This document shows, piece after piece, positions 1 through 64,000 of a stretch of DNA of 64,000 nt. Position 1 is the stretch's first letter. Every line of letters begins with the position of its first letter. The notes under the pieces are model-generated. The model made no database searches. It had not been told where the DNA came from and saw only the letters and a program-made list of their open reading frames with translations. The stretch is from NCBI GenBank assembly GCA_050952645.1, contig JBMNLI010000017.1, positions 64,001 to 128,000 of the forward strand, given 5' to 3'. Made by a program: the position numbers and the translations under genes. Source of the stretch: Bdellovibrionota bacterium. Lineage in GTDB: Bacteria > Bdellovibrionota_C > UBA2361 > CAKMMH01.

Positions 1-1
1 C

Positions 2-439
2 ATTAGGCTTCCAAATGGAGAAAGAAAGGTTGTAGATGTAGACGGCTGGATAGTCGGAGAAGATGGTATTAGAGGACTTAAGGGAATTTTAATAGACCCT
101 ATCGGAAAGGCTATTGCAGGTGGAATGATGATCGGGGGCATTGCAGGTGCAGGAGAAGCTATCTCGGACGCAAACTCTACTGTAAGGCATGGTTACAATA
201 GCGATAGCAGAATTATAACTGGAGATACCGCCGAGTATGCTTTAGGCGAAGGCTTATCTAGAGGCTCTGAGGTTTGGACAGATGTGCTAAAAGATAGACT
301 AAAAGAAATGGTTCCCGTTGTTCAAATTCTTTCTGGTAGAGAAGCTACCGCTACTTTTGCAAATGAGGTAACTATTGAAGATTTATATGAGCAACTAGAA
401 GATGATAATACTGCTGAGCAATATAGCGGTTTAGATTAA
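2..439 (+). CDS. traB: F-type T4SS TraB/VirB10-like core protein, C-terminal part (5' truncated by window edge)
   Basis: The frame is open from base 2: IRLPNGERKVVDVDGWIVGEDGIRGLKGILIDPIGKAIAGG. The G-x-V-x-GEDG-x-x-GL-x-G motif and C-terminal 'PVVQILSGREAT' are typical of TraB. It lies upstream of traV and traC. Confidence 0.75.
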   Translation: MRLPNGERKVVDVDGWIVGEDGIRGLKGILIDPIGKAIAGGMMIGGIAGAGEAISDANSTVRHGYNSDSRIITGDTAEYALGEGLSRGSEVWTDVLKDRLKEMVPVVQILSGREATATFANEVTIEDLYEQLEDDNTAEQYSGLD

Positions 440-471
440 TTTTTATTAGGAGCATTTAAAAGGTAAATACT

Positions 472-957
472 ATGTTTGAAGTTATATTTAAAGTTAAGTT
501 TAAAAACGTATTTAAAAAATTTATACTACTAGCTTTTTTAAGCATGTGTTTTAGTGGTTGCTATGCACTACAAAATATTTTCAATCCTTTTTACGAGCCA
601 CCAACAGAGCACGCTCTAAAAGGAGAACTTAGCGACCTTGCTATCCAAGAAGGAACGACTAGCACGGGTAGTAGCGCTAGAGATGCCCTAGAGAGTATGG
701 CAACGTACCAAAGAGCGCATCTACCGCAGCCAAACAACCCTGTTATGAGACCTGCGGTAGTAAGACTTATGTGGATACCAGATCACTTAAACACTCACGG
801 CGATTTAGTTCCTGCTCACTATTATTATTTAAAAGTTTTAAGTGAAAGATGGGCAGTAACTGATGCGTTCGATTTAGAAAGACAATTAAATACGGGAAGC
901 AAAGATACATCTAACATACCGTACATAAGTCAAACTGAGAATAAAGGGTATAATTAA
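472..957 (+). CDS. traV: TraV-like T4SS outer-membrane lipoprotein
   Basis: Lipobox (FSGC) and TraV-type motif 'MRPAVVRLMWIPDHLNTHGDLVPAHYYYLKV..RW'. It sits between traB and traC. Confidence 0.7.
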   Translation: MFEVIFKVKFKNVFKKFILLAFLSMCFSGCYALQNIFNPFYEPPTEHALKGELSDLAIQEGTTSTGSSARDALESMATYQRAHLPQPNNPVMRPAVVRLMWIPDHLNTHGDLVPAHYYYLKVLSERWAVTDAFDLERQLNTGSKDTSNIPYISQTENKGYN

Positions 958-1005
958 ATTTTTGCTAGTAAAGTTTTTGTTAGTAAGTTTTTATTAGGTG
1001 CTAAT

Positions 1006-1467
1006 ATGATAAAAAATAATATAAAAATATTTATTTTAATTTTAAGTTTGCTCTTACTAGTAAGTTGCACTCCTAAATATAAAAAACCTTACAATGCTAA
1101 CGATAGAAGAGTTCATATCTTTGCAGTAAGAAAGCACCCACTTCCTCCTACATACAATAGGATAAAAACTGTGCATTTAGCTTCCCCACTTCCTAGTAGA
1201 AGCGAGCACCCGGTGTCTAACAAAGTAATTACTCCAGTTTTTCAATTTGAAGCGCAAGACTCTACTTTTGAAGAGGTTGCTTTAATTTTAGCAAACACTG
1301 CTAAATACTCGGTTTATTGCGACCCGAGTATCGCTAAAAAAGAGGTTTCAATAGTGACTTTAGGAACTATCGATGAAATTGCAGCGGAAATTGAAAGAGA
1401 ACACGGAATTAGAGTAAGAATCGATCACGTAGATAAAGAGGTAAGGTTTTTAGGACGTGGAGAATAA
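1006..1467 (+). CDS. Lipoprotein with secretin N0/STN-like (DotD/TraH-like) domain
   Basis: Lipobox LLVSC. The C-terminal ~70 aa (TFEEVALILA..YSV..VSIVTLGTIDEIAAEIE..VRID) follow an N0/STN-like pattern. Confidence 0.5.
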   Translation: MIKNNIKIFILILSLLLLVSCTPKYKKPYNANDRRVHIFAVRKHPLPPTYNRIKTVHLASPLPSRSEHPVSNKVITPVFQFEAQDSTFEEVALILANTAKYSVYCDPSIAKKEVSIVTLGTIDEIAAEIEREHGIRVRIDHVDKEVRFLGRGE

Positions 1468-1518
1468 ATGGAAAAGAACTCTAAACTTAGAAAGGTTTTA
1501 TAAAGGAGATTTTTTAAT

Positions 1519-4230
1519 ATGAGTATCTCAAGACTTCAGAAAGAACGATTATTTCATGATGAAGAGTTGTTTAATGATTTACTAACGTATGCAGAGTATG
1601 ATGAAGATTATAGAATTTTCTTTCATTCAGACACATCTTTTTGGGCCATATTTAGGCTCCAACCTCTAGGAATAACTAAAGTATCTGATAGCGATGCTTT
1701 TGCTACCGCTGATGCAATAAAAGAACTCTTTGATACATTCGATAAGAATATGGCAGTGCAAGTAAACTGGATTACAAGTTTTGAAATCGAAGCTCTTCTT
1801 AAAGAGAACCTAAACTCTTATCCTTTAACGGGGCCTGCTGGTTGGATGGCAAGGCGTTGGATTAGAGCCATTAGAAATGCTTCAAATAGTGCAGAGTTTT
1901 CTCTAAGACCTAAAAAATTAGACTTACTATTTTGTTTTAGATACGACCCACAGTGGAAAAGAAGAGACATAGCTGGGCAACTTGCAGAGGGTATGAGATC
2001 TATTTTTTCATTTTCTTCAAATAATATGTCCGCAGATAGAAGAAGACTAGAATATACAGAGCATGCTAATAAATTTAAAGGGATTATGGAAGGAACTGCT
2101 GCGAAACTTTCAGATTTAGGGTTTAGACCTTATCAATTTGAAGCACAAGATTTAATAGACTTAATGTTCCCTCTTTTAAATAGAAGAAGCACAAAGGGCG
2201 GAAAATACAAACGTGGCAGAAATACTAATGTAGCAGTGCCAGTCTATGACCCATTAGAAATACTTTCAAATCAAATTTCAGAAACTAAAGTTGAGCATCC
2301 TGAAAATGGAATTATAAAGAAAGATGGTAGAGTTTACAGAACTGTTTCTATGGTTCAAACACCTAAACAATGTTTACCTCTTATGATAGCTCCGCTTCAA
2401 TCTGCCTCTTATGAAAATATTTTAAGCGTAACTTACTCTAAAGACACTCAAGAAAAACAATTAAAAAAATTAGACCAAAGAGATGCGATGTTAGGATTTA
2501 GAGAACGAACTGCAAGGGGTAGAGCTAACCAAAAAGTTTTACATCAAATTTCTGCTATTCGTGCAGCTAGAGCAGAACTCTACGCTTCACGTTCTCAAAT
2601 AGTGCGAGTTGGTGTGCACCAAACTTTTATTAGCCAAAACGAAGATGAGGCTAAAAGGGCTTCCGCTGAGGCGATAGCTACAATATCTCAGTTAAATGGA
2701 GCTAGAGGTATGGTGCATGATATTTCAGATTTAGCGACCTTTATCCACTCTCTCCCTGCTATGTACGACCCAGAAATGGATGGCGAAGGCTGGACAGTTA
2801 CTATGCGTTCGTCTAGAGCTGCTAGACTGTTTCCTATTTATGGAAACTGGAGAGGGACTAAAGGAAAACAATTTTTGCTTCCGTCTTTATGGAATAGAGA
2901 ACTAGTAGGATTTGATTTATACGATTCTAACATAGCTCCAAACGTTTTAATAAGTGGAGTTTCAGGTTCTGGAAAAAGTTATTTGCTTTGCTATATGCTT
3001 ATAACGCTAGGCAGAGGGCACTTTGCTTCTCTTCCTAATGGAAGAATGGTTGAAAAACCTCCTATTATATTCGTTTTTGACAAAGGCATGACTGGGCAAC
3101 CTTGCGGCTTTGAAAAAGTTGCAAAATTATTTGGAGGAAGAATTTACGAAGCTACTCCATCAAAAGCACCTGCTATGAACTTTCTTGCTAGACTAGGAAG
3201 AACTGCTCCCGACCCTAGGAATGAAGACTACAAAGACTTAATAGATATGTGTGCAGATATTATATGCAACATGGCAGTCGAGGGAGCTAAGCAACCAGGA
3301 AGACTTGAAAAAAACGTAGTGATAGCCTCTCTAGTTGAAGCGCACAGGCTGTATAGAAACGGCCCTATGAGAAGAGAGTTTATTTTAAGTGATGCCGTTG
3401 CGGTGCTTAGAGCCCCTAAAAGAGTCGATGAAGATGAAGATACTGCAAAACGCAGACAACTAGTAGCGATGCTTATCGCCGATTATTACGGCGATGGAAC
3501 TTACGCAAGGTTCTTTGATAGACCTGGCGCTTTAAAATTACAAGAACGCTTTATAGTATTCGATTTAAAAGCGTTAAGTAGAAACCCAGACCTACAAAGA
3601 GTGTTTTTACAAGTAGCGATGCTTTGGGCAGATACCGTGATGAATGACCCTATGGAATTAGACTCGAGAAAAATATTAGTATTCGACGAGGCACACGACC
3701 TGATAGGTAAAACCGCTTCGGGAACCGTGGAAACTGCATTTAGACTTTACAGAAAAAGAAAAGGTATAGTTATAGCTGCATCTCAATCTGGTGAAGACTT
3801 TTATTTAGGAGAAGGTGGGCAAGCGATAGTTCAAAACAGTGCTCATAAAATTTTCTTAAAACAAGACCCTAGTAAATTTCATATGACTGCAAAGGCTTTT
3901 AATTTAACTCCGCAACAAGCAGACGTAATATTAAGGCTTCATACGATAAAAGGATTAGAGTCGCAATTTTATTTAATATCAGACATAGGCGAGTCGGCTC
4001 TCGTGCTTCCATTAGAGCCAGCATTTTATTGGGTAAGCACCAACAATGGTGATGATAACCAAATGTTTGCAGATATGTTAAAACAAAACAATGAAAACTT
4101 TTTAAAAACATTAGAGCAAATAGTTGCTACTGCTCCAAATGGAGCACACGTTTTTAAAAGCAGAATGGATTTAAATAGAGAAAATAGAATAAACAATTTA
4201 AACAGTTATATTGATGATATGGAGAGATAA
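1519..4230 (+). CDS. traC: TraC/VirB4 family T4SS ATPase
   Basis: 903 aa. Walker A GVSGSGKS, Walker B LVFDEAH, and 'RLYRKRKGIVIAASQS..DF..GQAIVQNS'. RBS AAGGAG upstream. Confidence 0.85.
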   Translation: MSISRLQKERLFHDEELFNDLLTYAEYDEDYRIFFHSDTSFWAIFRLQPLGITKVSDSDAFATADAIKELFDTFDKNMAVQVNWITSFEIEALLKENLNSYPLTGPAGWMARRWIRAIRNASNSAEFSLRPKKLDLLFCFRYDPQWKRRDIAGQLAEGMRSIFSFSSNNMSADRRRLEYTEHANKFKGIMEGTAAKLSDLGFRPYQFEAQDLIDLMFPLLNRRSTKGGKYKRGRNTNVAVPVYDPLEILSNQISETKVEHPENGIIKKDGRVYRTVSMVQTPKQCLPLMIAPLQSASYENILSVTYSKDTQEKQLKKLDQRDAMLGFRERTARGRANQKVLHQISAIRAARAELYASRSQIVRVGVHQTFISQNEDEAKRASAEAIATISQLNGARGMVHDISDLATFIHSLPAMYDPEMDGEGWTVTMRSSRAARLFPIYGNWRGTKGKQFLLPSLWNRELVGFDLYDSNIAPNVLISGVSGSGKSYLLCYMLITLGRGHFASLPNGRMVEKPPIIFVFDKGMTGQPCGFEKVAKLFGGRIYEATPSKAPAMNFLARLGRTAPDPRNEDYKDLIDMCADIICNMAVEGAKQPGRLEKNVVIASLVEAHRLYRNGPMRREFILSDAVAVLRAPKRVDEDEDTAKRRQLVAMLIADYYGDGTYARFFDRPGALKLQERFIVFDLKALSRNPDLQRVFLQVAMLWADTVMNDPMELDSRKILVFDEAHDLIGKTASGTVETAFRLYRKRKGIVIAASQSGEDFYLGEGGQAIVQNSAHKIFLKQDPSKFHMTAKAFNLTPQQADVILRLHTIKGLESQFYLISDIGESALVLPLEPAFYWVSTNNGDDNQMFADMLKQNNENFLKTLEQIVATAPNGAHVFKSRMDLNRENRINNLNSYIDDMER

Positions 4231-4235
4231 GAAAA

Positions 4236-4529
4236 ATGAGATTAAATATAAAAAATATTATTTGTGCTATATTGTTAATGCTACTATGTGCTTGCACTGC
4301 GACTACGCAAAAGCAATCTTCACAAGCATTAGAAATAAAGCATGAAGATAAGCAATACTTAAAAGAAGACCCTGCGGTAGTAGATTATATTTGGGAAGAG
4401 CCGATGGTTGATGTAGTAAAGGTTCCTCCAGGATTAGACCCTGAGGGGATTTATTATAGACCAGAGCATAAGGAAGTTATTGAAATTAGGCAAGGCAAAT
4501 GGCAATATTATAAAAAGCCACAAGAATAA
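4236..4529 (+). CDS. Small lipoprotein, possibly a second TraV-like protein
   Basis: Lipobox LLCAC. 'VKVPPGLDPEGIYYRPEHKEVIEIRQGKW' echoes the TraV C-terminal pattern. Confidence 0.5.
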   Translation: MRLNIKNIICAILLMLLCACTATTQKQSSQALEIKHEDKQYLKEDPAVVDYIWEEPMVDVVKVPPGLDPEGIYYRPEHKEVIEIRQGKWQYYKKPQE

Positions 4530-4699
4530 GAAAATGCTACTAATTATAGTATAAACTTAAAAAAAGGTTTATAATATAAAATTTTATTCGCAATAATTTT
4601 TAAGTTAATATATTTTTTAAGTTAATATATTTTTTAAGTTAATATGGTTGCAAGTTTTTTTTATTATAAAAACGAACTTGCGCTTAAAGGGAATTTAAT

Positions 4700-5047
4700 A
4701 TGGGACTTATAAAAACTGTTTTTTCGCCTTTTACTAACACGACGCCACTAGTAACGATTATTTTAGTAGTTATACTAGTAGCAGTTTTTAGATTTTCAAA
4801 TGGAGGCATAAAGGTAGAAGATGCTAAGAATGTAAATGCTATAAAGGCTCAAAACGTAAAAATGGTAAAAGAAACTAAAAGAAATGATAGTTTGCCTAGC
4901 GAAGGGACTATAAAAATAGATGCCAAAGAGTTTGAAAGCATGTTAAGGCTTAGGAAACCTAAAGAACGTGTAGAAAACAATGTAGAAAAGGAGGATAAGC
5001 CTGTAAACACATTCGACTCCATAGAGGCAGATTTAGGCTTAAGGTAA
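4700..5047 (+). CDS. Hypothetical single-pass membrane protein
   Basis: 115 aa ORF with an N-terminal hydrophobic helix and an RBS-like AAGGG upstream. Confidence 0.6.
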   Translation: MGLIKTVFSPFTNTTPLVTIILVVILVAVFRFSNGGIKVEDAKNVNAIKAQNVKMVKETKRNDSLPSEGTIKIDAKEFESMLRLRKPKERVENNVEKEDKPVNTFDSIEADLGLR

Positions 5048-5110
5048 TTAACTTTAAATAATTAAATTTAGATAATTAACTTAAGAAAATTGATTTTGAT
5101 AATATAAAAT

Positions 5111-5638
5111 ATGAATGAAAAGAGATTTATAATATACAAAACTTGGAAAAGTGAATATAAGCTCGTCATACTATCGTTTGTTAGTATGTTTCTTTCTATA
5201 TTTTTATCGAACCAATTTCCTGCAACAGTGCTTACTGTAAAGCTATTTCAAATAGGAAAAGAGATGCTAATTTTATCGATCCCTATTTTTTGGTTGCCAG
5301 CAGCTTTTTTTCTTCTTTGGGCACTTATTAGAATTTATAATGTTAGATATAGCATGACTGCAAAAGGCTTAGAAATAATAGTCGGCATTTTAGCTATAAC
5401 TAAGCGTTCAGTGAAAATAAGATATGAAGATATTAGAAGTGTTGAAACTGAGCAAACTATAATAGAAAGGATTTTAAATATTGGCACCGTTGAAGTTGGA
5501 ACCTCAGCAACGGGCGGTATTGAAATCGTATTTGAGGGAGTCGACTCTCCGCAGGAGCTACAAATACTTATACAAAAAGAAAAAGGGAGACGTTTAGCGC
5601 TTCACCAATCTAGCAAAGGATTTACATCTAATGAATAA
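5111..5638 (+). CDS. Membrane protein with bacterial PH (bPH_2) domain
   Basis: Two TM helices followed by 'RYEDIRSVETEQTIIERILNIGTVEVGTS..IVFEGVDSP'. Confidence 0.75.
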   Translation: MNEKRFIIYKTWKSEYKLVILSFVSMFLSIFLSNQFPATVLTVKLFQIGKEMLILSIPIFWLPAAFFLLWALIRIYNVRYSMTAKGLEIIVGILAITKRSVKIRYEDIRSVETEQTIIERILNIGTVEVGTSATGGIEIVFEGVDSPQELQILIQKEKGRRLALHQSSKGFTSNE

Positions 5639-5689
5639 GATTGATGAATAAGATTGATGAGTAGGATTGATGAGTAGGATTTAAAAAAA

Positions 5690-6811
5690 ATGAATAGAGT
5701 GTTTATATATAAAATATTAGTTATTTGTAATTTAGTAAGCATACCGCTCGTACTCTCTATTGCAAATGCTCAAGAAAATATCGACTTAGAGCGAACCTTA
5801 AGCGAAGAAAGAAGAATTTTAGAGCAACTAAATATTTTAAAGAAAAATAATATAAATAACGATTCAAATAATAATTTAAATAATAATGCTTTAGATAACG
5901 CTCCTCCTCAACCTACACTAAATTTAAAAGAAATAAATGTTAAAGACTTAGATAAAGAAAGCATAAATAAAAAAGACACAAATTTAAAAAATACAAAAGC
6001 TACTCCTAAGCCTACAAAAGTTATAAAAATAGAAACACCAACGAAAAACGATGCAAGCGTTAGTAAAAATATCGTTAATAAAAATAAAAATATAGCGACG
6101 CCATTTCCACAAAAAGTTATAACTCCTAGTAATACGGATATTAGTAATATAAATACTAATAACACGAATACTAATAGTGCCAATACTAATAATGCTAATA
6201 ATAATAATACTAATAATATAGCTACAAACCAAGTTTTAGGTGAGCAAAATTTTAAAGAAAACGATTGCATTAAAGAAAATAAGCAACTAGAGCTAGCAAA
6301 TCAAAAAATAATAGAGCTTACTTCGGAACTAGAAAACAAGAAGAGGCAACTTATTTTAGTTGAGACCGAGGTTGAAAGACTATCTGAAATTATCGAAAAA
6401 AGAAATCGAGCTCAGTTAGGAAGTGCTACTAATAATCGCCCGTCTACTACCACTCAAAGCATTCCCGATAAACAAAAGCAGATAAGCGATATAAGAAAAT
6501 CACTAAGTGAGATAGATGCAGAGAGAGCAGATATGCCGATAATAGTAGTAAATGTAAGCAAAGCAAATTTAAGAGCAGGTCCTAGCTTAAGGGATTCCCC
6601 TTTACTAGAAGTATCTAAAGGAACTAGGCTAGTCGTTGAAACTAGGCAAGGCTCTTGGTATAGGGTAATAGCTCCAAATGGAAAGCGTGCATGGGTTTCC
6701 TCGGATGTGGTCGATTTTGGCCCTACTTCAAGCTCTAGACCATCTTATACAACGAGAATAAAAGGATATAACCAAGATGTTGAGGATAGGACGGAAAGTA
6801 TATTTAGATAA
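5690..6811 (+). CDS. Secreted coiled-coil protein with C-terminal bacterial SH3 domain
   Basis: Signal peptide, Asn-rich linker, coiled coil, then 'ANLRAGPS..G..L.V..RQGSWYRV..GKRAWVS'. Confidence 0.75.
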   Translation: MNRVFIYKILVICNLVSIPLVLSIANAQENIDLERTLSEERRILEQLNILKKNNINNDSNNNLNNNALDNAPPQPTLNLKEINVKDLDKESINKKDTNLKNTKATPKPTKVIKIETPTKNDASVSKNIVNKNKNIATPFPQKVITPSNTDISNINTNNTNTNSANTNNANNNNTNNIATNQVLGEQNFKENDCIKENKQLELANQKIIELTSELENKKRQLILVETEVERLSEIIEKRNRAQLGSATNNRPSTTTQSIPDKQKQISDIRKSLSEIDAERADMPIIVVNVSKANLRAGPSLRDSPLLEVSKGTRLVVETRQGSWYRVIAPNGKRAWVSSDVVDFGPTSSSRPSYTTRIKGYNQDVEDRTESIFR

Positions 6812-7277
6812 AATTATTTATATTTTCTTATTAGCCATATTTACTACTAACTATTCTTATAGTTCGGAACCTTTCGTAAATCCCATAATGAGTGCAAGAC
6901 TATCTTCTAATTACGGACTACGTATACATCCAATAAAAAAATATAGCTCTTCTCATAGGGGCATAGACTTAGCAGCTCCTATGGACTCTCCTATTAGAGC
7001 AGCACAAAAAGGCATAGTCGTTTTTGCAGATAGGTATGCAGGATATGGTAATTTAGTAGTTATTCGCCATAAAGACGGCTTAACTACCCATTATGGACAT
7101 TGCTCTACGCTTTTAGTAGAACCGGGAACTTTCGTAAGGGCTGGTGCTATTATAGCTAGAATAGGTAGCACTGGAACTTCAACGGGGCCTCATTTACATT
7201 TTGAAACGAGAAAGAACGGCATCCCTTTAAATCCGCTAAAAGTTTTTCCCGATTTACTTACTCCTGCTAAAGGGTAA
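6777..7277 (+). CDS. M23 family metallopeptidase
   Basis: Zinc motifs HRGIDLA (HxxxD) and TGPHLHFE (HxH). Confidence 0.9.
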   Translation: MLRIGRKVYLDKIIYIFLLAIFTTNYSYSSEPFVNPIMSARLSSNYGLRIHPIKKYSSSHRGIDLAAPMDSPIRAAQKGIVVFADRYAGYGNLVVIRHKDGLTTHYGHCSTLLVEPGTFVRAGAIIARIGSTGTSTGPHLHFETRKNGIPLNPLKVFPDLLTPAKG

Positions 7278-7278
7278 G

Positions 7279-7743
7279 TTTTGGTTCTTCACGTTTTAGG
7301 TGGGTTAGCTTAAAAGAAAATTGGAGCTAGCTTTAGCTAGCGGAGATTTTCTTTTGGGCTTCGTCGATAAGTGATACTAATTTTAAGATCTAAAACCCAC
7401 CCTTAAACGTGAGGAAGCATTTTGGTTCTTCATGTTTTAGGTGGGTTAGAAAAATTGTTTTGGGGTTAGCTTAAAAGAAAATTGGAGCTAGCTTTAGCTA
7501 GTGGAGATTTTCTTTTGGGCTTCGTCGATAAGTGATACTAATTTTAAGATCTAAAACCCACCCTTAAACGTGAGGAAGCATTTTGGTTCTTCATGTTTTA
7601 GGTGGGTTAGAAAAATTGTTTTGGAGGTTAGCTTAAAAGAAAATTGGAGCTAGCTTTAGCTAGCGGAGATTTTCTTTTGGGCTTCGTCGATAAGATGGCA
7701 CTAATTTTTTAGAATTTAAAACCACCCTAAAACGCACAAGAAC
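7279..7743. repeat. Tandem array of three repeat-A units (141, 161 and ~163 bp), a nested-palindrome MITE/REP-like element
   Basis: Units start at 7279, 7420 and 7581. Outer inverted repeat GTTCTTCACGTTTTAGGTGGGTT / AACCCACCCTTAAACGTGAGGAAG. Inner hairpin AAAAGAAAAT..GCTAGC TTTA GCTAGC..ATTTTCTTTT. Confidence 0.95.
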
Positions 7744-9475
7744 GTTTTTTTATTTCTTCTTTTAATTTTACAATAAAATCTTCTAAAGGAATAGTTTCTT
7801 GTATTTCCTTTCCTCTTTCACGCACAGTTACGGAGTTTTCTTCTAGTTCCTTAGCGCCTAATATAAGCGTGTATTGCACTCTTTTTGGGATACTAGCTCT
7901 AATCTTATATCCTATTTTTTCATTAGAAAAATCTTTTTCAATGTAAAATCCCTCATTTCTTAAAGCATCGTATACTTTTTGCCCATAATCGTTAAAACTT
8001 TCAGATACTGTAAGGATATTTACTTGACAAGGTGCAAGCCACAAAGGGAATTTCCCTTCACAGTTTTCTATAAGAATTCCTAAAAATCTTTCGACGGAGC
8101 CAAATAGGGCTCTATGAATCATTACAGGTCTATGTTTTTGATTATCTTCACCGACATAAGAGATATCAAACCTTTCTGGCAAGCTCATATCTACTTGCAC
8201 AGTTCCACATTGCCAGCTTCTTTGCAAAGTGTCTTTTAAATGAAACTCTAATTTAGGACCATAAAAAGCGCCTTCTCCCTTACTAATTTCAAACTTAAAA
8301 TTATGTTTAGTAAGTGCATCTAAAAGTGCCTTTTCCGTGGTATCCCATATTTCATCGGAGCCTATCCTATTTTCAGGTCTAGTAGCTAAATAAATTGAAA
8401 CATCATTAAAACCAAAATCTTTATAAATATCTAAAATTAGTTTCGTTGTATCTATGCATTCTTTTTCTAGTTGCTCTAAAGTGCAAAAAATATGTGCATC
8501 ATCTTGAGTAAACTCTCTTAAACGCATCAAACCTGCGAGCGTTCCGCTAGCTTCATATCTGTGAACTTTTCCAAACTCTGCCATTTTTAAAGGTAAATCT
8601 TTATAAGATTTTAATCCTTGTTTATATATAAGCACTCCGCCAGGGCAATTCATAGGCTTTATACAAAACACTCTCCCATCTTGAGTAGTTCCTGAGTAAT
8701 TATGAGCTCCGTATTTTTCCCAATGTCCCGAAGTTTCCCAAAGCACTCTATCCATTACAGATGGAGTTGCAACTTCTATATACCCATTTTCTTCCTGTCT
8801 TTTTCTCATATATTCTATAAGCGACCTAAATATTCTAAGGCCATTATTATGCCAGAAGATAGCCCCTGGAGCGTATTCGGGATCGAAATGAAATAGCCCC
8901 ATTTCCTTTCCTATTTTTCTATGATCTCTTTTTTTAGCTTCTTCTAGCATAAATAAGTAAGCATCTAAATCTTTCTGAGAGTGAAAAGCTACTCCGTAAA
9001 TACGTGTAAGCATTTTATTGTTAGAATCCCCGTGCCAGTAGGCTCCAGCGACGCTCATAAGTTTAAAGGCTTTGATCTCTTGAGTGTTATCTACGTGAGG
9101 CCCTTGACATAAGTCTACGAAACTTTCACCAGTATAATAAAGAGACGCTTTCTCTCCTCTTTTTTCTATCTCATTTATCCAGTCTAGTTTATATTCATTA
9201 TTTTTGAAAATTTCTCTAGCTTCATTTACAAATACTTCTTTTCTTATAATTTTATCTTTTCTTTCGATAATTTTTCTCATTTCTTTTTCGATTTTTTGCA
9301 AATCTTCTAAGCCTATCGACACGCCTTCTTCAAACTCGAAATCACCATAAAAGCCATCTTCCGTAGCAGGTCCCATAGCCATTTTAGTATTAGGATAAAT
9401 TTTTAGTATCGCCTCTGATAACACGTGTTCGCAAGAGTGTCTAAGCGCCATAAGCTCATTATTTTTACTTTTCAT
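7727..9475 (-). CDS. thrS: Threonine--tRNA ligase (short form lacking the N-terminal TGS domain)
   Basis: LRHS..H, DLC.GPHV, RDHRKIG, KPMNCP, FTQDDAHIF, GAFYGPK and HRA.FGS.ERF motifs. Confidence 0.97.
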   Translation of the reverse strand: MKSKNNELMALRHSCEHVLSEAILKIYPNTKMAMGPATEDGFYGDFEFEEGVSIGLEDLQKIEKEMRKIIERKDKIIRKEVFVNEAREIFKNNEYKLDWINEIEKRGEKASLYYTGESFVDLCQGPHVDNTQEIKAFKLMSVAGAYWHGDSNNKMLTRIYGVAFHSQKDLDAYLFMLEEAKKRDHRKIGKEMGLFHFDPEYAPGAIFWHNNGLRIFRSLIEYMRKRQEENGYIEVATPSVMDRVLWETSGHWEKYGAHNYSGTTQDGRVFCIKPMNCPGGVLIYKQGLKSYKDLPLKMAEFGKVHRYEASGTLAGLMRLREFTQDDAHIFCTLEQLEKECIDTTKLILDIYKDFGFNDVSIYLATRPENRIGSDEIWDTTEKALLDALTKHNFKFEISKGEGAFYGPKLEFHLKDTLQRSWQCGTVQVDMSLPERFDISYVGEDNQKHRPVMIHRALFGSVERFLGILIENCEGKFPLWLAPCQVNILTVSESFNDYGQKVYDALRNEGFYIEKDFSNEKIGYKIRASIPKRVQYTLILGAKELEENSVTVRERGKEIQETIPLEDFIVKLKEEIKKRSCAF

Positions 9476-9700
9476 ACGAATATATGCTCCTAAATATATG
9501 CTCTAAAAAATATATGCTGTAAGAATTATTTTTTGACAAACAATCTTTATTTTACTACTTTAAAGACTTATATTGCAAGATAGAACAAAGACTAAAATTG
9601 TATAAATTAAACTAGACAGAAAAATTTATTTATCTAGAATCTATTTGTCTAGAATTTATTTATATTAAATAATTTTTTTGATAATGAGAGCTATTTTAAA

Positions 9701-9910
9701 ATGCGTAAATATAAAACTTATGATATAGAATTTAAGAAGGGTCTAGTTAAAATAGTTGAACAAGGCAAAACAATTAGTGAAGTAAGCAAAGAGTACAACA
9801 TTGCCTGTTCTACATTAAAGGAGTGGGTTAAGCGCTACTCAACAATAAAAATAAATGGTGAAGAATTAACATTAGATAAGTTTAAGGAGATAACTTCAAA
9901 GACTATTTAA
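9701..9910 (+). pseudogene. IS3-family transposase OrfA fragment (no OrfB)
   Basis: 'YDIEFKKGLVKIVEQGKTISEVSKEYNIACSTLKEWVKRY' is an HTH_Tnp_1 pattern. No integrase ORF follows. Confidence 0.75.
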
Positions 9911-10377
9911 CTTACGATTCACGCATTTATACTTAAGAATAAAAAACTTTAGGAAGTTAAAAAATAAATTAACTTAACCTATTTCTAGCCTTATCTTCTA
10001 CCCGATATATATATAAACATTTAAGTATTACACTTAATATTTAGCTAAAAAATTATTTTTTAATTTCTTAACTAAGTACTAAATAATAGCTTTTAAACGA
10101 TTTATAAACAAACTATAATATTGAAATATTATTTATTGTTAGCGAATTGTCAAATTAAACTAGATTCTTAAAATTATAAGAAATGATAAAACTTTTAAAT
10201 TAAGAAAACAAATTATTATAGAAAGAGAGAAGATAAAACTTAAGGCAGGTAGCCACAAACCCTATTCTCTCTCTTTACTTATATCGACTTATACCGTGGC
10301 GCTTACGCTTGGGCAATTAGGCGAAGTCGTACTTGTCCCCGTCTCGTCGTCTAGCGAAGTCGGCAATCGGCAAAGGG

Positions 10378-10611
10378 CTAGACGAAAACACGCACCGCTT
10401 GTTCACTTGCTGCGAGCAAAGCGGCAATCTGAGGATCATCTAAATTATGCCCATGCTTGCCTGGAACCAGAGAACTAAGCGAAACCTCCAATCGGTTAGG
10501 CGGCTCGTCGCAAGGACTGGAAAGCACTTCCAAAATTTTCAAACTATTTTCGTTGCCTTCCAATAATTTTGCCAATTCTGCAGGCGGCAGCTTGTCAACG
10601 TTTGTATCCAT
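10378..10611 (-). CDS. Small orphan protein (cassette unit 1)
   Basis: RBS AGGAG 7 nt before the ATG at 10611. The ORF is GC-richer than its flanks. The ORF track starts it further upstream, at 10722. Confidence 0.5.
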   Translation of the reverse strand: MDTNVDKLPPAELAKLLEGNENSLKILEVLSSPCDEPPNRLEVSLSSLVPGKHGHNLDDPQIAALLAASEQAVRVFV

Positions 10612-10708
10612 ATCGATACTCCTGTCTAATGGGGGGGGGAATTCTTTTGCAAGGCACTTTAGGCACCTTGTAATATTGTTAACTATAGAAAAACTCAAAA
10701 TACAAAAT

Positions 10709-10792
10709 GAGTTCTTCCACAATAAACTTGATAGATTAAAACTTGATAGATTAAAAATAGCGATATCTTACAAGCTTATTGTGGAAGAACCC
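10709..10792 (-). promoter_or_regulatory. Leader hairpin, copy 1
   Basis: Minus-strand stem GGGUUCUUCCACAAUAAGCUUG / CAAGUUUAUUGUGGAAGAACUC. All mismatches are G·U. Confidence 0.65.
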
Positions 10793-11034
10793 TAAATTTT
10801 AAGTTTTTAGTATTAACAAAAGCTTCCCCTCTTTTAAGAACTTTGTCTAAAATAACGACACCCTAAAGACGATATAAGCATGCGAAAGTTTTAAAGTTAA
10901 ACTAAAATCAAACCTTAAAGTAAACCTTTAAAAAGTTTTATCTTCTACTTAAGTATATAATCTTGTAAAGAATTAAATATACTTCAGTTTTTTTATTTAA
11001 AAAAGAGAAAAACTTCTAACATCTTTAAATTAAA

Positions 11035-11244
11035 CTTAAACTTTCCCTTCTTTTACGTATAAAATTTAATTTTAACTTTATAACCTACCCAAAATAATTT
11101 AAAAAAGCTAAGAAACACTCACATAAATTATCAAAAATAGCATACGTAAATACGTATGCACAAAGAAACAACAAATAACAAGTCTTTAAGCTCAAGTTTT
11201 AGCTCTTAAAAACATAGTATACGTAAAACAAGGGAAAATTTAGG
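11035..11244 (+). mobile_element. MITE (repeat B), deletion derivative of the IS1634-like element at 54556-55363
   Basis: Terminal inverted repeats AAACTTTCCCTTCTTTTACGTAT / ATACGTAAAACAAGGGAAAATTT. A near full-length homologue lies at 38699-38900. Confidence 0.85.
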
Positions 11245-11290
11245 TAAAAAAATAGAAAAAGAAAAGAAAAGATTAAAGAAAAGAAATAAG

Positions 11291-11374
11291 AAAAAAATGG
11301 GAAAGAAGATAAGGCAAGGGAGATAACAATATCTCTAAATAAAAAACCTTCTCTTTGCTCTTCCCCATTTTTTT
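11291..11374 (-). terminator. Long-loop terminator-like hairpin after unit 2
   Basis: Minus-strand arms AAAAAAAUGGGGAAGA / UCUUUCCCAUUUUUUU, ending in a U-tract. Confidence 0.55.
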
Positions 11375-11413
11375 ATTTTGACACCCTCTACCTTAAGTGA
11401 TGACTCTTAAGAG

Positions 11414-11596
11414 TTATTCGTCGTCGTCGTCGTCTTTGTCGCCATAAAAATCAGATCTCCAATCTTCTACGCTAGGGTATTTGTCATCAGACACATCGAC
11501 GCCATATAAAGTTGATGGGGGACATAAAGTTGATTTGCTCGTTAGATTTCTCCTAATGTCGTTGTTGTTGTTTTTTAAGCCACTAACAAATAACAA
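11414..11596 (-). CDS. Small acidic orphan peptide (cassette unit 2), start uncertain
   Basis: The ORF track uses a TTG start. The best RBS (AGGAGA) precedes an in-frame ACG at 11542. The peptide ends DKDDDDDE. Confidence 0.35.
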   Translation of the reverse strand: MLFVSGLKNNNNDIRRNLTSKSTLCPPSTLYGVDVSDDKYPSVEDWRSDFYGDKDDDDDE

Positions 11597-11639
11597 AAGT
11601 TAGCTACGATAAATGTTCTTTTCTAGCTAGGCTAGAGTT

Positions 11640-11697
11640 AAAAGAAACATTCTTAGTAAACTCTAATATTTTAAAGCTTACTTAGAATGCTTCTTTT
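11640..11697 (-). promoter_or_regulatory. Leader hairpin, copy 2, preceded by a TTGCAT..TTTAAT promoter-like motif
   Basis: 26-bp stem AAAAGAAGCAUUCUAAGUAAGCUUUA / UAGAGUUUACUAAGAAUGUUUCUUUU with 3 G·U pairs and 1 mismatch. Confidence 0.65.
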
Positions 11698-11972
11698 TTT
11701 ATTAAAAACATATAGTTTAAAAAATGCAAACTTTTAAAAGGAAAAACACTAGAAATAAAAGTAATGAAGCTATGAGCAAAGTAAATTTTAAAAAAAATTT
11801 TTACTCAAATGTTTTTTTTAAGGAAACTATATTTTTCGTAGGCTATAAAATCGTAAAATAAAATTTAAGCAATCTTAAAAACATAAATATCAAAAATGAT
11901 AATCAAAGACGATTAAAAAAGACGATTAAGGACGATTAAGTAAGAGAAATATTAAATAGAAAAAATATATTT

Positions 11973-12043
11973 AAAAAAACGGGAGAAGCACTAAGCATTT
12001 TTGCACGAGTGGCATATAACCTTTTTACTTCTCCCATTTTTTT
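11973..12043 (-). terminator. Long-loop terminator-like hairpin after unit 3
   Basis: Minus-strand arms AAAAAAAUGGGAGAAGUA / UGCUUCUCCCGUUUUUUU. Both mismatches are G·U. Confidence 0.6.
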
Positions 12044-12107
12044 TTATTCTTCTAGAGCAACTTTATTTAATTCATTATTTACCTGTCTTGCCACAGAACT
12101 ATAAAAC

Positions 12108-12518
12108 TCACAATCTCCCGTTCGTGCTCCTGTTCGTGTCAAAATGGTATAACGCATCCGCCAGCTTCGCAAGTCTCCTCAAGAACAACGGATTGCCGTA
12201 GGCGACAAGGGAAACTTTGCCAGCATCACCTTCTGCAGCTTGAATAGATGCACCTGCATCACTGCCGTTTTTAGAAATTTCGCCTGCTTTGGTTTCAGAA
12301 ACGTTACTAAGCAAATCTGAATCAGGGAATTCTTCAGGGAATTGTTTAGGGAATTCTTCAGGGGGTTCATTAGTGTTTTCATTAGAACCCACATTTGGCT
12401 CGTTTGCAACATTTGGAACGCTAGTAGTATAGTCGCTAATTGAAACACTCTCGCTACTACGCATACTGTCGAAATGTTTAGCAAAGAAAGCGAAGATTTT
12501 ACTAATTAGCTTTTTCAT
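12108..12518 (-). CDS. Small orphan protein (cassette unit 3)
   Basis: Strong RBS AAAGGAG before the ATG. 136 aa, probably disordered, with EEFP repeats. Confidence 0.65.
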   Translation of the reverse strand: MKKLISKIFAFFAKHFDSMRSSESVSISDYTTSVPNVANEPNVGSNENTNEPPEEFPKQFPEEFPDSDLLSNVSETKAGEISKNGSDAGASIQAAEGDAGKVSLVAYGNPLFLRRLAKLADALYHFDTNRSTNGRL

Positions 12519-12582
12519 GAAATTCTCCTTTTGTTCTAGGAATTCTTTTTTAAATTTTCATACAAATTATTGAATTTGTATA

Positions 12583-12643
12583 AAAGGAAACATCTTAAAA
12601 TAAACTTTATGCATTTAAAAGCTTATTTTAAGATGCTTCCTTT
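12583..12643 (-). promoter_or_regulatory. Leader hairpin, copy 3
   Basis: 26-bp stem AAAGGAAGCAUCUUAAAAUAAGCUUU / AAAGUUUAUUUUAAGAUGUUUCCUUU with 2 G·U pairs. Confidence 0.7.
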
Positions 12644-12944
12644 CGTTAGTTTTTCATAAAAATACAAGACTTTGAAAATGCAAACTTAAAAAAAAATTAG
12701 CAAGAATATCTAAGAAAAATCTGCGTCTTAATTTTAAGGAATAAAAAATTTAGGAAATTTAAGTAAAAAAAAATTACCTTAACCTAATTTATTAAGCCTA
12801 GTCTTCTACCCTGATACAAATTAGAGTGAAAAAGGAGAAATTAAACGACTCTCCCCTCTTCAAACTAATTTATATATCTGTAATTAAACGAATAATGCTT
12901 CAATAACTTTATTAAAAAATCTTTAACTTACTCTAAATTAAAGC

Positions 12945-13072
12945 TTTCACAAATATAAATTACTTTTAATATAGCTATGAACGTAAAAAAAAATCTTTCA
13001 CTAGTTCTTCGCTAAAGTCAATTTTCTTTTAAGCGAACTAAAAAAATTTCTTACCGCCTTAAAACGCCCAAA
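12945..13072 (-). repeat. Degenerate repeat-A copy (reverse orientation) just downstream of rarA
   Basis: 'CTAAAGTCAATTTTCTTTTAAGCGAAC..CTTACCGCCTTAAAACG' matches the reverse copy at 61160-61220. Confidence 0.7.
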
Positions 13073-13083
13073 AGATAAACTCT

Positions 13084-14331
13084 TTAATCCTCATTAAGCC
13101 AAGACATTCTTTCCTTTATCACTTTCTCATACCCCCTACTAGATGGCTTATAAAACTCTTCTCCCTTTAATCTCTCTGGTAAATATTGCTCGTTTGGCAC
13201 GTAAGCTTTCGGGAAATCATGCGGATATTTATAGTCTTTCGCATACCCTAAATCTTGCATAAGCTTCGTTGGAGCATTTATCAAATGAAGTGGCACCTTT
13301 TCATTTGGATATTTCTTAACCATCTCTAATGCCCGCCCCATCGCTAAATAACTCCTATTAGATTTAGGAGCAGTAGCTAAATAAGTAATACATTGAGAAA
13401 TAGGAATACGCCCTTCTGGCATACCAACCTTTTCAAACGCATGAAGCACTGAAACCGCTAACTCTAACGCCCTAGGGTCTGCATTGCCGATATCCTCCGA
13501 TGCAAAAAGTATCATACGCCTAATTAAAAACCTAGGGTCTTCACCAGATTCTAAAATTCTAAATCCCCAATATAACCCCCCCGATGGCGAAGAACCTCTT
13601 AGACTTTTTATAAACGCAGAAATTAAATTATAATGCTCATCGCCCTGCTTATCATAAATAAAAGATATCGCATTCTTTAAAAACCTTTTTACATCTTCTA
13701 AAGAAGAACCCTTAGTTTTACTAAAAGCTTCTACTAAATTTAAAAGCTTTCTAGCATCCCCTAACGATGCATCTGCAAATAGACTTTTAGCTTCATCGCA
13801 AAGCTTAATTCCTAAATAATTTAAAGCATTATCTAAAACCTCAATCAAACTCGCCTTAGATAGACTTTCAAGCTTTAATACCCTTACCCTAGAAAGCAAA
13901 GCAGAGTTAACTGAAAATGATGGATTCTCAGTAGTAGCCCCTATTAAAATTATAGTCCCATCTTCTACATGCGGTAAAAGTGCATCTTGCTGAGCCTTGT
14001 TAAACCTGTGTATCTCATCTATAAAAAGCACAGTCGTGCCATTGTAGCTTTTAGCCCTGTCTACTATCTCCCTAATATCCTTTACCCCACCTAATACCGC
14101 AGAAAATGAGACGAAAGAGCAATTAAAAGTACTCCCTATAAGACGGGCAAGAGTAGTTTTCCCACACCCTGGAGGTCCCCATAAAATAAGAGACGGAAGC
14201 ACCCCTTGCCCTTTCTTTAACATTTCTAAAAATAAAGGATCGATACTCTCTAACCCCTTTATATTCTCCCACGCATTCGGACGTAAAATATCGGCTAACG
14301 GCCTAGTTTTATTATTTAAAAAATTTGACAT
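13084..14331 (-). CDS. rarA: Replication-associated recombination protein A (AAA+ MgsA/RarA)
   Basis: WGPPGCGKTT, FIDEIHRFNKAQQD, GATTENPSF, HY.LISAFIKSLRGS and SEDIGNADP motifs. Confidence 0.95.
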   Translation of the reverse strand: MSNFLNNKTRPLADILRPNAWENIKGLESIDPLFLEMLKKGQGVLPSLILWGPPGCGKTTLARLIGSTFNCSFVSFSAVLGGVKDIREIVDRAKSYNGTTVLFIDEIHRFNKAQQDALLPHVEDGTIILIGATTENPSFSVNSALLSRVRVLKLESLSKASLIEVLDNALNYLGIKLCDEAKSLFADASLGDARKLLNLVEAFSKTKGSSLEDVKRFLKNAISFIYDKQGDEHYNLISAFIKSLRGSSPSGGLYWGFRILESGEDPRFLIRRMILFASEDIGNADPRALELAVSVLHAFEKVGMPEGRIPISQCITYLATAPKSNRSYLAMGRALEMVKKYPNEKVPLHLINAPTKLMQDLGYAKDYKYPHDFPKAYVPNEQYLPERLKGEEFYKPSSRGYEKVIKERMSWLNED

Positions 14332-14679
14332 ATTTTATTCACCTTTCTTTACTAGTCTCTTCTTTACTAGTTATTTCTTTACTAGTTTTTTTCACTAGTT
14401 TTTTCCCTACTTAACTTTTTAAAAAAATTATTTTTCTTTACAAGTTTTTTCCTTACTAGCTTCTTCTTTACTAATTTCTTAACTTTTACATTTATTTCTT
14501 TTACATTCTTTTTTACTCGTCTCTTATTTATTCGCTAATTACTCGCTAATTAAATTTTAGCTTTTTACATTTCTAATAAAACCTAATAACACATGCTAAT
14601 AACACTTAAGTAGAAAACCTAAAAAGAAAATTTTTTTAACCCCCTAGAAAATAGACTTAAAGAACAAAAGCTTTCTCTC

Positions 14680-16125
14680 TTAACTTCCTAAAAAAACATA
14701 CGAAAACAAAAATCCTTTTCTAAACTGCTCTATACTAAAAGACTCATTGTCTGCATGAATATTATCCTCATCTAACCCAAACCCTACGAGAATTGGTGCA
14801 TTTTTAACGTATTTAGCAAACTTTGCAATAATAGGAATAGAACCCCCCTCATACCAATACTTAACATCTTCACATAAAACATTTAAAACCTCTAAGGCTT
14901 TTTGTATTCCATCACTCTTAGTAGACATCACAAATGAAGACGCCCCACTGCCCTCTCCAATAATTTCTAGTTTTAATCCCGATTTATTATGCTTTTCAAG
15001 ATGTTCTTTTACCTTTAAAAATACGTCTCTAGGGTCTTGCTCCCCTACTAGCCTACAAGATATTTTAGCCTTTGCAAATGGGGGTATCGAGTTCGTAATA
15101 TCCTTTTCATTGCTAGCGCCAGCCTGTAAATATAGTATATCGAGCGTCGGTCTAAGCCCCGAGCGAACATTAGCGTTCGTTATATAAGTCTCGCCCCCTG
15201 TCGGATATACTCCCGTAATTTCAAAACACTTCTTGTTATCAAACTTAGAAATTTTATCGTAAGGAATGTCTTTTAAGTCTAATACTCCATCATAAAAACC
15301 ATCTACCGCCACACGCCCGTCTTCTAAGTGTAAAGTCCCTATAAGTCTGCATAACTCCACTGCAGGATTTTTTAAAACTCCGCCAAAAGTTCCAGAATGG
15401 AAGCCAGAGTTAGCACCCATTAGCTTTACGTCCATAGACATTATTCCTCGAAGCCCTACTACTATGCCACCAATTTTTTCACTCACTGCTCCAGTATCGC
15501 AAGCTAATAAATAATCGCTCTTTAAATCATCTTTAATGCTCTCTAAAACATTAGCAGTATTTTCGCTCCCACACTCTTCTTCACCATCTATAAAAATTTT
15601 CACATTATAATTCAATTTCCCTTCTTTAATTAAACTTTCTAATGCACAAAGAACGTAGCAAAGCTGCCCCTTGTTGTCTTGAGCTCCCCTAGCATACATT
15701 CTTCCATCGATAATTATAGGCTCAAATGGCTCCGTAAGCCAACTACTCTCTATTACAGGTTGCACATCGTAGTGGCCATAAATTAAAATCGTAGGTTTCT
15801 CTTTAGAAACTACACGCTCGCCAAACACTGAAAAATTACCTCTAGTTTCTATAAGTTTGCTTTTAAAGCCCATTTTTATAAGGTAATCGCTAAACTTATT
15901 AGCACAAGCGTCGCACTCAGCCCTATAAGAAGCATCTAAACTTATACTAGGAATTTTTAAAAAATCACTTAATACATTTAAAAAGGAATATTGATTATCC
16001 TTAAAAATTTCATCCGCTTTGCTAAAAAGTTTTTTAAGAATAATTTCATCTATTATTTTACTAGTTATATTATTTGTGGTTTTATTTATCGTCTTATTTA
16101 TCGTCTCCATATTCCCTAACTCCAT
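14680..16125 (-). CDS. M20 family dipeptidase/metallo-hydrolase
   Basis: YGHYDVQP, ARGAQDNKGQ, GEEECGS, HSG.FGG, GGSIP and NIH..NE motifs. Confidence 0.9.
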   Translation of the reverse strand: MELGNMETINKTINKTTNNITSKIIDEIILKKLFSKADEIFKDNQYSFLNVLSDFLKIPSISLDASYRAECDACANKFSDYLIKMGFKSKLIETRGNFSVFGERVVSKEKPTILIYGHYDVQPVIESSWLTEPFEPIIIDGRMYARGAQDNKGQLCYVLCALESLIKEGKLNYNVKIFIDGEEECGSENTANVLESIKDDLKSDYLLACDTGAVSEKIGGIVVGLRGIMSMDVKLMGANSGFHSGTFGGVLKNPAVELCRLIGTLHLEDGRVAVDGFYDGVLDLKDIPYDKISKFDNKKCFEITGVYPTGGETYITNANVRSGLRPTLDILYLQAGASNEKDITNSIPPFAKAKISCRLVGEQDPRDVFLKVKEHLEKHNKSGLKLEIIGEGSGASSFVMSTKSDGIQKALEVLNVLCEDVKYWYEGGSIPIIAKFAKYVKNAPILVGFGLDEDNIHADNESFSIEQFRKGFLFSYVFLGS

Positions 16126-16268
16126 ATTTAAAAACTCGCAAAAGAAAGCAAAGCTCTATTTTTTTTATATTTTTAACATTTTATATATCTTACTTGTTGT
16201 CGAAATAAAGTTAAAGATGTAATATAATTGTATTGTATGTTTTAATAAGTTTTAGGAGCATTTAGAAG

Positions 16269-16799
16269 ATGAAAAAATTTTTGTGTATAGCATTATCATT
16301 AGTATTAAGTTTTAATTTAAGCGGTTGTTCCCTATTCGGTTCAAGTTCAGGCTCAGATGATGGCATGAACGGAAATAGAATCGACTCCATTTCAGAACAA
16401 GAGCTTAATAGTAAATTTGCAAACCGCTTTGGTGATGGCTCAGTTCCATCTGCCGAGGGGAATGATCTTTTTAGAGACTTAAGATTTGGCTACGATTCCT
16501 CTAAAATTTCAGACGCATCTAGACAAGATTTAGATTACAATATCGAAATTTTAAAAAGCAATCCAAATATTTACGTTCAACTAGAGGGACATTGCGACGA
16601 AAGAGGAACTGCTGAATATAATATGGCTTTAGGAGAAAAAAGAGCAAACTCAGTATATGAAGCATTAGTTATGTACGGCATAGCACCAAATAGATTAACT
16701 ACTATTAGCTACGGAGAAGAGGTTCCTTTAGATAATGGTCAAACTGAAGAAGCGTATGCAAAAAATAGAAGAGTTCACTTTTCTGCATATACTAAATAA
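16269..16799 (+). CDS. pal: Peptidoglycan-associated lipoprotein (OmpA-like)
   Basis: Lipobox LSGC, EGHCDERGTAEYNMALGEKRA, SYGEE.P and NRRV motifs. Confidence 0.92.
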   Translation: MKKFLCIALSLVLSFNLSGCSLFGSSSGSDDGMNGNRIDSISEQELNSKFANRFGDGSVPSAEGNDLFRDLRFGYDSSKISDASRQDLDYNIEILKSNPNIYVQLEGHCDERGTAEYNMALGEKRANSVYEALVMYGIAPNRLTTISYGEEVPLDNGQTEEAYAKNRRVHFSAYTK

Positions 16800-17013
16800 A
16801 AATAATTAAAATAAATAATTAAATAAATCTAAGCAGACAATAATTTTTAAAAAAATAATTTTAAAAAATTTAAATTTCTAAAACTAGAGTTTAATGAGTT
16901 GTCTGCTTTTTGATTTATAATTCATAGATTTATAATTACTAATTTATAATTAGTTATAGTTAATTATTTTGCTCGTTTGACTAAAGTTATTTTAGTGCTT
17001 ATTATCATCACTT

Positions 17014-19002
17014 ATGTTTAAAAATAAGAAAAATAAAACCAAAAATATAAAAAACATAATTATTAAAAACGAAAATATTAACGACACTAGTATCAAAACT
17101 AGATTACTAGACGAAGTAGATTACCCAAAAGACATTAAAAATTTTAGCATTCTTAAATTAACTAAATTAGCTTCAGAATTAAGAAGAGAGCTTATAGATA
17201 AAATATCTCTCTGTGGCGGACATTTCGCATCAAGCCTAGGAGCTACCGAACTTACGGTAGCCTTACACCACTTCTACGACACTCCACACGATAAACTTAT
17301 TTGGGATGTAGGTCATCAAGGTTATATCCATAAACTACTTACAGGAAGAAAAAATGATATCGGAAACATAAGAAAAAAAGGACATATTAGTGGCTTTTTA
17401 AAACGAGAAGAAAGCCCGTTCGATACCTTTGCTAGCGGACACGCTGGAAATAGCATTTCAGCTGGAGTTGGAATAGCCGAAGCATTTAAAAAAAATAATA
17501 ACCCACATACCGTTATTTCTATAATCGGCGATGCTTCGATTTCTTCTGGAATGTCATTCGAGGCGTTAAATAACGCTGGGGCATTGAAACTAGATAATTT
17601 TATCGTAATATTAAACGATAACGAAATGTCTATCTCAGAAAATGTTGGCGCTATAAAATGGATACTTAACAAAGGAAGCGTATCTAATATCCCTACAAAG
17701 TTAAGAACGAGAATAAAAAGATTACACACTAAAGGCATACTACCAACGTTTATTTATAAAATTTTTGCTAGATTAGAACTCGCCTTTAAAGGCATTATCT
17801 CCACACCTGCTATGCTTTTTGAAAGCTTTGGATTTAGATATATAGGTCCTGTAGATGGACATAATATAGAAAAACTTCTTAACGCTTTTACGATGGCAAA
17901 AAATCAAGACTCACCAGTTCTCCTCCACGTAAAAACCATAAAAGGTAAAGGCTTTAAAGAGGCAGAAGAAAACCCTACCGCTTGGCATGCTTGCAATCCA
18001 TTTTACCCAGCAAATGGAAAGGCTAGAAATATAAAGGATAAACTTACGCCAACGTATACAGAGGTTTTTGCTCATACCGTAAAAAATCTTATAAAAAATG
18101 ACAAAAATATTATCGCCATAACCGCCGCAATGCTAACTGGAACGGGGCTAAATAACGTTAAAAATAAATACCCAGAGAACGTATACGATGTCGGTATTGC
18201 AGAAGAACACGCAGTAACTTTTGCAGGAGGTCTCGCAACTGAAGGAAAAAAACCCATTGTAGCCATCTACTCAACATTTATGCAACGTGCATTCGACCAA
18301 ATTTTACACGACATAGCACTCCAAAATTTACCAGTAGTATTTGCACTAGATAGAGCTGGCGTAGTAGGAGCAGATGGAGAAACTCACCAGGGAGCATTCG
18401 ATGTTTCATACTTAAGATTTATTCCTAATATGGTTTTAATAGCTCCAAAAGACGGAAATGAGCTTCAAGATATGGTATATTCCGCTACTAAGTATAATAA
18501 ACCCGTGGCTATAAGGTATAAGCGAGGAGAAGCAGAAAATACAAAATTAAGCGAAAACTTTAACAATATTCCTTTAGGCAAGGCTGAAATTTTACAGAGA
18601 GGAGAAAAAGTTCTAATCATTTTTTATGGTCAAGTTTATGATTTAGTAAAAGCAGCAAGCTTGCGTCTATACAATGAAACTAACGTATATCCTACCATTG
18701 TAAATGCAAGGTTTGCTAAACCACTAGATGAAAAGTTGCTAATTAGCGAAATGAAAAAACACGATATAATATGCACAGTAGAAGATCAAAGCTTAATAGG
18801 AGGCTTTGGAAGCGCCGTAGTGGAGCTAGCATCTGATAATAATTTAAATATCTCTATAAAAAGGTTCGGGATTAAAGATCTGTTCGTTCCTCACGGAACT
18901 CAAAAAGAACAATACGATTTTTGCGGATTTTCCGAAGATCATATATACAATTACTTACAAAGCAAGGTAAGAAACTTTGTTTTATATAAGAAAGCTAATT
19001 AA
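17014..19002 (+). CDS. dxs: 1-deoxy-D-xylulose-5-phosphate synthase
   Basis: GGHFASSLG, WDVGHQ, NDNEMSIS, YIGPVDGH, DVGIAEEHAV and DRAG.VGADGETHQG motifs. Confidence 0.97.
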   Translation: MFKNKKNKTKNIKNIIIKNENINDTSIKTRLLDEVDYPKDIKNFSILKLTKLASELRRELIDKISLCGGHFASSLGATELTVALHHFYDTPHDKLIWDVGHQGYIHKLLTGRKNDIGNIRKKGHISGFLKREESPFDTFASGHAGNSISAGVGIAEAFKKNNNPHTVISIIGDASISSGMSFEALNNAGALKLDNFIVILNDNEMSISENVGAIKWILNKGSVSNIPTKLRTRIKRLHTKGILPTFIYKIFARLELAFKGIISTPAMLFESFGFRYIGPVDGHNIEKLLNAFTMAKNQDSPVLLHVKTIKGKGFKEAEENPTAWHACNPFYPANGKARNIKDKLTPTYTEVFAHTVKNLIKNDKNIIAITAAMLTGTGLNNVKNKYPENVYDVGIAEEHAVTFAGGLATEGKKPIVAIYSTFMQRAFDQILHDIALQNLPVVFALDRAGVVGADGETHQGAFDVSYLRFIPNMVLIAPKDGNELQDMVYSATKYNKPVAIRYKRGEAENTKLSENFNNIPLGKAEILQRGEKVLIIFYGQVYDLVKAASLRLYNETNVYPTIVNARFAKPLDEKLLISEMKKHDIICTVEDQSLIGGFGSAVVELASDNNLNISIKRFGIKDLFVPHGTQKEQYDFCGFSEDHIYNYLQSKVRNFVLYKKAN

Positions 19003-19025
19003 CATTAGCGTACACAAAGAAATAA

Positions 19026-20600
19026 TTAAAAGCTAGTTCTTGTGAGCAATTTTACGACTTTATAATTTGACACTTTATAGCCACTTTCTTTTGCTAGCCT
19101 TTGTAAATTATCCCCTTTATCTCTATATCCTAAAATAAGGTATCTTAAAGTTCTGCTTTCTATAAGTTTTGATAAATCTTCATTAGAATAAAAAATCTTA
19201 TACCTTTCTATTTCCTCTTTAGTTAATTTATGCGCTATATTTCTAGCAAAATGATTCTCTAACCCTTGCAAGCTTAAAACATCCATACCTATTAAATACC
19301 CTGGCCAAGATGAAAATATTAGTAGTTTCTCATTTCCTTTTCTCTTCCCATCTTCTAAATACACATAGCTAGCTACATTTTTTATTTGCTCATCTAAATT
19401 TTTAGGGCGCCAAAGTGTCGGTTCTTTTCTCGTGTATATCCCCGATACATTTATGCCAGTTAATGTATATCTTTGAAACTCTACTACTGAGTTTATTAAA
19501 TAAAAAGCTAGCACTAGGCTAAATAAAAACTTATAAACTTGCATATTTAAAAAATTTTTTTCATTTATACATATGTAAATTATAAGAAACGGAATCACTA
19601 CTACGAAATACTGCGCAAATACTGGAGTAGGTAAAAATGATACTAAAAACAATAATATTATTAAATATAGATATATACTTTTAAAATCTATTTTTTTAAG
19701 ACACATTAAGAAAAACAAAAGAGCAAACTGCAAGCTTATATCCCCAGTGTTTTCAACTCCTGAAAAAAAAGAATAAAATTTTTTTATCTTTTGATGAAAT
19801 CCAGAGATAAGCCCTGCTCTATTTCTTAGAGCGTGGTACGTTAAATTATTAAAAATAAACTCATTAAAATGCACAATCATTACGTAAAGCGTTGGAATAA
19901 ATCCTACTAAATTACCTAAAAGCAATAACTTTACTAACCTAGTAAATTCTTTTTTATCAAGCTCGTTATCAAGCTCGTTATCAAGCTTGTTATCAAGCTT
20001 GTTATCAAGCTTATTTCTATTATCAAAATATAAGAATGCTAAAAATATAAACTCGCAAAGAACTACATAACTTCTAATTTGAAAAGCTATAGATAGGAAA
20101 AAGCCTATAAGAAAATATTTATACTTAAGCTTACTTTCATAAACTCTTAAAGCTAATAGTAAAAATAAAATTGCTAAGGAATAATTTTTTATAATTGAAA
20201 AATATGCTATTACTAAATCACTCGATATATAAAGCAATACACCTAAAAGCCCACTTAATATATTTCTCTTTACCCTTATTATATCAAAGATTAAATATCC
20301 AATTAACGCTGCTACTAGAGCAGAAAATAATCTTAAAATTTGCCAAGATTCTCCTAAAACATAACTCCAAGCGGCAAGAAAATATGGGTATAAAAATGCT
20401 TGAGGAAAAAAGAAATCTTTATAAGGAGTTTGTCCTTGCAACACGGCCTTACCTGCATAAGCAAAATAGCCCTCATCTCCTGCGATAAAACGAAGGTCGA
20501 CCGCTACTACATAAAAATATATAAGTAAAAATATTACGACAAGATTTGAAGATAAAGCCGTAGCATGCTTTTTATTTAATGTTTTCATTAAATTTTTCAT
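19026..20600 (-). CDS. Polytopic membrane glycosyltransferase (GT-C, ArnT/PMT-like)
   Basis: First TM helix followed by 'GDEGYF....GQTPYKDFF..Q..LYPY', then many TM helices. The start is uncertain (ORF track 20663). Confidence 0.7.
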   Translation of the reverse strand: MKNLMKTLNKKHATALSSNLVVIFLLIYFYVVAVDLRFIAGDEGYFAYAGKAVLQGQTPYKDFFFPQAFLYPYFLAAWSYVLGESWQILRLFSALVAALIGYLIFDIIRVKRNILSGLLGVLLYISSDLVIAYFSIIKNYSLAILFLLLALRVYESKLKYKYFLIGFFLSIAFQIRSYVVLCEFIFLAFLYFDNRNKLDNKLDNKLDNELDNELDKKEFTRLVKLLLLGNLVGFIPTLYVMIVHFNEFIFNNLTYHALRNRAGLISGFHQKIKKFYSFFSGVENTGDISLQFALLFFLMCLKKIDFKSIYLYLIILLFLVSFLPTPVFAQYFVVVIPFLIIYICINEKNFLNMQVYKFLFSLVLAFYLINSVVEFQRYTLTGINVSGIYTRKEPTLWRPKNLDEQIKNVASYVYLEDGKRKGNEKLLIFSSWPGYLIGMDVLSLQGLENHFARNIAHKLTKEEIERYKIFYSNEDLSKLIESRTLRYLILGYRDKGDNLQRLAKESGYKVSNYKVVKLLTRTSF

Positions 20601-21078
20601 TACATTCCTTACCGCAATGCTCACAGTTAGGTTTTTTATAATGCCCAGATTTATAATCAACAAGGGCCCGCTTTACGGCTTCCCACCCTAACATTGCACA
20701 TTTTATTCTAGCAGAAAATTTCCTAACGCCTGAAAGCGAAGTTAAATCACCTAGCTTTTCTAGCTCTTCCTCTCTTTTTTCACCTTTTAGCATATTTTGA
20801 TAAAGTTCAAAAAGAGCTTCGGCAGTTTCTATGTCTTTTCCCTCTAATAACTCGCACATCATAGAAGCGGCAGCTTGGCTTATCGAACACCCTTTCCCAG
20901 AAAAAGCGATCTTTTTGATTTTACTATCTTCTATTTTCACACACACATTTATTTGATCACCACATAAAGGATTATACAAATTAGCACTAGTGTTAGAATC
21001 ATCTAAAGAGCCAAAACATCTAGGGTTTTTAAAATGATCAACTATTACCTCTTGGTACAACTCATCTAACTCAGACAT
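20572..21078 (-). CDS. sufU: SufU/IscU-type Fe-S scaffold or sulfur-transfer protein
   Basis: LYQEVIVDHFKNPR, NPLCGD, GCSISQA.ASMM and RIKCA motifs. Carries the SufU-type insertion and an extra CxxCxxxC tail. Confidence 0.88.
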   Translation of the reverse strand: MSELDELYQEVIVDHFKNPRCFGSLDDSNTSANLYNPLCGDQINVCVKIEDSKIKKIAFSGKGCSISQAAASMMCELLEGKDIETAEALFELYQNMLKGEKREEELEKLGDLTSLSGVRKFSARIKCAMLGWEAVKRALVDYKSGHYKKPNCEHCGKECNEKFNENIK

Positions 21079-21267
21079 CTGCTACCTACTATTAAAATTA
21101 AATTAAAATTTCTTGTTTACTTATAATACGCTATTAGTTTATTACTTATTATTTTAATAATCAAGTAACAAACTAAAGGATGTTAAGCCTTTTAAAATTA
21201 TCTCTGTTTTATTATAATAATTTATTACGAAAGAAAAAGTTATTTGAAAAAATGGAGCATAAAAGCT

Positions 21268-21663
21268 ATGGATATACAAACCGATAACTCTTGCATCATA
21301 TGTGGGAAAAATAATAAACACGGATTAAATGTAAAATTTACTCTAGATAAAGAAAACAAGACCGCATTTACTAACGTTACGATTGGCAAAATGTTTAACG
21401 GATATGATGGTATCGTTCACGGTGGGATAGTTTGCGCTCTGCTAGATGAGGCCGGATTTTACGCAGCTAGAACTCTCGATGTTATCACGGTAACTATGAG
21501 TTTAAACACTAAATTTAAAAAACCCACCCCTATAAATACAGAACTATACTTAGAGGGAAAGGTTCTAGAGAGACGCTCTAGAAGCGTTATCACTCATTCT
21601 AAAATTATGCTAGGTAGCAATGTTTTAGCTGAAGCTAAAGGAGAGTTTTTTATTAAAAAATAA
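21268..21663 (+). CDS. PaaI/hotdog-fold thioesterase
   Basis: CIICGKNNKHGL, GIVHGG..ALLDE and FKKPTP motifs. Confidence 0.88.
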   Translation: MDIQTDNSCIICGKNNKHGLNVKFTLDKENKTAFTNVTIGKMFNGYDGIVHGGIVCALLDEAGFYAARTLDVITVTMSLNTKFKKPTPINTELYLEGKVLERRSRSVITHSKIMLGSNVLAEAKGEFFIKK

Positions 21664-21693
21664 TTTTTTTAAGAAACTTACTAAAATTTATAT

Positions 21694-22245
21694 TTAAAGC
21701 ATTTTGTAAAATAAATATTTTAGAATCATAAATGATGTAGATTTTTGACTAGTACCAATGACGCTAAGTTCGCAAAGGACTTTTTCTTTATTTACCTCTT
21801 GCTTCCTTTTGCTTTTTATACAAACACCTCGCCTTACATTATTATTTTTAGGAATGTTTCTAAGAGACATAAATGGCAATTTTTTAAATCTAATCTTATC
21901 TATAAGATTATCTCGTTTAATATAATTTTCAACGCATCCTTCATCGTCTACAATTACGTAAGCTATATCATCTTTTTGTTGTTTTAAGTCTGTAAATAAT
22001 TTATTGTAAAAAGCCTTATCTTTCTTATCTAAAAAACTAACTTTTACATTTTGACGTTTAGTCCCGTTTTTAACATCTGCCTTAACATCTACTATAAATC
22101 CCCTATCGCACTTTCCATTTTTGCAATATAAGTGTGCTTGATAGCCCTCAAGAAGATCTTCTTCTTGCATATATGCTGGAAAAGCAATAATAGAAATTAG
22201 AAACAATACACTAATGTAAGATAATAAAAATAATAACCGTTTCAT
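21694..22245 (-). CDS. Hypothetical exported protein
   Basis: 183 aa ORF with an N-terminal hydrophobic segment. Confidence 0.55.
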   Translation of the reverse strand: MKRLLFLLSYISVLFLISIIAFPAYMQEEDLLEGYQAHLYCKNGKCDRGFIVDVKADVKNGTKRQNVKVSFLDKKDKAFYNKLFTDLKQQKDDIAYVIVDDEGCVENYIKRDNLIDKIRFKKLPFMSLRNIPKNNNVRRGVCIKSKRKQEVNKEKVLCELSVIGTSQKSTSFMILKYLFYKML

Positions 22246-22464
22246 ATAATATCCTAAAATATTAGCTCTAAAATATTTAATCTACACTCAAATATTTAAG
22301 ATTATAAAAAACTGCGATAAGTTTCACTTTTTTTCGATTTTACTTGATTTTACTTGATTTTATAGCCTAAAAAAGGGTAAAATGATTAACTTGTGTTGTA
22401 TTTTTTTTGAAATATTTTAGTAAAATTTTAAGAGATAATAAACAAAACAAAAAAAACAAAAAAA

Positions 22465-24510
22465 ATGACTCTATCAGATATAGCAAAAAACATAATCGGC
22501 AATGAAGAAAAAATCTTAAGCGATACTTTAGCTAAAATTAAGGAAAGTAGCGTAGATATGGCGAGAAGAACCGATATAGAAAAAGAAAGGGCTAGCGAGC
22601 TTACGAAAGCCTTAGTAAATGCTAAAACTGACGAAGATAGACAACTTTTAGCATCTGATGAGAGCGTTTCTCATAGCCTAGTAGGAAAAAAGTTAGAGCA
22701 AATAGATATATTACATAAGCAATACGACAAACCATACTTTGCAAGGTTTGAGCTTGAAGAGGAGATAAAGGGGCAAAAAACGACCGTTGAATATAAACTA
22801 GGCTTTTATGGAAACACGGATTGCAGAATTATCGATTGGCGAAAAGCTCCCATTTCAAAGCTTTACTATGAATATAAAGAGGGAGAAGAGTTTTTTGAAA
22901 TTATTCAGGGAAAAGAAAGACAAGGCATCGTAAAATTAAAAAATAAATTAGAAATAGAAAAATCAGTTTTAAATAGGATATCTAGTTCAAAAGGAAATTT
23001 TATCAAGAAAGATGGCTCGTGGGAAGAGATGCAAGGTTCGTTTAGAAGCTATGAACAAGGTAGCCAATCGTATCTTCCAAACGTTATTTCTTTAATCACA
23101 GCAGAACAATTTCAAATGATAACAGAGGATGCAAAAACAGCAGTGCTTATTCAAGGAGTTGCAGGTTCTGGGAAAACTACCGTTGCACTTCATAGACTTG
23201 CTTGGCTTTTACATGAGGATAACTCAGACCTGAAAGCACACGAGGTAGTAGTAATAGTGCTTCATAACTCACTAAAATCATTTATCCTTGAAACTTTGCC
23301 ATCTATGGCAATTCATAATGTTAGAATCTTAACTTTCACCGAATGGGCAACAGAGACTATAAAAAACGAACTCCCAGAGCTTTGCAGAGTTGAGGAACAT
23401 ACTCAAAAAACTTACTTAAAAATCGCCACTTCTCCTTGTCCTATTTCTATATCTAGAGTAAAAAGCTCAATGGCGATGCTTAAATCTCTAGAAAGCCACT
23501 TGCTTTATAAAAAATCATCAGGGCAAAAAATAGCCGACCCATTAAAAGAGATCTTAAATTTATTAGCTAATCCTGAAGATTTAATTTCTAGAGATACCAC
23601 TAAACTAATCTCTAGAGAGATTATAAAACAAAGCTATGAGAGAAGTGTAGTAAATTTTCAAAACAATCAAATCGATGAATCAGATATTCCACTTATACTA
23701 AGACTTTTACAAATTAAAAACGATGGAGTTTACTTGCCATCAAGGTTAGTAGGAAAATACAAGCATATAGTAGTAGATGAGATACAAGATTTTAGTGCTA
23801 CTAATCTTGCCTGCATAATAGGTGGAGTAGAGACTACGAACGACTTAACTTTAGTAGGCGATATAGCACAAAGTGCAAACGAGGCTTCCTTATTTCCTGG
23901 CTGGGATACGCTAAAAAAAGAGTGGAATTTTAGAGATTCTATGTCTAGGTATATTAGTTTAACTGTAAGCCATCGCTCGACGCTCCCTATTATGAAGCTA
24001 GCAGATTACGTTCAAAACAGGCACCTTGTCAAAACTGGAAGAGCTGGAAGAACTCCTATTTGGTTTCAATCTTTTAGAGAGCAAAAAGGACTTAAGGCTA
24101 TAATAAATTGGCTTTTGCAAGCTACTGAAAAGTATCCATCTGCAACGACTTGTGTAATATGCAGAGATGCGAAAGAAGCAAAGTATGCTTTTTCTTTATT
24201 AGAGCCTACCTTTGGTTCAATAATAAGAGTTGGTGATAAGGATAATTTTTCATTCGCTGAAGGGATTATCGTTACGGAAATATCGGAAATTAAGGGATTA
24301 GAGTTTTGCAATGTTGTGATATGGAATCCTACGACGAAAAGTTATCCAAACGATGAAATATCTAGGAATTTACTTTATATAGCGATTACTAGAGCACAGG
24401 AAAATTTAAATATTACCACTTGGGGCAAGCCCTCTTTACTACTTCCTAATATCAACTCAAAACTCGTTAGAGGCGTTCTTTTAAGCGATGAGATTTTAGA
24501 AGAAAAATGA
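22465..24510 (+). CDS. helD: HelD-like SF1 helicase/RNA polymerase recycling ATPase
   Basis: PYFAR, IIDWRKAPISKLYY, IQGVAGSGKTTVALHRLAWLL, VVDEIQD, GD.AQ, KGLEF and LYIAITRA motifs. Confidence 0.75.
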   Translation: MTLSDIAKNIIGNEEKILSDTLAKIKESSVDMARRTDIEKERASELTKALVNAKTDEDRQLLASDESVSHSLVGKKLEQIDILHKQYDKPYFARFELEEEIKGQKTTVEYKLGFYGNTDCRIIDWRKAPISKLYYEYKEGEEFFEIIQGKERQGIVKLKNKLEIEKSVLNRISSSKGNFIKKDGSWEEMQGSFRSYEQGSQSYLPNVISLITAEQFQMITEDAKTAVLIQGVAGSGKTTVALHRLAWLLHEDNSDLKAHEVVVIVLHNSLKSFILETLPSMAIHNVRILTFTEWATETIKNELPELCRVEEHTQKTYLKIATSPCPISISRVKSSMAMLKSLESHLLYKKSSGQKIADPLKEILNLLANPEDLISRDTTKLISREIIKQSYERSVVNFQNNQIDESDIPLILRLLQIKNDGVYLPSRLVGKYKHIVVDEIQDFSATNLACIIGGVETTNDLTLVGDIAQSANEASLFPGWDTLKKEWNFRDSMSRYISLTVSHRSTLPIMKLADYVQNRHLVKTGRAGRTPIWFQSFREQKGLKAIINWLLQATEKYPSATTCVICRDAKEAKYAFSLLEPTFGSIIRVGDKDNFSFAEGIIVTEISEIKGLEFCNVVIWNPTTKSYPNDEISRNLLYIAITRAQENLNITTWGKPSLLLPNINSKLVRGVLLSDEILEEK

Positions 24511-24624
24511 TTATAGAAAAATGATTATAGAAAGAGAGAGAGAAAAAAAAGAGAGAAAAAAAAAGAAAGAGTACCAACAAGACTCCCTACAAATATAATT
24601 TTCTTTAATTTTAAATTTAATTTC

Positions 24625-27600
24625 TTAAAATATCACTATTAACCCTTTCATAGTAGCCTTTAACTGCTCGGCTGTGGCTTCATCGATAAGAGTGCCTCTA
24701 ATATCTAAAACATCTAAGTTTTTTATTTTGCAAAAATATTGGGCAGCATCATTAGTAATATTAGTATTTCTTAAAGATAAATTTTCAATAGAAAGCCAAG
24801 TTAAATAATAAATTCCCTTATCATCTATCTCAGTATCGTTTAAACTTAATAAGTCTAGACTTCTTAACTTTATTAAATTTTTTAAACCTCTAGATGTAAT
24901 ATTCGTTCCATCTAACTTTAACTCTAAAAGCTCAGGGAGCATACGTAAATACTTTAACGCATCATCACTAATGCTAGTTCCCTTTAAGTCTAACTCCTCT
25001 ACTTTACTAAACGCATTATCACTAAATACTTCGAGCATATCATCACATATACCTAAATAAGATAATAAAAGTACCGTGCCATAACATCTTAAATTTCTCT
25101 TAAAATCATTTTTAATATTATTACTAAAATTTTCACTAAGATTACTGCTAAGATTACTGCTAAGATTATTGCGCTTGCTTTTTATATTTATATTCTTATT
25201 TACATCTTCATTTACATCTTCTAAATAATTACTTTGCTCATTAACGCTTTCAACGCTTTCAAAACTTTCATCATAATCTTCTTTCTCATCTTCCTTTAAA
25301 TCTTCTTTATAATATTCTTTATAATATTCTTCATAATCTTCATCGCTGTAATCTTCTTCGTAATCTTCGTTATTATCTTCGCTGTAATCTTCTTTATAAT
25401 CTTCGCTATAATCTTCATCGTAATCTTTAGTGCGAACTTTAGCGTAATCTTTATCTCCATCTATTTTGCCGTATAACTTTTCTACATCCTCTTTGCTAAG
25501 TGAATAATTTTTTCTACTATACGCTATACATTCTTTTGAAAAATCTCTTTTACTAAACTTAGCTACATCTAAAGTAGTAGCTGAAAACGGCGCAGACACT
25601 TCGCTGTTTATAGACATCTTTACATAAATACTTCTTGGTGCTAGGTTCATAATATCATTTTCAGAAACTATCGGAGCTAACTCTTTTGCAAGCCTTGAAG
25701 CATCATCAGCCCCAGTTCCAAATACGACAATATTTGCTATATTTCCAAAAATCGTATCGACAACCTCCACTGGAAGTTGCTTTAAATACTGATTAGCCAT
25801 CGTTAAATTTAATTTATATTTTCTTGCTTCACTTAAAATCTGATTAACAGACTCAGTCATAAAAGAATGAAACTCATCTATATAAAAATAAAAATCTCTT
25901 CTTCTATGTTCAGGAATATCTGCTCTAGACATAGCCGCATGGTATATTTTAAATACGAGCATAGAACCTAGCAAAGATACGTTTTCATCGCCTAAAATTC
26001 CCTTTGGAAGCTTTAAAAGTAGTATTTTATTATTATCTATAATTTCTCTAAAATTAAATTTACTATCTTTTTGTAAAAAAATATTTTCTAAATACTCATT
26101 AGAAACGAAACTATCAATCTTTTCTAGTAGTGGCAAAACGGCTTCATTGTAGAATTTATGTTGCCACTTGTCGAATTCGTTTATAAAAAAATTGCTAGCT
26201 GCACTATCTGGCGTCTTTTTAGCTAAAGCTAACCTAAAATCCTTATCCGTTAATAATTTTTTTATAGATAAAAGCCCTTCATTTTTCGATGATAATACGG
26301 CTAATAATGCACATCTTAAAAGATGTTCAAGATTATCGTTCCAAATAGATGAAAAAATTTTCTTAAACACTTCTATAAACGATGATACAAATGGCAAACG
26401 ATTTCCATTTGAAACATCGTAAAAAGGATTAAACACTACTGGATAATCTATATCTGTAGGGTCGAATATTATAACATCTTTAATTCTATCTCTAGGAATT
26501 ATAGTAAGTAAATTATCTATTAAATCACCATGAGGGTCTAAAACGCAAAGACCAGCTCCACTCATAATATCATTTTTTGCTAAAAGATTTATTAAAGACG
26601 ATTTGCCATTCCCAGATTTACCTAATATGTAAAGATGCCTCCTCCTATCTTCCTTTCTTATTCCAAAATTAATTTTTACATCTCGATAGTCGGTAGTGCC
26701 AAAATATGCAATATTAGGGTCGTATATATCTATAGGCAAATCTTTCGGAGGCGCTACTTTTACCGAAAGAACCGTAGGAATATTAGTTATATTTTCTATA
26801 CTAGGTATATGCCAAATGGTTGCTAGCTCACTAGTTGAAAATAATGAATATTGCTTATCGATTATTCTCTTAAAAAACTTACTTAAATTATCTGCACCAT
26901 ATTTAATAACTCCCATTTTAAACCCATTTAGATCGTGATTATAAGATTTAAACGCATCGGAAATAAGCGACATATTATTATACAATCTTCTAACCGACCT
27001 TTCTCTAGGAGCTAAGCCTTTAGGAATAAACGCTGCCACTCTTATATTAACTGCACATAAAGACGATTTAAAACATTTTTGCTCTGCACTTTTTAAATAC
27101 TCTTCATGTGGCGTATCGTTAATCCAATACTTAACAGTCGTAAGCATTCTTTTTAATCTATCACGCCTAACTTTAGTATTAAATATCCTAGTAAAAAATG
27201 AGCCAACCTTAAAAGGCTTGCACACTATTTGTATTAAAGCACTATCTTCTAATGAAAAACTAGCTAGTTGATTTATTAAATTAGTAAGCGAGTCGGATAA
27301 GAACTCTTGATAACACTTTATAGGGAAAATACTATTTCTTTTTAACTTTAAATTTGCACTTAAAACTTCAAAATTATCTGCATCTATATTCGATAAATAA
27401 TCGGAAATTTCTCTTATATCACAATACGGACTTGCGGCATATAAAACGCCTTTAATATGATTAGCTATATTTTCATTACAAGCAAAAGTAAAATATATTA
27501 TCTGTTTATAACAAAAAATCTCGAATGAAAAAAAATCATTCTTATTTAAAACACTAAAAGTTTCTGCTAAAAGCCCATCAAGAAGCTTAGCAGCATTATT

Positions 27601-27669
27601 TGCACTCTCTGCCACTCCCCCACCGTTTAAATGAGCACTTCTTGGTATATGTATACAAAAGACTTTCAT
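24625..27669 (-). CDS. VirD4/TraG-like (TrwB/HerA-FtsK superfamily) ATPase with acidic linker and C-terminal LRR domain
   Basis: RRRHLYILGKSGNGKS, DPHGDL, YIDEFHSF and SEARKYKLNLTMANQY motifs, followed by YxED repeats and about five LxxLxLxxTxIxD repeats. Confidence 0.8.
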   Translation of the reverse strand: MKVFCIHIPRSAHLNGGGVAESANNAAKLLDGLLAETFSVLNKNDFFSFEIFCYKQIIYFTFACNENIANHIKGVLYAASPYCDIREISDYLSNIDADNFEVLSANLKLKRNSIFPIKCYQEFLSDSLTNLINQLASFSLEDSALIQIVCKPFKVGSFFTRIFNTKVRRDRLKRMLTTVKYWINDTPHEEYLKSAEQKCFKSSLCAVNIRVAAFIPKGLAPRERSVRRLYNNMSLISDAFKSYNHDLNGFKMGVIKYGADNLSKFFKRIIDKQYSLFSTSELATIWHIPSIENITNIPTVLSVKVAPPKDLPIDIYDPNIAYFGTTDYRDVKINFGIRKEDRRRHLYILGKSGNGKSSLINLLAKNDIMSGAGLCVLDPHGDLIDNLLTIIPRDRIKDVIIFDPTDIDYPVVFNPFYDVSNGNRLPFVSSFIEVFKKIFSSIWNDNLEHLLRCALLAVLSSKNEGLLSIKKLLTDKDFRLALAKKTPDSAASNFFINEFDKWQHKFYNEAVLPLLEKIDSFVSNEYLENIFLQKDSKFNFREIIDNNKILLLKLPKGILGDENVSLLGSMLVFKIYHAAMSRADIPEHRRRDFYFYIDEFHSFMTESVNQILSEARKYKLNLTMANQYLKQLPVEVVDTIFGNIANIVVFGTGADDASRLAKELAPIVSENDIMNLAPRSIYVKMSINSEVSAPFSATTLDVAKFSKRDFSKECIAYSRKNYSLSKEDVEKLYGKIDGDKDYAKVRTKDYDEDYSEDYKEDYSEDNNEDYEEDYSDEDYEEYYKEYYKEDLKEDEKEDYDESFESVESVNEQSNYLEDVNEDVNKNINIKSKRNNLSSNLSSNLSENFSNNIKNDFKRNLRCYGTVLLLSYLGICDDMLEVFSDNAFSKVEELDLKGTSISDDALKYLRMLPELLELKLDGTNITSRGLKNLIKLRSLDLLSLNDTEIDDKGIYYLTWLSIENLSLRNTNITNDAAQYFCKIKNLDVLDIRGTLIDEATAEQLKATMKGLIVIF

Positions 27670-28159
27670 TATATTATTTAATTATTTGATTATATTATCT
27701 AATTATATTAGATAATTATATTTATACAGTTATATTGCATAATTATTAAATTAAATTTTTATACTCTTTTCTCTATTAAATTTTTTTGTACTAATTTTTT
27801 TCTTTACTAATCTTTACTAAAGAGATTTTTATAATAAATTCTCGAAAATTTTATATAAAAATAACTTCTTTTTACGAATAATATATAAAAAAAAGTATTA
27901 TGAATCAGAATATTGATAGAAAAACTTTGATATAACCTTTGAAAACCGAAAAAATGCTTGAAGACTTATTTTGATTCAATTGAAATTTAAAATACACAAC
28001 TAAACGTTAGTTTACATATAAATTAAAAGTTATTCAATAGAGCCACCCCGAAAAATAAAATTTTTAAAAGAAAATATGACTAAAAATACCTTTAAAAACA
28101 AGGGAAGACATCTTTTAAAAGAGCTTAATAAATAACTTATAAAAAAACTTAGAAAAAAC

Positions 28160-31100
28160 TTAGAAATTATTTTTTTGCAACTCGGAAGCTTTGCCCATAT
28201 TTTTCATCTTTTCATCTATCAAGCCTTTAAGCTCTAGTGCATTTTTAAAATCCTTATCGAATATAAAGATCTTTGATAAAACGTCTAAAGCTTCTTCATA
28301 TTCCTGCTTTGCATAATAGCATGCGGCTAAGGAGTATAGAAAATTTAAATCTCCTGGGTGCAAGTCTAAATAATTTTTAAGCACTACCTCTAAATCATCT
28401 AACCTAGAAAGCTTATAAGATAAATCTATTACGCCTAAAAGCGCCCTAACGTTTTCAGGATTAACCTTTAGAGATTTCATATAGTACTTGTAGGCCATAT
28501 CAAAATTATTTTCTTCGATATAACATAACCCTAAACCTGAAAGAGCGACATCATACTTATCATTTATGCTTAATGATAAATTAAATTTTTCTTTAGCTTC
28601 TTCCCACGCACCAGAGGTTGCCATTAAAATTCCTAGGTCAGCTATCGCTCTATAAGATGATGGATTTTTATTTATAACTTGCTCTAGAATTTCAAGAGAA
28701 GAATTGTTATCTCCCTTTAGCATTAAACATTCTGCTTTTAAAATATTTACGTATTCTCTATGATTAGAATTTAGTGAGGTGTTTTGCATTAGCTCATCTA
28801 AACCACTTTCTAGCTCTTTAAAATCCCTATTTTTTTTAGCTTCTTCTAAAGATGCAAGCCTAGCGTCGATAGAGTCAAACATAGGAAAGCTTCCTTCTTT
28901 ACTTTCTAATATTTCAGTTTTACATTTTGAAGCTTCAGATTTTGAAGTTTCAGATTTTGAAGTTTCAGATTTTGAAGCTTCACATTGCGTGCTTTTCTCC
29001 CTAGCATCTTTTAGCGATTTTGCCGCATCTATCTTTTCTTGCATTTCAGCTACACCATTATATAAAGGAGAGATCTCTTTTATCTTATCTAAAGCCTCCT
29101 TAGCGTTAAGAAGGTCATCAGACTTATAACAAATTCCCGCATAAGAAAATAGCATATGAACATTGCTATCATTATTTGCTAAATAAGTTTCTAAAGCCTT
29201 TTTTATATCCTTATACTTATCGGTTAAAAATGAACACTCCATAAGATGCAATAGTGCCACTTCGTTATAAGGGTCAAGCTTTAGCGATTTAATAAATAGC
29301 TCCATCGCTTCATTATAATCTTCACGGCGCATCAAACAGATTCCTAACCCCGATAAAGATTTAACATCACTGCCATCTACCATAAGCGCTTTTTCAAAAT
29401 ATTTTTTCGCTTCACTAACATCTTCTTTAGCTAGAGATACTGCACCGATGCTTCTAAAAAGTTTTAAAGAAGAGCCTACATTTTGCTTAAGTGCAAAGTA
29501 TATTTCTAAAGCTTCATCATACTTATTATTTTCTGCTAAATTTTGTGCTTTTTTAAATTCTTCTTCTTGAAGCAAACTAAGCTCGTTATCTATACCACAC
29601 ACTTCATCTGCTTCTTTTGATATTATATTTTCTTTTATAGTATTATTAAAAGTAGTATCATTAAAAGTAGTATTGTTTAAATTAAAATTACATACTTGAT
29701 TATAAGCAAAAACCGTTTCCCTAGTGCATCGCTCCCAAGAATAGTTTTTTACTAACTCTTTTAGCTCGCCTTTAACGGGACTATAATAAGCTGCCATTAC
29801 AGCATTTTTTATACTATCTAAAGAATACGGGTCGCAATAATATACGGCATCTTTTAAGTAATCAGATATGCTTCCATTTTTGCCTGTTACAACGTTTGCA
29901 CCATAAAAAGCGGCTTCTAACGATACTAGCCCTGGTAGTTCATAGAAACTAGCAAGAGCATGAACCTTACAAGCAGCATAAGCGTCTGCTAAATCTTGTA
30001 AAGGAAGTTTATCTAGAACGATAGTTTCCCCTTTTCTTTTAAAATTTCTAACGGCTTTTGCGTATTCTTTTTGGTATGTAAAACCTCCACTAGCTAACAC
30101 TACTGGTATATCTACATCCTCTAAAGCACTTAGAAGCATTAGCTGATTTTTTCTCGACTCTAATCTTCCAACACAAAATATAAAATCTTTAACATTATAT
30201 TTTTCAAAAAATCTTTCTTTATTTCCCTTTATAGTAGTATTTAAACCAAAATGCGTTTCAAATATTTTTGCTTTTGGAGCATATACTCTTTTTAAATTCT
30301 CGGACTCAGAAGAGCCGCTAGTTAATAGTGCATCGGCATTTTCACATAGCCAAGACACATCGAACGTTTTCGATGGCGTTATAGATTTAATATCTAATTT
30401 TTGATTATTTAAAAACTCTTTGCTCTGCCCATTTTGAACGTATTTCATCATATAATCTGCTACCGCAATAGATTGATTATGAAAAGATTGCACATCTTCA
30501 AATAGAGTAGTTACTACGAAAGGAACGCCGCTCGATTTAGCCTTTACTCCTGCAAGCGTTGAAAAAGTAGGTATAGCAAAATTAAAAATATGCACTAGGT
30601 CGTAATCTTTAAAATTTGTAGCATCTATATTTTCACAAATACCTACAAAAAAACCCATTTGCTCTAAATGCTCTTTTAGTTTTTCCATAACTACTGTATC
30701 TCCCCCACGCTCTAGAAAAGCATTAGGTCTATTAACAAATAGTATTTTCTTTGTTTTATTATTACTCGTATTGTTGTTTATATCTTGATTCATATTTTGG
30801 TTCATATTTTGATTCATATTTTGATTCCTCTTGTTTTCTTTAGTCTTTCCTTTAGTTTCTTTTTTAACTAGCTTGCTAGCCTTACTATCTTCATTTAACT
30901 TAGCTATAACATCTTTAATCTTTTTATACGCTACATTAAACGAATTGTTTTTAATAAATAGTTTGGATTTAGTTTTTAAGTATTCTCTAAGCCTGCTATC
31001 CGTTAGTAAAATCTTTGTAGACTCTCCTACTTTCATGCCTAAAGTTATATGCCATACGCAATCTTCATACTTATTAAACATTGGTGCTAGAGACGTCATT

Positions 31101-33184
31101 AAAACTGCACCATTAGAAAGCGCTAAGTTTGCAGCCCCTGAGCTTTCATAATAGGAAGATTGGTAATTTAACATTACTAAATCTGCACTTTGTATATACT
31201 CATTTAATTTTTCATCTGAAATAAACTCACTTATAACTTTTATATTATTTTCTAAATTAAAATTTTTAATAATATTTTTTATCTCCCTTAAGTAGCTTTC
31301 ACTTTTAACATCATCTTTTCTAGTAGAGCCAGCTATTACGCCCTTTACTTTTATGCCTCTATTTAAACAGTAATGAACTCCTTCAATTACTGCTTCTTGT
31401 CCTTTATGAGGTTGCATAAAACCAAAAGTTAATATTAGCTTTTCATCGCCTTTAACTCCTAAATCTTTTCTTACCTGTTCTTTTCTTTCCTCGCTAATTT
31501 GCTCTATCTCTTTTAAGCCTAAAGGAACTACGAAAATCTTAGAGCTTTCAGTGCCATTTGCGATAATTTGAAGCTTATTTTCAGGAGTATGAACAAATAT
31601 TCCATCTGCTATATCACAAAAACTTTTAAGTGAAAGGTCGAACGTGTTATGAAAATGAATTATTATTTTTAAGCCAAACTTTTTTTGCTCATTAAGTAGC
31701 TCTATAAGATTAGTTTTTATAAAAACGTGTGGGTGAAAATATATATATAGCGTATCTATATTATTATCATTAATTGCTTTTATTAAGCGTGAAAAATCTT
31801 CATCGTTTCTATTCCAACATCTAACTACATTTTTATTATCTAAACTTTTATCTGCATCTAGTGCATCTTCACCTAAAATGGTTATGTTTAAATCCTTAAA
31901 TTCTTCTAATAGAAATTTTGAATATTTAGCAATACCACAAGGCTGTTCCCACGTTGTAAGAAAACCTATCTTATTATTTATTTTATTATTTACTTTATTA
32001 GTAGTTTCTAGTTCTTCTTTTCTAGTTTCATCTTCTAGTTTATTTTCTAGTTTATTTTCTAGTTTATTTTTTATATCATTAAGATTTGGTTCTAGATTTA
32101 ATTTAAGATTTGCTTGAAGATTTGCTTGCGTGTAAGCTATAAAATCTTTTGCAGTATTATCCCAATTAAATCTTTTAGGGTAATTTTGAGAAGCGTAATT
32201 AGAAAATCTTATTAGCTTTTCTTTATCTGAAAGTAGCTCATCTAACGCATCATAAAGAGCTTCTACTGAAACTCGTTTTACTATCTTTCCACTTTTCCCA
32301 TCTTCTACGCATTCTTTTATTCCTCCTACATCAAAGCCTACTACTGGGCAACCGCTCACTTGCGCCTCTACGGCGGTTAATGGGAAGGAGTCGAATTGTC
32401 TAGATGGAATTACGCAAATGCCTGCTTCTTTCATAGCATTAGATACCACTTCTTGTGAAACAGCGCCATGGAATTTTATAGATGGAACTATTTTCACAAT
32501 TTCTTTTTTATCGAGAAACTCTTCTTGTCCCCAAAGTTTTGCAGAACCGTAAATATCTAGCGATAAGTCTTTATGCTTTGAAACTAAATTAGCATAAGCT
32601 TGAATTAGTATATCTACCCCTTTATGTGGAACTAAAGCACCAACAAAAATAAGTTTCTTAAAATTTCTCTTATCTATATCTCCTACCGTAAATCTTTCTA
32701 AATCTGCTCCGTTGTAAATTACTTTTATTTTTTTCCCGTCGCCTCCCCCGTTTATTATCATCTGTTTTTGAGCTTTGCTTACACAAATAATTCCATCACA
32801 TAATCTTGAAAGAATTTCAGGTTTAACACCAAAGGCTGCACTAGATGGGTCGTGGCATATTAAAAATCTTCCTAAACAATTAGGCTCGTTTTTTGCTAAA
32901 AGGATAGGAAATGCTCTAGAAGCCGCTAGCAAAATATATTTTCCGAGAGTTTTTGCTCTTTTCAAGATTTTTTCTATATCGTAATCTTCACCAAAATCCC
33001 AAAACTCTACTCCACCTCTAATGCATTCTTTAGAGTCTGGCAAATAAGCACAAAGCACTACTCTCGCTCCTTGTTTTGCTAGGGCGCTAGCTAGTTTAAG
33101 CGTTGCAACTACAGTGCCGCTATTTTGCCCAACTAAATAAAGTGGGTGGTCGGAATGAAAAAATAGGTATGTCATACTATTCAT
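28160..33184 (-). CDS. Multidomain glycosyltransferase: three GT-B (GT4-like) modules plus a TPR region
   Basis: GT4 motifs in three modules (FVGAL..KG..PS..DSFPLTAVEA; FGF..PHKG..SSGA; VGRLESRKNQ..S.YELPGLVSLEA). The C-terminal ~450 aa show TPR-like helical repeats. Confidence 0.85.
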   Translation of the reverse strand: MNSMTYLFFHSDHPLYLVGQNSGTVVATLKLASALAKQGARVVLCAYLPDSKECIRGGVEFWDFGEDYDIEKILKRAKTLGKYILLAASRAFPILLAKNEPNCLGRFLICHDPSSAAFGVKPEILSRLCDGIICVSKAQKQMIINGGGDGKKIKVIYNGADLERFTVGDIDKRNFKKLIFVGALVPHKGVDILIQAYANLVSKHKDLSLDIYGSAKLWGQEEFLDKKEIVKIVPSIKFHGAVSQEVVSNAMKEAGICVIPSRQFDSFPLTAVEAQVSGCPVVGFDVGGIKECVEDGKSGKIVKRVSVEALYDALDELLSDKEKLIRFSNYASQNYPKRFNWDNTAKDFIAYTQANLQANLKLNLEPNLNDIKNKLENKLENKLEDETRKEELETTNKVNNKINNKIGFLTTWEQPCGIAKYSKFLLEEFKDLNITILGEDALDADKSLDNKNVVRCWNRNDEDFSRLIKAINDNNIDTLYIYFHPHVFIKTNLIELLNEQKKFGLKIIIHFHNTFDLSLKSFCDIADGIFVHTPENKLQIIANGTESSKIFVVPLGLKEIEQISEERKEQVRKDLGVKGDEKLILTFGFMQPHKGQEAVIEGVHYCLNRGIKVKGVIAGSTRKDDVKSESYLREIKNIIKNFNLENNIKVISEFISDEKLNEYIQSADLVMLNYQSSYYESSGAANLALSNGAVLMTSLAPMFNKYEDCVWHITLGMKVGESTKILLTDSRLREYLKTKSKLFIKNNSFNVAYKKIKDVIAKLNEDSKASKLVKKETKGKTKENKRNQNMNQNMNQNMNQDINNNTSNNKTKKILFVNRPNAFLERGGDTVVMEKLKEHLEQMGFFVGICENIDATNFKDYDLVHIFNFAIPTFSTLAGVKAKSSGVPFVVTTLFEDVQSFHNQSIAVADYMMKYVQNGQSKEFLNNQKLDIKSITPSKTFDVSWLCENADALLTSGSSESENLKRVYAPKAKIFETHFGLNTTIKGNKERFFEKYNVKDFIFCVGRLESRKNQLMLLSALEDVDIPVVLASGGFTYQKEYAKAVRNFKRKGETIVLDKLPLQDLADAYAACKVHALASFYELPGLVSLEAAFYGANVVTGKNGSISDYLKDAVYYCDPYSLDSIKNAVMAAYYSPVKGELKELVKNYSWERCTRETVFAYNQVCNFNLNNTTFNDTTFNNTIKENIISKEADEVCGIDNELSLLQEEEFKKAQNLAENNKYDEALEIYFALKQNVGSSLKLFRSIGAVSLAKEDVSEAKKYFEKALMVDGSDVKSLSGLGICLMRREDYNEAMELFIKSLKLDPYNEVALLHLMECSFLTDKYKDIKKALETYLANNDSNVHMLFSYAGICYKSDDLLNAKEALDKIKEISPLYNGVAEMQEKIDAAKSLKDAREKSTQCEASKSETSKSETSKSEASKCKTEILESKEGSFPMFDSIDARLASLEEAKKNRDFKELESGLDELMQNTSLNSNHREYVNILKAECLMLKGDNNSSLEILEQVINKNPSSYRAIADLGILMATSGAWEEAKEKFNLSLSINDKYDVALSGLGLCYIEENNFDMAYKYYMKSLKVNPENVRALLGVIDLSYKLSRLDDLEVVLKNYLDLHPGDLNFLYSLAACYYAKQEYEEALDVLSKIFIFDKDFKNALELKGLIDEKMKNMGKASELQKNNF

Positions 33185-33600
33185 TTAATAATTTTTTCCA
33201 AAAACAAAAATAAAAGCATCTTTGTAATATGATGATAAAAACGCTTATTCGATTTAAGAAAAAACTAGTTTTTTTAATGTAAACTTATAGTTTTTTAATA
33301 AATTTAAAGATAACTTTAAGATTAAACTTTAAGATTAAGCTTTAAGATTAAGCTTTAACATTAAGCTTTAAGATTGAAACTAAAAGATAGATATAAAAAT
33401 TAAAAAAAAATTATATTAAAAAAACACAATAATTTTAATATGTTAAGATGCCACTTAAAGATAAGCTTTAGTATCTAGAACTTTAATGTCTAGAACTTTA
33501 GTATCTAAAAGCATGGGGGGACAAGTCTTAAAAAGGAAGTTAAAAGACGTAAAAATAAATAAACTTGAAAATTATTTAAAAAACCTTAAAATCTTAATTT

Positions 33601-34197
33601 ATGGCAAACTATGATAGAAAAGATAGTTATTATTTAAAAGCAAAAGAAGATGGGTATCGCTCAAGAGCTTCTTATAAGCTACTAGAAATAAACGAGAAAT
33701 TTAAAATTTTTAAAAAAGACTCCTACGTGTTAGACCTTGGCTCTTGGCCTGGTGGGTGGCTTCAAGTAGCAAAAAAGCTCTCTCCTAAAGGCTTTATTGC
33801 AGGAATTGATTTAGTAGAAATTGAGCCTATTAAAGGGGTTTACACTACTATAGGCGATGCTAGCGATGATGAAAAAATAAATGAAATTCTAAAAAAAGCT
33901 AATGGTCTTTTCGATATCGTTTTATCGGATATGGCAGCAAAACTTACTGGCATTAAAGCTACAGACGATGTGGCGGCTGCTGGAATTTTAGAACTTGCTC
34001 TTTTTGTAATGCAGAAAACTTTAAAACAAAACGGTATTTTCGTAGCAAAAGTTTTTAAGTGTGGGGAGATTGATACTGTAATTAAGGAAGCTAGAAAGCT
34101 TTTTAGAACGATAAAAAGAGTGGAATTAAAATCTTCTAGGAAGACCTCGAATGAATTTTATATTATATGTTTTGATTATAAGGCAAATAATATATAA
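33601..34197 (+). CDS. rlmE: 23S rRNA Um2552 methyltransferase (FtsJ/RrmJ)
   Basis: GYRSRASYKL, DLGSWPGGW, VLSDMA and SSR..S.E.Y motifs. Confidence 0.93.
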   Translation: MANYDRKDSYYLKAKEDGYRSRASYKLLEINEKFKIFKKDSYVLDLGSWPGGWLQVAKKLSPKGFIAGIDLVEIEPIKGVYTTIGDASDDEKINEILKKANGLFDIVLSDMAAKLTGIKATDDVAAAGILELALFVMQKTLKQNGIFVAKVFKCGEIDTVIKEARKLFRTIKRVELKSSRKTSNEFYIICFDYKANNI

Positions 34198-34283
34198 TAG
34201 ATAGATATTGCTTAAAAAAAATTAAAAATTTAAAAAATTAAAAATTTAAAAAATATTGTGATCACTTTCAAAAGATAGAAAAA

Positions 34284-35084
34284 ATGTTTTTAAATACTTT
34301 TATTAACCGTATAGAAAGACTAGGAAGGGCTACTATTAAACTCCTTGGAAATTTTGGAGCTTCTTGCATATTTGTTTTTAAAGGTTGGTTTCAAGTTTTC
34401 GTTCCACCTTTTAGACCTCATCTTATAATGGTTCAAATATTACAAATCGGAGTAAACTCTACTCTAGTTATAGCTCTTATCGGTTTTTTTACTGGCGCCG
34501 TGCTTGCAGTGCAAGGAGAATACGTTCTTAGCCAGTTTGGTGTTGCGGCTTATACTGGCTCTATGGTAGCCTTAAGCTTAATAAGAGAGCTAGGTCCCGT
34601 GCTTACTGCGCTTATGGTTATCGGGCGTGCAGGTTCTGCAATGACCGCAGAGCTTGGCATAATGAGAATTACGGAACAAATCGATGCTTTAAAATCTATG
34701 GCGGTAGACCCTATAAAATATTTAATCTCTCCTAGGTTGCTTGCAGGGATAATATCCGTTCCTCTATTAACTATTATATTTATAGTCGTAGGAATTTTTG
34801 GAGGATACGTAGTTAGCATCGGGATTTTAGGATTAAGCTCTGGAACGTTTATCGCAAGGATGCAATCTTCCGTTAAAATGGTTGATTTATATTCTGGTTT
34901 TATAAAATCTATAGTGTTTGGTTTTATCTTTGGTTGGGTAAGCGCTTACCAAGGGTATACTTGTGGCTTTGGAGCTGTTGGGGTAAATAAGGCTACTACT
35001 AGAGCGGTAGTTACTGCATCGGTAGCAATATTAGTAGTCGATTATTTTCTAGCTAGCATTTTAACTAGAGTATTTTTAGGATAG
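34284..35084 (+). CDS. mlaE: MlaE ABC permease
   Basis: RELGPVLTAL..GRAGSAMTAELG.MRITEQIDAL and ATTRAVV motifs. Confidence 0.93.
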   Translation: MFLNTFINRIERLGRATIKLLGNFGASCIFVFKGWFQVFVPPFRPHLIMVQILQIGVNSTLVIALIGFFTGAVLAVQGEYVLSQFGVAAYTGSMVALSLIRELGPVLTALMVIGRAGSAMTAELGIMRITEQIDALKSMAVDPIKYLISPRLLAGIISVPLLTIIFIVVGIFGGYVVSIGILGLSSGTFIARMQSSVKMVDLYSGFIKSIVFGFIFGWVSAYQGYTCGFGAVGVNKATTRAVVTASVAILVVDYFLASILTRVFLG

Positions 35085-35204
35085 TTAATTTAAGTTTATA
35101 TTTTTATAAGTTTGTATTAAATAATTTACAAAACAAAAAATAAAAAAACAAAGATTAAAAGAAAAAGATAAAAACAAAGATAAAAAAAGGCAGAGTAAGT
35201 TAAG

Positions 35205-35954
35205 TTGATTTCGATAAGAAATATAACAAAGAGTTTTGGAAAGCAGTTAGTTTTAAATAATATTTCGCTTGAGATAGAGCATGGAGAAATAGTCGCTATC
35301 GTAGGACCTAGTGGAGTTGGAAAGTCTGTGCTTTTAAAGTTGATTACTGGAATTTTAACTCCTGATAGTGGAGATATTATTATTTACGGAGAAAATATTA
35401 CTAAGGCTAAAACTGAATTTAAGAAGAATCAAATAAGGAGTAATTTAGGAGTGCTTTTTCAATCTGCCGCTTTATTTGATTCGCTAAATATTTACGATAA
35501 TGTTGCTTTTCCACTTAATGCGAGAACTAATCTTAACGAAAAGCAAATCCATAAGCGAGTACTTAGAATGTTAAGAAATTTAGATATCGAAAAGTATGCA
35601 TTAAAAACCCCTGGGAAAGTTCCTATGGGGATTAGAAAAAGGGCTGGAATGGCTAGGGCTTTAATAACGGAGCCTAAGCTTATTTTATTTGATGAACCTA
35701 ACACGGGGCTAGACCCGCTAGTTGGGCAAGAAGTTTACAATCTTATAAAAGAGTGTCATCAAAAGTGGAATTTTACTGGAATAGTAATTAGCCATGAAAT
35801 TCCAGAGGTTTTTCAAGTATCAAATAGAGTTGCCATGTTATTAAATGGCGAAATTTTAGAAGATGGAACGCCTGATGAGTTGCTACATTCTGAAAATGAA
35901 GCAGTTAGGCAATTTTTAAATGGGAATACACATGGACCAATCAAAATCAACTAA
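35205..35954 (+). CDS. mlaF: MlaF ABC ATPase
   Basis: GPSGVGKS, FQSAALFDS and FDEPNTGLDP motifs. The signature motif has degenerated to VPMGI. Confidence 0.9.
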   Translation: MISIRNITKSFGKQLVLNNISLEIEHGEIVAIVGPSGVGKSVLLKLITGILTPDSGDIIIYGENITKAKTEFKKNQIRSNLGVLFQSAALFDSLNIYDNVAFPLNARTNLNEKQIHKRVLRMLRNLDIEKYALKTPGKVPMGIRKRAGMARALITEPKLILFDEPNTGLDPLVGQEVYNLIKECHQKWNFTGIVISHEIPEVFQVSNRVAMLLNGEILEDGTPDELLHSENEAVRQFLNGNTHGPIKIN

Positions 35955-36480
35955 ACAAAAAGAAAATAAAATTCCTAGACGAACTTTTACAACTGAAGTT
36001 TGGGTGGGGTTTTTCGTGCTAATTTCATTAATAGGCGCTGGCTACTTATCACTAGGGCTTGGTGGCATGGAGTTAGCCTCTAGCAAGTATTACAAAGTAT
36101 ATGCAGAGTTTGATAATATTTCAGGACTTAACCAAGGAGCTTCAGTCGAGATTGCTGGAGTTCCTATCGGGAGTGTTGAAAATATATCTTTAGATGATGC
36201 TATCGCAATAGTCGAGTTAAAAATAGATAAAGATATAAAAATTAGAGAAGATGATATTGCAACTATTAGAACTAAGGGAATTATAGGCGATAGGTTTGTA
36301 AAAATTTCTAGGGGAGCTAGCGATGATTACGTAAAACCGGGGGATACTATATTTAACACCGAGTCTATAGTCGACTTTGAAGATTTAATAGGAAAAATCA
36401 TCCACTCTGTAACTAGTGGTGATGATGATAAGGGTAGTGATAAAGATAATAGTAAAGGGAGTAATAAAGATAAAAAATAA
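35932..36480 (+). CDS. mlaD: MlaD MCE-domain protein
   Basis: E.WVG.FV, AEFDNISGL..GA.V.IAGVPIG.V and IRTKGIIGDRFV motifs. Confidence 0.92.
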   Translation: MDQSKSTKQKENKIPRRTFTTEVWVGFFVLISLIGAGYLSLGLGGMELASSKYYKVYAEFDNISGLNQGASVEIAGVPIGSVENISLDDAIAIVELKIDKDIKIREDDIATIRTKGIIGDRFVKISRGASDDYVKPGDTIFNTESIVDFEDLIGKIIHSVTSGDDDKGSDKDNSKGSNKDKK

Positions 36481-36520
36481 TAAAAAAAACAATTTAAATA
36501 ATTTATTGGAGATAAAGATA

Positions 36521-37153
36521 ATGCAAATGGTAAAAAAAATAGAAACAAAAAATACTATACAAAATATAATAAAAATTTTTTTAGTTTTAATATTATTTTC
36601 TTTAATGCCGTCTATAGCTTTTTCACAAAACTCGCCTTTAGAGGTTGTAAAGATAACCGTTGATAAAATTATAGTAGCGGTAGAAACTTATCCTTCAAAA
36701 GAAGAGACTGATATAAGGCGAAAAACGATAAGAAAGATAATAGAGCCAGCTTTTAACTTTGAAGCGATGGCAAAACTTTCCCTTGGGCATAATTGGAAAG
36801 ATACTAATGAAACGGAGCAAAAAGAGTACGTCGCTTTATTTTCAGATCTTTTAGCTACTACTTATTTAAAGAAGATAGATCTAATAAAAAAAGATACCGT
36901 TATCTTTAAAGGGCATCGAGAAAGGCAAGACCAAGCTTTAGTTAAAACTGATATAAATTACAATAACGACCAATTTCCCATAGTTTACAAGATGAGAAAA
37001 GAACTAGACGGCAAATGGAGAGTTCACGACATATCGATTGAAAATATTAGTTTAGTATCTAATTATAGGAGTGAGTTTGCAGGAATAGTTAGAAAAGATG
37101 GCATAGCTGGTTTAATCGAGCAATTAAAAAATAAAGTTAAAAAGGAAGAATAA
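36521..37153 (+). CDS. mlaC: MlaC/Ttg2D phospholipid-binding protein
   Basis: FNFEAMAKLSLG..W and WRVHDISIENISLVSNYRSEF motifs. The start is uncertain. Confidence 0.9.
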   Translation: MQMVKKIETKNTIQNIIKIFLVLILFSLMPSIAFSQNSPLEVVKITVDKIIVAVETYPSKEETDIRRKTIRKIIEPAFNFEAMAKLSLGHNWKDTNETEQKEYVALFSDLLATTYLKKIDLIKKDTVIFKGHRERQDQALVKTDINYNNDQFPIVYKMRKELDGKWRVHDISIENISLVSNYRSEFAGIVRKDGIAGLIEQLKNKVKKEE

Positions 37154-37208
37154 GTAAAAATAAGTAAAAATAAGATAATTTAAAATATTAAAATAGAGAA
37201 AAGCAATT

Positions 37209-38045
37209 ATGGATATTACTCAAGTTATTTTTATAATTTTATTCGGTTTAATTATAGGAAGCTTTTTATCTGTATGTATTTTTAGGCTTCCCATAGGTAG
37301 GTTTGATGCGTTAGATGATGATGGGGAAGCCGTGCCAAGCGATAAAGAAAAGATGTCTATATTTTATCCTACTAGGTCTTTTTGTCCTAGTTGCAAAAAT
37401 AATTTAAGGTGGTATCACAACATCCCTGTTTTAAGTTGGTTAGTATTAAGGGGTAAGTGTTCATTTTGCAAAACTAAAATTTCTTTTCGTTATCCGTTAG
37501 TAGAAATTATTAGTGCTATTTTTGCATTTTTATCTTTTTATTTTTATGGTGCTACCTTAGAGGGGTTTATTATATATGCGTTTTGTGCCGTGCTTATCGT
37601 GTTATCGTTTATCGATATAGATTATTTTATTTTACCGAATATTATTACTTATCCTGTAAGTATTATAGGTATAATTTTAGTATCGTTTAATCATTTTTTT
37701 CATTTTTTAAATTTTCCTTTTTGTGGTAGTTTTAAATGTCTCTTTCTTGGGCTTTTAGGAGCATTATTTTTATATTTAATCGGGGCACTTCATGGTTTTA
37801 TAAGAAAAAAAGAGGGTTTAGGCTTTGGAGATATTAAGCTACTTATAATGATTGGAGTATTTTTTGGTCTTCCTTCGTCTTTTTATACTATATTTTTAGG
37901 CTCTATATTAGCTATTATCGGCACTATAATTATCGCAATTTTTAAAAAAAACTCTCTTTCTGAACCACTTCCTTTTGGCCCATATTTAAGTTTAGGCTGT
38001 GTTTTATATTTGTTTTATTTTAGTTTTAGCACAATAGCTTTTTAA
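37209..38045 (+). CDS. pilD: Type IV prepilin peptidase
   Basis: GSFL.VCI.RLP, two CxxC pairs, NIPVLSWL.LRGKC, GLGFGDIKL and LPFGPYL motifs. Confidence 0.93.
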   Translation: MDITQVIFIILFGLIIGSFLSVCIFRLPIGRFDALDDDGEAVPSDKEKMSIFYPTRSFCPSCKNNLRWYHNIPVLSWLVLRGKCSFCKTKISFRYPLVEIISAIFAFLSFYFYGATLEGFIIYAFCAVLIVLSFIDIDYFILPNIITYPVSIIGIILVSFNHFFHFLNFPFCGSFKCLFLGLLGALFLYLIGALHGFIRKKEGLGFGDIKLLIMIGVFFGLPSSFYTIFLGSILAIIGTIIIAIFKKNSLSEPLPFGPYLSLGCVLYLFYFSFSTIAF

Positions 38046-38074
38046 GAATTGAAAATTAAGAGAATAGATGTTTT

Positions 38075-38473
38075 TTAAAAATGCGACCTCGAATCTCTTT
38101 TAAAAACTGCCTCTAATTCAAAGACTTCTCCAAGCTTGGGCTCTGAGCCTTCTAAATTAAACTCACGATTTCCCCGTGCTTTTTTAATTCTCGTATCAGT
38201 AGACTCGATTCTTTTATAAGCCCCTAGCATTCTATCATAAGCTCGCTCCATTATATTATGTTTAGAATGTAGCCTAACAAAATTCTTACCTTCAAATCCT
38301 TTAACATAAGGAGTAAGATTTAAAGCCTCCTTACTAAGCGATTCTTTAGTAAATATCACTTTACTTGCGCTAATTATTCGAGGAGCGTTCCTAAAAGCGT
38401 TTAAAATGCTTTGCCTATAAATGCGAATACAACAATCCCCTTCCTCTTTAATACAGTAATGCTTACCCTGCAT
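38075..38473 (-). CDS. Hypothetical protein
   Basis: RBS AGGAG before the ATG at 38473 (ORF track start 38527), with a strong promoter upstream. Confidence 0.55.
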   Translation of the reverse strand: MQGKHYCIKEEGDCCIRIYRQSILNAFRNAPRIISASKVIFTKESLSKEALNLTPYVKGFEGKNFVRLHSKHNIMERAYDRMLGAYKRIESTDTRIKKARGNREFNLEGSEPKLGEVFELEAVFKRDSRSHF

Positions 38474-38579
38474 CTTTCTATCTCCTATAACTACGTAAAG
38501 TAGCAACAAGGTTTTTGTTTGAACCAATATTTAGCGTTAAACTAAATATACAACGGTCGATTCGAGATAGACAAACAGC

Positions 38580-38608
38580 ATTATAAAAACAAACACGCCT
38601 TAAGTCAA
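38580..38608 (-). promoter_or_regulatory. Near-consensus sigma70 promoter
   Basis: TTGACT-N17-TATAAT on the minus strand. Confidence 0.7.
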
Positions 38609-38698
38609 GCACGCTTTAAATTGCAGCCCCCCCGACCTTCCTTATAAATTACCAATTACACATTACTCCCTAAATTTTATTGATATAACAATTTAAAT

Positions 38699-38900
38699 TT
38701 AAACTTTCCCTTGTTTTACGCATAAAATTTAATTTAAACTTTATAACCTACTCAAAATAATTAAAAAAATTAAGAAACACTCACATAAATTATTAAAAAT
38801 AGCAAACGTAAATACGTTCCCTTAAGAAACAACAAATACTAGCCTTAGGCTAAGTTTTAGCTCTTAAAAACATAGCATACGTATAACAAGAAAAAGTTTG
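38699..38900 (+). mobile_element. MITE (repeat B), second copy
   Basis: Colinear with 11035-11244 over ~200 bp. Inverted ends AAACTTTCCCTTGTTTTACG / CGTATAACAAGAAAAAGTTT. Confidence 0.85.
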
Positions 38901-38991
38901 TGTTTAAAAATAAGTAAAAAAAACGTTTATATAAATTGTTAAAACTATATACTTAAAATTTGAATTTGATTTTTGAACTTTTTTTGAAATT

Positions 38992-39888
38992 TTAATAATT
39001 CTCTTTTTCTTTCTCTACCTGCATCTTTGTGTTAGCACAAAGCAAATCTAAGTCTTTCTTATACGTGTTTTTATTAAAACCTAGCGCTCTAGCTAAAAGC
39101 GTTATTTCTTTTAAATCCACCTTATACCCCTCTGGGCTACCTATGGCTACCTTATGTGCTAATAAGCTTGATAATCTAATAAGCACAGTTTTTTCAGACT
39201 GTATATCGGTAAAAGACATCACCTCATAAGGGTCTAAATAATGCAAAATTACATAACACGTTTCAAGAGGAAAATTCCATTTTTTAGCGACTAACGCCCC
39301 TACTAGTGCATGAGTAAAACCAAAAACTTTTTGCTCCGCCTCTAAATATGATAGCGACTTTTGCTTTATTAGATCTATAACTTTTAAATAACTTTCCTTA
39401 GTGCTTTCTAAATTTAAAAGCGCTAGTTGCCCTAAGGAGTGAAGCATTCCATAAAGAAAAACCTCATCTTCATAAGACTTTTTTAGTGCTTCAGCTATAT
39501 TAGTCGCAAATGTAGCGGTAGCGATGCTATGCTCCCAAACTCGTTCTTGCACTATCGACATATCTTCATACATTTTTCTAACCGATGCCGCATAAATAAT
39601 TCCCTTTAAAGCTTTGTAGCCTATAAGCACGGTAGCATCTTTTATATTACCAATTTCTCTTTGCCTAGAAAATAATGCACTGTTTGCTATTTTTAAAATT
39701 CTTCCTACTAACGCCGTATCTTTAGATAAAATTTCACTTAACTGAACACTTGAAACATTTTCATTATTTAATAACGTGATAGCCTTAAGAGCAACATCTG
39801 GCATTAAAGGAAGATCCTCTGTTAAAGCGACAACCTCTTTCCAATGGCATTCACTTAGTTGTTTATCAAAAACTTTAGCACTTTTCAT
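38992..39888 (-). CDS. HDOD domain signalling protein
   Basis: LPLMPDVA, LSKD.AL..RILKIANSA, WEHS, GMLH..G and HA.VGA..AKKWNFP motifs. Confidence 0.88.
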   Translation of the reverse strand: MKSAKVFDKQLSECHWKEVVALTEDLPLMPDVALKAITLLNNENVSSVQLSEILSKDTALVGRILKIANSALFSRQREIGNIKDATVLIGYKALKGIIYAASVRKMYEDMSIVQERVWEHSIATATFATNIAEALKKSYEDEVFLYGMLHSLGQLALLNLESTKESYLKVIDLIKQKSLSYLEAEQKVFGFTHALVGALVAKKWNFPLETCYVILHYLDPYEVMSFTDIQSEKTVLIRLSSLLAHKVAIGSPEGYKVDLKEITLLARALGFNKNTYKKDLDLLCANTKMQVEKEKENY

Positions 39889-40013
39889 ATAGTATTTGAG
39901 AAAAATTATATACTAAAAACAAAAACCTATATGGAATTATCGTAATAAGAATAAAAAAACTTTAAATTAAAGATTTGATAATTTAAACGTAAAAAATAAG
40001 ACTCTTCACGTTT

Positions 40014-40393
40014 TCAAGATGGTTTAAGAGTAAATAGATTGCTTAAACTTTTTATACTACCTTCTGTCTCTCCTGCCTCTAACTTTTTAATCATCGATAA
40101 ACTTAAATTGGTCTTTTTGCTAACTCTGCTTGCGTAAACTTTCTAAACTCTCTAAATACTTTTATTTTATTTTCACCATCTAAAACAGCATTTACAACTT
40201 CAGATGGAAAAAGCTCTATTTTGCCTTTTAATATTTGAGACTCTATTTCTTTACATTCGGCAATATCTTGCATATCTTCTAGCTTTTCTATTAGCCTTTC
40301 ATAAATCTCTAAAGGAAGAAGTGCGAACTTCTCACCTTTGATTTTAAGAATTTGCACTTCATTTTTTATATTCAATCTTTTTTCTCTCCCCAT
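40014..40393 (-). pseudogene. XRE/HigA-like HTH antitoxin, frameshifted and truncated
   Basis: ENKIKVFREFRKFTQAELAK continues as TNLSLSMIKKLEAGETEGSIKSL only if one A is added to an A5 run (~40114-40118). The end then runs into a repeat-A terminus. Confidence 0.7.
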
Positions 40394-41647
40394 TTACGCA
40401 ATCTTAGGTAAAGCTATCGTATCGCCAGTGCTAAATTGGTAATCTTTAAAGATATGCTCAGCAGATAATAACTCAAGGGTATTGTCTATATTTCTTATAC
40501 TCGTTTCCTTTAACCTATACGCATACTGTCCGCAAGTCCAGCAAGTGTTCCTATAAAAATGATTACATATACACATTTTTTCTTTTATATGCTCTTTTAT
40601 CGGTTTTATAATTTTCTCTGAAACATGTTTTTTATAAGCTTCTAAATACTGACAAGTTCCCTCTTTTGAAAGCATAAAGCCAAAAAGCTCACACTGCGGA
40701 ATTAACTTTCCAGATATACAAGGACTGTTTCTTAACATTCTCATTAAATAGCCCGTAGGAGATAAGGTATTTACTACTACATCTTCCTCTTTTGCTTCAA
40801 AATACTTTTGCTTTACCTCATATGGAAGTGCACACTCTTTAGAAACTACAAACCTAGTAGCAACTTGCACTGCGCTAGCTCCAAGCCCTACGAAACGAAC
40901 TGCATCGCCCCCAGTGAAAATGCCTCCAGCTGCAATAAGAGGGATATCTAAAGATTCACTTTCAAGCATCTCTTTTACTTCTTTTAAAATATCTGCTAAA
41001 TCAAAATCTTTCCAATCCTCCTCAAAGCCTAAATGCCCCCCAGCAAGTGGGCCTTCTATAACTATATAATCGGGAAGCCTATTTGCTCTCCTTGCACTTC
41101 TTAAAAAAACTTTTAACGCTCTAGCACTAGAAACTATTATCCCAAGTTTTACATCTCTAAATCTTTCATGATCTTCGATTAAGCCTAAACTAGACATATG
41201 AACACCAGCAGAAAGCGTAATGCCATCTACACCAGCATCTAAGGCACCTCTTAGCCTTGCTTTTAAGCTTCCGATAGGGTCGCCCATAGTAAGCTTTTCC
41301 ATTATATTTACAAATATTCCTCCTTGCCCCTTTTTTCTTTCCATTACGCTAGAAATATACTGTTTTTGCGCTTTGTAAACCGTTTCTAAATCGAACTTTA
41401 CTTTTGATTTATCTAGAGATTCTCTATTTGATTTAAAAAGATTAAACTTATCTCTTAAATAAGTCGTTTTCAATTCTTTATCACAGACCGCTAGAGCCAT
41501 TGCATCGGAAATATGCCCAATACCTCCAAGTCTAGCTATTTCTAAGGCTAAATCTGCATTCGATATATTAACTCCCATGCCACCTAAGACTATAGGCACG
41601 TAAGAATCTTTTTGTAAAACTAATCTGTAATTATCTAACTTATCCAT
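40394..41647 (-). CDS. Nitronate monooxygenase/FabK-like flavoprotein with Cys-rich C-terminus
   Basis: PIVLGGMGV, SAG, IIVSS.RAL, EGPLAGGHLG, IAAGGI and VQVATRF motifs. Confidence 0.85.
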   Translation of the reverse strand: MDKLDNYRLVLQKDSYVPIVLGGMGVNISNADLALEIARLGGIGHISDAMALAVCDKELKTTYLRDKFNLFKSNRESLDKSKVKFDLETVYKAQKQYISSVMERKKGQGGIFVNIMEKLTMGDPIGSLKARLRGALDAGVDGITLSAGVHMSSLGLIEDHERFRDVKLGIIVSSARALKVFLRSARRANRLPDYIVIEGPLAGGHLGFEEDWKDFDLADILKEVKEMLESESLDIPLIAAGGIFTGGDAVRFVGLGASAVQVATRFVVSKECALPYEVKQKYFEAKEEDVVVNTLSPTGYLMRMLRNSPCISGKLIPQCELFGFMLSKEGTCQYLEAYKKHVSEKIIKPIKEHIKEKMCICNHFYRNTCWTCGQYAYRLKETSIRNIDNTLELLSAEHIFKDYQFSTGDTIALPKIA

Positions 41648-41773
41648 AGCGTCAAATTATAGCAAAAAATTTTTCTTTAATATAGATGTTTTCTACAATT
41701 TATATATATAAATTTATAAAAATTAGTCGCTAACCATTTAACAAAAAAGTAAATAAAGCATTTTAACTAAACA

Positions 41774-42568
41774 TTAAAGTGGGGACACAAACAGACCTAA
41801 TGCGACTGGAATTTTATCATTCCCCGGAACATACCTAGCATTTATATTGCTAACTATATTTGGAATTTTATTACTAATATATATTTGTGCAGAACCTCCA
41901 CCATCAAAATTAAGAGCGTCCTTGCAATTTATCTCATCGGATACTAAAATTTTTTTAAGATCATCTAAACTAACTCCAGAAAAAGTATCCATCGTAGAAA
42001 AAATAATTAAGCGATTTTGAGTATCTACACACACTCCTGAACGCTTGCTATTTTGAAACGAATTTTTCGTTTCTAATATCGCCCTATTAGCTACTAACCT
42101 AGGACCAGCTTGAACGGCCTCTAAAATAGAAGAGTAATCTACATTATTTCTCCCAGTTATTTTTATATTAGTCCTATTAGCTTGAAAAACACCAGTTAAC
42201 GTATTTCCGCCACGATGCATCTTATTAAAAACCTTTCCCCTATTAACTACAAGCCCTAAAGCCTTTCCGTATTCATCGAAAAAATTTGCATTTATCGCAA
42301 TTATAGCATTGCTTTTTAAAGCTAGCGACTTAACGTCCATGCTCTTTTTACCATACTCCTTAGCACGAATAACTTTCACTTGATAATTTTTTAAAGAAGT
42401 TCTAATAAACAATAGATTACTACCAAAAATAGGATTGCTCTTTACCGGTATCTCTTTCATTTCTAAATCGGGAGCTAAAAGAAACCAATCTTTAGCGTAT
42501 AAATCATCAACGCTAAACAATAGTAAAAAACATAAACATATTTTTAACAAAATAAAATTTTTATTCAT
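41774..42568 (-). CDS. Phosphodiester glycosidase (NAGPA/DUF2233) family protein
   Basis: Signal peptide, AINANFF, AGPRLV, RSGV and ALNFDGGGS motifs. Confidence 0.85.
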   Translation of the reverse strand: MNKNFILLKICLCFLLLFSVDDLYAKDWFLLAPDLEMKEIPVKSNPIFGSNLLFIRTSLKNYQVKVIRAKEYGKKSMDVKSLALKSNAIIAINANFFDEYGKALGLVVNRGKVFNKMHRGGNTLTGVFQANRTNIKITGRNNVDYSSILEAVQAGPRLVANRAILETKNSFQNSKRSGVCVDTQNRLIIFSTMDTFSGVSLDDLKKILVSDEINCKDALNFDGGGSAQIYISNKIPNIVSNINARYVPGNDKIPVALGLFVSPL

Positions 42569-42721
42569 AATATTTTTTCACCACTTATTTTTTTTACTTT
42601 ATTTTTACACGTTATTTTACGACTCTATTTTAACACTCTATTTTATCACCTTATTTCGCACTTTATTTTAACACTTTATTTTACCACTTTAAAAATCTTA
42701 CCGCCTTAAAACGTGAAAAAA

Positions 42722-45301
42722 CTATATAATCTCAAAACAAGCTTTCCCTAAAATCAATTTTTTCTGCTTAGGCTCATTATCAAAATCTATACACAATTTT
42801 ATTTTGTGTGGATTTTGAGTTTTTAAATTTCCTTGAATATCCCTAATAATCCCCTCTCCAAAATTTTGATGCCTAACTCTTAAACCCACTTTAACCTCTG
42901 AGGCATCTAACTTTCTAAAATTTCCTATCGGCTCTCCTAAACTTGTAGCAGTTTGAACTAAACCTAAAACATCCGTTAAAACATCTACCTTTTCTTTTTT
43001 ATCTTTAAAAAATTTCTTTTTATATATAGGGGGAAGAAAATCAAGATTAGCTGCATCATTATAATTTATATCCATATAGCGCTCTAAATTACTATTATCA
43101 TAATTATTATTACCAAAATTATTACTATCTTCCCCATAATTATCAGACTTAGCTACGGGCTTTATTTTATGCCCTACCTTCCCCTTAGACTTAAAGCTAC
43201 TAAAACTACTATCGAACACAAATTCACCAAGAACTTCCTCATCTCCACTTTCTTCTATAAGTTGCTTAGGAATATCGCTTACAAATCTTGAAACTTTCCT
43301 TAAATAAGACGTTGAGCTACTTCCATACATAGTCCTTTTTTTAGCATACGTTAAATATAACTTTTCCATCGCCCTAGTCATACCTACATAACATAGCCTT
43401 CTTTCTTCTTCTAAATCTTCCACTTCATCTAGCGACCTTGCATGAGGCACTAAGCCCTCTTCTAGCCCCGTAAAAAACACTACTCGGAACTCTAAACCCT
43501 TTGCTATATGAACGGTCATTAAAGAAACTGCATTCTCTTCTTCGTCCTCAGTGTTCTTCGACTCGAACGTCTCGTCGCTTCCCGTAAGAGCCACCTTATC
43601 CATAAACAAACTTATAGCTTTCTCGTTATCACTCTCGCCCTTAGAAATAGTTTCAGCATAAGCTATAAGCTCTAAGATGTTTTCCTGCCTACTTTCAGCC
43701 GTTTGATCTTTAGAGTTTTTTAACATCGCCTTATAAGTCGATGCTTCGTATATTATTTCTAAAAGTCTATGAAGAGACACATCACGTGCCCTACTTTTTA
43801 GATAATCTATAAGATTAACGAAAACATTTAATCTAGGATTGTTTAACGCCCTAGCTTCCTTAAATAGACTCGTTCCATGCTCCTTAGCGCTACCCATTAA
43901 ATTAGCAACCGTTTGAGCTCCTATGCCACGAGTAGGCGTATTTACTACTCTTAAAAAGGCTTGGTCATCGCTATCATTTACTACTAGTCTTAAGTATGAA
44001 ACCATATCTTTTATCTCTTTTCTATCCCAGAATTTTAGAGTTCCATAGATTTTATACTTAATTTTATTCATCACCAAAGCTTCCTCTAGTGCACGAGATT
44101 GAGCATTAGTTCTATAAAAACACGCTATGTCCTTATACTCACGTCCTCCCTCATCTACTAGCTTTCTTATCTCACTTGCAACGAAGCTCGCCTCCGAGTT
44201 TTCATCTAACGCAGAGTATAGCGTTATTAAATCCCCCTCTTTTCCGGCCGTCCAAAGTTTTTTGACTTTACGAATTTTATTTTTCGCTATAATACTATTT
44301 GAAGCAGATAATATATTCGATGTAGAACGATAATTTTGCTCTAATTTAATAACCTTAGTATTATCGAAATCTCTTTCAAACATTAAAATATTAGTAGGTT
44401 TTGCGCCCCTAAAAGAATAGATAGACTGGTCATCATCGCCTACTACAAATATATTTTTTCTCTCTTTAGCTAATAGGTGCATTAGCTTATATTGCACCTC
44501 ATTCGTATCTTGAAACTCATCGACTAAAATATAATGAAACTTATTTTGGTAATACTGCAAAACTTCTTTATCATTTTGAAATAGCTTAAGAGTATTTAAT
44601 AGTAAATCATCAAAATCCATCGCACTAAGAGCCATTAGCTCCTTTTGATACTCAGTGTAAACTCTTGAAACCGCCTTCTCTTGCAACAATATGCTAATAG
44701 AACAATATTTATTTGCGTCCACATTCGCTTCAAACTCTGTAGGCAAGATAAAATCATTTTTTGCTCTACTAATACACCCTCTTATATAATCTGGAGTATA
44801 CTTTTTATCATCAATCTTTTGCTCTTTGCAAATCTTTTTAATTAAATTTTGAGTATCTTTCGTATCGTAAATTGAAAAAGAATTAGAGTAGCCTAAACGC
44901 TCAGCATATCTTCTTAAAATCTTTGCTCCCATCGCATGAAACGTGCAAACCCAAAGCGAGTTAACCTCGTTTCCTAATAAGTCGGATAGTCTAGAAACCA
45001 TTTCAGCAGTCGCTTTATTCGTAAAAGTCACTGCTAGGATTTGCGATGGATAGACGCCTTTATTTAATACTAGATTAGCAACTCTTCTAGTTAACACTCT
45101 AGTTTTTCCGCTTCCAGCACCAGCTAAAACTAATATTGGTCCGTCGGTATGTAAAACGGCCTCTCTTTGCTCATTATTTAAATCAGCTAAAATATCATTT
45201 TCTAAATTATTACTTTCATTATTGCGTTCTTCATCGAATAAAAAAAACTCTTCTTCGTTATTAAAAACTCTATTAGCCAAAACTCTCTTCCCCCCACACA
45301 T
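42722..45301 (-). CDS. uvrD: ATP-dependent DNA helicase UvrD/PcrA
   Basis: AGAGSGKT, TFTNKA, VDEFQDTN, VGDDDQSIYSFRGA, LEQNYRST, KGLEF and EEERRLCYVGMTRA motifs, plus a C-terminal Tudor-like H..FG.G. Confidence 0.95.
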   Translation of the reverse strand: MCGGKRVLANRVFNNEEEFFLFDEERNNESNNLENDILADLNNEQREAVLHTDGPILVLAGAGSGKTRVLTRRVANLVLNKGVYPSQILAVTFTNKATAEMVSRLSDLLGNEVNSLWVCTFHAMGAKILRRYAERLGYSNSFSIYDTKDTQNLIKKICKEQKIDDKKYTPDYIRGCISRAKNDFILPTEFEANVDANKYCSISILLQEKAVSRVYTEYQKELMALSAMDFDDLLLNTLKLFQNDKEVLQYYQNKFHYILVDEFQDTNEVQYKLMHLLAKERKNIFVVGDDDQSIYSFRGAKPTNILMFERDFDNTKVIKLEQNYRSTSNILSASNSIIAKNKIRKVKKLWTAGKEGDLITLYSALDENSEASFVASEIRKLVDEGGREYKDIACFYRTNAQSRALEEALVMNKIKYKIYGTLKFWDRKEIKDMVSYLRLVVNDSDDQAFLRVVNTPTRGIGAQTVANLMGSAKEHGTSLFKEARALNNPRLNVFVNLIDYLKSRARDVSLHRLLEIIYEASTYKAMLKNSKDQTAESRQENILELIAYAETISKGESDNEKAISLFMDKVALTGSDETFESKNTEDEEENAVSLMTVHIAKGLEFRVVFFTGLEEGLVPHARSLDEVEDLEEERRLCYVGMTRAMEKLYLTYAKKRTMYGSSSTSYLRKVSRFVSDIPKQLIEESGDEEVLGEFVFDSSFSSFKSKGKVGHKIKPVAKSDNYGEDSNNFGNNNYDNSNLERYMDINYNDAANLDFLPPIYKKKFFKDKKEKVDVLTDVLGLVQTATSLGEPIGNFRKLDASEVKVGLRVRHQNFGEGIIRDIQGNLKTQNPHKIKLCIDFDNEPKQKKLILGKACFEII

Positions 45302-45867
45302 ACAAAATAATAAATACTAAATAATAAATACTAAATATAAAATATAAAGAAAATCGACTTTAAGGAATTTACATAAAATAAAATACTTTATATATAGCTA
45401 TAATTTTAAAATAAATCTTTATTTTTTTTAAACCTCTTTTAATAAACATCATAATAAACATCATAATAAACATCAAAGAGCTATTAAACATCATAGAGCT
45501 AATTTAAAAAACCTTAAAGGTTAAAGATACCATAATTTTAAAAGCCTACCTACAAGTTCATTTTATATCCACCCTTTACATACATTATATTTAGCTTTTT
45601 ATTTAGTGTCTTATTTTATATCTTATTTTTTTTATATCTTATTTTGTATCTATAACGCCTATTATACCTAGCTCTTCTCCTATTAAAAGCAAAACGTAAA
45701 CTAAAAGCATTATTATTAAAAGTATTTCAAGAACATCTAACATATTAACCTCCTATACTTAAGAAACTTACTATAGAAATAATATAGTATATATAGAATG
45801 ATACTGCAATACTTTTTCTAGTTTTTTTCTATATTTTAAAAAAAATTAGCTTTTTAAAAAAGCCGTT

Positions 45868-48372
45868 CTACTCTAACCTTTTTGCTATCAGCACTTTTAA
45901 CAAGTCGCTTTTTTCCGTCTTTCTTTTTTCTTCTAAATAAGCCTTATGCTTTGGATTTTTTACATCTAAATGCGAGTATCCTATAGCTCTAGCCATAGGC
46001 TCAGAATGTTTTAAAAGTTTCCAAAGTATATCTTTTGTAAGCTTTAAATTCTTATGGCTTAAATATCTACTAACCTCGAAATTAAAAATATCATCCTCAC
46101 TTTCACTGCTTCTACAAAGCAAAAGTTTTAATAGCGTATCTATATCTATATCGTAAGATAAAAATTTATCTACCACTGCATGTTGCTTATCACCATCTAA
46201 TAAAAATAGCGATACTAGAATATAAATTTGCTCCCTAGAAAGTTTACTATCTCCCGAAGCTAAAAAATCTAAAACGCACTCATTTAATTTCTTGCTAGCT
46301 TTTAAAACTAACGCCGCACGCTCCCTTATTTCTAAAAGCGGATAAGATAACAAATCGATATACTCAGATATTTCTAATTGTTTTTTAGGAAGTCTCCCTA
46401 CAACGATATTTAAAGTATCTGCCTTTGAGATACCTTTCCAATCTTTAGTATTAAAAAAATCCATATATGGACTTATAACTTTTCTGTAATACGTATTTAT
46501 TATCTCATAAAGCATATCTACATTTACTAAATTATGCTCGGCTAAATCTAAGAGGATATAGATCTTTCCTCTTATAATAGATGGACTCGATATAGAGTCT
46601 ATAAAAAAACTTGCTATATTTTCTTTCGTTCCACCTATAACTAAAATACTACTTAACGCCTTGCTAGCAAGCTCATCTAAATGTTTTCCGCCAAGTAGCG
46701 AAAGCTTTTTATAAGCATCTCCATAAAAACCACCTAGCAAAGACATGTTCTCTAGAGATACCATCTTTAATTGGCTATTTGTAGCATCGAGCCTAACGCT
46801 ACCTGCCACTGCTAAAGCAATAGACGGGTGAAGCTTATCTAGCGTTTTAAGGGGAACGCTTTTTTCTGAAGCAGAAATTAGCTTTGAAGCTCCTAATCTT
46901 AACGCCGTATATCTATCTTCTTTAGTTAAATTATTTTCCCATAGCGGATTAAATATCGTTCTTATAATTAAATTATCTACGTAATTATTAACGCTATTTA
47001 AAGCTCTTTTATTATCACTAGAATTATCACTAGCAGCATTTACTATTACAGATAGCGCTACTAAATCATCTTTTAAAGCCTTACTAAGCACCTCTCTCAT
47101 AATTACAGGCTGATTAGTGTTCCAAGCGTATTCGTATTCTAATAGTAGCTTTTCACTATCTTTAAAAAAATTTACATTAGAAAATTTATCAGAATTAAAA
47201 AACACTATTACAAACAGTAAGGCAAATAATAAAACGTAAAACGTAAATCTACTAGATTGCTGATTTTGTGTAGTAGTCGCTTTGTTTTTATAGCCGTTAT
47301 TTCTAGAAGATGCCTTATTATTATCATAATTATTATTATTATAATTATTATTATTATAATTATTATTATTATAAAGTGGCTCTTCGTTATTTACTTCGTT
47401 ATTTACTTCATTATTTACTTCATCTCCATCATTAACTTTATTATTAACTTTATCTAGCTTTCTTATAATCTTTCCACTTCTTATTTTATAGCTATCTACT
47501 CTCTCATCACTTTCACTCTTATTTAAGTTCTTATCTTTATTTGCATCTTTATCTGCATCTTTATTTACATCTTTATTTACATCTTCATTTTCAGTCGATT
47601 TTTTTATAATCACGCCACTTACAAGCGGAGTATATAAAGCCTTCTTTATCTCATTTATTTTTGCTATTACTACTAGCAAATTATTTTTATTCACATCCTC
47701 TATTATAGGCATTAACAATGGGCAATTTTTTGTAGTAGCAACTTTTTGCATCAACTCTTTTAATTTTAAAATATCATCTTCATATTTAGGAAATCTTTGG
47801 CGAGTTTCTATACTAGAAAATATAGGGTCTATTAAAATATATTTATTTCCATCTAACACGATATTATTTTCACTAATATTCCCGTGGCAAATATTATTAT
47901 CCCAATAAATTTTTACATAATTTATAACGTCTATTAAAGCATCTAAAAAAACTAGGATATTTTTTTCAAAAAGAAAAAGCTCTGTAAACAATTTGCTCTT
48001 ATGGTATAATTTTCTTTCGTACCAAAATTGCTCTTCAGCGACACCCGTAGATAGCACTCCAGAAAGTTTGTTTTCCTTAAGAAGCAAAAAAATTTGTTTT
48101 AATTCTTCTAAGTTGTTGCTTACGTAATTATCTTTACTAAACTTATCATAAGCAACTAGGCCTTTAGTAAATTCAGGAAATGAAAATCTATACAAAACAT
48201 TTTTCTTAAGATCTACTATCCTAGTATCCCAAGGACTATTCCTATAATTAGAAGAATATATATTTTCAGTTGAACTTATTTTTAAAAATTCTAAATAATA
48301 ATTAAATAAAACTCTTTGCTCAACTCTGAGTTCATCTTCACTAAATAAATTTACGTAATAATCTGTATTCAT
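45868..48372 (-). CDS. Membrane protein with N-terminal degenerate protein-kinase-like domain
   Basis: ICHGNISENNIV..LIDP (catalytic loop and DFG degenerate), then an Asn-rich linker, one TM helix and a large helical C-terminal domain. Confidence 0.55.
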   Translation of the reverse strand: MNTDYYVNLFSEDELRVEQRVLFNYYLEFLKISSTENIYSSNYRNSPWDTRIVDLKKNVLYRFSFPEFTKGLVAYDKFSKDNYVSNNLEELKQIFLLLKENKLSGVLSTGVAEEQFWYERKLYHKSKLFTELFLFEKNILVFLDALIDVINYVKIYWDNNICHGNISENNIVLDGNKYILIDPIFSSIETRQRFPKYEDDILKLKELMQKVATTKNCPLLMPIIEDVNKNNLLVVIAKINEIKKALYTPLVSGVIIKKSTENEDVNKDVNKDADKDANKDKNLNKSESDERVDSYKIRSGKIIRKLDKVNNKVNDGDEVNNEVNNEVNNEEPLYNNNNYNNNNYNNNNYDNNKASSRNNGYKNKATTTQNQQSSRFTFYVLLFALLFVIVFFNSDKFSNVNFFKDSEKLLLEYEYAWNTNQPVIMREVLSKALKDDLVALSVIVNAASDNSSDNKRALNSVNNYVDNLIIRTIFNPLWENNLTKEDRYTALRLGASKLISASEKSVPLKTLDKLHPSIALAVAGSVRLDATNSQLKMVSLENMSLLGGFYGDAYKKLSLLGGKHLDELASKALSSILVIGGTKENIASFFIDSISSPSIIRGKIYILLDLAEHNLVNVDMLYEIINTYYRKVISPYMDFFNTKDWKGISKADTLNIVVGRLPKKQLEISEYIDLLSYPLLEIRERAALVLKASKKLNECVLDFLASGDSKLSREQIYILVSLFLLDGDKQHAVVDKFLSYDIDIDTLLKLLLCRSSESEDDIFNFEVSRYLSHKNLKLTKDILWKLLKHSEPMARAIGYSHLDVKNPKHKAYLEEKRKTEKSDLLKVLIAKRLE

Positions 48373-49505
48373 AAAATTGCTTCTTTTATTTTCTTAACTG
48401 CCACATCTACTATTTCATCATAGCTATAACTTCCGATTAGCTCTCCTTTAACTTTTAAATTTACGAAATTAGGTGCACACCACATACCTATATCTGCATC
48501 ATCGCTCTCTCCAGGGCCATTTACTCTACAACCCATAACTGCAACGGTTAGATTTTTATCTTTTGCAAAAACCGTTGCCTCTTTTATTTTCTCTGCAAGC
48601 TCTATAAATTTATCTGTCTGAACTCTCGAGCACGATGGGCAAGAAATTATATTTAATCCCTTAGCATTATAGGCATCTTTAGGTAAAAATTTTTTATTAG
48701 CCACATCTTTAATTATCTGCTTTCCGATTTCAACCTCTCTATATTTTTCTAAAAAAGGCACTGTAAGAGAAACTCTTATCGTATCTCCTATGCCTTTAGA
48801 CAATAAGTGCTCCATCGCCACACGACTTTTTATCTCTCCTAGTGGGAGCATCCCTGCTTCCGTTACTCCTAAATGTAAAGGCACGAAAGGGTACAAGGAA
48901 GAAAACTCCTCGTTTATTTTTATAACTCCATATGGGTCGGAGCTTTTTAGAGAAACTACGTAATTTTTAAACCTAAGCTTTTCCATATATTCCACATGCT
49001 CGCTAGCCGATTTTATAGCAATCGCCCCCGAATCTTTAACGCCTTTTGAAAGACCAGGGTCAAGCGAACCAAAATTCACCCCTATCCTTAAAGCGCAATC
49101 GTTTTCTCCTGCTATTTGCACTAACTCTTTTACTTTATCTTCTACGATTTTTTCTTTTTCTATATGGTATAGATGCCCAGGATTATAACGAATCTTTTGC
49201 ACAAATGGTGCTAAATCTTTAGCAAGCAAATAGTTTTCTTGTAAATCGACCGATAAATTCACATCGGTTTCTTTTCTTATCTCTTTTAGACTCCTTACGT
49301 CTTCCTTATTATCTACCGCTAACCTTATAATTTGAGCCCCAGCGTCTTTTAGCGTTTTTATTTGTTCGAGAGTCCTTTTAATATCTTTAGTTTTAGATGA
49401 GCACATAGTTTGGACTACTACCGGGTTTTTCCCTCCTAGCAATATATCCCCTACCTTAATTTCTCTAGTTTTTCTCATTATCATTTCCTTTTTTTTTACA
49501 ATCAT
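48369..49505 (-). CDS. ispG: (E)-4-hydroxy-3-methylbut-2-enyl-diphosphate synthase
   Basis: VVQTM, RYNPG, RIGVNFGSL, PLHLGVTEAG, GIGDTIRVSL, SCPSCSR and AVMGC.VNGPGE motifs. Confidence 0.95.
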   Translation of the reverse strand: MIVKKKEMIMRKTREIKVGDILLGGKNPVVVQTMCSSKTKDIKRTLEQIKTLKDAGAQIIRLAVDNKEDVRSLKEIRKETDVNLSVDLQENYLLAKDLAPFVQKIRYNPGHLYHIEKEKIVEDKVKELVQIAGENDCALRIGVNFGSLDPGLSKGVKDSGAIAIKSASEHVEYMEKLRFKNYVVSLKSSDPYGVIKINEEFSSLYPFVPLHLGVTEAGMLPLGEIKSRVAMEHLLSKGIGDTIRVSLTVPFLEKYREVEIGKQIIKDVANKKFLPKDAYNAKGLNIISCPSCSRVQTDKFIELAEKIKEATVFAKDKNLTVAVMGCRVNGPGESDDADIGMWCAPNFVNLKVKGELIGSYSYDEIVDVAVKKIKEAIL

Positions 49506-49790
49506 AACTATTAAATATAATTTTTATGCGATATATTATTATGCGTTATAAATATTATCTGTTATAATAGTATTTTAAGTAATATTTTGATATTATGCTT
49601 GCTAAAAAATGCAATATTTACTTTAATAATATTTGCTCTATTATAGTATTATAATTATAGTATTATAGTTATAGTATTATAGTTTTATAGTTTGATTATA
49701 ATTTACTTTAACTATAATTTACATAGAGAAAATTATTTTATTGTAAACAAACTCTAGAAAAACCATTTTTTTATAAAGGAAAATCAAAAA

Positions 49791-50327
49791 ATGTATTCTC
49801 CTGATGAGATAAGCGAGATTTTTGAAAAGATTTCTGACTATTACCAAGAACCTGTAAATATAGGCTCAAGGTGTCAAAGCAATTACTATTATAGAGTAGA
49901 AAATTTAAGTGAAAAAGATTTAAATATATGTGCTGAGCACGTAGCATATAGGATAAGAAATGTCCTATCTCCACAAGAACCACAACTATTTATAAAACTC
50001 CCTGGAGGATATAGTTTTTTTGCTGAAAGATTATACGCAGTTTTTTCAGAGATAATTTCAAACTCTGAAGAAATAGCATTTGAGCAATATTTAAAAAATC
50101 AAATTCAAAGTGGCTATCTCGATAAATACAAAGGTTATAACACGGTGCTTATTACCGATGTTATTACAACGGCTAGGTCAACACTAGAGGCTCACACTAA
50201 GCTTTCCTTAAGGGGCATTCCAATTCTATCTTGGGTTGCCCTAATAGATAGAACCTTTGGCCCTGGCCCCGTGCCGGTAATTTCAGCATACACAGGAAGC
50301 CCAGTAAAGTTGTTAAATAATTACTAA
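49791..50327 (+). CDS. Phosphoribosyltransferase-fold protein (divergent PyrE-like)
   Basis: 'VLITDVITTARST' PRPP-loop variant, N-terminal SNYY and C-terminal ALIDR. Confidence 0.6.
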   Translation: MYSPDEISEIFEKISDYYQEPVNIGSRCQSNYYYRVENLSEKDLNICAEHVAYRIRNVLSPQEPQLFIKLPGGYSFFAERLYAVFSEIISNSEEIAFEQYLKNQIQSGYLDKYKGYNTVLITDVITTARSTLEAHTKLSLRGIPILSWVALIDRTFGPGPVPVISAYTGSPVKLLNNY

Positions 50328-50376
50328 AACAGATAATAAAAAATAAACAAAACAAATGAACAAAAAATAATTTTAC

Positions 50377-52317
50377 TTATCCTTTTGCTAAATTTATAAG
50401 CTCTTCTTCAGAAATAATTTTTATCGCTAACTCTTTTGCCTTAATATTTTTACTAGAGTTTGAAGTGATATCATTATTTATTAAATAATTAACATTACTA
50501 GAAATAGCTTTCAAAACTTTTCCCCCTTTACTTTCTATATATTCTACGAGTTCATCTCTATTTTTAAAACTGTTTGTGCTCCCAGTTATAACGAAATTTA
50601 TACTATTTAAAGTTTTATTATCACTAGTTTCTTTTATTATATTTATTTCTTTTTTTAAATTTTCAAATTCTCTTAGAAAATCGCTATCGCTAAAAACTTC
50701 TACCCACGCTTTTGCAACGCCCTCTCCAATGCCATCTATTTGATTTAATTCTTCAAAAGTTAAGTTACTTATTTTTTCCAAATCATCATTAAAGTAATTA
50801 CATATAAGCTTTGCTCTAGCTTGGCCAATTTCAGGAATGCCAAGAGCGTAAATAAAGTTTGCAAGCTTTATGCTCCTAGACTTTTCTACCGCTTCGATTA
50901 AATTGCTGTATGATTTTTCTCCAAACCCTTCAAATAAAATTATCTTCTCTCTATATTGCTCTAGTTTATATAAGTCAGAGTAAGCTTTGACCATGCCTTC
51001 ATCATAAAGTTTATTTAAAATCGCATCTGAAATTCCTTCTATATTCATAGCGTTTCTGCTTACAAATAAACTTAATTTTTTTAAAAATTTAGCTGGGCAA
51101 AACTCATTAGTGCAATACAAATATTCCGTATCATTTTCAGATATTATCGTAGCTTTATGTGCGCATACTGGGCATTTATCAGGAATAAGAAGATTATCGC
51201 TTTTAGTTTCGTTGCTAGCAACTTGAGGAATTATCATATTTGCTTTATAAACTAAGATGGTATCACCTAACCCAAGCTCAAGACCTTTTAAAATCGAAAT
51301 ATTGTGAAGTGATGCACGAGAAACCGTAGTCCCCTCTAGCTCGACACTATCGAATACCGCAACTGGATTTATAAGCCCAGTTCTTGAAACTAACCAATCT
51401 ACACTTCTTAATACCGTTTTAGCAGTTTCATCTTGCCATTTAAAAGCCAAGGAGTGTTTAGGGTATTTAGCCGTTATACCTAAACTTTCCGAGTATAAAA
51501 TATCATCAAAGGTAAGCACTAATCCATCAGACGGTATATCGTAATCGTTTATTTTTTCTTTAAACTTTAAAACTGCACTTTCAACATTACCTTTATTTAC
51601 GCTTACGCTTTCTACTACATTAAAGCCTAAGGTTTTTAAAAAATCGAAACACTTATTTTTAGAGTTTGAAATAAAATCTGATGCCTCTACTAAAGAAAAG
51701 ATAATGCAAAAAACATTTCTAGTAGCCACAACGGAGCTATCTTTTTGTCTAACAGACCCTGAACATAAATTGCGAGGATTTTTATAAATATCTCCAGCCT
51801 CTTTATTCATACGATTAAAATCTGAGTATTTTATTACTGCCTCTCCACGAAGCACTAGTTTTCCTTTATAATCTATAGAAAGCGGAATATTTTTAAAACG
51901 CTTAACATTTTCAGTTATAACCTCTCCGACTATGCCGTTTCCTCTAGTAACTCCGCTTACAAGCGTGCCATTTTCATAAGTTAAAACTATAGTTATACCG
52001 TCTAGCTTCCAAGATAAAAGCCCAAGTTTATCGCCAAGGAAATTTATAAGCTCTCCTACTTGTTTAGTCTTTTCTAAAGATAACATCGGGCTTGTGTGAG
52101 TAGCGTGAGCTAACGCCCCTAAAACCTCTGGCTCTACATTTATGCTTGGGCTATTAGGAAGAACTACACTAGTTTCTTTTTCTAACTCTCTTAATTTATC
52201 GAACAAGGCATCGTATTCAAAATCTGACATTATCGATTTATTTTCTCTATAATAAGAAGTTGCAGCCTTATTTAAAGTTTCTACAAGCGTTTTCATCTCG
52301 TTTAGTTTTTTATCCAC
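50377..52317 (-). CDS. ligA: NAD-dependent DNA ligase
   Basis: PMLSL, KLDG, RGE, NPRN, DG.V, AFKW, SRTG.I.P and RASLHN motifs, a Zn finger and a BRCT domain. Confidence 0.96.
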   Translation of the reverse strand: MDKKLNEMKTLVETLNKAATSYYRENKSIMSDFEYDALFDKLRELEKETSVVLPNSPSINVEPEVLGALAHATHTSPMLSLEKTKQVGELINFLGDKLGLLSWKLDGITIVLTYENGTLVSGVTRGNGIVGEVITENVKRFKNIPLSIDYKGKLVLRGEAVIKYSDFNRMNKEAGDIYKNPRNLCSGSVRQKDSSVVATRNVFCIIFSLVEASDFISNSKNKCFDFLKTLGFNVVESVSVNKGNVESAVLKFKEKINDYDIPSDGLVLTFDDILYSESLGITAKYPKHSLAFKWQDETAKTVLRSVDWLVSRTGLINPVAVFDSVELEGTTVSRASLHNISILKGLELGLGDTILVYKANMIIPQVASNETKSDNLLIPDKCPVCAHKATIISENDTEYLYCTNEFCPAKFLKKLSLFVSRNAMNIEGISDAILNKLYDEGMVKAYSDLYKLEQYREKIILFEGFGEKSYSNLIEAVEKSRSIKLANFIYALGIPEIGQARAKLICNYFNDDLEKISNLTFEELNQIDGIGEGVAKAWVEVFSDSDFLREFENLKKEINIIKETSDNKTLNSINFVITGSTNSFKNRDELVEYIESKGGKVLKAISSNVNYLINNDITSNSSKNIKAKELAIKIISEEELINLAKG

Positions 52318-52439
52318 TACTTATACTCCTTAAAAATCAAGGTTTGAGGCTCTTTACACACGTGCAAGCACACGCAAGAACTAATTTTCTGGTTCTTCAC
52401 GTTTTAGGTGGGCTTAGAAAAATTGTTTTTCGGGGGTTA

Positions 52440-54332
52440 ATAGGGTAGAGCGAGGGCTATACCCTCTCCCTCCCGTCGCACCGTACGTACGGGTCTCGTA
52501 TACGGCGCTCCATTAATATAATATCAAGTAATACTCAGGTAATACGTCAAAGGGTCGATTAAACCAATTCGTTCCTTTGTTTTACGCCCCAATATTTTAG
52601 GGCTTAAGCATAATTCACTACGTACCACGAACTGCGTCTATACCAGCCGAGTCTGCTGTTAGCAACCTTATAGATTTCTTCATTTCTAAAATTGCAACCA
52701 AGCATTCGGTTCAATTTCTTAAGATTTAGATAGATTCGTCTCGGCAATTTCCACTGTTTAAGTATTATAACCCTCACTTTGTGTCTAAGCCATTGACCAT
52801 ATTTATCTATAAAAGTCTTAAGAGTTCCTATCTTATAATAGTTTATCCAACCTTTAATTAACCAGCTTAGCTGTTGAAATGTCGAACCTAACGTTCGTGC
52901 CATTGCCTTCCGTCTACAAAGAATTTCTCTAGTTTTATCATAGAGTTTTCGTTTGCGATCTTCAGCAGGTTTACATTTCCAAGTTTTATACCCACTCTTC
53001 CAGTAGGTAAAGCCTAAGAAAGTGCTTTCCGTCGGCCTAGAGATTTTACTCTTACTTGAATTAATTTTAAGTCGTAGCTTACGCTCCAACCAACTCGCAA
53101 CGGACTTCATTACTCTATTAGCAGCCTTTTCACTTCTAACAAATATATTACAGTCATCGGCATATCTAACAAACTTAAGTCCTCTTGCTTCCAGTTCCTT
53201 GTCGAGCTTATCAAGGTATATGTTAGATAATACTGGGGATAATGGACCTCCTTGCGGAACTCCTTTCTCACTTACAGTAAACAATCCATCTTCCATTATA
53301 CCAGCTCTTAAGAACTGTCTTATCAATCGTAGTGTCTTCGCATCTTTGATGCGTTCCCTGATTATCGAAATTAATTTGTCGTGATTAACAGTATCAAAAT
53401 ATTTCTCTATGTCTAGGTCTATAACCCAATCATAGCCTCTTTTCAAGTACTCAAGAGTTCTATATACTGCTAGATGGCAATTCCTTCTAGGTCTAAAGCC
53501 ATAGCTACTATTACTAAAATACTTTTCGTATCCGCGTGCTAGTATTTGCGCTACCGCTTGTTGAATTACCCTATCTACTACTGTAGGTATTCCTAAAGGT
53601 CTCATCTTACCATTAGCTTTAGGTATATACACTCTCTTAACTGGACTCGGCTTATAATTCCCTTCACGTATCTGAGATTTTATCTCTTCTCTGTGAACGG
53701 CAAAATAGTCTTCAAGCTCATCTACTGGCATATCATCTACACCAGATGCACCTTTATTTCGCTTAACAGCCTTTATAGCCTCATCTATATTTTTGTCTGA
53801 TATAATCAGTTCAATCAATTCCACCTGTTGCTCCTCCCTCTGTTTGTAAAGCTACTAGAAAACACCCCCTCTATCTTCTGCCCCCACAGGTTACGTTCCT
53901 GTTTGTTAGGCATATCTTCAATTTCGGACTCTTCTAGCCTTGCTTACAGTGATTCACAATATATTAACGTTCAACCCTTCCTTGAGTGGTGTCTCAAGTA
54001 CTATGGTATCAACTGACTTCCAGATATAAGCTTTATATCGCACGTGCATAGCACGCTATCTGGACCTCCCGGGGTAAGGCATAGTTCTTTCACCAGACAA
54101 CCTCCAGATTTACTCGTTTGGTTTTACGTTTGTCTTTAGGGCTTCGGTTTGTAGCGCAACCTCACCCACCATTTAGCCTTGTATCTGGTTTCTGTTCGTA
54201 GGCTCCTTGGTTTTGATCCGCCACTTCCTTCACTCTAACATTACTGCTTCGAGCTTGTGGCATCACTACACTTGGTGACAACTACCCGTGACGGGACTTT
54301 CACCCGCTAGAACTATGTCGTGCCCGGCACAC
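52440..54332 (-). mobile_element. Group IIC intron (1893 nt)
   Basis: 5' end GTGTG at 54332. Short domain V GCGCCGTATACGAGACCCGTACGTACGGTGC with the CGC triad. Domain VI has a bulged A and ends ..CCCTAT. The encoded RT lacks an endonuclease domain. Confidence 0.93.
52604..53824 (-). CDS. ltrA: Group II intron reverse transcriptase/maturase (C-terminus frameshifted; full frame would end at 52524)
   Basis: RPLGIPTVVDRVIQQA, SYGFRP, DIEKYFD, GVPQGGPLSP, RYADD, FLGF and GWINYY motifs. GTG start after GGAGGAG. Confidence 0.93.
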   Translation of the reverse strand: MELIELIISDKNIDEAIKAVKRNKGASGVDDMPVDELEDYFAVHREEIKSQIREGNYKPSPVKRVYIPKANGKMRPLGIPTVVDRVIQQAVAQILARGYEKYFSNSSYGFRPRRNCHLAVYRTLEYLKRGYDWVIDLDIEKYFDTVNHDKLISIIRERIKDAKTLRLIRQFLRAGIMEDGLFTVSEKGVPQGGPLSPVLSNIYLDKLDKELEARGLKFVRYADDCNIFVRSEKAANRVMKSVASWLERKLRLKINSSKSKISRPTESTFLGFTYWKSGYKTWKCKPAEDRKRKLYDKTREILCRRKAMARTLGSTFQQLSWLIKGWINYYKIGTLKTFIDKYGQWLRHKVRVIILKQWKLPRRIYLNLKKLNRMLGCNFRNEEIYKVANSRLGWYRRSSWYVVNYA

Positions 54333-54555
54333 GCTTAAAAGAAAATTGGCTTTTATAGAAAACTATCTATAGTTTAAAGAGAAATTACAACTATACTTAA
54401 AGTAATTTATTTTATGCAAATTTCTTTAAAGTCAATTTTCTTTTGGGCTTCGCCTGAGGTGAGTGATACTAACTTTAAGGTCTTTACCCCACTTAAAACG
54501 TGAAAAACTAATTTTCATATCTTATATTAAGTAAATATTTAATTTAGATAAAGAG

Positions 54556-55363
54556 CAAAAATTCCACTGTTTTACGTATGCTATTTTTAAGAGAGTAAAA
54601 GTTTGGTCATTTGAAGTTCTGCTTTTGTTTATTCGCGATCGTACCAATCGCTAGCAACCTTAATTTTTTTTATTTCAGACAAACGTCTAATAGCATCATT
54701 TATTCTCTCGCTGGGTTTAATACCCCGTTGCTTGCAACGGAGATGCCTTGAGTGTGAATGCACTCAAGGACGGAACACGACTGCAATTAGTTATATACAT
54801 TGCAATAAGCTTAAGTGTTCCGTTTCGCGAAGCGTTAAAATACCCCCGCTACGCGAAGCGTAGTCGGCTGTCTAGTAGACAGCCGAGTGCTTGCACCGTG
54901 GGTAGTTTATTTTCTTTTATAATTTTTAATATGCTATACCAAAACTAAAGAGCTATATGATTTATAAACATCCAACCTTGAAACTTGTCATCATCTGACA
55001 TAAATTGTGCATCTGCCTTCAATGTCGTTTTTAAAGTATCAAACGTTTGCTCTATCGTTGTCCTCATTTTATACATAGTATAAATATCTTCAGGGGGGAG
55101 ATCTTTGTTAGAAAAAAGTGCGATAGTGCCTATAGTAATTTTTCTGCTACGCTTCTTTGTTGTTAATGTCAATATAGCAAACCTCTCTCTCTGTCTTTTG
55201 CTCTATACTTTGTTGCCCAAGATGAGTATTTATGTTGTTTTTTTATCATACGTATATACGTATACTATTTTAGCACTTTATACAAGTACTTTTTAAAACT
55301 TTTTAAATGATTTCAATATGTTATGTAATTAAAATTATATACGTAAAAGAAGGGAAAGTTTGG
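54556..55363 (-). mobile_element. Internally deleted IS1634-like (IS4-superfamily DDE) remnant, parent of repeat B
   Basis: Ends match the MITE inverted repeats. Transposase pieces: N-terminus MIKKQHKYSSWATKYRAK, core 'IYTMYKMRTTIEQTFDTLK..FINHIAL*', and C-terminus INDAIRRLSEIKKIK..W. Confidence 0.75.
54699..54911. mobile_element. ~210 bp GC-rich multi-hairpin insertion (REP/PATE-like) inside the IS remnant
   Basis: At least six palindromes, bounded by TTTATT direct repeats. It interrupts the transposase reading frame. Confidence 0.65.
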
Positions 55364-55428
55364 ATAAATTGAATGTCATTTGAGCATTGCAATTAGAGCT
55401 AAATCGTATTAACACTTAATTTTAAAAT

Positions 55429-55457
55429 AAAAAAGAGCTCCTTGAATCGAGGAGCTC
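55429..55457 (-). terminator. Rho-independent terminator
   Basis: Minus strand GAGCTCCTCGATTCAAGGAGCTC followed by TTTTT, downstream of the 55503-56375 ORF. Confidence 0.8.
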
Positions 55458-55502
55458 AAATGATCAATCATCGTTGACCGCGTCTACAGAATGTTGCCGT
55501 CG

Positions 55503-56375
55503 TTACGGTGCTACTTCATTGCCATTATTAGCTTCAGCCCGAACTCGTGCATCTAGTATCGCTTGATTCTTAGCGATATTATTATTCCTTTCTTCTCGCG
55601 TTATAATATGAAACTCGGCATCTCTAAGCTCTATAGCAAAGTCTTGATTTTGTAAAGCCGCTTTTGGAATACCAAGTAATTCTAAATGATAACTTGCAGC
55701 CTGAAAGCAAAAGCTTTCACAAGACGCAAGCATCTTATCGAGTTCATCTTTCGCCTCTGATATAGCCTTAAGTAGCTCATCATTTTTTTCTTTTTTAGCG
55801 AGTTCTTTTAACTTAGGGAATACCAAATCAGCAAGAACGCATTTATACTTTGCGGTTGCGACTTTAGCTAAAAACTTACGATCTGTTAAAAGCTTCTTAT
55901 CACTCTTTTTCGATAGCTCAAGTTTAGTACTCCTTACAAACTCAAGCACAGGCTCGGTAAAATCCTTATTTATTGAATTACAGTTGTTAGTAACTCTAGT
56001 GCCAGCACGTTTTTTACCAATAACTGAAATATCATTTACCTTACCTTGGAATGCGAGCGTATATTTTTCAAGCAAATTAAGCTTTCGCTCTAACGACATA
56101 TTAACATCGAGAGTGCGTTCACTTAACTTATATCCAAGCATGTTCCTAAAAAGATCCCAATTAGTTCTCTCGTTAAATTCCATCTTTTCTACAAAAGACC
56201 AACTAGGAATAAAAAGTTCCTCTTTAGGTTCAGTAGGATTGAAATTGAAAACTGGGCCAACATTCTTAGGCGAGTTGCCTTGTGCAACGCAAACTTGCAC
56301 TTGCGAAGTAGCAAACAATGCCAAACACGCTACTAGTAAAGTAGCAACAAATGGAACCTTCTTCTTCTTGTCCAT
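55503..56375 (-). CDS. Hypothetical secreted helical protein
   Basis: Signal peptide, an RBS-like AAGGAGAGG upstream and its own terminator. Confidence 0.75.
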   Translation of the reverse strand: MDKKKKVPFVATLLVACLALFATSQVQVCVAQGNSPKNVGPVFNFNPTEPKEELFIPSWSFVEKMEFNERTNWDLFRNMLGYKLSERTLDVNMSLERKLNLLEKYTLAFQGKVNDISVIGKKRAGTRVTNNCNSINKDFTEPVLEFVRSTKLELSKKSDKKLLTDRKFLAKVATAKYKCVLADLVFPKLKELAKKEKNDELLKAISEAKDELDKMLASCESFCFQAASYHLELLGIPKAALQNQDFAIELRDAEFHIITREERNNNIAKNQAILDARVRAEANNGNEVAP

Positions 56376-56608
56376 AACCTTCTACCTCTCCTTTTTCTGA
56401 GCAGGTGAAAACCAGCTAAGCTAAATAGCAAAGCTTAAAAACAAATTATGCTTTTTAAAAAAGCGTAATTACCCTTTAAAAAAATAACATATCTAGGCTT
56501 TTAAATCAATTAAAATTTTAAATAGACAAACAGACAAAACAAATATATTAACTTATATTTTTTACTTCCTAAATTATACTAAATTACTCAAAACTTATTC
56601 TCTTTCTT

Positions 56609-59600
56609 TTAAGGTGCTAGAGGTGGTGGCACTATCATTCCATTATCTTCACAAGAACCACAAAGAGGCGCCATATAAGTAGAGCCATCATTTCTAATGC
56701 ATCGTGTTATAGGACACTTAAGAAACTACACACCTGCCACTTTCACACCTTAGTTTATAGCTATCACAATCTGCATCATTTTCGCAAAGCTTGCCATAAT
56801 TCTTTTCCCCAAGCGAACACCTGTATATATCATCCTCAAACCGTATACAATTACCTCCGCAACATTCTTCAGTCATACTGCCTGGCGTGCAACCTAAAGG
56901 TTTAAAATTCTCCCCAGACATACAATTATACTCTCCTTTACATTCGCCATTATCACACGTTCTTCCTTCGCCACAACACTCACCACCACATAACGGCTCA
57001 CGACAACAATATTCATAAATATCATGCGTATATATACGATCTATCTCACAGCAACCACTTCCTAAGTATGATGTATAAGCAACTTTACCCTCATCGCAAC
57101 ATTTAGAACCATCGTAAACTCTCTCTGTTGGGCAACACGTCCCATTTACAAACTTACCATCGCAACATTCACTTCTATCATTATAACAATCTTGCTCACT
57201 AGAACAGCAATTAGTTCCACAAGCATAAGAACCACTTTCGCAACTCGCTTGGCTTTCTAAACTTTTACTAGATACACTACTTACAGATTCCGCTTCATAA
57301 CTATTATAACTTCCACTAGATGTGCTACTTTCACTTTCGTTTGTACACCTACCAGTATTTTCATCATATGCCTCACCAGATGGACAACATGCAAATATCT
57401 CTGTTTCCCAATTGCTATATGCGCAATACTCTCCAAGTTTACAACAGGAAGAGCCACACGTTCCAGTCGTATTATCTGTAAGTGGGTTGCAACAAACATC
57501 TATTAGTTCTCCTGTAAAACTATTCGTCACACTCCCAACATAATAATCGTTAGGTCTAGCACAGCAACCTTGATAATCAGGATCATTTGAATCTGTATAA
57601 ACAGTCCCATCACAACAGTATTGCTTAGTATCAGAAGCACTTCTATAAACAGTTCCATTACAACACGTATAAGTTATTTTTCCAAGTATTAATTCATTTA
57701 TCATACTTTCATCTGCCTCTTTCAAGCTATTCTCTTGAGCTTCTGTTAGCGATGACATACATTTATCGGCATCACAGCATACACCAGAAGGACATTGAAC
57801 CTGTCCATCTTTAGAACAACACGATCTAGCTGGCACAACTTCCCGTGTTCCATCTTCATGAATACGAATATACCTAAAAGAATCTTTTATATCGGCACAA
57901 TATATAGCTTCTGGATCATCTCCCTCAACACCAGTTGGGCAACAACTCCCCCCACAGTAAACTGAATCCTCTAAACAACACACAGGTTCCCCAGAAGGAT
58001 TAAATTTCTCACCTTTCTCTATGCCTAATCCTTTAAGTTTAGGAGTTCCTTCAGGACAGCAATATCCCATAACATAGCTTTCACCATCAACTTGAACTAC
58101 TTCTTCGCCTGCTACAAAACCTTCACCGCAGTCAAAAGAGCATGTAAATGTTATATTGCTATTTTGATCCATATGATACTGTGCAATTTCTCCATCTTCA
58201 CAGCATAATTTTTCTCCGAACTCTCCTTCAAAATAATTCTCATCTTTGCAACAACCATCCCCGGGGTCGCCATTTTCTTTATTGCAACACCTATTATCAT
58301 TCCCACTAGGATTATTACCATCGATATTATCCATGCACGTATACCCAGCAGGACACGTACAGCCTACAAATGGTGGCAAACTACTAGAACTAGAATAACT
58401 ATCGCTATAAGAATAACTAGAAGAACTACTATAAAAATAATTTGGTCTACTTGAACTAGATTGAGAACTATAACTACTAAAAGATGAACTCGAACTTAAT
58501 GATACCGACACTCTACTTAACGAAGACGAAACGCTTCCTAGAGATATAGAAAAACTACTAGGTGCCAAAGAATAATTGCTAGACTTACTAGACAATGAAG
58601 AGCCACTAAATAAAGAACCGTTAGATATACTAGATACAGATGATATAACACTACTTAAAGAACTTAAGCTACTACTAGGCGATAAACTGCTTTTGCTACT
58701 AGACGATGAACTCTTACTAGAAGAGCTACTGCTAGATAAACTTTGCGAACTGCTTTTACTAAAACTACTTGAACTCAAACTTAAAGAGCTAGACGATGAA
58801 CTCTTACTACTAGATGATAAACTAGAACCTAAAGAGCTAGAAGAACTACTACTTAGCGAAGAACTACTACTTAGCGAAGAACTCTTACCACTAGATGAAC
58901 TGCTTTTGCTACTAGACGACGAACTAGGACTTAAAGAACTAAACGAACTACTACTAGGTGAACTACTCTTGCTCGAACTGCTTTTGCTACTAGAAGATAA
59001 GCTAGGACTTAAAGAGCTAGAAGAACTACTACTTAGCGAAGAACTCTTACTAGATGAAGAGCTAGAACTACTAGATGAAGAACTCTTACTTGAACTAGAA
59101 CTACTTTTACTACCAGAAGATGAACTACTACTAGACGAACTTGATAAGCTACTTTTACTACTTAACGATGAACTTTTACTTAAACTAGAACTTAATGAAC
59201 TAAAAGAACTACTACTAGGCGAACTACTCTTACTACTAGACGGACTACTACTAGATGAAGAACTCTTACTAGAACTGCTTGAACTAGGGCTACTAGAAGA
59301 ACTTAATGAACTGCTCTTGCTACTAGAAGATGAACTCTTACTAGAAGAACTACTCTTGCTTGAACTAGGACTTAAAGAACTACTTGACGAAGAACTTTTA
59401 CTAGAGCTACTTTTGCTACTAGAACTACTACTTAATGAACTAGCTGAACTGCTCTTACTACTAAAAGATAAACTACTCTTACTACTAGATAAAGAACTCT
59501 TACTAGAACTAGAACTTTTCTTACTAGAACTAGAACTTTTCTTACTAGAACTACTACTGCTAAGCGAACTACTAGAACTGCTAGGCGATAATGAACTACT

Positions 59601-60553
59601 ACTACTAGAAGAACTAGGATATGAGCTACTACTACTAGATGCACTGCTACTAGATAAACTGCTCCTACTAGACGATGAACTGCTAGATGACGAACTGCTA
59701 CTAGACGAACTCCCCTTAGGTGAACTAGATGTATCGAAAATTTGCGCAGTCCTAAAAAAACCTACATGAAACGAATCTGCTATGAGAGGCTCATCACCTA
59801 ACAACTTAAATATATCTAATATTATACCAGACTTAATATAAATCTTCCCTCCCTTCATTGTCCTAAGTTTTATCGTCTCACTTTCTTTATCAACGGGAGC
59901 AAAATCTAAATATTCTTCCTTCTTCCACAAACTCCCTCAGGAGTTTAGTAGTCTTTATACTATCATTATCTAATTTTATACCAGGAATTAAAATAGCATA
60001 CTTAGCTATACACGGCTCCCCTTTTAACTCAAAATATTTAAAGCCTAGTTGCTTAGGGGTCGCCACCTTTTTCGATAATGCTAAATTATAAGCCGTAATC
60101 CAAAATTTACATATAGATAGGACAATCTTTAGATAGAGCTTGCACCTCAGGCACTTCGCATACTTCATCTATTTCACTTCGAGTTTTCCCCCTTACAGAC
60201 TCACAATTAGGAACGTCTGTATCTCTTAAACCGTCTAGGCAATACTCTCTTAAGGCTACCATAAAATGAGGTGAAACATCGACTACAAATTGCACTGGCC
60301 TATTTTCTACAGCTATTAACAAGTCTAGATTTCTCTCATTTAAACATACTATATGAAAAACAAATACGAAAACATGCGTCACTACCCATGTAAGTGCAAA
60401 ATAATAAAAACAAACTATAGCCATCTCTGATAAAACGCTACCACGACTCGAATGAGACTTTTTATATTTATTTTTCATCAAATTTTTATTTTGAAAGAAA
60501 TTTTTAAAGAAATTTTTCAATCGGTTGTTTGAGGTTAAAAGGAATTTCAACAT
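56609..60553 (-). pseudogene. Giant TadE-like pilin/Ser-rich/Cys-rich surface protein interrupted by three frameshifts (largest intact piece 56718-59930)
   Basis: ORFs 60107-60553, 59890-60168 and 56718-59930, plus an unlisted Cys-rich tail ending at 56609, each overlap by a +1 shift. The N-terminus has the prepilin motif RG|SVLSEMAIV. Confidence 0.7.
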
Positions 60554-60732
60554 AATAAAAATCTAGTTTTTAATTTTACATGCACACTCTTAAAGTTTGG
60601 GCTTAAATTAACAATTTGCTTTTTTCAAAAAAATAATACTCTCAAAAAAAATATATCGTAATAAAAAAACTTAACAAAAGTATTATATAATCACAAACCT
60701 AAAACTTACAAGATTAAAATTTTAAGACTAAT

Positions 60733-60969
60733 TTGGCTGATAATAGATGTCACTTAAAATATATAAACAATGTTTTTATTATAAAGGTGATGTCTATGGA
60801 AAAGTATGAAAGAGAATTATATTTAAATTCGATTAAGACTCGTTATAATAAATTTGACAAGAAAGGCAAAGGAGCCGTTCTAAATGAAATTCAAGAAAAG
60901 TTAGGTATTGGCTATCGTCAAGCTATAAGATTTACTAAAAAACATATTATCTTTAAACTCTATTCTTAA
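60733..60969 (+). pseudogene. Transposase N-terminal fragment (ISNCY/integrase-type)
   Basis: 'RELYLNSIKTRYNKFDKKGKGAVLNEIQEKLGIGYRQAIR' resembles the N-terminus of these transposases. No catalytic part follows. Confidence 0.55.
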
Positions 60970-61012
60970 TTTTCTTAAACTAAAACTAGATGAGTTTGTA
61001 GTAAAAAATAAA

Positions 61013-61224
61013 GCTCTTCACGTTTTAAGGTAGTTTTAAATTTTCAAAATTAGTACAACTCCCCCCACGAAGCCTAAAAGAAAACTGACTTTAAAGGATT
61101 TACATAAAACAAATTACTTTGTATAGAGCTATAAAAAATCTTTATCTAGTCGAACACTAAAGCAAATTTTCTTTTAAGCTAACAAAAAAACAATTCTTCC
61201 AACCCACTCAGAACGTGAAGAACC
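61013..61224 (-). repeat. Full repeat-A copy (long-loop variant, reverse orientation)
   Basis: CTCTTCACGTTTTAAGGT..AAAAGAAAACTGACTTTA..TAAAGCAAATTTTCTTTTAAGCTAAC..AACCCACTCAGAACGTGAAGAACC. Confidence 0.88.
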
Positions 61225-61289
61225 AAAGTTTTAGATAAAGAGCAAAAATTTAGAAGCAGATTTAATATAAGCAAAGATAAAATATTGTA

Positions 61290-61727
61290 ATGATAAAAAA
61301 TATATCTAAATACAAGCAAAAAGGCGAATTTATGAAAAACTTAGATTATGATAGCGATTTTACTAAAGATTTATTATGTTTAAAGCTTCAATTTGAAACT
61401 CTCTTTGAAAATGCAGGCGGCGAGGAGTGTATAAATTTATTAAACCTAATCTCTAAACTTTCAGGAGCGGAAAGAGAAATAATACTCAAACAATTTAGCA
61501 ATATTACGAAGAATTTACTAAAAAATAAAGATAGAAAAAAATCTTTAAAAGATATTGAAGGTGAAAAATTTGAAAATGAGCTATACGATAGCATTGAAGA
61601 TGAGTTTAATAATATTCAAATCAAAGCCTTAACTCCACCTTTACCGCAATCTCGCTTTAAAGTATTAAATGGAGGAAAAAGTAGAGCGAGAAGTAAAATC
61701 ATAAAATTTAGAGGTGCTATTTCTTAA
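61290..61727 (+). CDS. Hypothetical protein
   Basis: 145 aa ORF; the likely start is 61332 after AAGG. C-terminal FKVLNGGK. Confidence 0.6.
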   Translation: MIKNISKYKQKGEFMKNLDYDSDFTKDLLCLKLQFETLFENAGGEECINLLNLISKLSGAEREIILKQFSNITKNLLKNKDRKKSLKDIEGEKFENELYDSIEDEFNNIQIKALTPPLPQSRFKVLNGGKSRARSKIIKFRGAIS

Positions 61728-61769
61728 AAATCTTTATTTCTTTAATTTTAAATATTATCTATTTAAAAC

Positions 61770-62753
61770 TTACAGCACTTCTCTTAGCACCCAACTAGGA
61801 GCTAAGTCCTTAGGGGCTTTTACAGTAATTAAATTTTGCATTTTATCTTTAAACTCTAATTTAAAACATACTAAGCATAGCTCATCGTTTATTTTACCAT
61901 TATAAAAATTATCTCCAATTATCGGAAACCCAAGCGAACTTATATGAACTCTTATTTGGTGAGTTCTCCCCGTTATAGGACGAGCAATAAGCGTTGTCGT
62001 GTCTTCTTCTTTATCTTTTTTTAAAACTGTAAAAATAGTTCTAGCAGGTTTTCCCCCATCTAGCGAGGATATCCTTAAAACTCTATGCTCGCTACTTTTA
62101 TCTATACAAAAATTACAATCGTATTCATCAAATGGAACGCTCCCTTTTACTTTTAATATATAATATTTTTGAATATTTTTTTGCTCGAAAAGTTTTTGCA
62201 CAAACTTATGTTCACTTTCTTTATAGCTTCCTATAACGAGTCCTGCGGTAGAGGTATCTAAACGACTAGGAAGGTGAACTTTAGAGTGATAATAGTTTTC
62301 TAAATAAGTTCTTAAGTTAAAATGAAACTGTTCTTTAGTTGGCAACGTTGGAAGTTTTCTTGGTTTATAATATACGACTATACCATCTTTTTCATATACT
62401 ATATTTTTTTTATCGAATTTGGGAAAAAAATCTTTTGCATTCTCTACATCATACTTAGGTTCGTAGTATTCTACATTACAAGGAGCAGTTATTTCATCTT
62501 TTATATTTGCACAAAGACCATTTACGAAAACACCACCTAGAAAAAATCTTTTTTCCCATGAACTAGGGGCGATATGTGGCAAGGCTTCAACTAGGTAATC
62601 GACTAACTTAACATTAGAGCGATCTAAATTTTGGAAAAAATGGTGTTTACTAGTAAAAGTGCTTTGCACTCTTTCTAAATCTAGAACACTATTGTTTATC
62701 ATTTTTTCTTTTTGCTTCTCTTTCAACTCTAACTCTACGTAATTTATGGGCAT
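61770..62753 (-). CDS. RluA-family RNA pseudouridine synthase
   Basis: YKP..LP, SRLDTSTAGL, TGRTHQIRVH and PIIGD.FY motifs. Confidence 0.92.
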   Translation of the reverse strand: MPINYVELELKEKQKEKMINNSVLDLERVQSTFTSKHHFFQNLDRSNVKLVDYLVEALPHIAPSSWEKRFFLGGVFVNGLCANIKDEITAPCNVEYYEPKYDVENAKDFFPKFDKKNIVYEKDGIVVYYKPRKLPTLPTKEQFHFNLRTYLENYYHSKVHLPSRLDTSTAGLVIGSYKESEHKFVQKLFEQKNIQKYYILKVKGSVPFDEYDCNFCIDKSSEHRVLRISSLDGGKPARTIFTVLKKDKEEDTTTLIARPITGRTHQIRVHISSLGFPIIGDNFYNGKINDELCLVCFKLEFKDKMQNLITVKAPKDLAPSWVLREVL

Positions 62754-63408
62754 CTAAATTCTTTATTGCTATTTTTATATGCGATAATCTTATAAGTAGC
62801 TCTTCGCTTTCTAAATTAGCACTTAGTGGCTTATCATGCACTAGACCAAAATATTTTTCAAGATTACCTAGCACGTATATCATATTTTCAGATAGCAACG
62901 ATTTTATTTCATTTTCTAATATAACCTGTCTTTTTTTTCTAGTTGCAATTAGCTCTTTTAGTGCAGATTCTTGCCCAGATAGTAATGTAATATTAGCTTT
63001 TTCGTGCGGACAAAAAGGCAAATCTTTTTCATCATATAAATATTTTGCTATCGGCTTTAAAGTGCTATATATTTTTTTGCCGTTTGTATCCTCTAGCACT
63101 GCTCCTACTAGGCTTGCGCTATTTTCTTTAGCATTAGAAACGTTTATTAAGACTGAAACTGTATTAACATTTTTAGAAAAATCTACTTTTTCTATAAAAT
63201 CTATTTTGCCTTTCTTGACGATTACTCCCTTAGTAGATTTAATATCTTCTATATCTAGAGCATTCACAGGAATGCTTATGCGTATTACTTCCGAGTAAGA
63301 GACGCTTGCAAATAACACCAGGCATAACATCATGCAAAACACCATGCAAAACGCCTTACTTAAAAATGTGTTTAAAAATGTTGTCGTTAAAAATTTAATT
63401 TTCTTCAT
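62689..63408 (-). CDS. Hypothetical exported protein
   Basis: Signal peptide; the ORF overlaps its neighbours in an operon-like arrangement. Confidence 0.65.
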   Translation of the reverse strand: MKKIKFLTTTFLNTFLSKAFCMVFCMMLCLVLFASVSYSEVIRISIPVNALDIEDIKSTKGVIVKKGKIDFIEKVDFSKNVNTVSVLINVSNAKENSASLVGAVLEDTNGKKIYSTLKPIAKYLYDEKDLPFCPHEKANITLLSGQESALKELIATRKKRQVILENEIKSLLSENMIYVLGNLEKYFGLVHDKPLSANLESEELLIRLSHIKIAIKNLDAHKLRRVRVEREAKRKNDKQ

Positions 63409-63940
63409 TTTCTGCTACTATTTTTTTATTATACCATTTTAAAAGATTATAAATCTCATCCATTACTTTTGCTTTTCTTTCTTCTATATTAGCTTCCTCA
63501 AAAGTTTTTTGCAGAGGATCGTTTAAGCTTTCTTTAGAAACTTCTACAGGAAACTCGCAAAGTCTATTTGCTACATATTTTCTAGTCATCATTCTTTTAG
63601 TTTGATTCGGGTCTTCAACTATGAAAGCATAGCTTAATGTTTTTTTAGGATAAAAAATTTCAAAATCGTATACTGGCCTATCGAACTCATCCCAATACAC
63701 TTGGTTTGATGGCACATCTACGGCCATGCCATCTATTACGGCTATTAGCCTTACTTTATTATTTACATTTCTAGTCCCATTTAATTTAGCAGTTAGAGTA
63801 AATGGAAGCCCAGCGGCTTGAAACCCCCTTACATCTGGCACATTATGAAATATATCTTTTGCGCTAGCACAAAAGGCATTTTCAAATGAAAGCATAATTA
63901 AAAATAAAAAAATGGTTGTTAAGCAAAATATTTTCTTCAT
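63395..63940 (-). CDS. Hypothetical exported protein
   Basis: Signal peptide (AFC-A); the ORF overlaps the next gene. Confidence 0.65.
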   Translation of the reverse strand: MKKIFCLTTIFLFLIMLSFENAFCASAKDIFHNVPDVRGFQAAGLPFTLTAKLNGTRNVNNKVRLIAVIDGMAVDVPSNQVYWDEFDRPVYDFEIFYPKKTLSYAFIVEDPNQTKRMMTRKYVANRLCEFPVEVSKESLNDPLQKTFEEANIEERKAKVMDEIYNLLKWYNKKIVAENEEN

Positions 63941-64000
63941 ACTATTTAATATTATCTTTATTAAAATATCCCTATTTAAATATCTTTATTTAATATCTTT

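Follow-up and report, generated by a model that had tools for sequence, protein, structure and literature searches.

The locus examined here raises a simple question: does a minus-strand stretch of a 64,000-nucleotide window encode one giant pilin-like protein or separate genes, and what might such a protein do? The window (the whole stretch of DNA that was analysed) comes from an uncultured bacterium from a digester, whose genome is 93.75% complete; the annotation of the source assembly calls the gene as fragments, which is how such genes escape annotation. Reading of the open frames gives, on the minus strand, a TadE-like N-terminus followed by a Ser-rich stalk and a Cys-rich head. This architecture is real and belongs to one gene. 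Its features and those of the surroundings are as follows, in window coordinates.

60440..60478, minus strand: basic leader of class III type, ending in Gly(-1); motif also in an intact paralogue.
60344..60439, minus strand: predicted TadE-like alpha-1 helix, Glu at +5; gap-free alignment to a TadE-passing orthologue.
59730..60343, minus strand: remainder of the N-terminal domain, globular, with Cys, FW, PG and H-G motifs conserved.
60117..60117, minus strand: frameshift 1, a private extra base, probably an assembly error; copies and runs compared.
59937..59939, minus strand: frameshift 2, a private extra base; copies and runs compared.
58380..59729, minus strand: Ser-rich stalk of 450 codons, 333 of them Ser.
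56718..58379, minus strand: acidic, Cys-rich head of 553 aa; mosaic of CC-spaced modules with a natural stop.
56609..56717, minus strand: remnant of a 3' extension that only the divergent paralogue C12:32196-36104 translates.
55503..56375, minus strand: downstream 290-aa protein with a signal-peptide-like start.
37209..38045, plus strand: A24 prepilin peptidase; no second one was found in the genome.
61013..61222, unstranded: MITE copy (222-bp element); the same element interrupts other copies.

The stalk and head already lie within a single open frame of 1,072 codons, a length not expected by chance: 300 shuffles of the region gave no open frame longer than 199 codons. An earlier note had joined four overlapping frames into a product of ~1300 codons. 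The joining holds, with three frames rather than four: the frames are separated by one extra base at 60117 and another at about 59939, and the joined product is about 1,252 aa. The fourth piece (56609-56717) falls behind a natural stop. Since that same stop is found at four places in the genome, and is matched exactly and without gaps by a contig of run X3 that reads across it, the head comprises 553 aa (58379-56721) and not about 590 as proposed; the tail beyond it is read through only in the divergent C12 paralogue. An antisense Leu/Glu-rich frame at 58576-59769 was dismissed as a mere shadow of the Ser codons.

Consistent separation of the TadE-like and Ser/Cys frames in homologues would argue for two genes. 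This is not what we find, because paralogues and homologues are single open frames. The search for intact copies suggested in the earlier note returned two in the organism's own genome, C17:327083-323838 (1,082 aa) and C12:32196-36104 (1,303 aa), and others in relatives, including a syntenic single-frame orthologue in the genome G001 and 14 of the 22 listed cluster members from ENA, Logan and NCBI assemblies (1,263-1,317 aa). In G016, two giant TadE-Cys genes (1,563 and 1,739 codons) stand between tadE and tadG-like genes and align with the family over alpha-1 only. A word search with the intact paralogue P0001 gave no longer homologue, and among named genomes no locus was found for it. A metagenome scan with P0002 gave a single match, of 24 residues, which has no corresponding open frame and was rejected as chance. 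In the literature covered, which was mostly open-access main texts and abstracts, this architecture is not described.

The basic leader, cleavage site and hydrophobic helix reported earlier were all located on the minus strand. The leader, MKNKYKKSHSSRG|SVLSE, begins at an ATG at 60478 and places Glu at +5, and an alternative in-frame ATG upstream, at 60553, would add 25 residues. There follow a mostly hydrophobic stretch of 32 residues and the globular domain, of about 240 aa. The leader and helix features of a TadE-like minor pilin are present: basic leader, Gly(-1), Glu(+5) and hydrophobic alpha-1. Homologues carry the cleavage motifs G|STIIEF and G|AVLVEF; alpha-1 in the window is diverged, with Met at +6, and both here and in the intact paralogue P0001 it has lost the family IELG/MEMG motif. 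The globular part is 94-96% identical among in-frame copies.

The attribution to TadE, made earlier from the motif, applies to ancestry and not to a direct domain match. Neither window ORF A nor P0001 matches Pfam PF07811 (TadE), and nothing was matched in Pfam and NCBIfam searches of the window pieces. The C43 domain of G001, a 35% identical orthologue that aligns without gaps, scores 27.0 bits against PF07811 (cut-off 22.9 bits), a G003 homologue 23.4 bits, and P0037, a stand-alone 227-aa homologue, 32.8 bits. Profile A1 matches the G001 C43 domain with E 4.2e-42, and a TadE match at E<=0.05 is seen in 7 of 10 aligned members. An identity of the N-terminal domain as a diverged TadE-like minor pilin is supported, at the level of sequence, through these homologues.

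The predicted structure of the domain is of low confidence (pLDDT 53.7), with only a long helix at 11-58 defined. Foldseek searches with this model and that of the head (pLDDT 68.3) gave no match at E<=0.001, VIA-align of the low-confidence models returned only generic helices (best Z 5.7) or granulin at Z 2.9, and profile A4 found no match among PDB sequences. In the ESM Atlas, P0002 lay nearest to unnamed or 27%-TadE clusters (0.91-0.92), which we take as a lead only. A complex prediction of the domain with the C5 TadE and TadG-like proteins scored 0.39, with run agreement of at least 10% and partner pLDDT of at least 66, the best of three controls scoring 0.00. In calibration, 116 of 157 solved pairs attained the mark, as did 2 of the 215 mismatched ones; with a score of 0.60 or under, only 18 of the 157 attained it, along with both mismatches. 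The score fell to 0.00 once the TadG-like chain was replaced, and the modelled trimer is weakly supported.

The pilD gene reported in the window is the A24 peptidase listed above. Tad machinery accompanies it in the genome: two RcpC genes beside T2SSE ATPases, TadB/C-like genes and Flp-like genes. Counting against a Tad link, a third secretin, of Tad type, was not found in the genome, which has only two PF00263 matches. We favour, as the more probable account, a multi-copy family of TadE-like minor pilins with recombined heads, acting as a likely Tad-tip adhesin on a Ser stalk. The pre-pilin of ~1,250 residues would be cut at G|S by the A24 prepilin peptidase and would then join the Tad pilus tip with the genome's TadE/TadG pair. 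A protein for which the helix serves only as an anchor, in the membrane or linked to type IVa or T2SS systems at the surface or in the periplasm, with no entry into a Tad tip, appears improbable. It would suit a subfamily without a Pfam TadE match, whose copies in this genome all lie outside tad or tadEFG clusters and far from tad loci, in a genome with type IVa and T2SS genes, and the fold searches with low-confidence models did not return pilins. Against this, Gly(-1) and Glu(+5) are retained in both in-frame copies, the homology to TadE-positive orthologues is free of gaps, and the complex prediction, if weak, depends on the TadG-like chain.

The stalk (59729-58380) agrees with the earlier description of ~450 aa of nearly pure Ser with Lys, Leu and Pro: 74% of its codons are Ser, with Leu 32, Lys 29 and Pro 13. 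It ranges from 70 to 487 aa in other copies, and in relatives and in one cassette it is Thr/Pro-rich. The stalk is predicted to be extended and is a candidate for O-glycosylation; GT-C glycosyltransferases occur in the genome, the candidate transferases being seven PMT_2 proteins over the cut-off and one Wzy_C protein. A long Ser-rich stalk adjoining a binding region is also the plan of the SRR glycoproteins of streptococci and staphylococci. The resemblance drawn earlier to these proteins and to accessory Sec is sound for composition and fails for export and anchoring: Asp2 (PF16929), the only accessory Sec component searched, was not found in the 93.75% complete genome, and the C-terminus, read directly, lacks an LPxTG wall anchor. 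The host here is a diderm, the anchor is N-terminal (the opposite polarity), and the stalk is poly-Ser rather than Ser-X dipeptides.

The head is acidic and contains 70 Cys, 22 CC pairs and 20 CxxG motifs; at most 15 CC pairs arose in 2,000 shuffles of the head. Its model is an all-beta hairpin, and the ESM Atlas gave no usable match to it. The tandem CC-spaced modules resemble galaxin-like repeats (PF24748), to which the G001 head has a match below the cut-off (E 2.9e-4, 21.2 bits versus 28) and the window head none. Disulfide bonding and an adhesive role are predicted for the head; the genome encodes VKOR, and, as a point against this reading, DsbB and DsbD were not found in it. The Ser stalk, likely glycosylated, would carry the predicted disulfide-bonded adhesive head.

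Whether the window copy itself is intact turns on its two frameshifts. The extra base at 60117 is present in one of eight copies in the genome and absent from all six runs covering the site. At the second site, the window allele occurs in one of nine copies (five are in frame and three carry a shared +1 allele) and in none of seven runs (two in frame, five with the shared +1), so that a different, natural out-of-frame allele also occurs there. A contig of run X2 that spans 59629-60453 has neither extra base. A comparable error signature is seen in nine group II intron copies, which have 14 private indel columns (12 insertions) versus 6 substitutions. Since both frameshifts are private +1 bases resembling assembly errors in repeats, the copy is probably intact in the cell. 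Slippage and programmed frameshifting were rejected as causes, since neither break falls in a homopolymer or repeat tract. P0038, which shows the frameshifted reading, was set aside as a second witness, being not independent of the window contig, and the gaps that X2 and X3 show in read cover across the head were left out of the evidence.

It is conceivable, if on balance doubtful, that the window copy is instead a real pseudogene or silent store of head sequence, with only C17:327083 and C12:32196 expressed. Most members of the family carry real, shared lesions that break the gene, such as a frameshift common to five of seven leader-bearing copies and, in several, a MITE at a site matching 59993; these lesions also fit decay. 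The assembly-error reading is weakened by six other copies, none of which has a private frameshift in this part of the N-terminus; the second break of the window also coincides with the site of a natural out-of-frame allele, and because Logan contigs collapse paralogues, the absence of the window alleles from the runs is not proof. The window copy, however, is one of only two of the seven that keep the frame at 60422, the site of the shared lesion, has no MITE inside the gene, and keeps 1,072 open codons in its unique part, while both of its breaks lie in the repeated part, as do those of the intron copies.

The genome holds 17 full or partial copies of the family. Between copies, dS is 0.03-0.05 for the N-termini and 0.36-1.6 for the heads. 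With a dN/dS of 0.26-0.37, these substitution rates show the heads to be old and under purifying selection; N-terminal dN/dS is 0.60-0.76, from few changes. Segments of the window head resemble different copies at 79-96% with sharp ends, a pattern that shows, in the alignments, past exchange of heads by recombination among copies. The same is seen elsewhere: P0006 joins a middle part of the P0008 class to an N-terminus and tail that belong to the P0007 class, and intact G001-like proteins form clean three-way mosaics in independent assemblies. The earlier reader had missed this multi-copy family with its near-identical N-termini and exchanged heads.

That the copies and mosaics arose from misassembly of a repetitive region is extremely unlikely. 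The assembly does have indel errors in its repeats, and the C14 and C17 copies share 99.7% identity over 2.66 kb, but the shared lesions, the MITE junction and the head replacements are seen again in sequencing runs from several studies, the head differences are far too large for errors, and mosaics occur in other assemblies too. A rather unlikely account of greater weight is that MITE- and intron-driven duplication produced the copies as by-products, the mosaics being neutral and the family decaying with no selected system of variation. The small, repeat-rich genome has 113 MITE hits and about 10 intron copies, the duplicated units take in neighbouring genes, lesions are shared and the N-terminal dN/dS, on few changes, is 0.60-0.76; moreover, relatives hold 0-2 copies (only two N-terminal matches in G001 and none in G002), and the expansion is therefore not general. 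Neutral decay is at odds with the selective constraint on the diverged heads, with the many heads behind dead N-termini that stay open over 500-1,200 codons, and with the mosaics among intact G001-like proteins.

Returning to the pilin-tip adhesin, near-identical N-termini and Ser runs might serve as crossover sites, and crossovers there would join varied heads to a functional pilin anchor. The likely position of the protein is on a pilus, where it likely varies what the cell sticks to. Behind C17:327083 are three 5'-truncated cassettes, 85-97% identical to the intact gene, so that the vls-like arrangement of an intact gene with adjacent 5'-truncated cassettes at about 90% identity is present; candidate expression sites are the two intact genes and probably also the window copy. 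Neisseria pilE/pilS is a comparable cassette system, with an intact gene, truncated copies and segmental mosaics. Borrelia vls (Norris and Brangulis 2024, PMC11499132) shares these same traits, the copies being 5'-truncated; here there are two or three candidate expression loci, the copies are dispersed among other genes, and the organism is not known to have an immune host. A full antigenic-variation-like system on a Tad tip, in which expressed mucin-like pilins draw heads from silenced copies and N-terminal tract conversion switches loci on and off in a free-living, probably predatory or host-attached member of the Bdellovibrionota, is an unlikely, speculative extension.

Among known pili there is a close likeness to TadE/TadF/TadG minor pilins and the Kil 'Tip' complexes of Myxococcus (Herrou et al. 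2025, PMC12075869), with which the family shares the prepilin site, alpha-1, extended C-termini, several paralogous tips, many predicted disulfides and predatory relatives. As described there, Tad pilus tips set the behaviour of predatory bacteria on contact, and the variable domain is borne by the TadG-like KilN within tip clusters; here it is borne by a ~1,250-aa TadE-like protein with a 450-aa Ser stalk, encoded by dispersed genes whose heads are recombined among 17 copies. The Tad system of Bdellovibrio bacteriovorus (same phylum label) also has dispersed tad genes, including a lone tip-pilin gene, and both genomes have tad loci without a dedicated TadV; a giant Ser/Cys-rich TadE is not among the parts described in the accessible text (bioRxiv 10.64898/2026.07.08.737194). 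Bdellovibrio MAT proteins, likened by description only, are chimeric surface fibres of the Bdellovibrionota with varied tips, and as described (Caulton et al. 2024, PMC10769870) are trimeric and phage-like, without pilin anchor or Ser stalk. The described Tad tips are compact and fixed. To these the family adds a eukaryote-like mucin design (a long Ser or Thr stalk with a Cys-rich head) on a TadE-type anchor, together with exchange of heads, both among strains and inside a single genome. Should such exchange be active, a non-pathogen would be using cassettes to vary its target range, and the heads could be used as probes for the prey or host of an uncultured digester lineage.

The flanks suggest one further reading. 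All paralogues of the 290-aa downstream protein adjoin copies of the giant-pilin family, partner type tracks tail type, and C10:327800-331900 and C17:312400-323800 contain orphan repeats of a tail plus its partner, as might be expected if variable tails paired with a secreted protein or lipoprotein in the manner of polymorphic toxins. We regard this as very unlikely, however: no toxin or enzyme family was matched in head, tail or partners, and the tails themselves are short and rich in Cys. A search of 20 relatives did not find the partner, even in G001, which has the giant gene, and any duplication spanning the 3' end would yield the same linkage. Promoter-like sites were no guide, with 20 versus 19.5 by chance. 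A terminator-like hairpin is located at 55435-55457, after the 290-aa gene.

The giant pilin-like gene occupies the minus strand of the window, where every element proposed in the earlier note (leader, G|SVLSE, hydrophobic helix, Ser stalk and Cys-rich head) was located:

60553–60110, minus strand: ORF A, holding the basic leader and G|SVLSE ahead of a hydrophobic segment
60168–59893, minus strand: ORF B, the second of three joining frames
59936–56721, minus strand: long open frame (C) of 1,072 codons, with the end of the globular domain, the stalk and the head
behind the 1,072-codon frame, minus strand: fourth piece of 38 codons, outside the joined product

The Ser-rich stalk spans 450 codons (333 Ser) inside the long frame, and the head comprises 553 aa with 70 Cys, 22 CC pairs and 20 CxxG motifs; shuffling never gave an open frame beyond 199 codons or more than 15 CC pairs, versus 1,072 and 22 in the window. 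Joining A, B and C via two extra bases gives a product of about 1,252 aa. Four frames had been proposed to join, but only three do so: the fourth sits behind a stop that is present at four places in the genome and is crossed, with no difference from the window, by a contig of sequencing run X3.

Sequence comparison shows that the pilin-like domain, stalk and head form a single gene. The alternative, that TadE-like and Ser/Cys ORFs are separate genes in homologues, is contradicted because paralogues and homologues are single ORFs and because a contig of run X2 spans 59629–60453 without either extra base. Intact paralogues in the same genome encode 1,082 aa (C17:327083-323838, N-terminus about 95% identical to the window copy) and 1,303 aa (C12:32196-36104, N-terminus 26% identical, head homologous). 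The syntenic orthologue of the latter in G001, a relative of the same genus, is one ORF with Thr/Pro/Asn-rich linkers where the Ser run would be; a second G001 copy has a Thr run and runs off its contig, and another relative (G003) carries one further homologue. A profile search returned three clusters with 29 members, and the 22 listed comprise 14 single ORFs of 1,263–1,317 aa and 8 shorter pieces.

Each break in the window copy is a single-base insertion that is private to it and falls in the repeated part. The first extra base occurs in one of eight copies and none of six covering runs, and the second in one of nine copies and none of seven runs. A control set of nine near-identical group II intron copies, one item of which lies 4 kb from the window gene, gave 14 private indel columns (12 insertions) versus 6 substitutions, an excess that would fit uncorrected errors in repeats. 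Counting against error, the same N-terminal stretch has no private frameshift in six other copies, four of the nine intron copies are free of indels, and the runs are represented by contigs that merge paralogues. Of the leader-bearing copies, only the window copy and one other are in frame at 60422, and the window copy lacks the 222-bp repeat element (MITE). On balance, the window gene is probably intact, by a modest preference.

The genome holds 17 full or partial copies, seven of them leader-bearing. A frameshift matching 60422 is common to five of these seven (runs X1, X3, X4 and X8), another at 59939 is common to three copies (X1, X3, X4, X5 and X7), and the MITE is found at 59993 in several copies (junction in X1 and X5), one MITE itself holding a group II intron. 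These shared lesions are real, recurring in contigs of several runs.

Heads have been exchanged in the past. The window head is a mosaic. No close match exists for the first 580 bases; the segments after these correspond to C10:28300 (94%), C14 (96%), C12:88797 (87%), C12:32196 (79%) and a tail fragment on C10 (96%). Three 5'-truncated head cassettes, 85–97% identical to the intact gene C17:327083, lie downstream of it. P0006, one of the G001-like proteins, is also a mosaic: its N-terminus and tail belong to the P0007 class, its residues from about 400 to 1000 to the P0008 class. The heads show dS of 0.36–1.6 and dN/dS of 0.26–0.37 and the N-termini of the same copies dS of 0.03–0.05, which places old, selected heads behind recently homogenised anchors.

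Two gene families adjoin these copies:

Window 55503–56375; C10:327800-331900, C10:25838-26641, C12:90824-91711, C14:22806-23649: secreted family (about 290 aa, Cys conserved), downstream of giant-pilin copies only
C17:312436-323765, C6:25879-26790, C7:40695-42562, opposite direction: lipoprotein-like family interleaved with head cassettes

Nearly all copies of both families adjoin giant-pilin genes, and partner type tracks tail type, the secreted family following one head class and the lipoprotein-like family the other. We attribute this linkage to co-duplication; a cognate-partner role for the downstream protein is a minor alternative. The secreted family is genome-specific (a search of 20 relatives did not find the window's member), and orphan tail-plus-partner repeats also occur. 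The lipoprotein-like family matched no Pfam family. By eye, similar DSBA-like genes lie beside the cassette array (C17:311600-312253) and beside a giant TadE cluster in the relative G016 (L040:2225-2848).

The TadE assignment made earlier is supported through homologues: neither the window sequence nor the intact paralogue P0001 matched TadE models, whereas the G001 copy (27.0 bits), the G003 copy (23.4) and the stand-alone 227-aa P0037 (32.8) exceed the Pfam cut-off of 22.9 bits, and Gly(-1) and Glu(+5) are kept. Seven of ten aligned family members match TadE at E<=0.05. Since the G001 copy aligns to the window/P0001 domain at 35% identity with no gaps in the helix, the domain descends from a TadE-like pilin, the expanded subfamily having drifted in alpha-1 while retaining both residues. 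The domain's low-confidence model (pLDDT 53.7) shows one long helix, and fold searches with it brought up no pilins. Among 81 genomes of the order, 80 carry TadE genes, and long extensions are frequent; the window's domain family is found in only three of four genomes of the taxonomic family, plus a helix-only match in G016. Two G016 TadE proteins with long Cys-rich bodies (L040:3913-9129, 1,739 codons; L107:2244-6932, 1,563 codons) are encoded between tadE and tadG-like genes in tadE-tadE-tadG clusters; they represent a giant-pilin design that is related to this one yet distinct.

Two Tad loci and, apart from them, a TadE and TadG-like pair on contig C5 are present in the window's genome; none of its giant-pilin copies belongs to a tad cluster, and a search for secretins did not identify one of Tad type. 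The prepilin peptidase noted in the window is indeed there, and is the only one found in the genome. Predicted in complex with the two C5 proteins, the domain scored 0.39 (weak support), the best of three controls reaching 0.00; at this level, passes comprise 18 of 157 solved complexes plus both mismatches that passed; partner pLDDT was at least 66 and runs agreed in at least 10% of contacts.

The stalk ranges from 70 to 487 aa across copies. Ser and Thr/Pro linkers interchange between species and, inside this genome, in cassette C17:315021; hydroxyl-rich low complexity would be the conserved property, as expected for a glycosylated spacer. Seven PMT_2-type transferases encoded in the genome score over the cut-off, and one Wzy_C protein is present. 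The suggested SRR glycoprotein analogy is limited to composition: the protein is not an SRR protein, and a search of the genome did not find Asp2. The head's Cys pattern is retained in homologues at 36–54% identity; its model is a chain of beta-hairpins (pLDDT 68) for which structure search gave no clear match. VKOR was found in the genome; searches for DsbB and DsbD found neither.

The protein would work in the manner of Tad tip pilins whose distal domain varies (PMC12075869). Tad is required for prey invasion in this phylum (bioRxiv 10.64898/2026.07.08.737194), chimeric adhesin repertoires are known in it (PMC10769870), and the copy structure here resembles vls (PMC11499132), short of the full vls definition. 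Our literature search found no description of a pilin anchor, Ser stalk and Cys head combined.

The genome comprises 17 contigs totalling 1.95 Mb, at 93.75% completeness, and the runs that hold it best originate from digesters, bioreactors and landfill. A TraC/VirB4-like ATPase with neighbours (window 2–4230) is 62–89% identical across 34 named genomes, the nearest (86–89%) being labelled Bdellovibrionota or Bdellovibrionales; this conservation is suggestive of a type IV secretion-like system that is core to the lineage. A TraD/VirD4-like coupling ATPase (24625–27669) has an acidic linker and, by eye, a leucine-rich-repeat-like C-terminal region. One of the seven PMT_2-type membrane glycosyltransferases lies at 19026–20663, and a 1,674-aa protein (28160–33184) with three GT1/GT4 domains and many TPRs is possibly a protein glycosyltransferase. 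The UvrD-family helicase at 22465–24510 resembles HelD. DDE transposase fragments lie at 54748–55296. The group II intron at 52.4–54.36 kb (RT ORF 52604–53824, shortened by a private 1-base deletion; Rfam matches 52440–52510 and 54079–54250) recurs genome-wide as about 10 near-identical copies, its insertion site lying inside the MITE. The latter, at 61013–61222, has terminal inverted repeats and 113 matches across the contigs, of which 32 are 180 bp or longer; some matches lie in tandem, and copy C12:89290 is flanked by an 8-bp target duplication. The loci C15:33821-43231, C2:44785-48672 and C7:156068-160039 encode other Cys-rich secreted proteins of very large size (1,296–1,662 codons) that lack CC pairs, and a protein of RCC1-like repeats that has a Thr/Pro linker.
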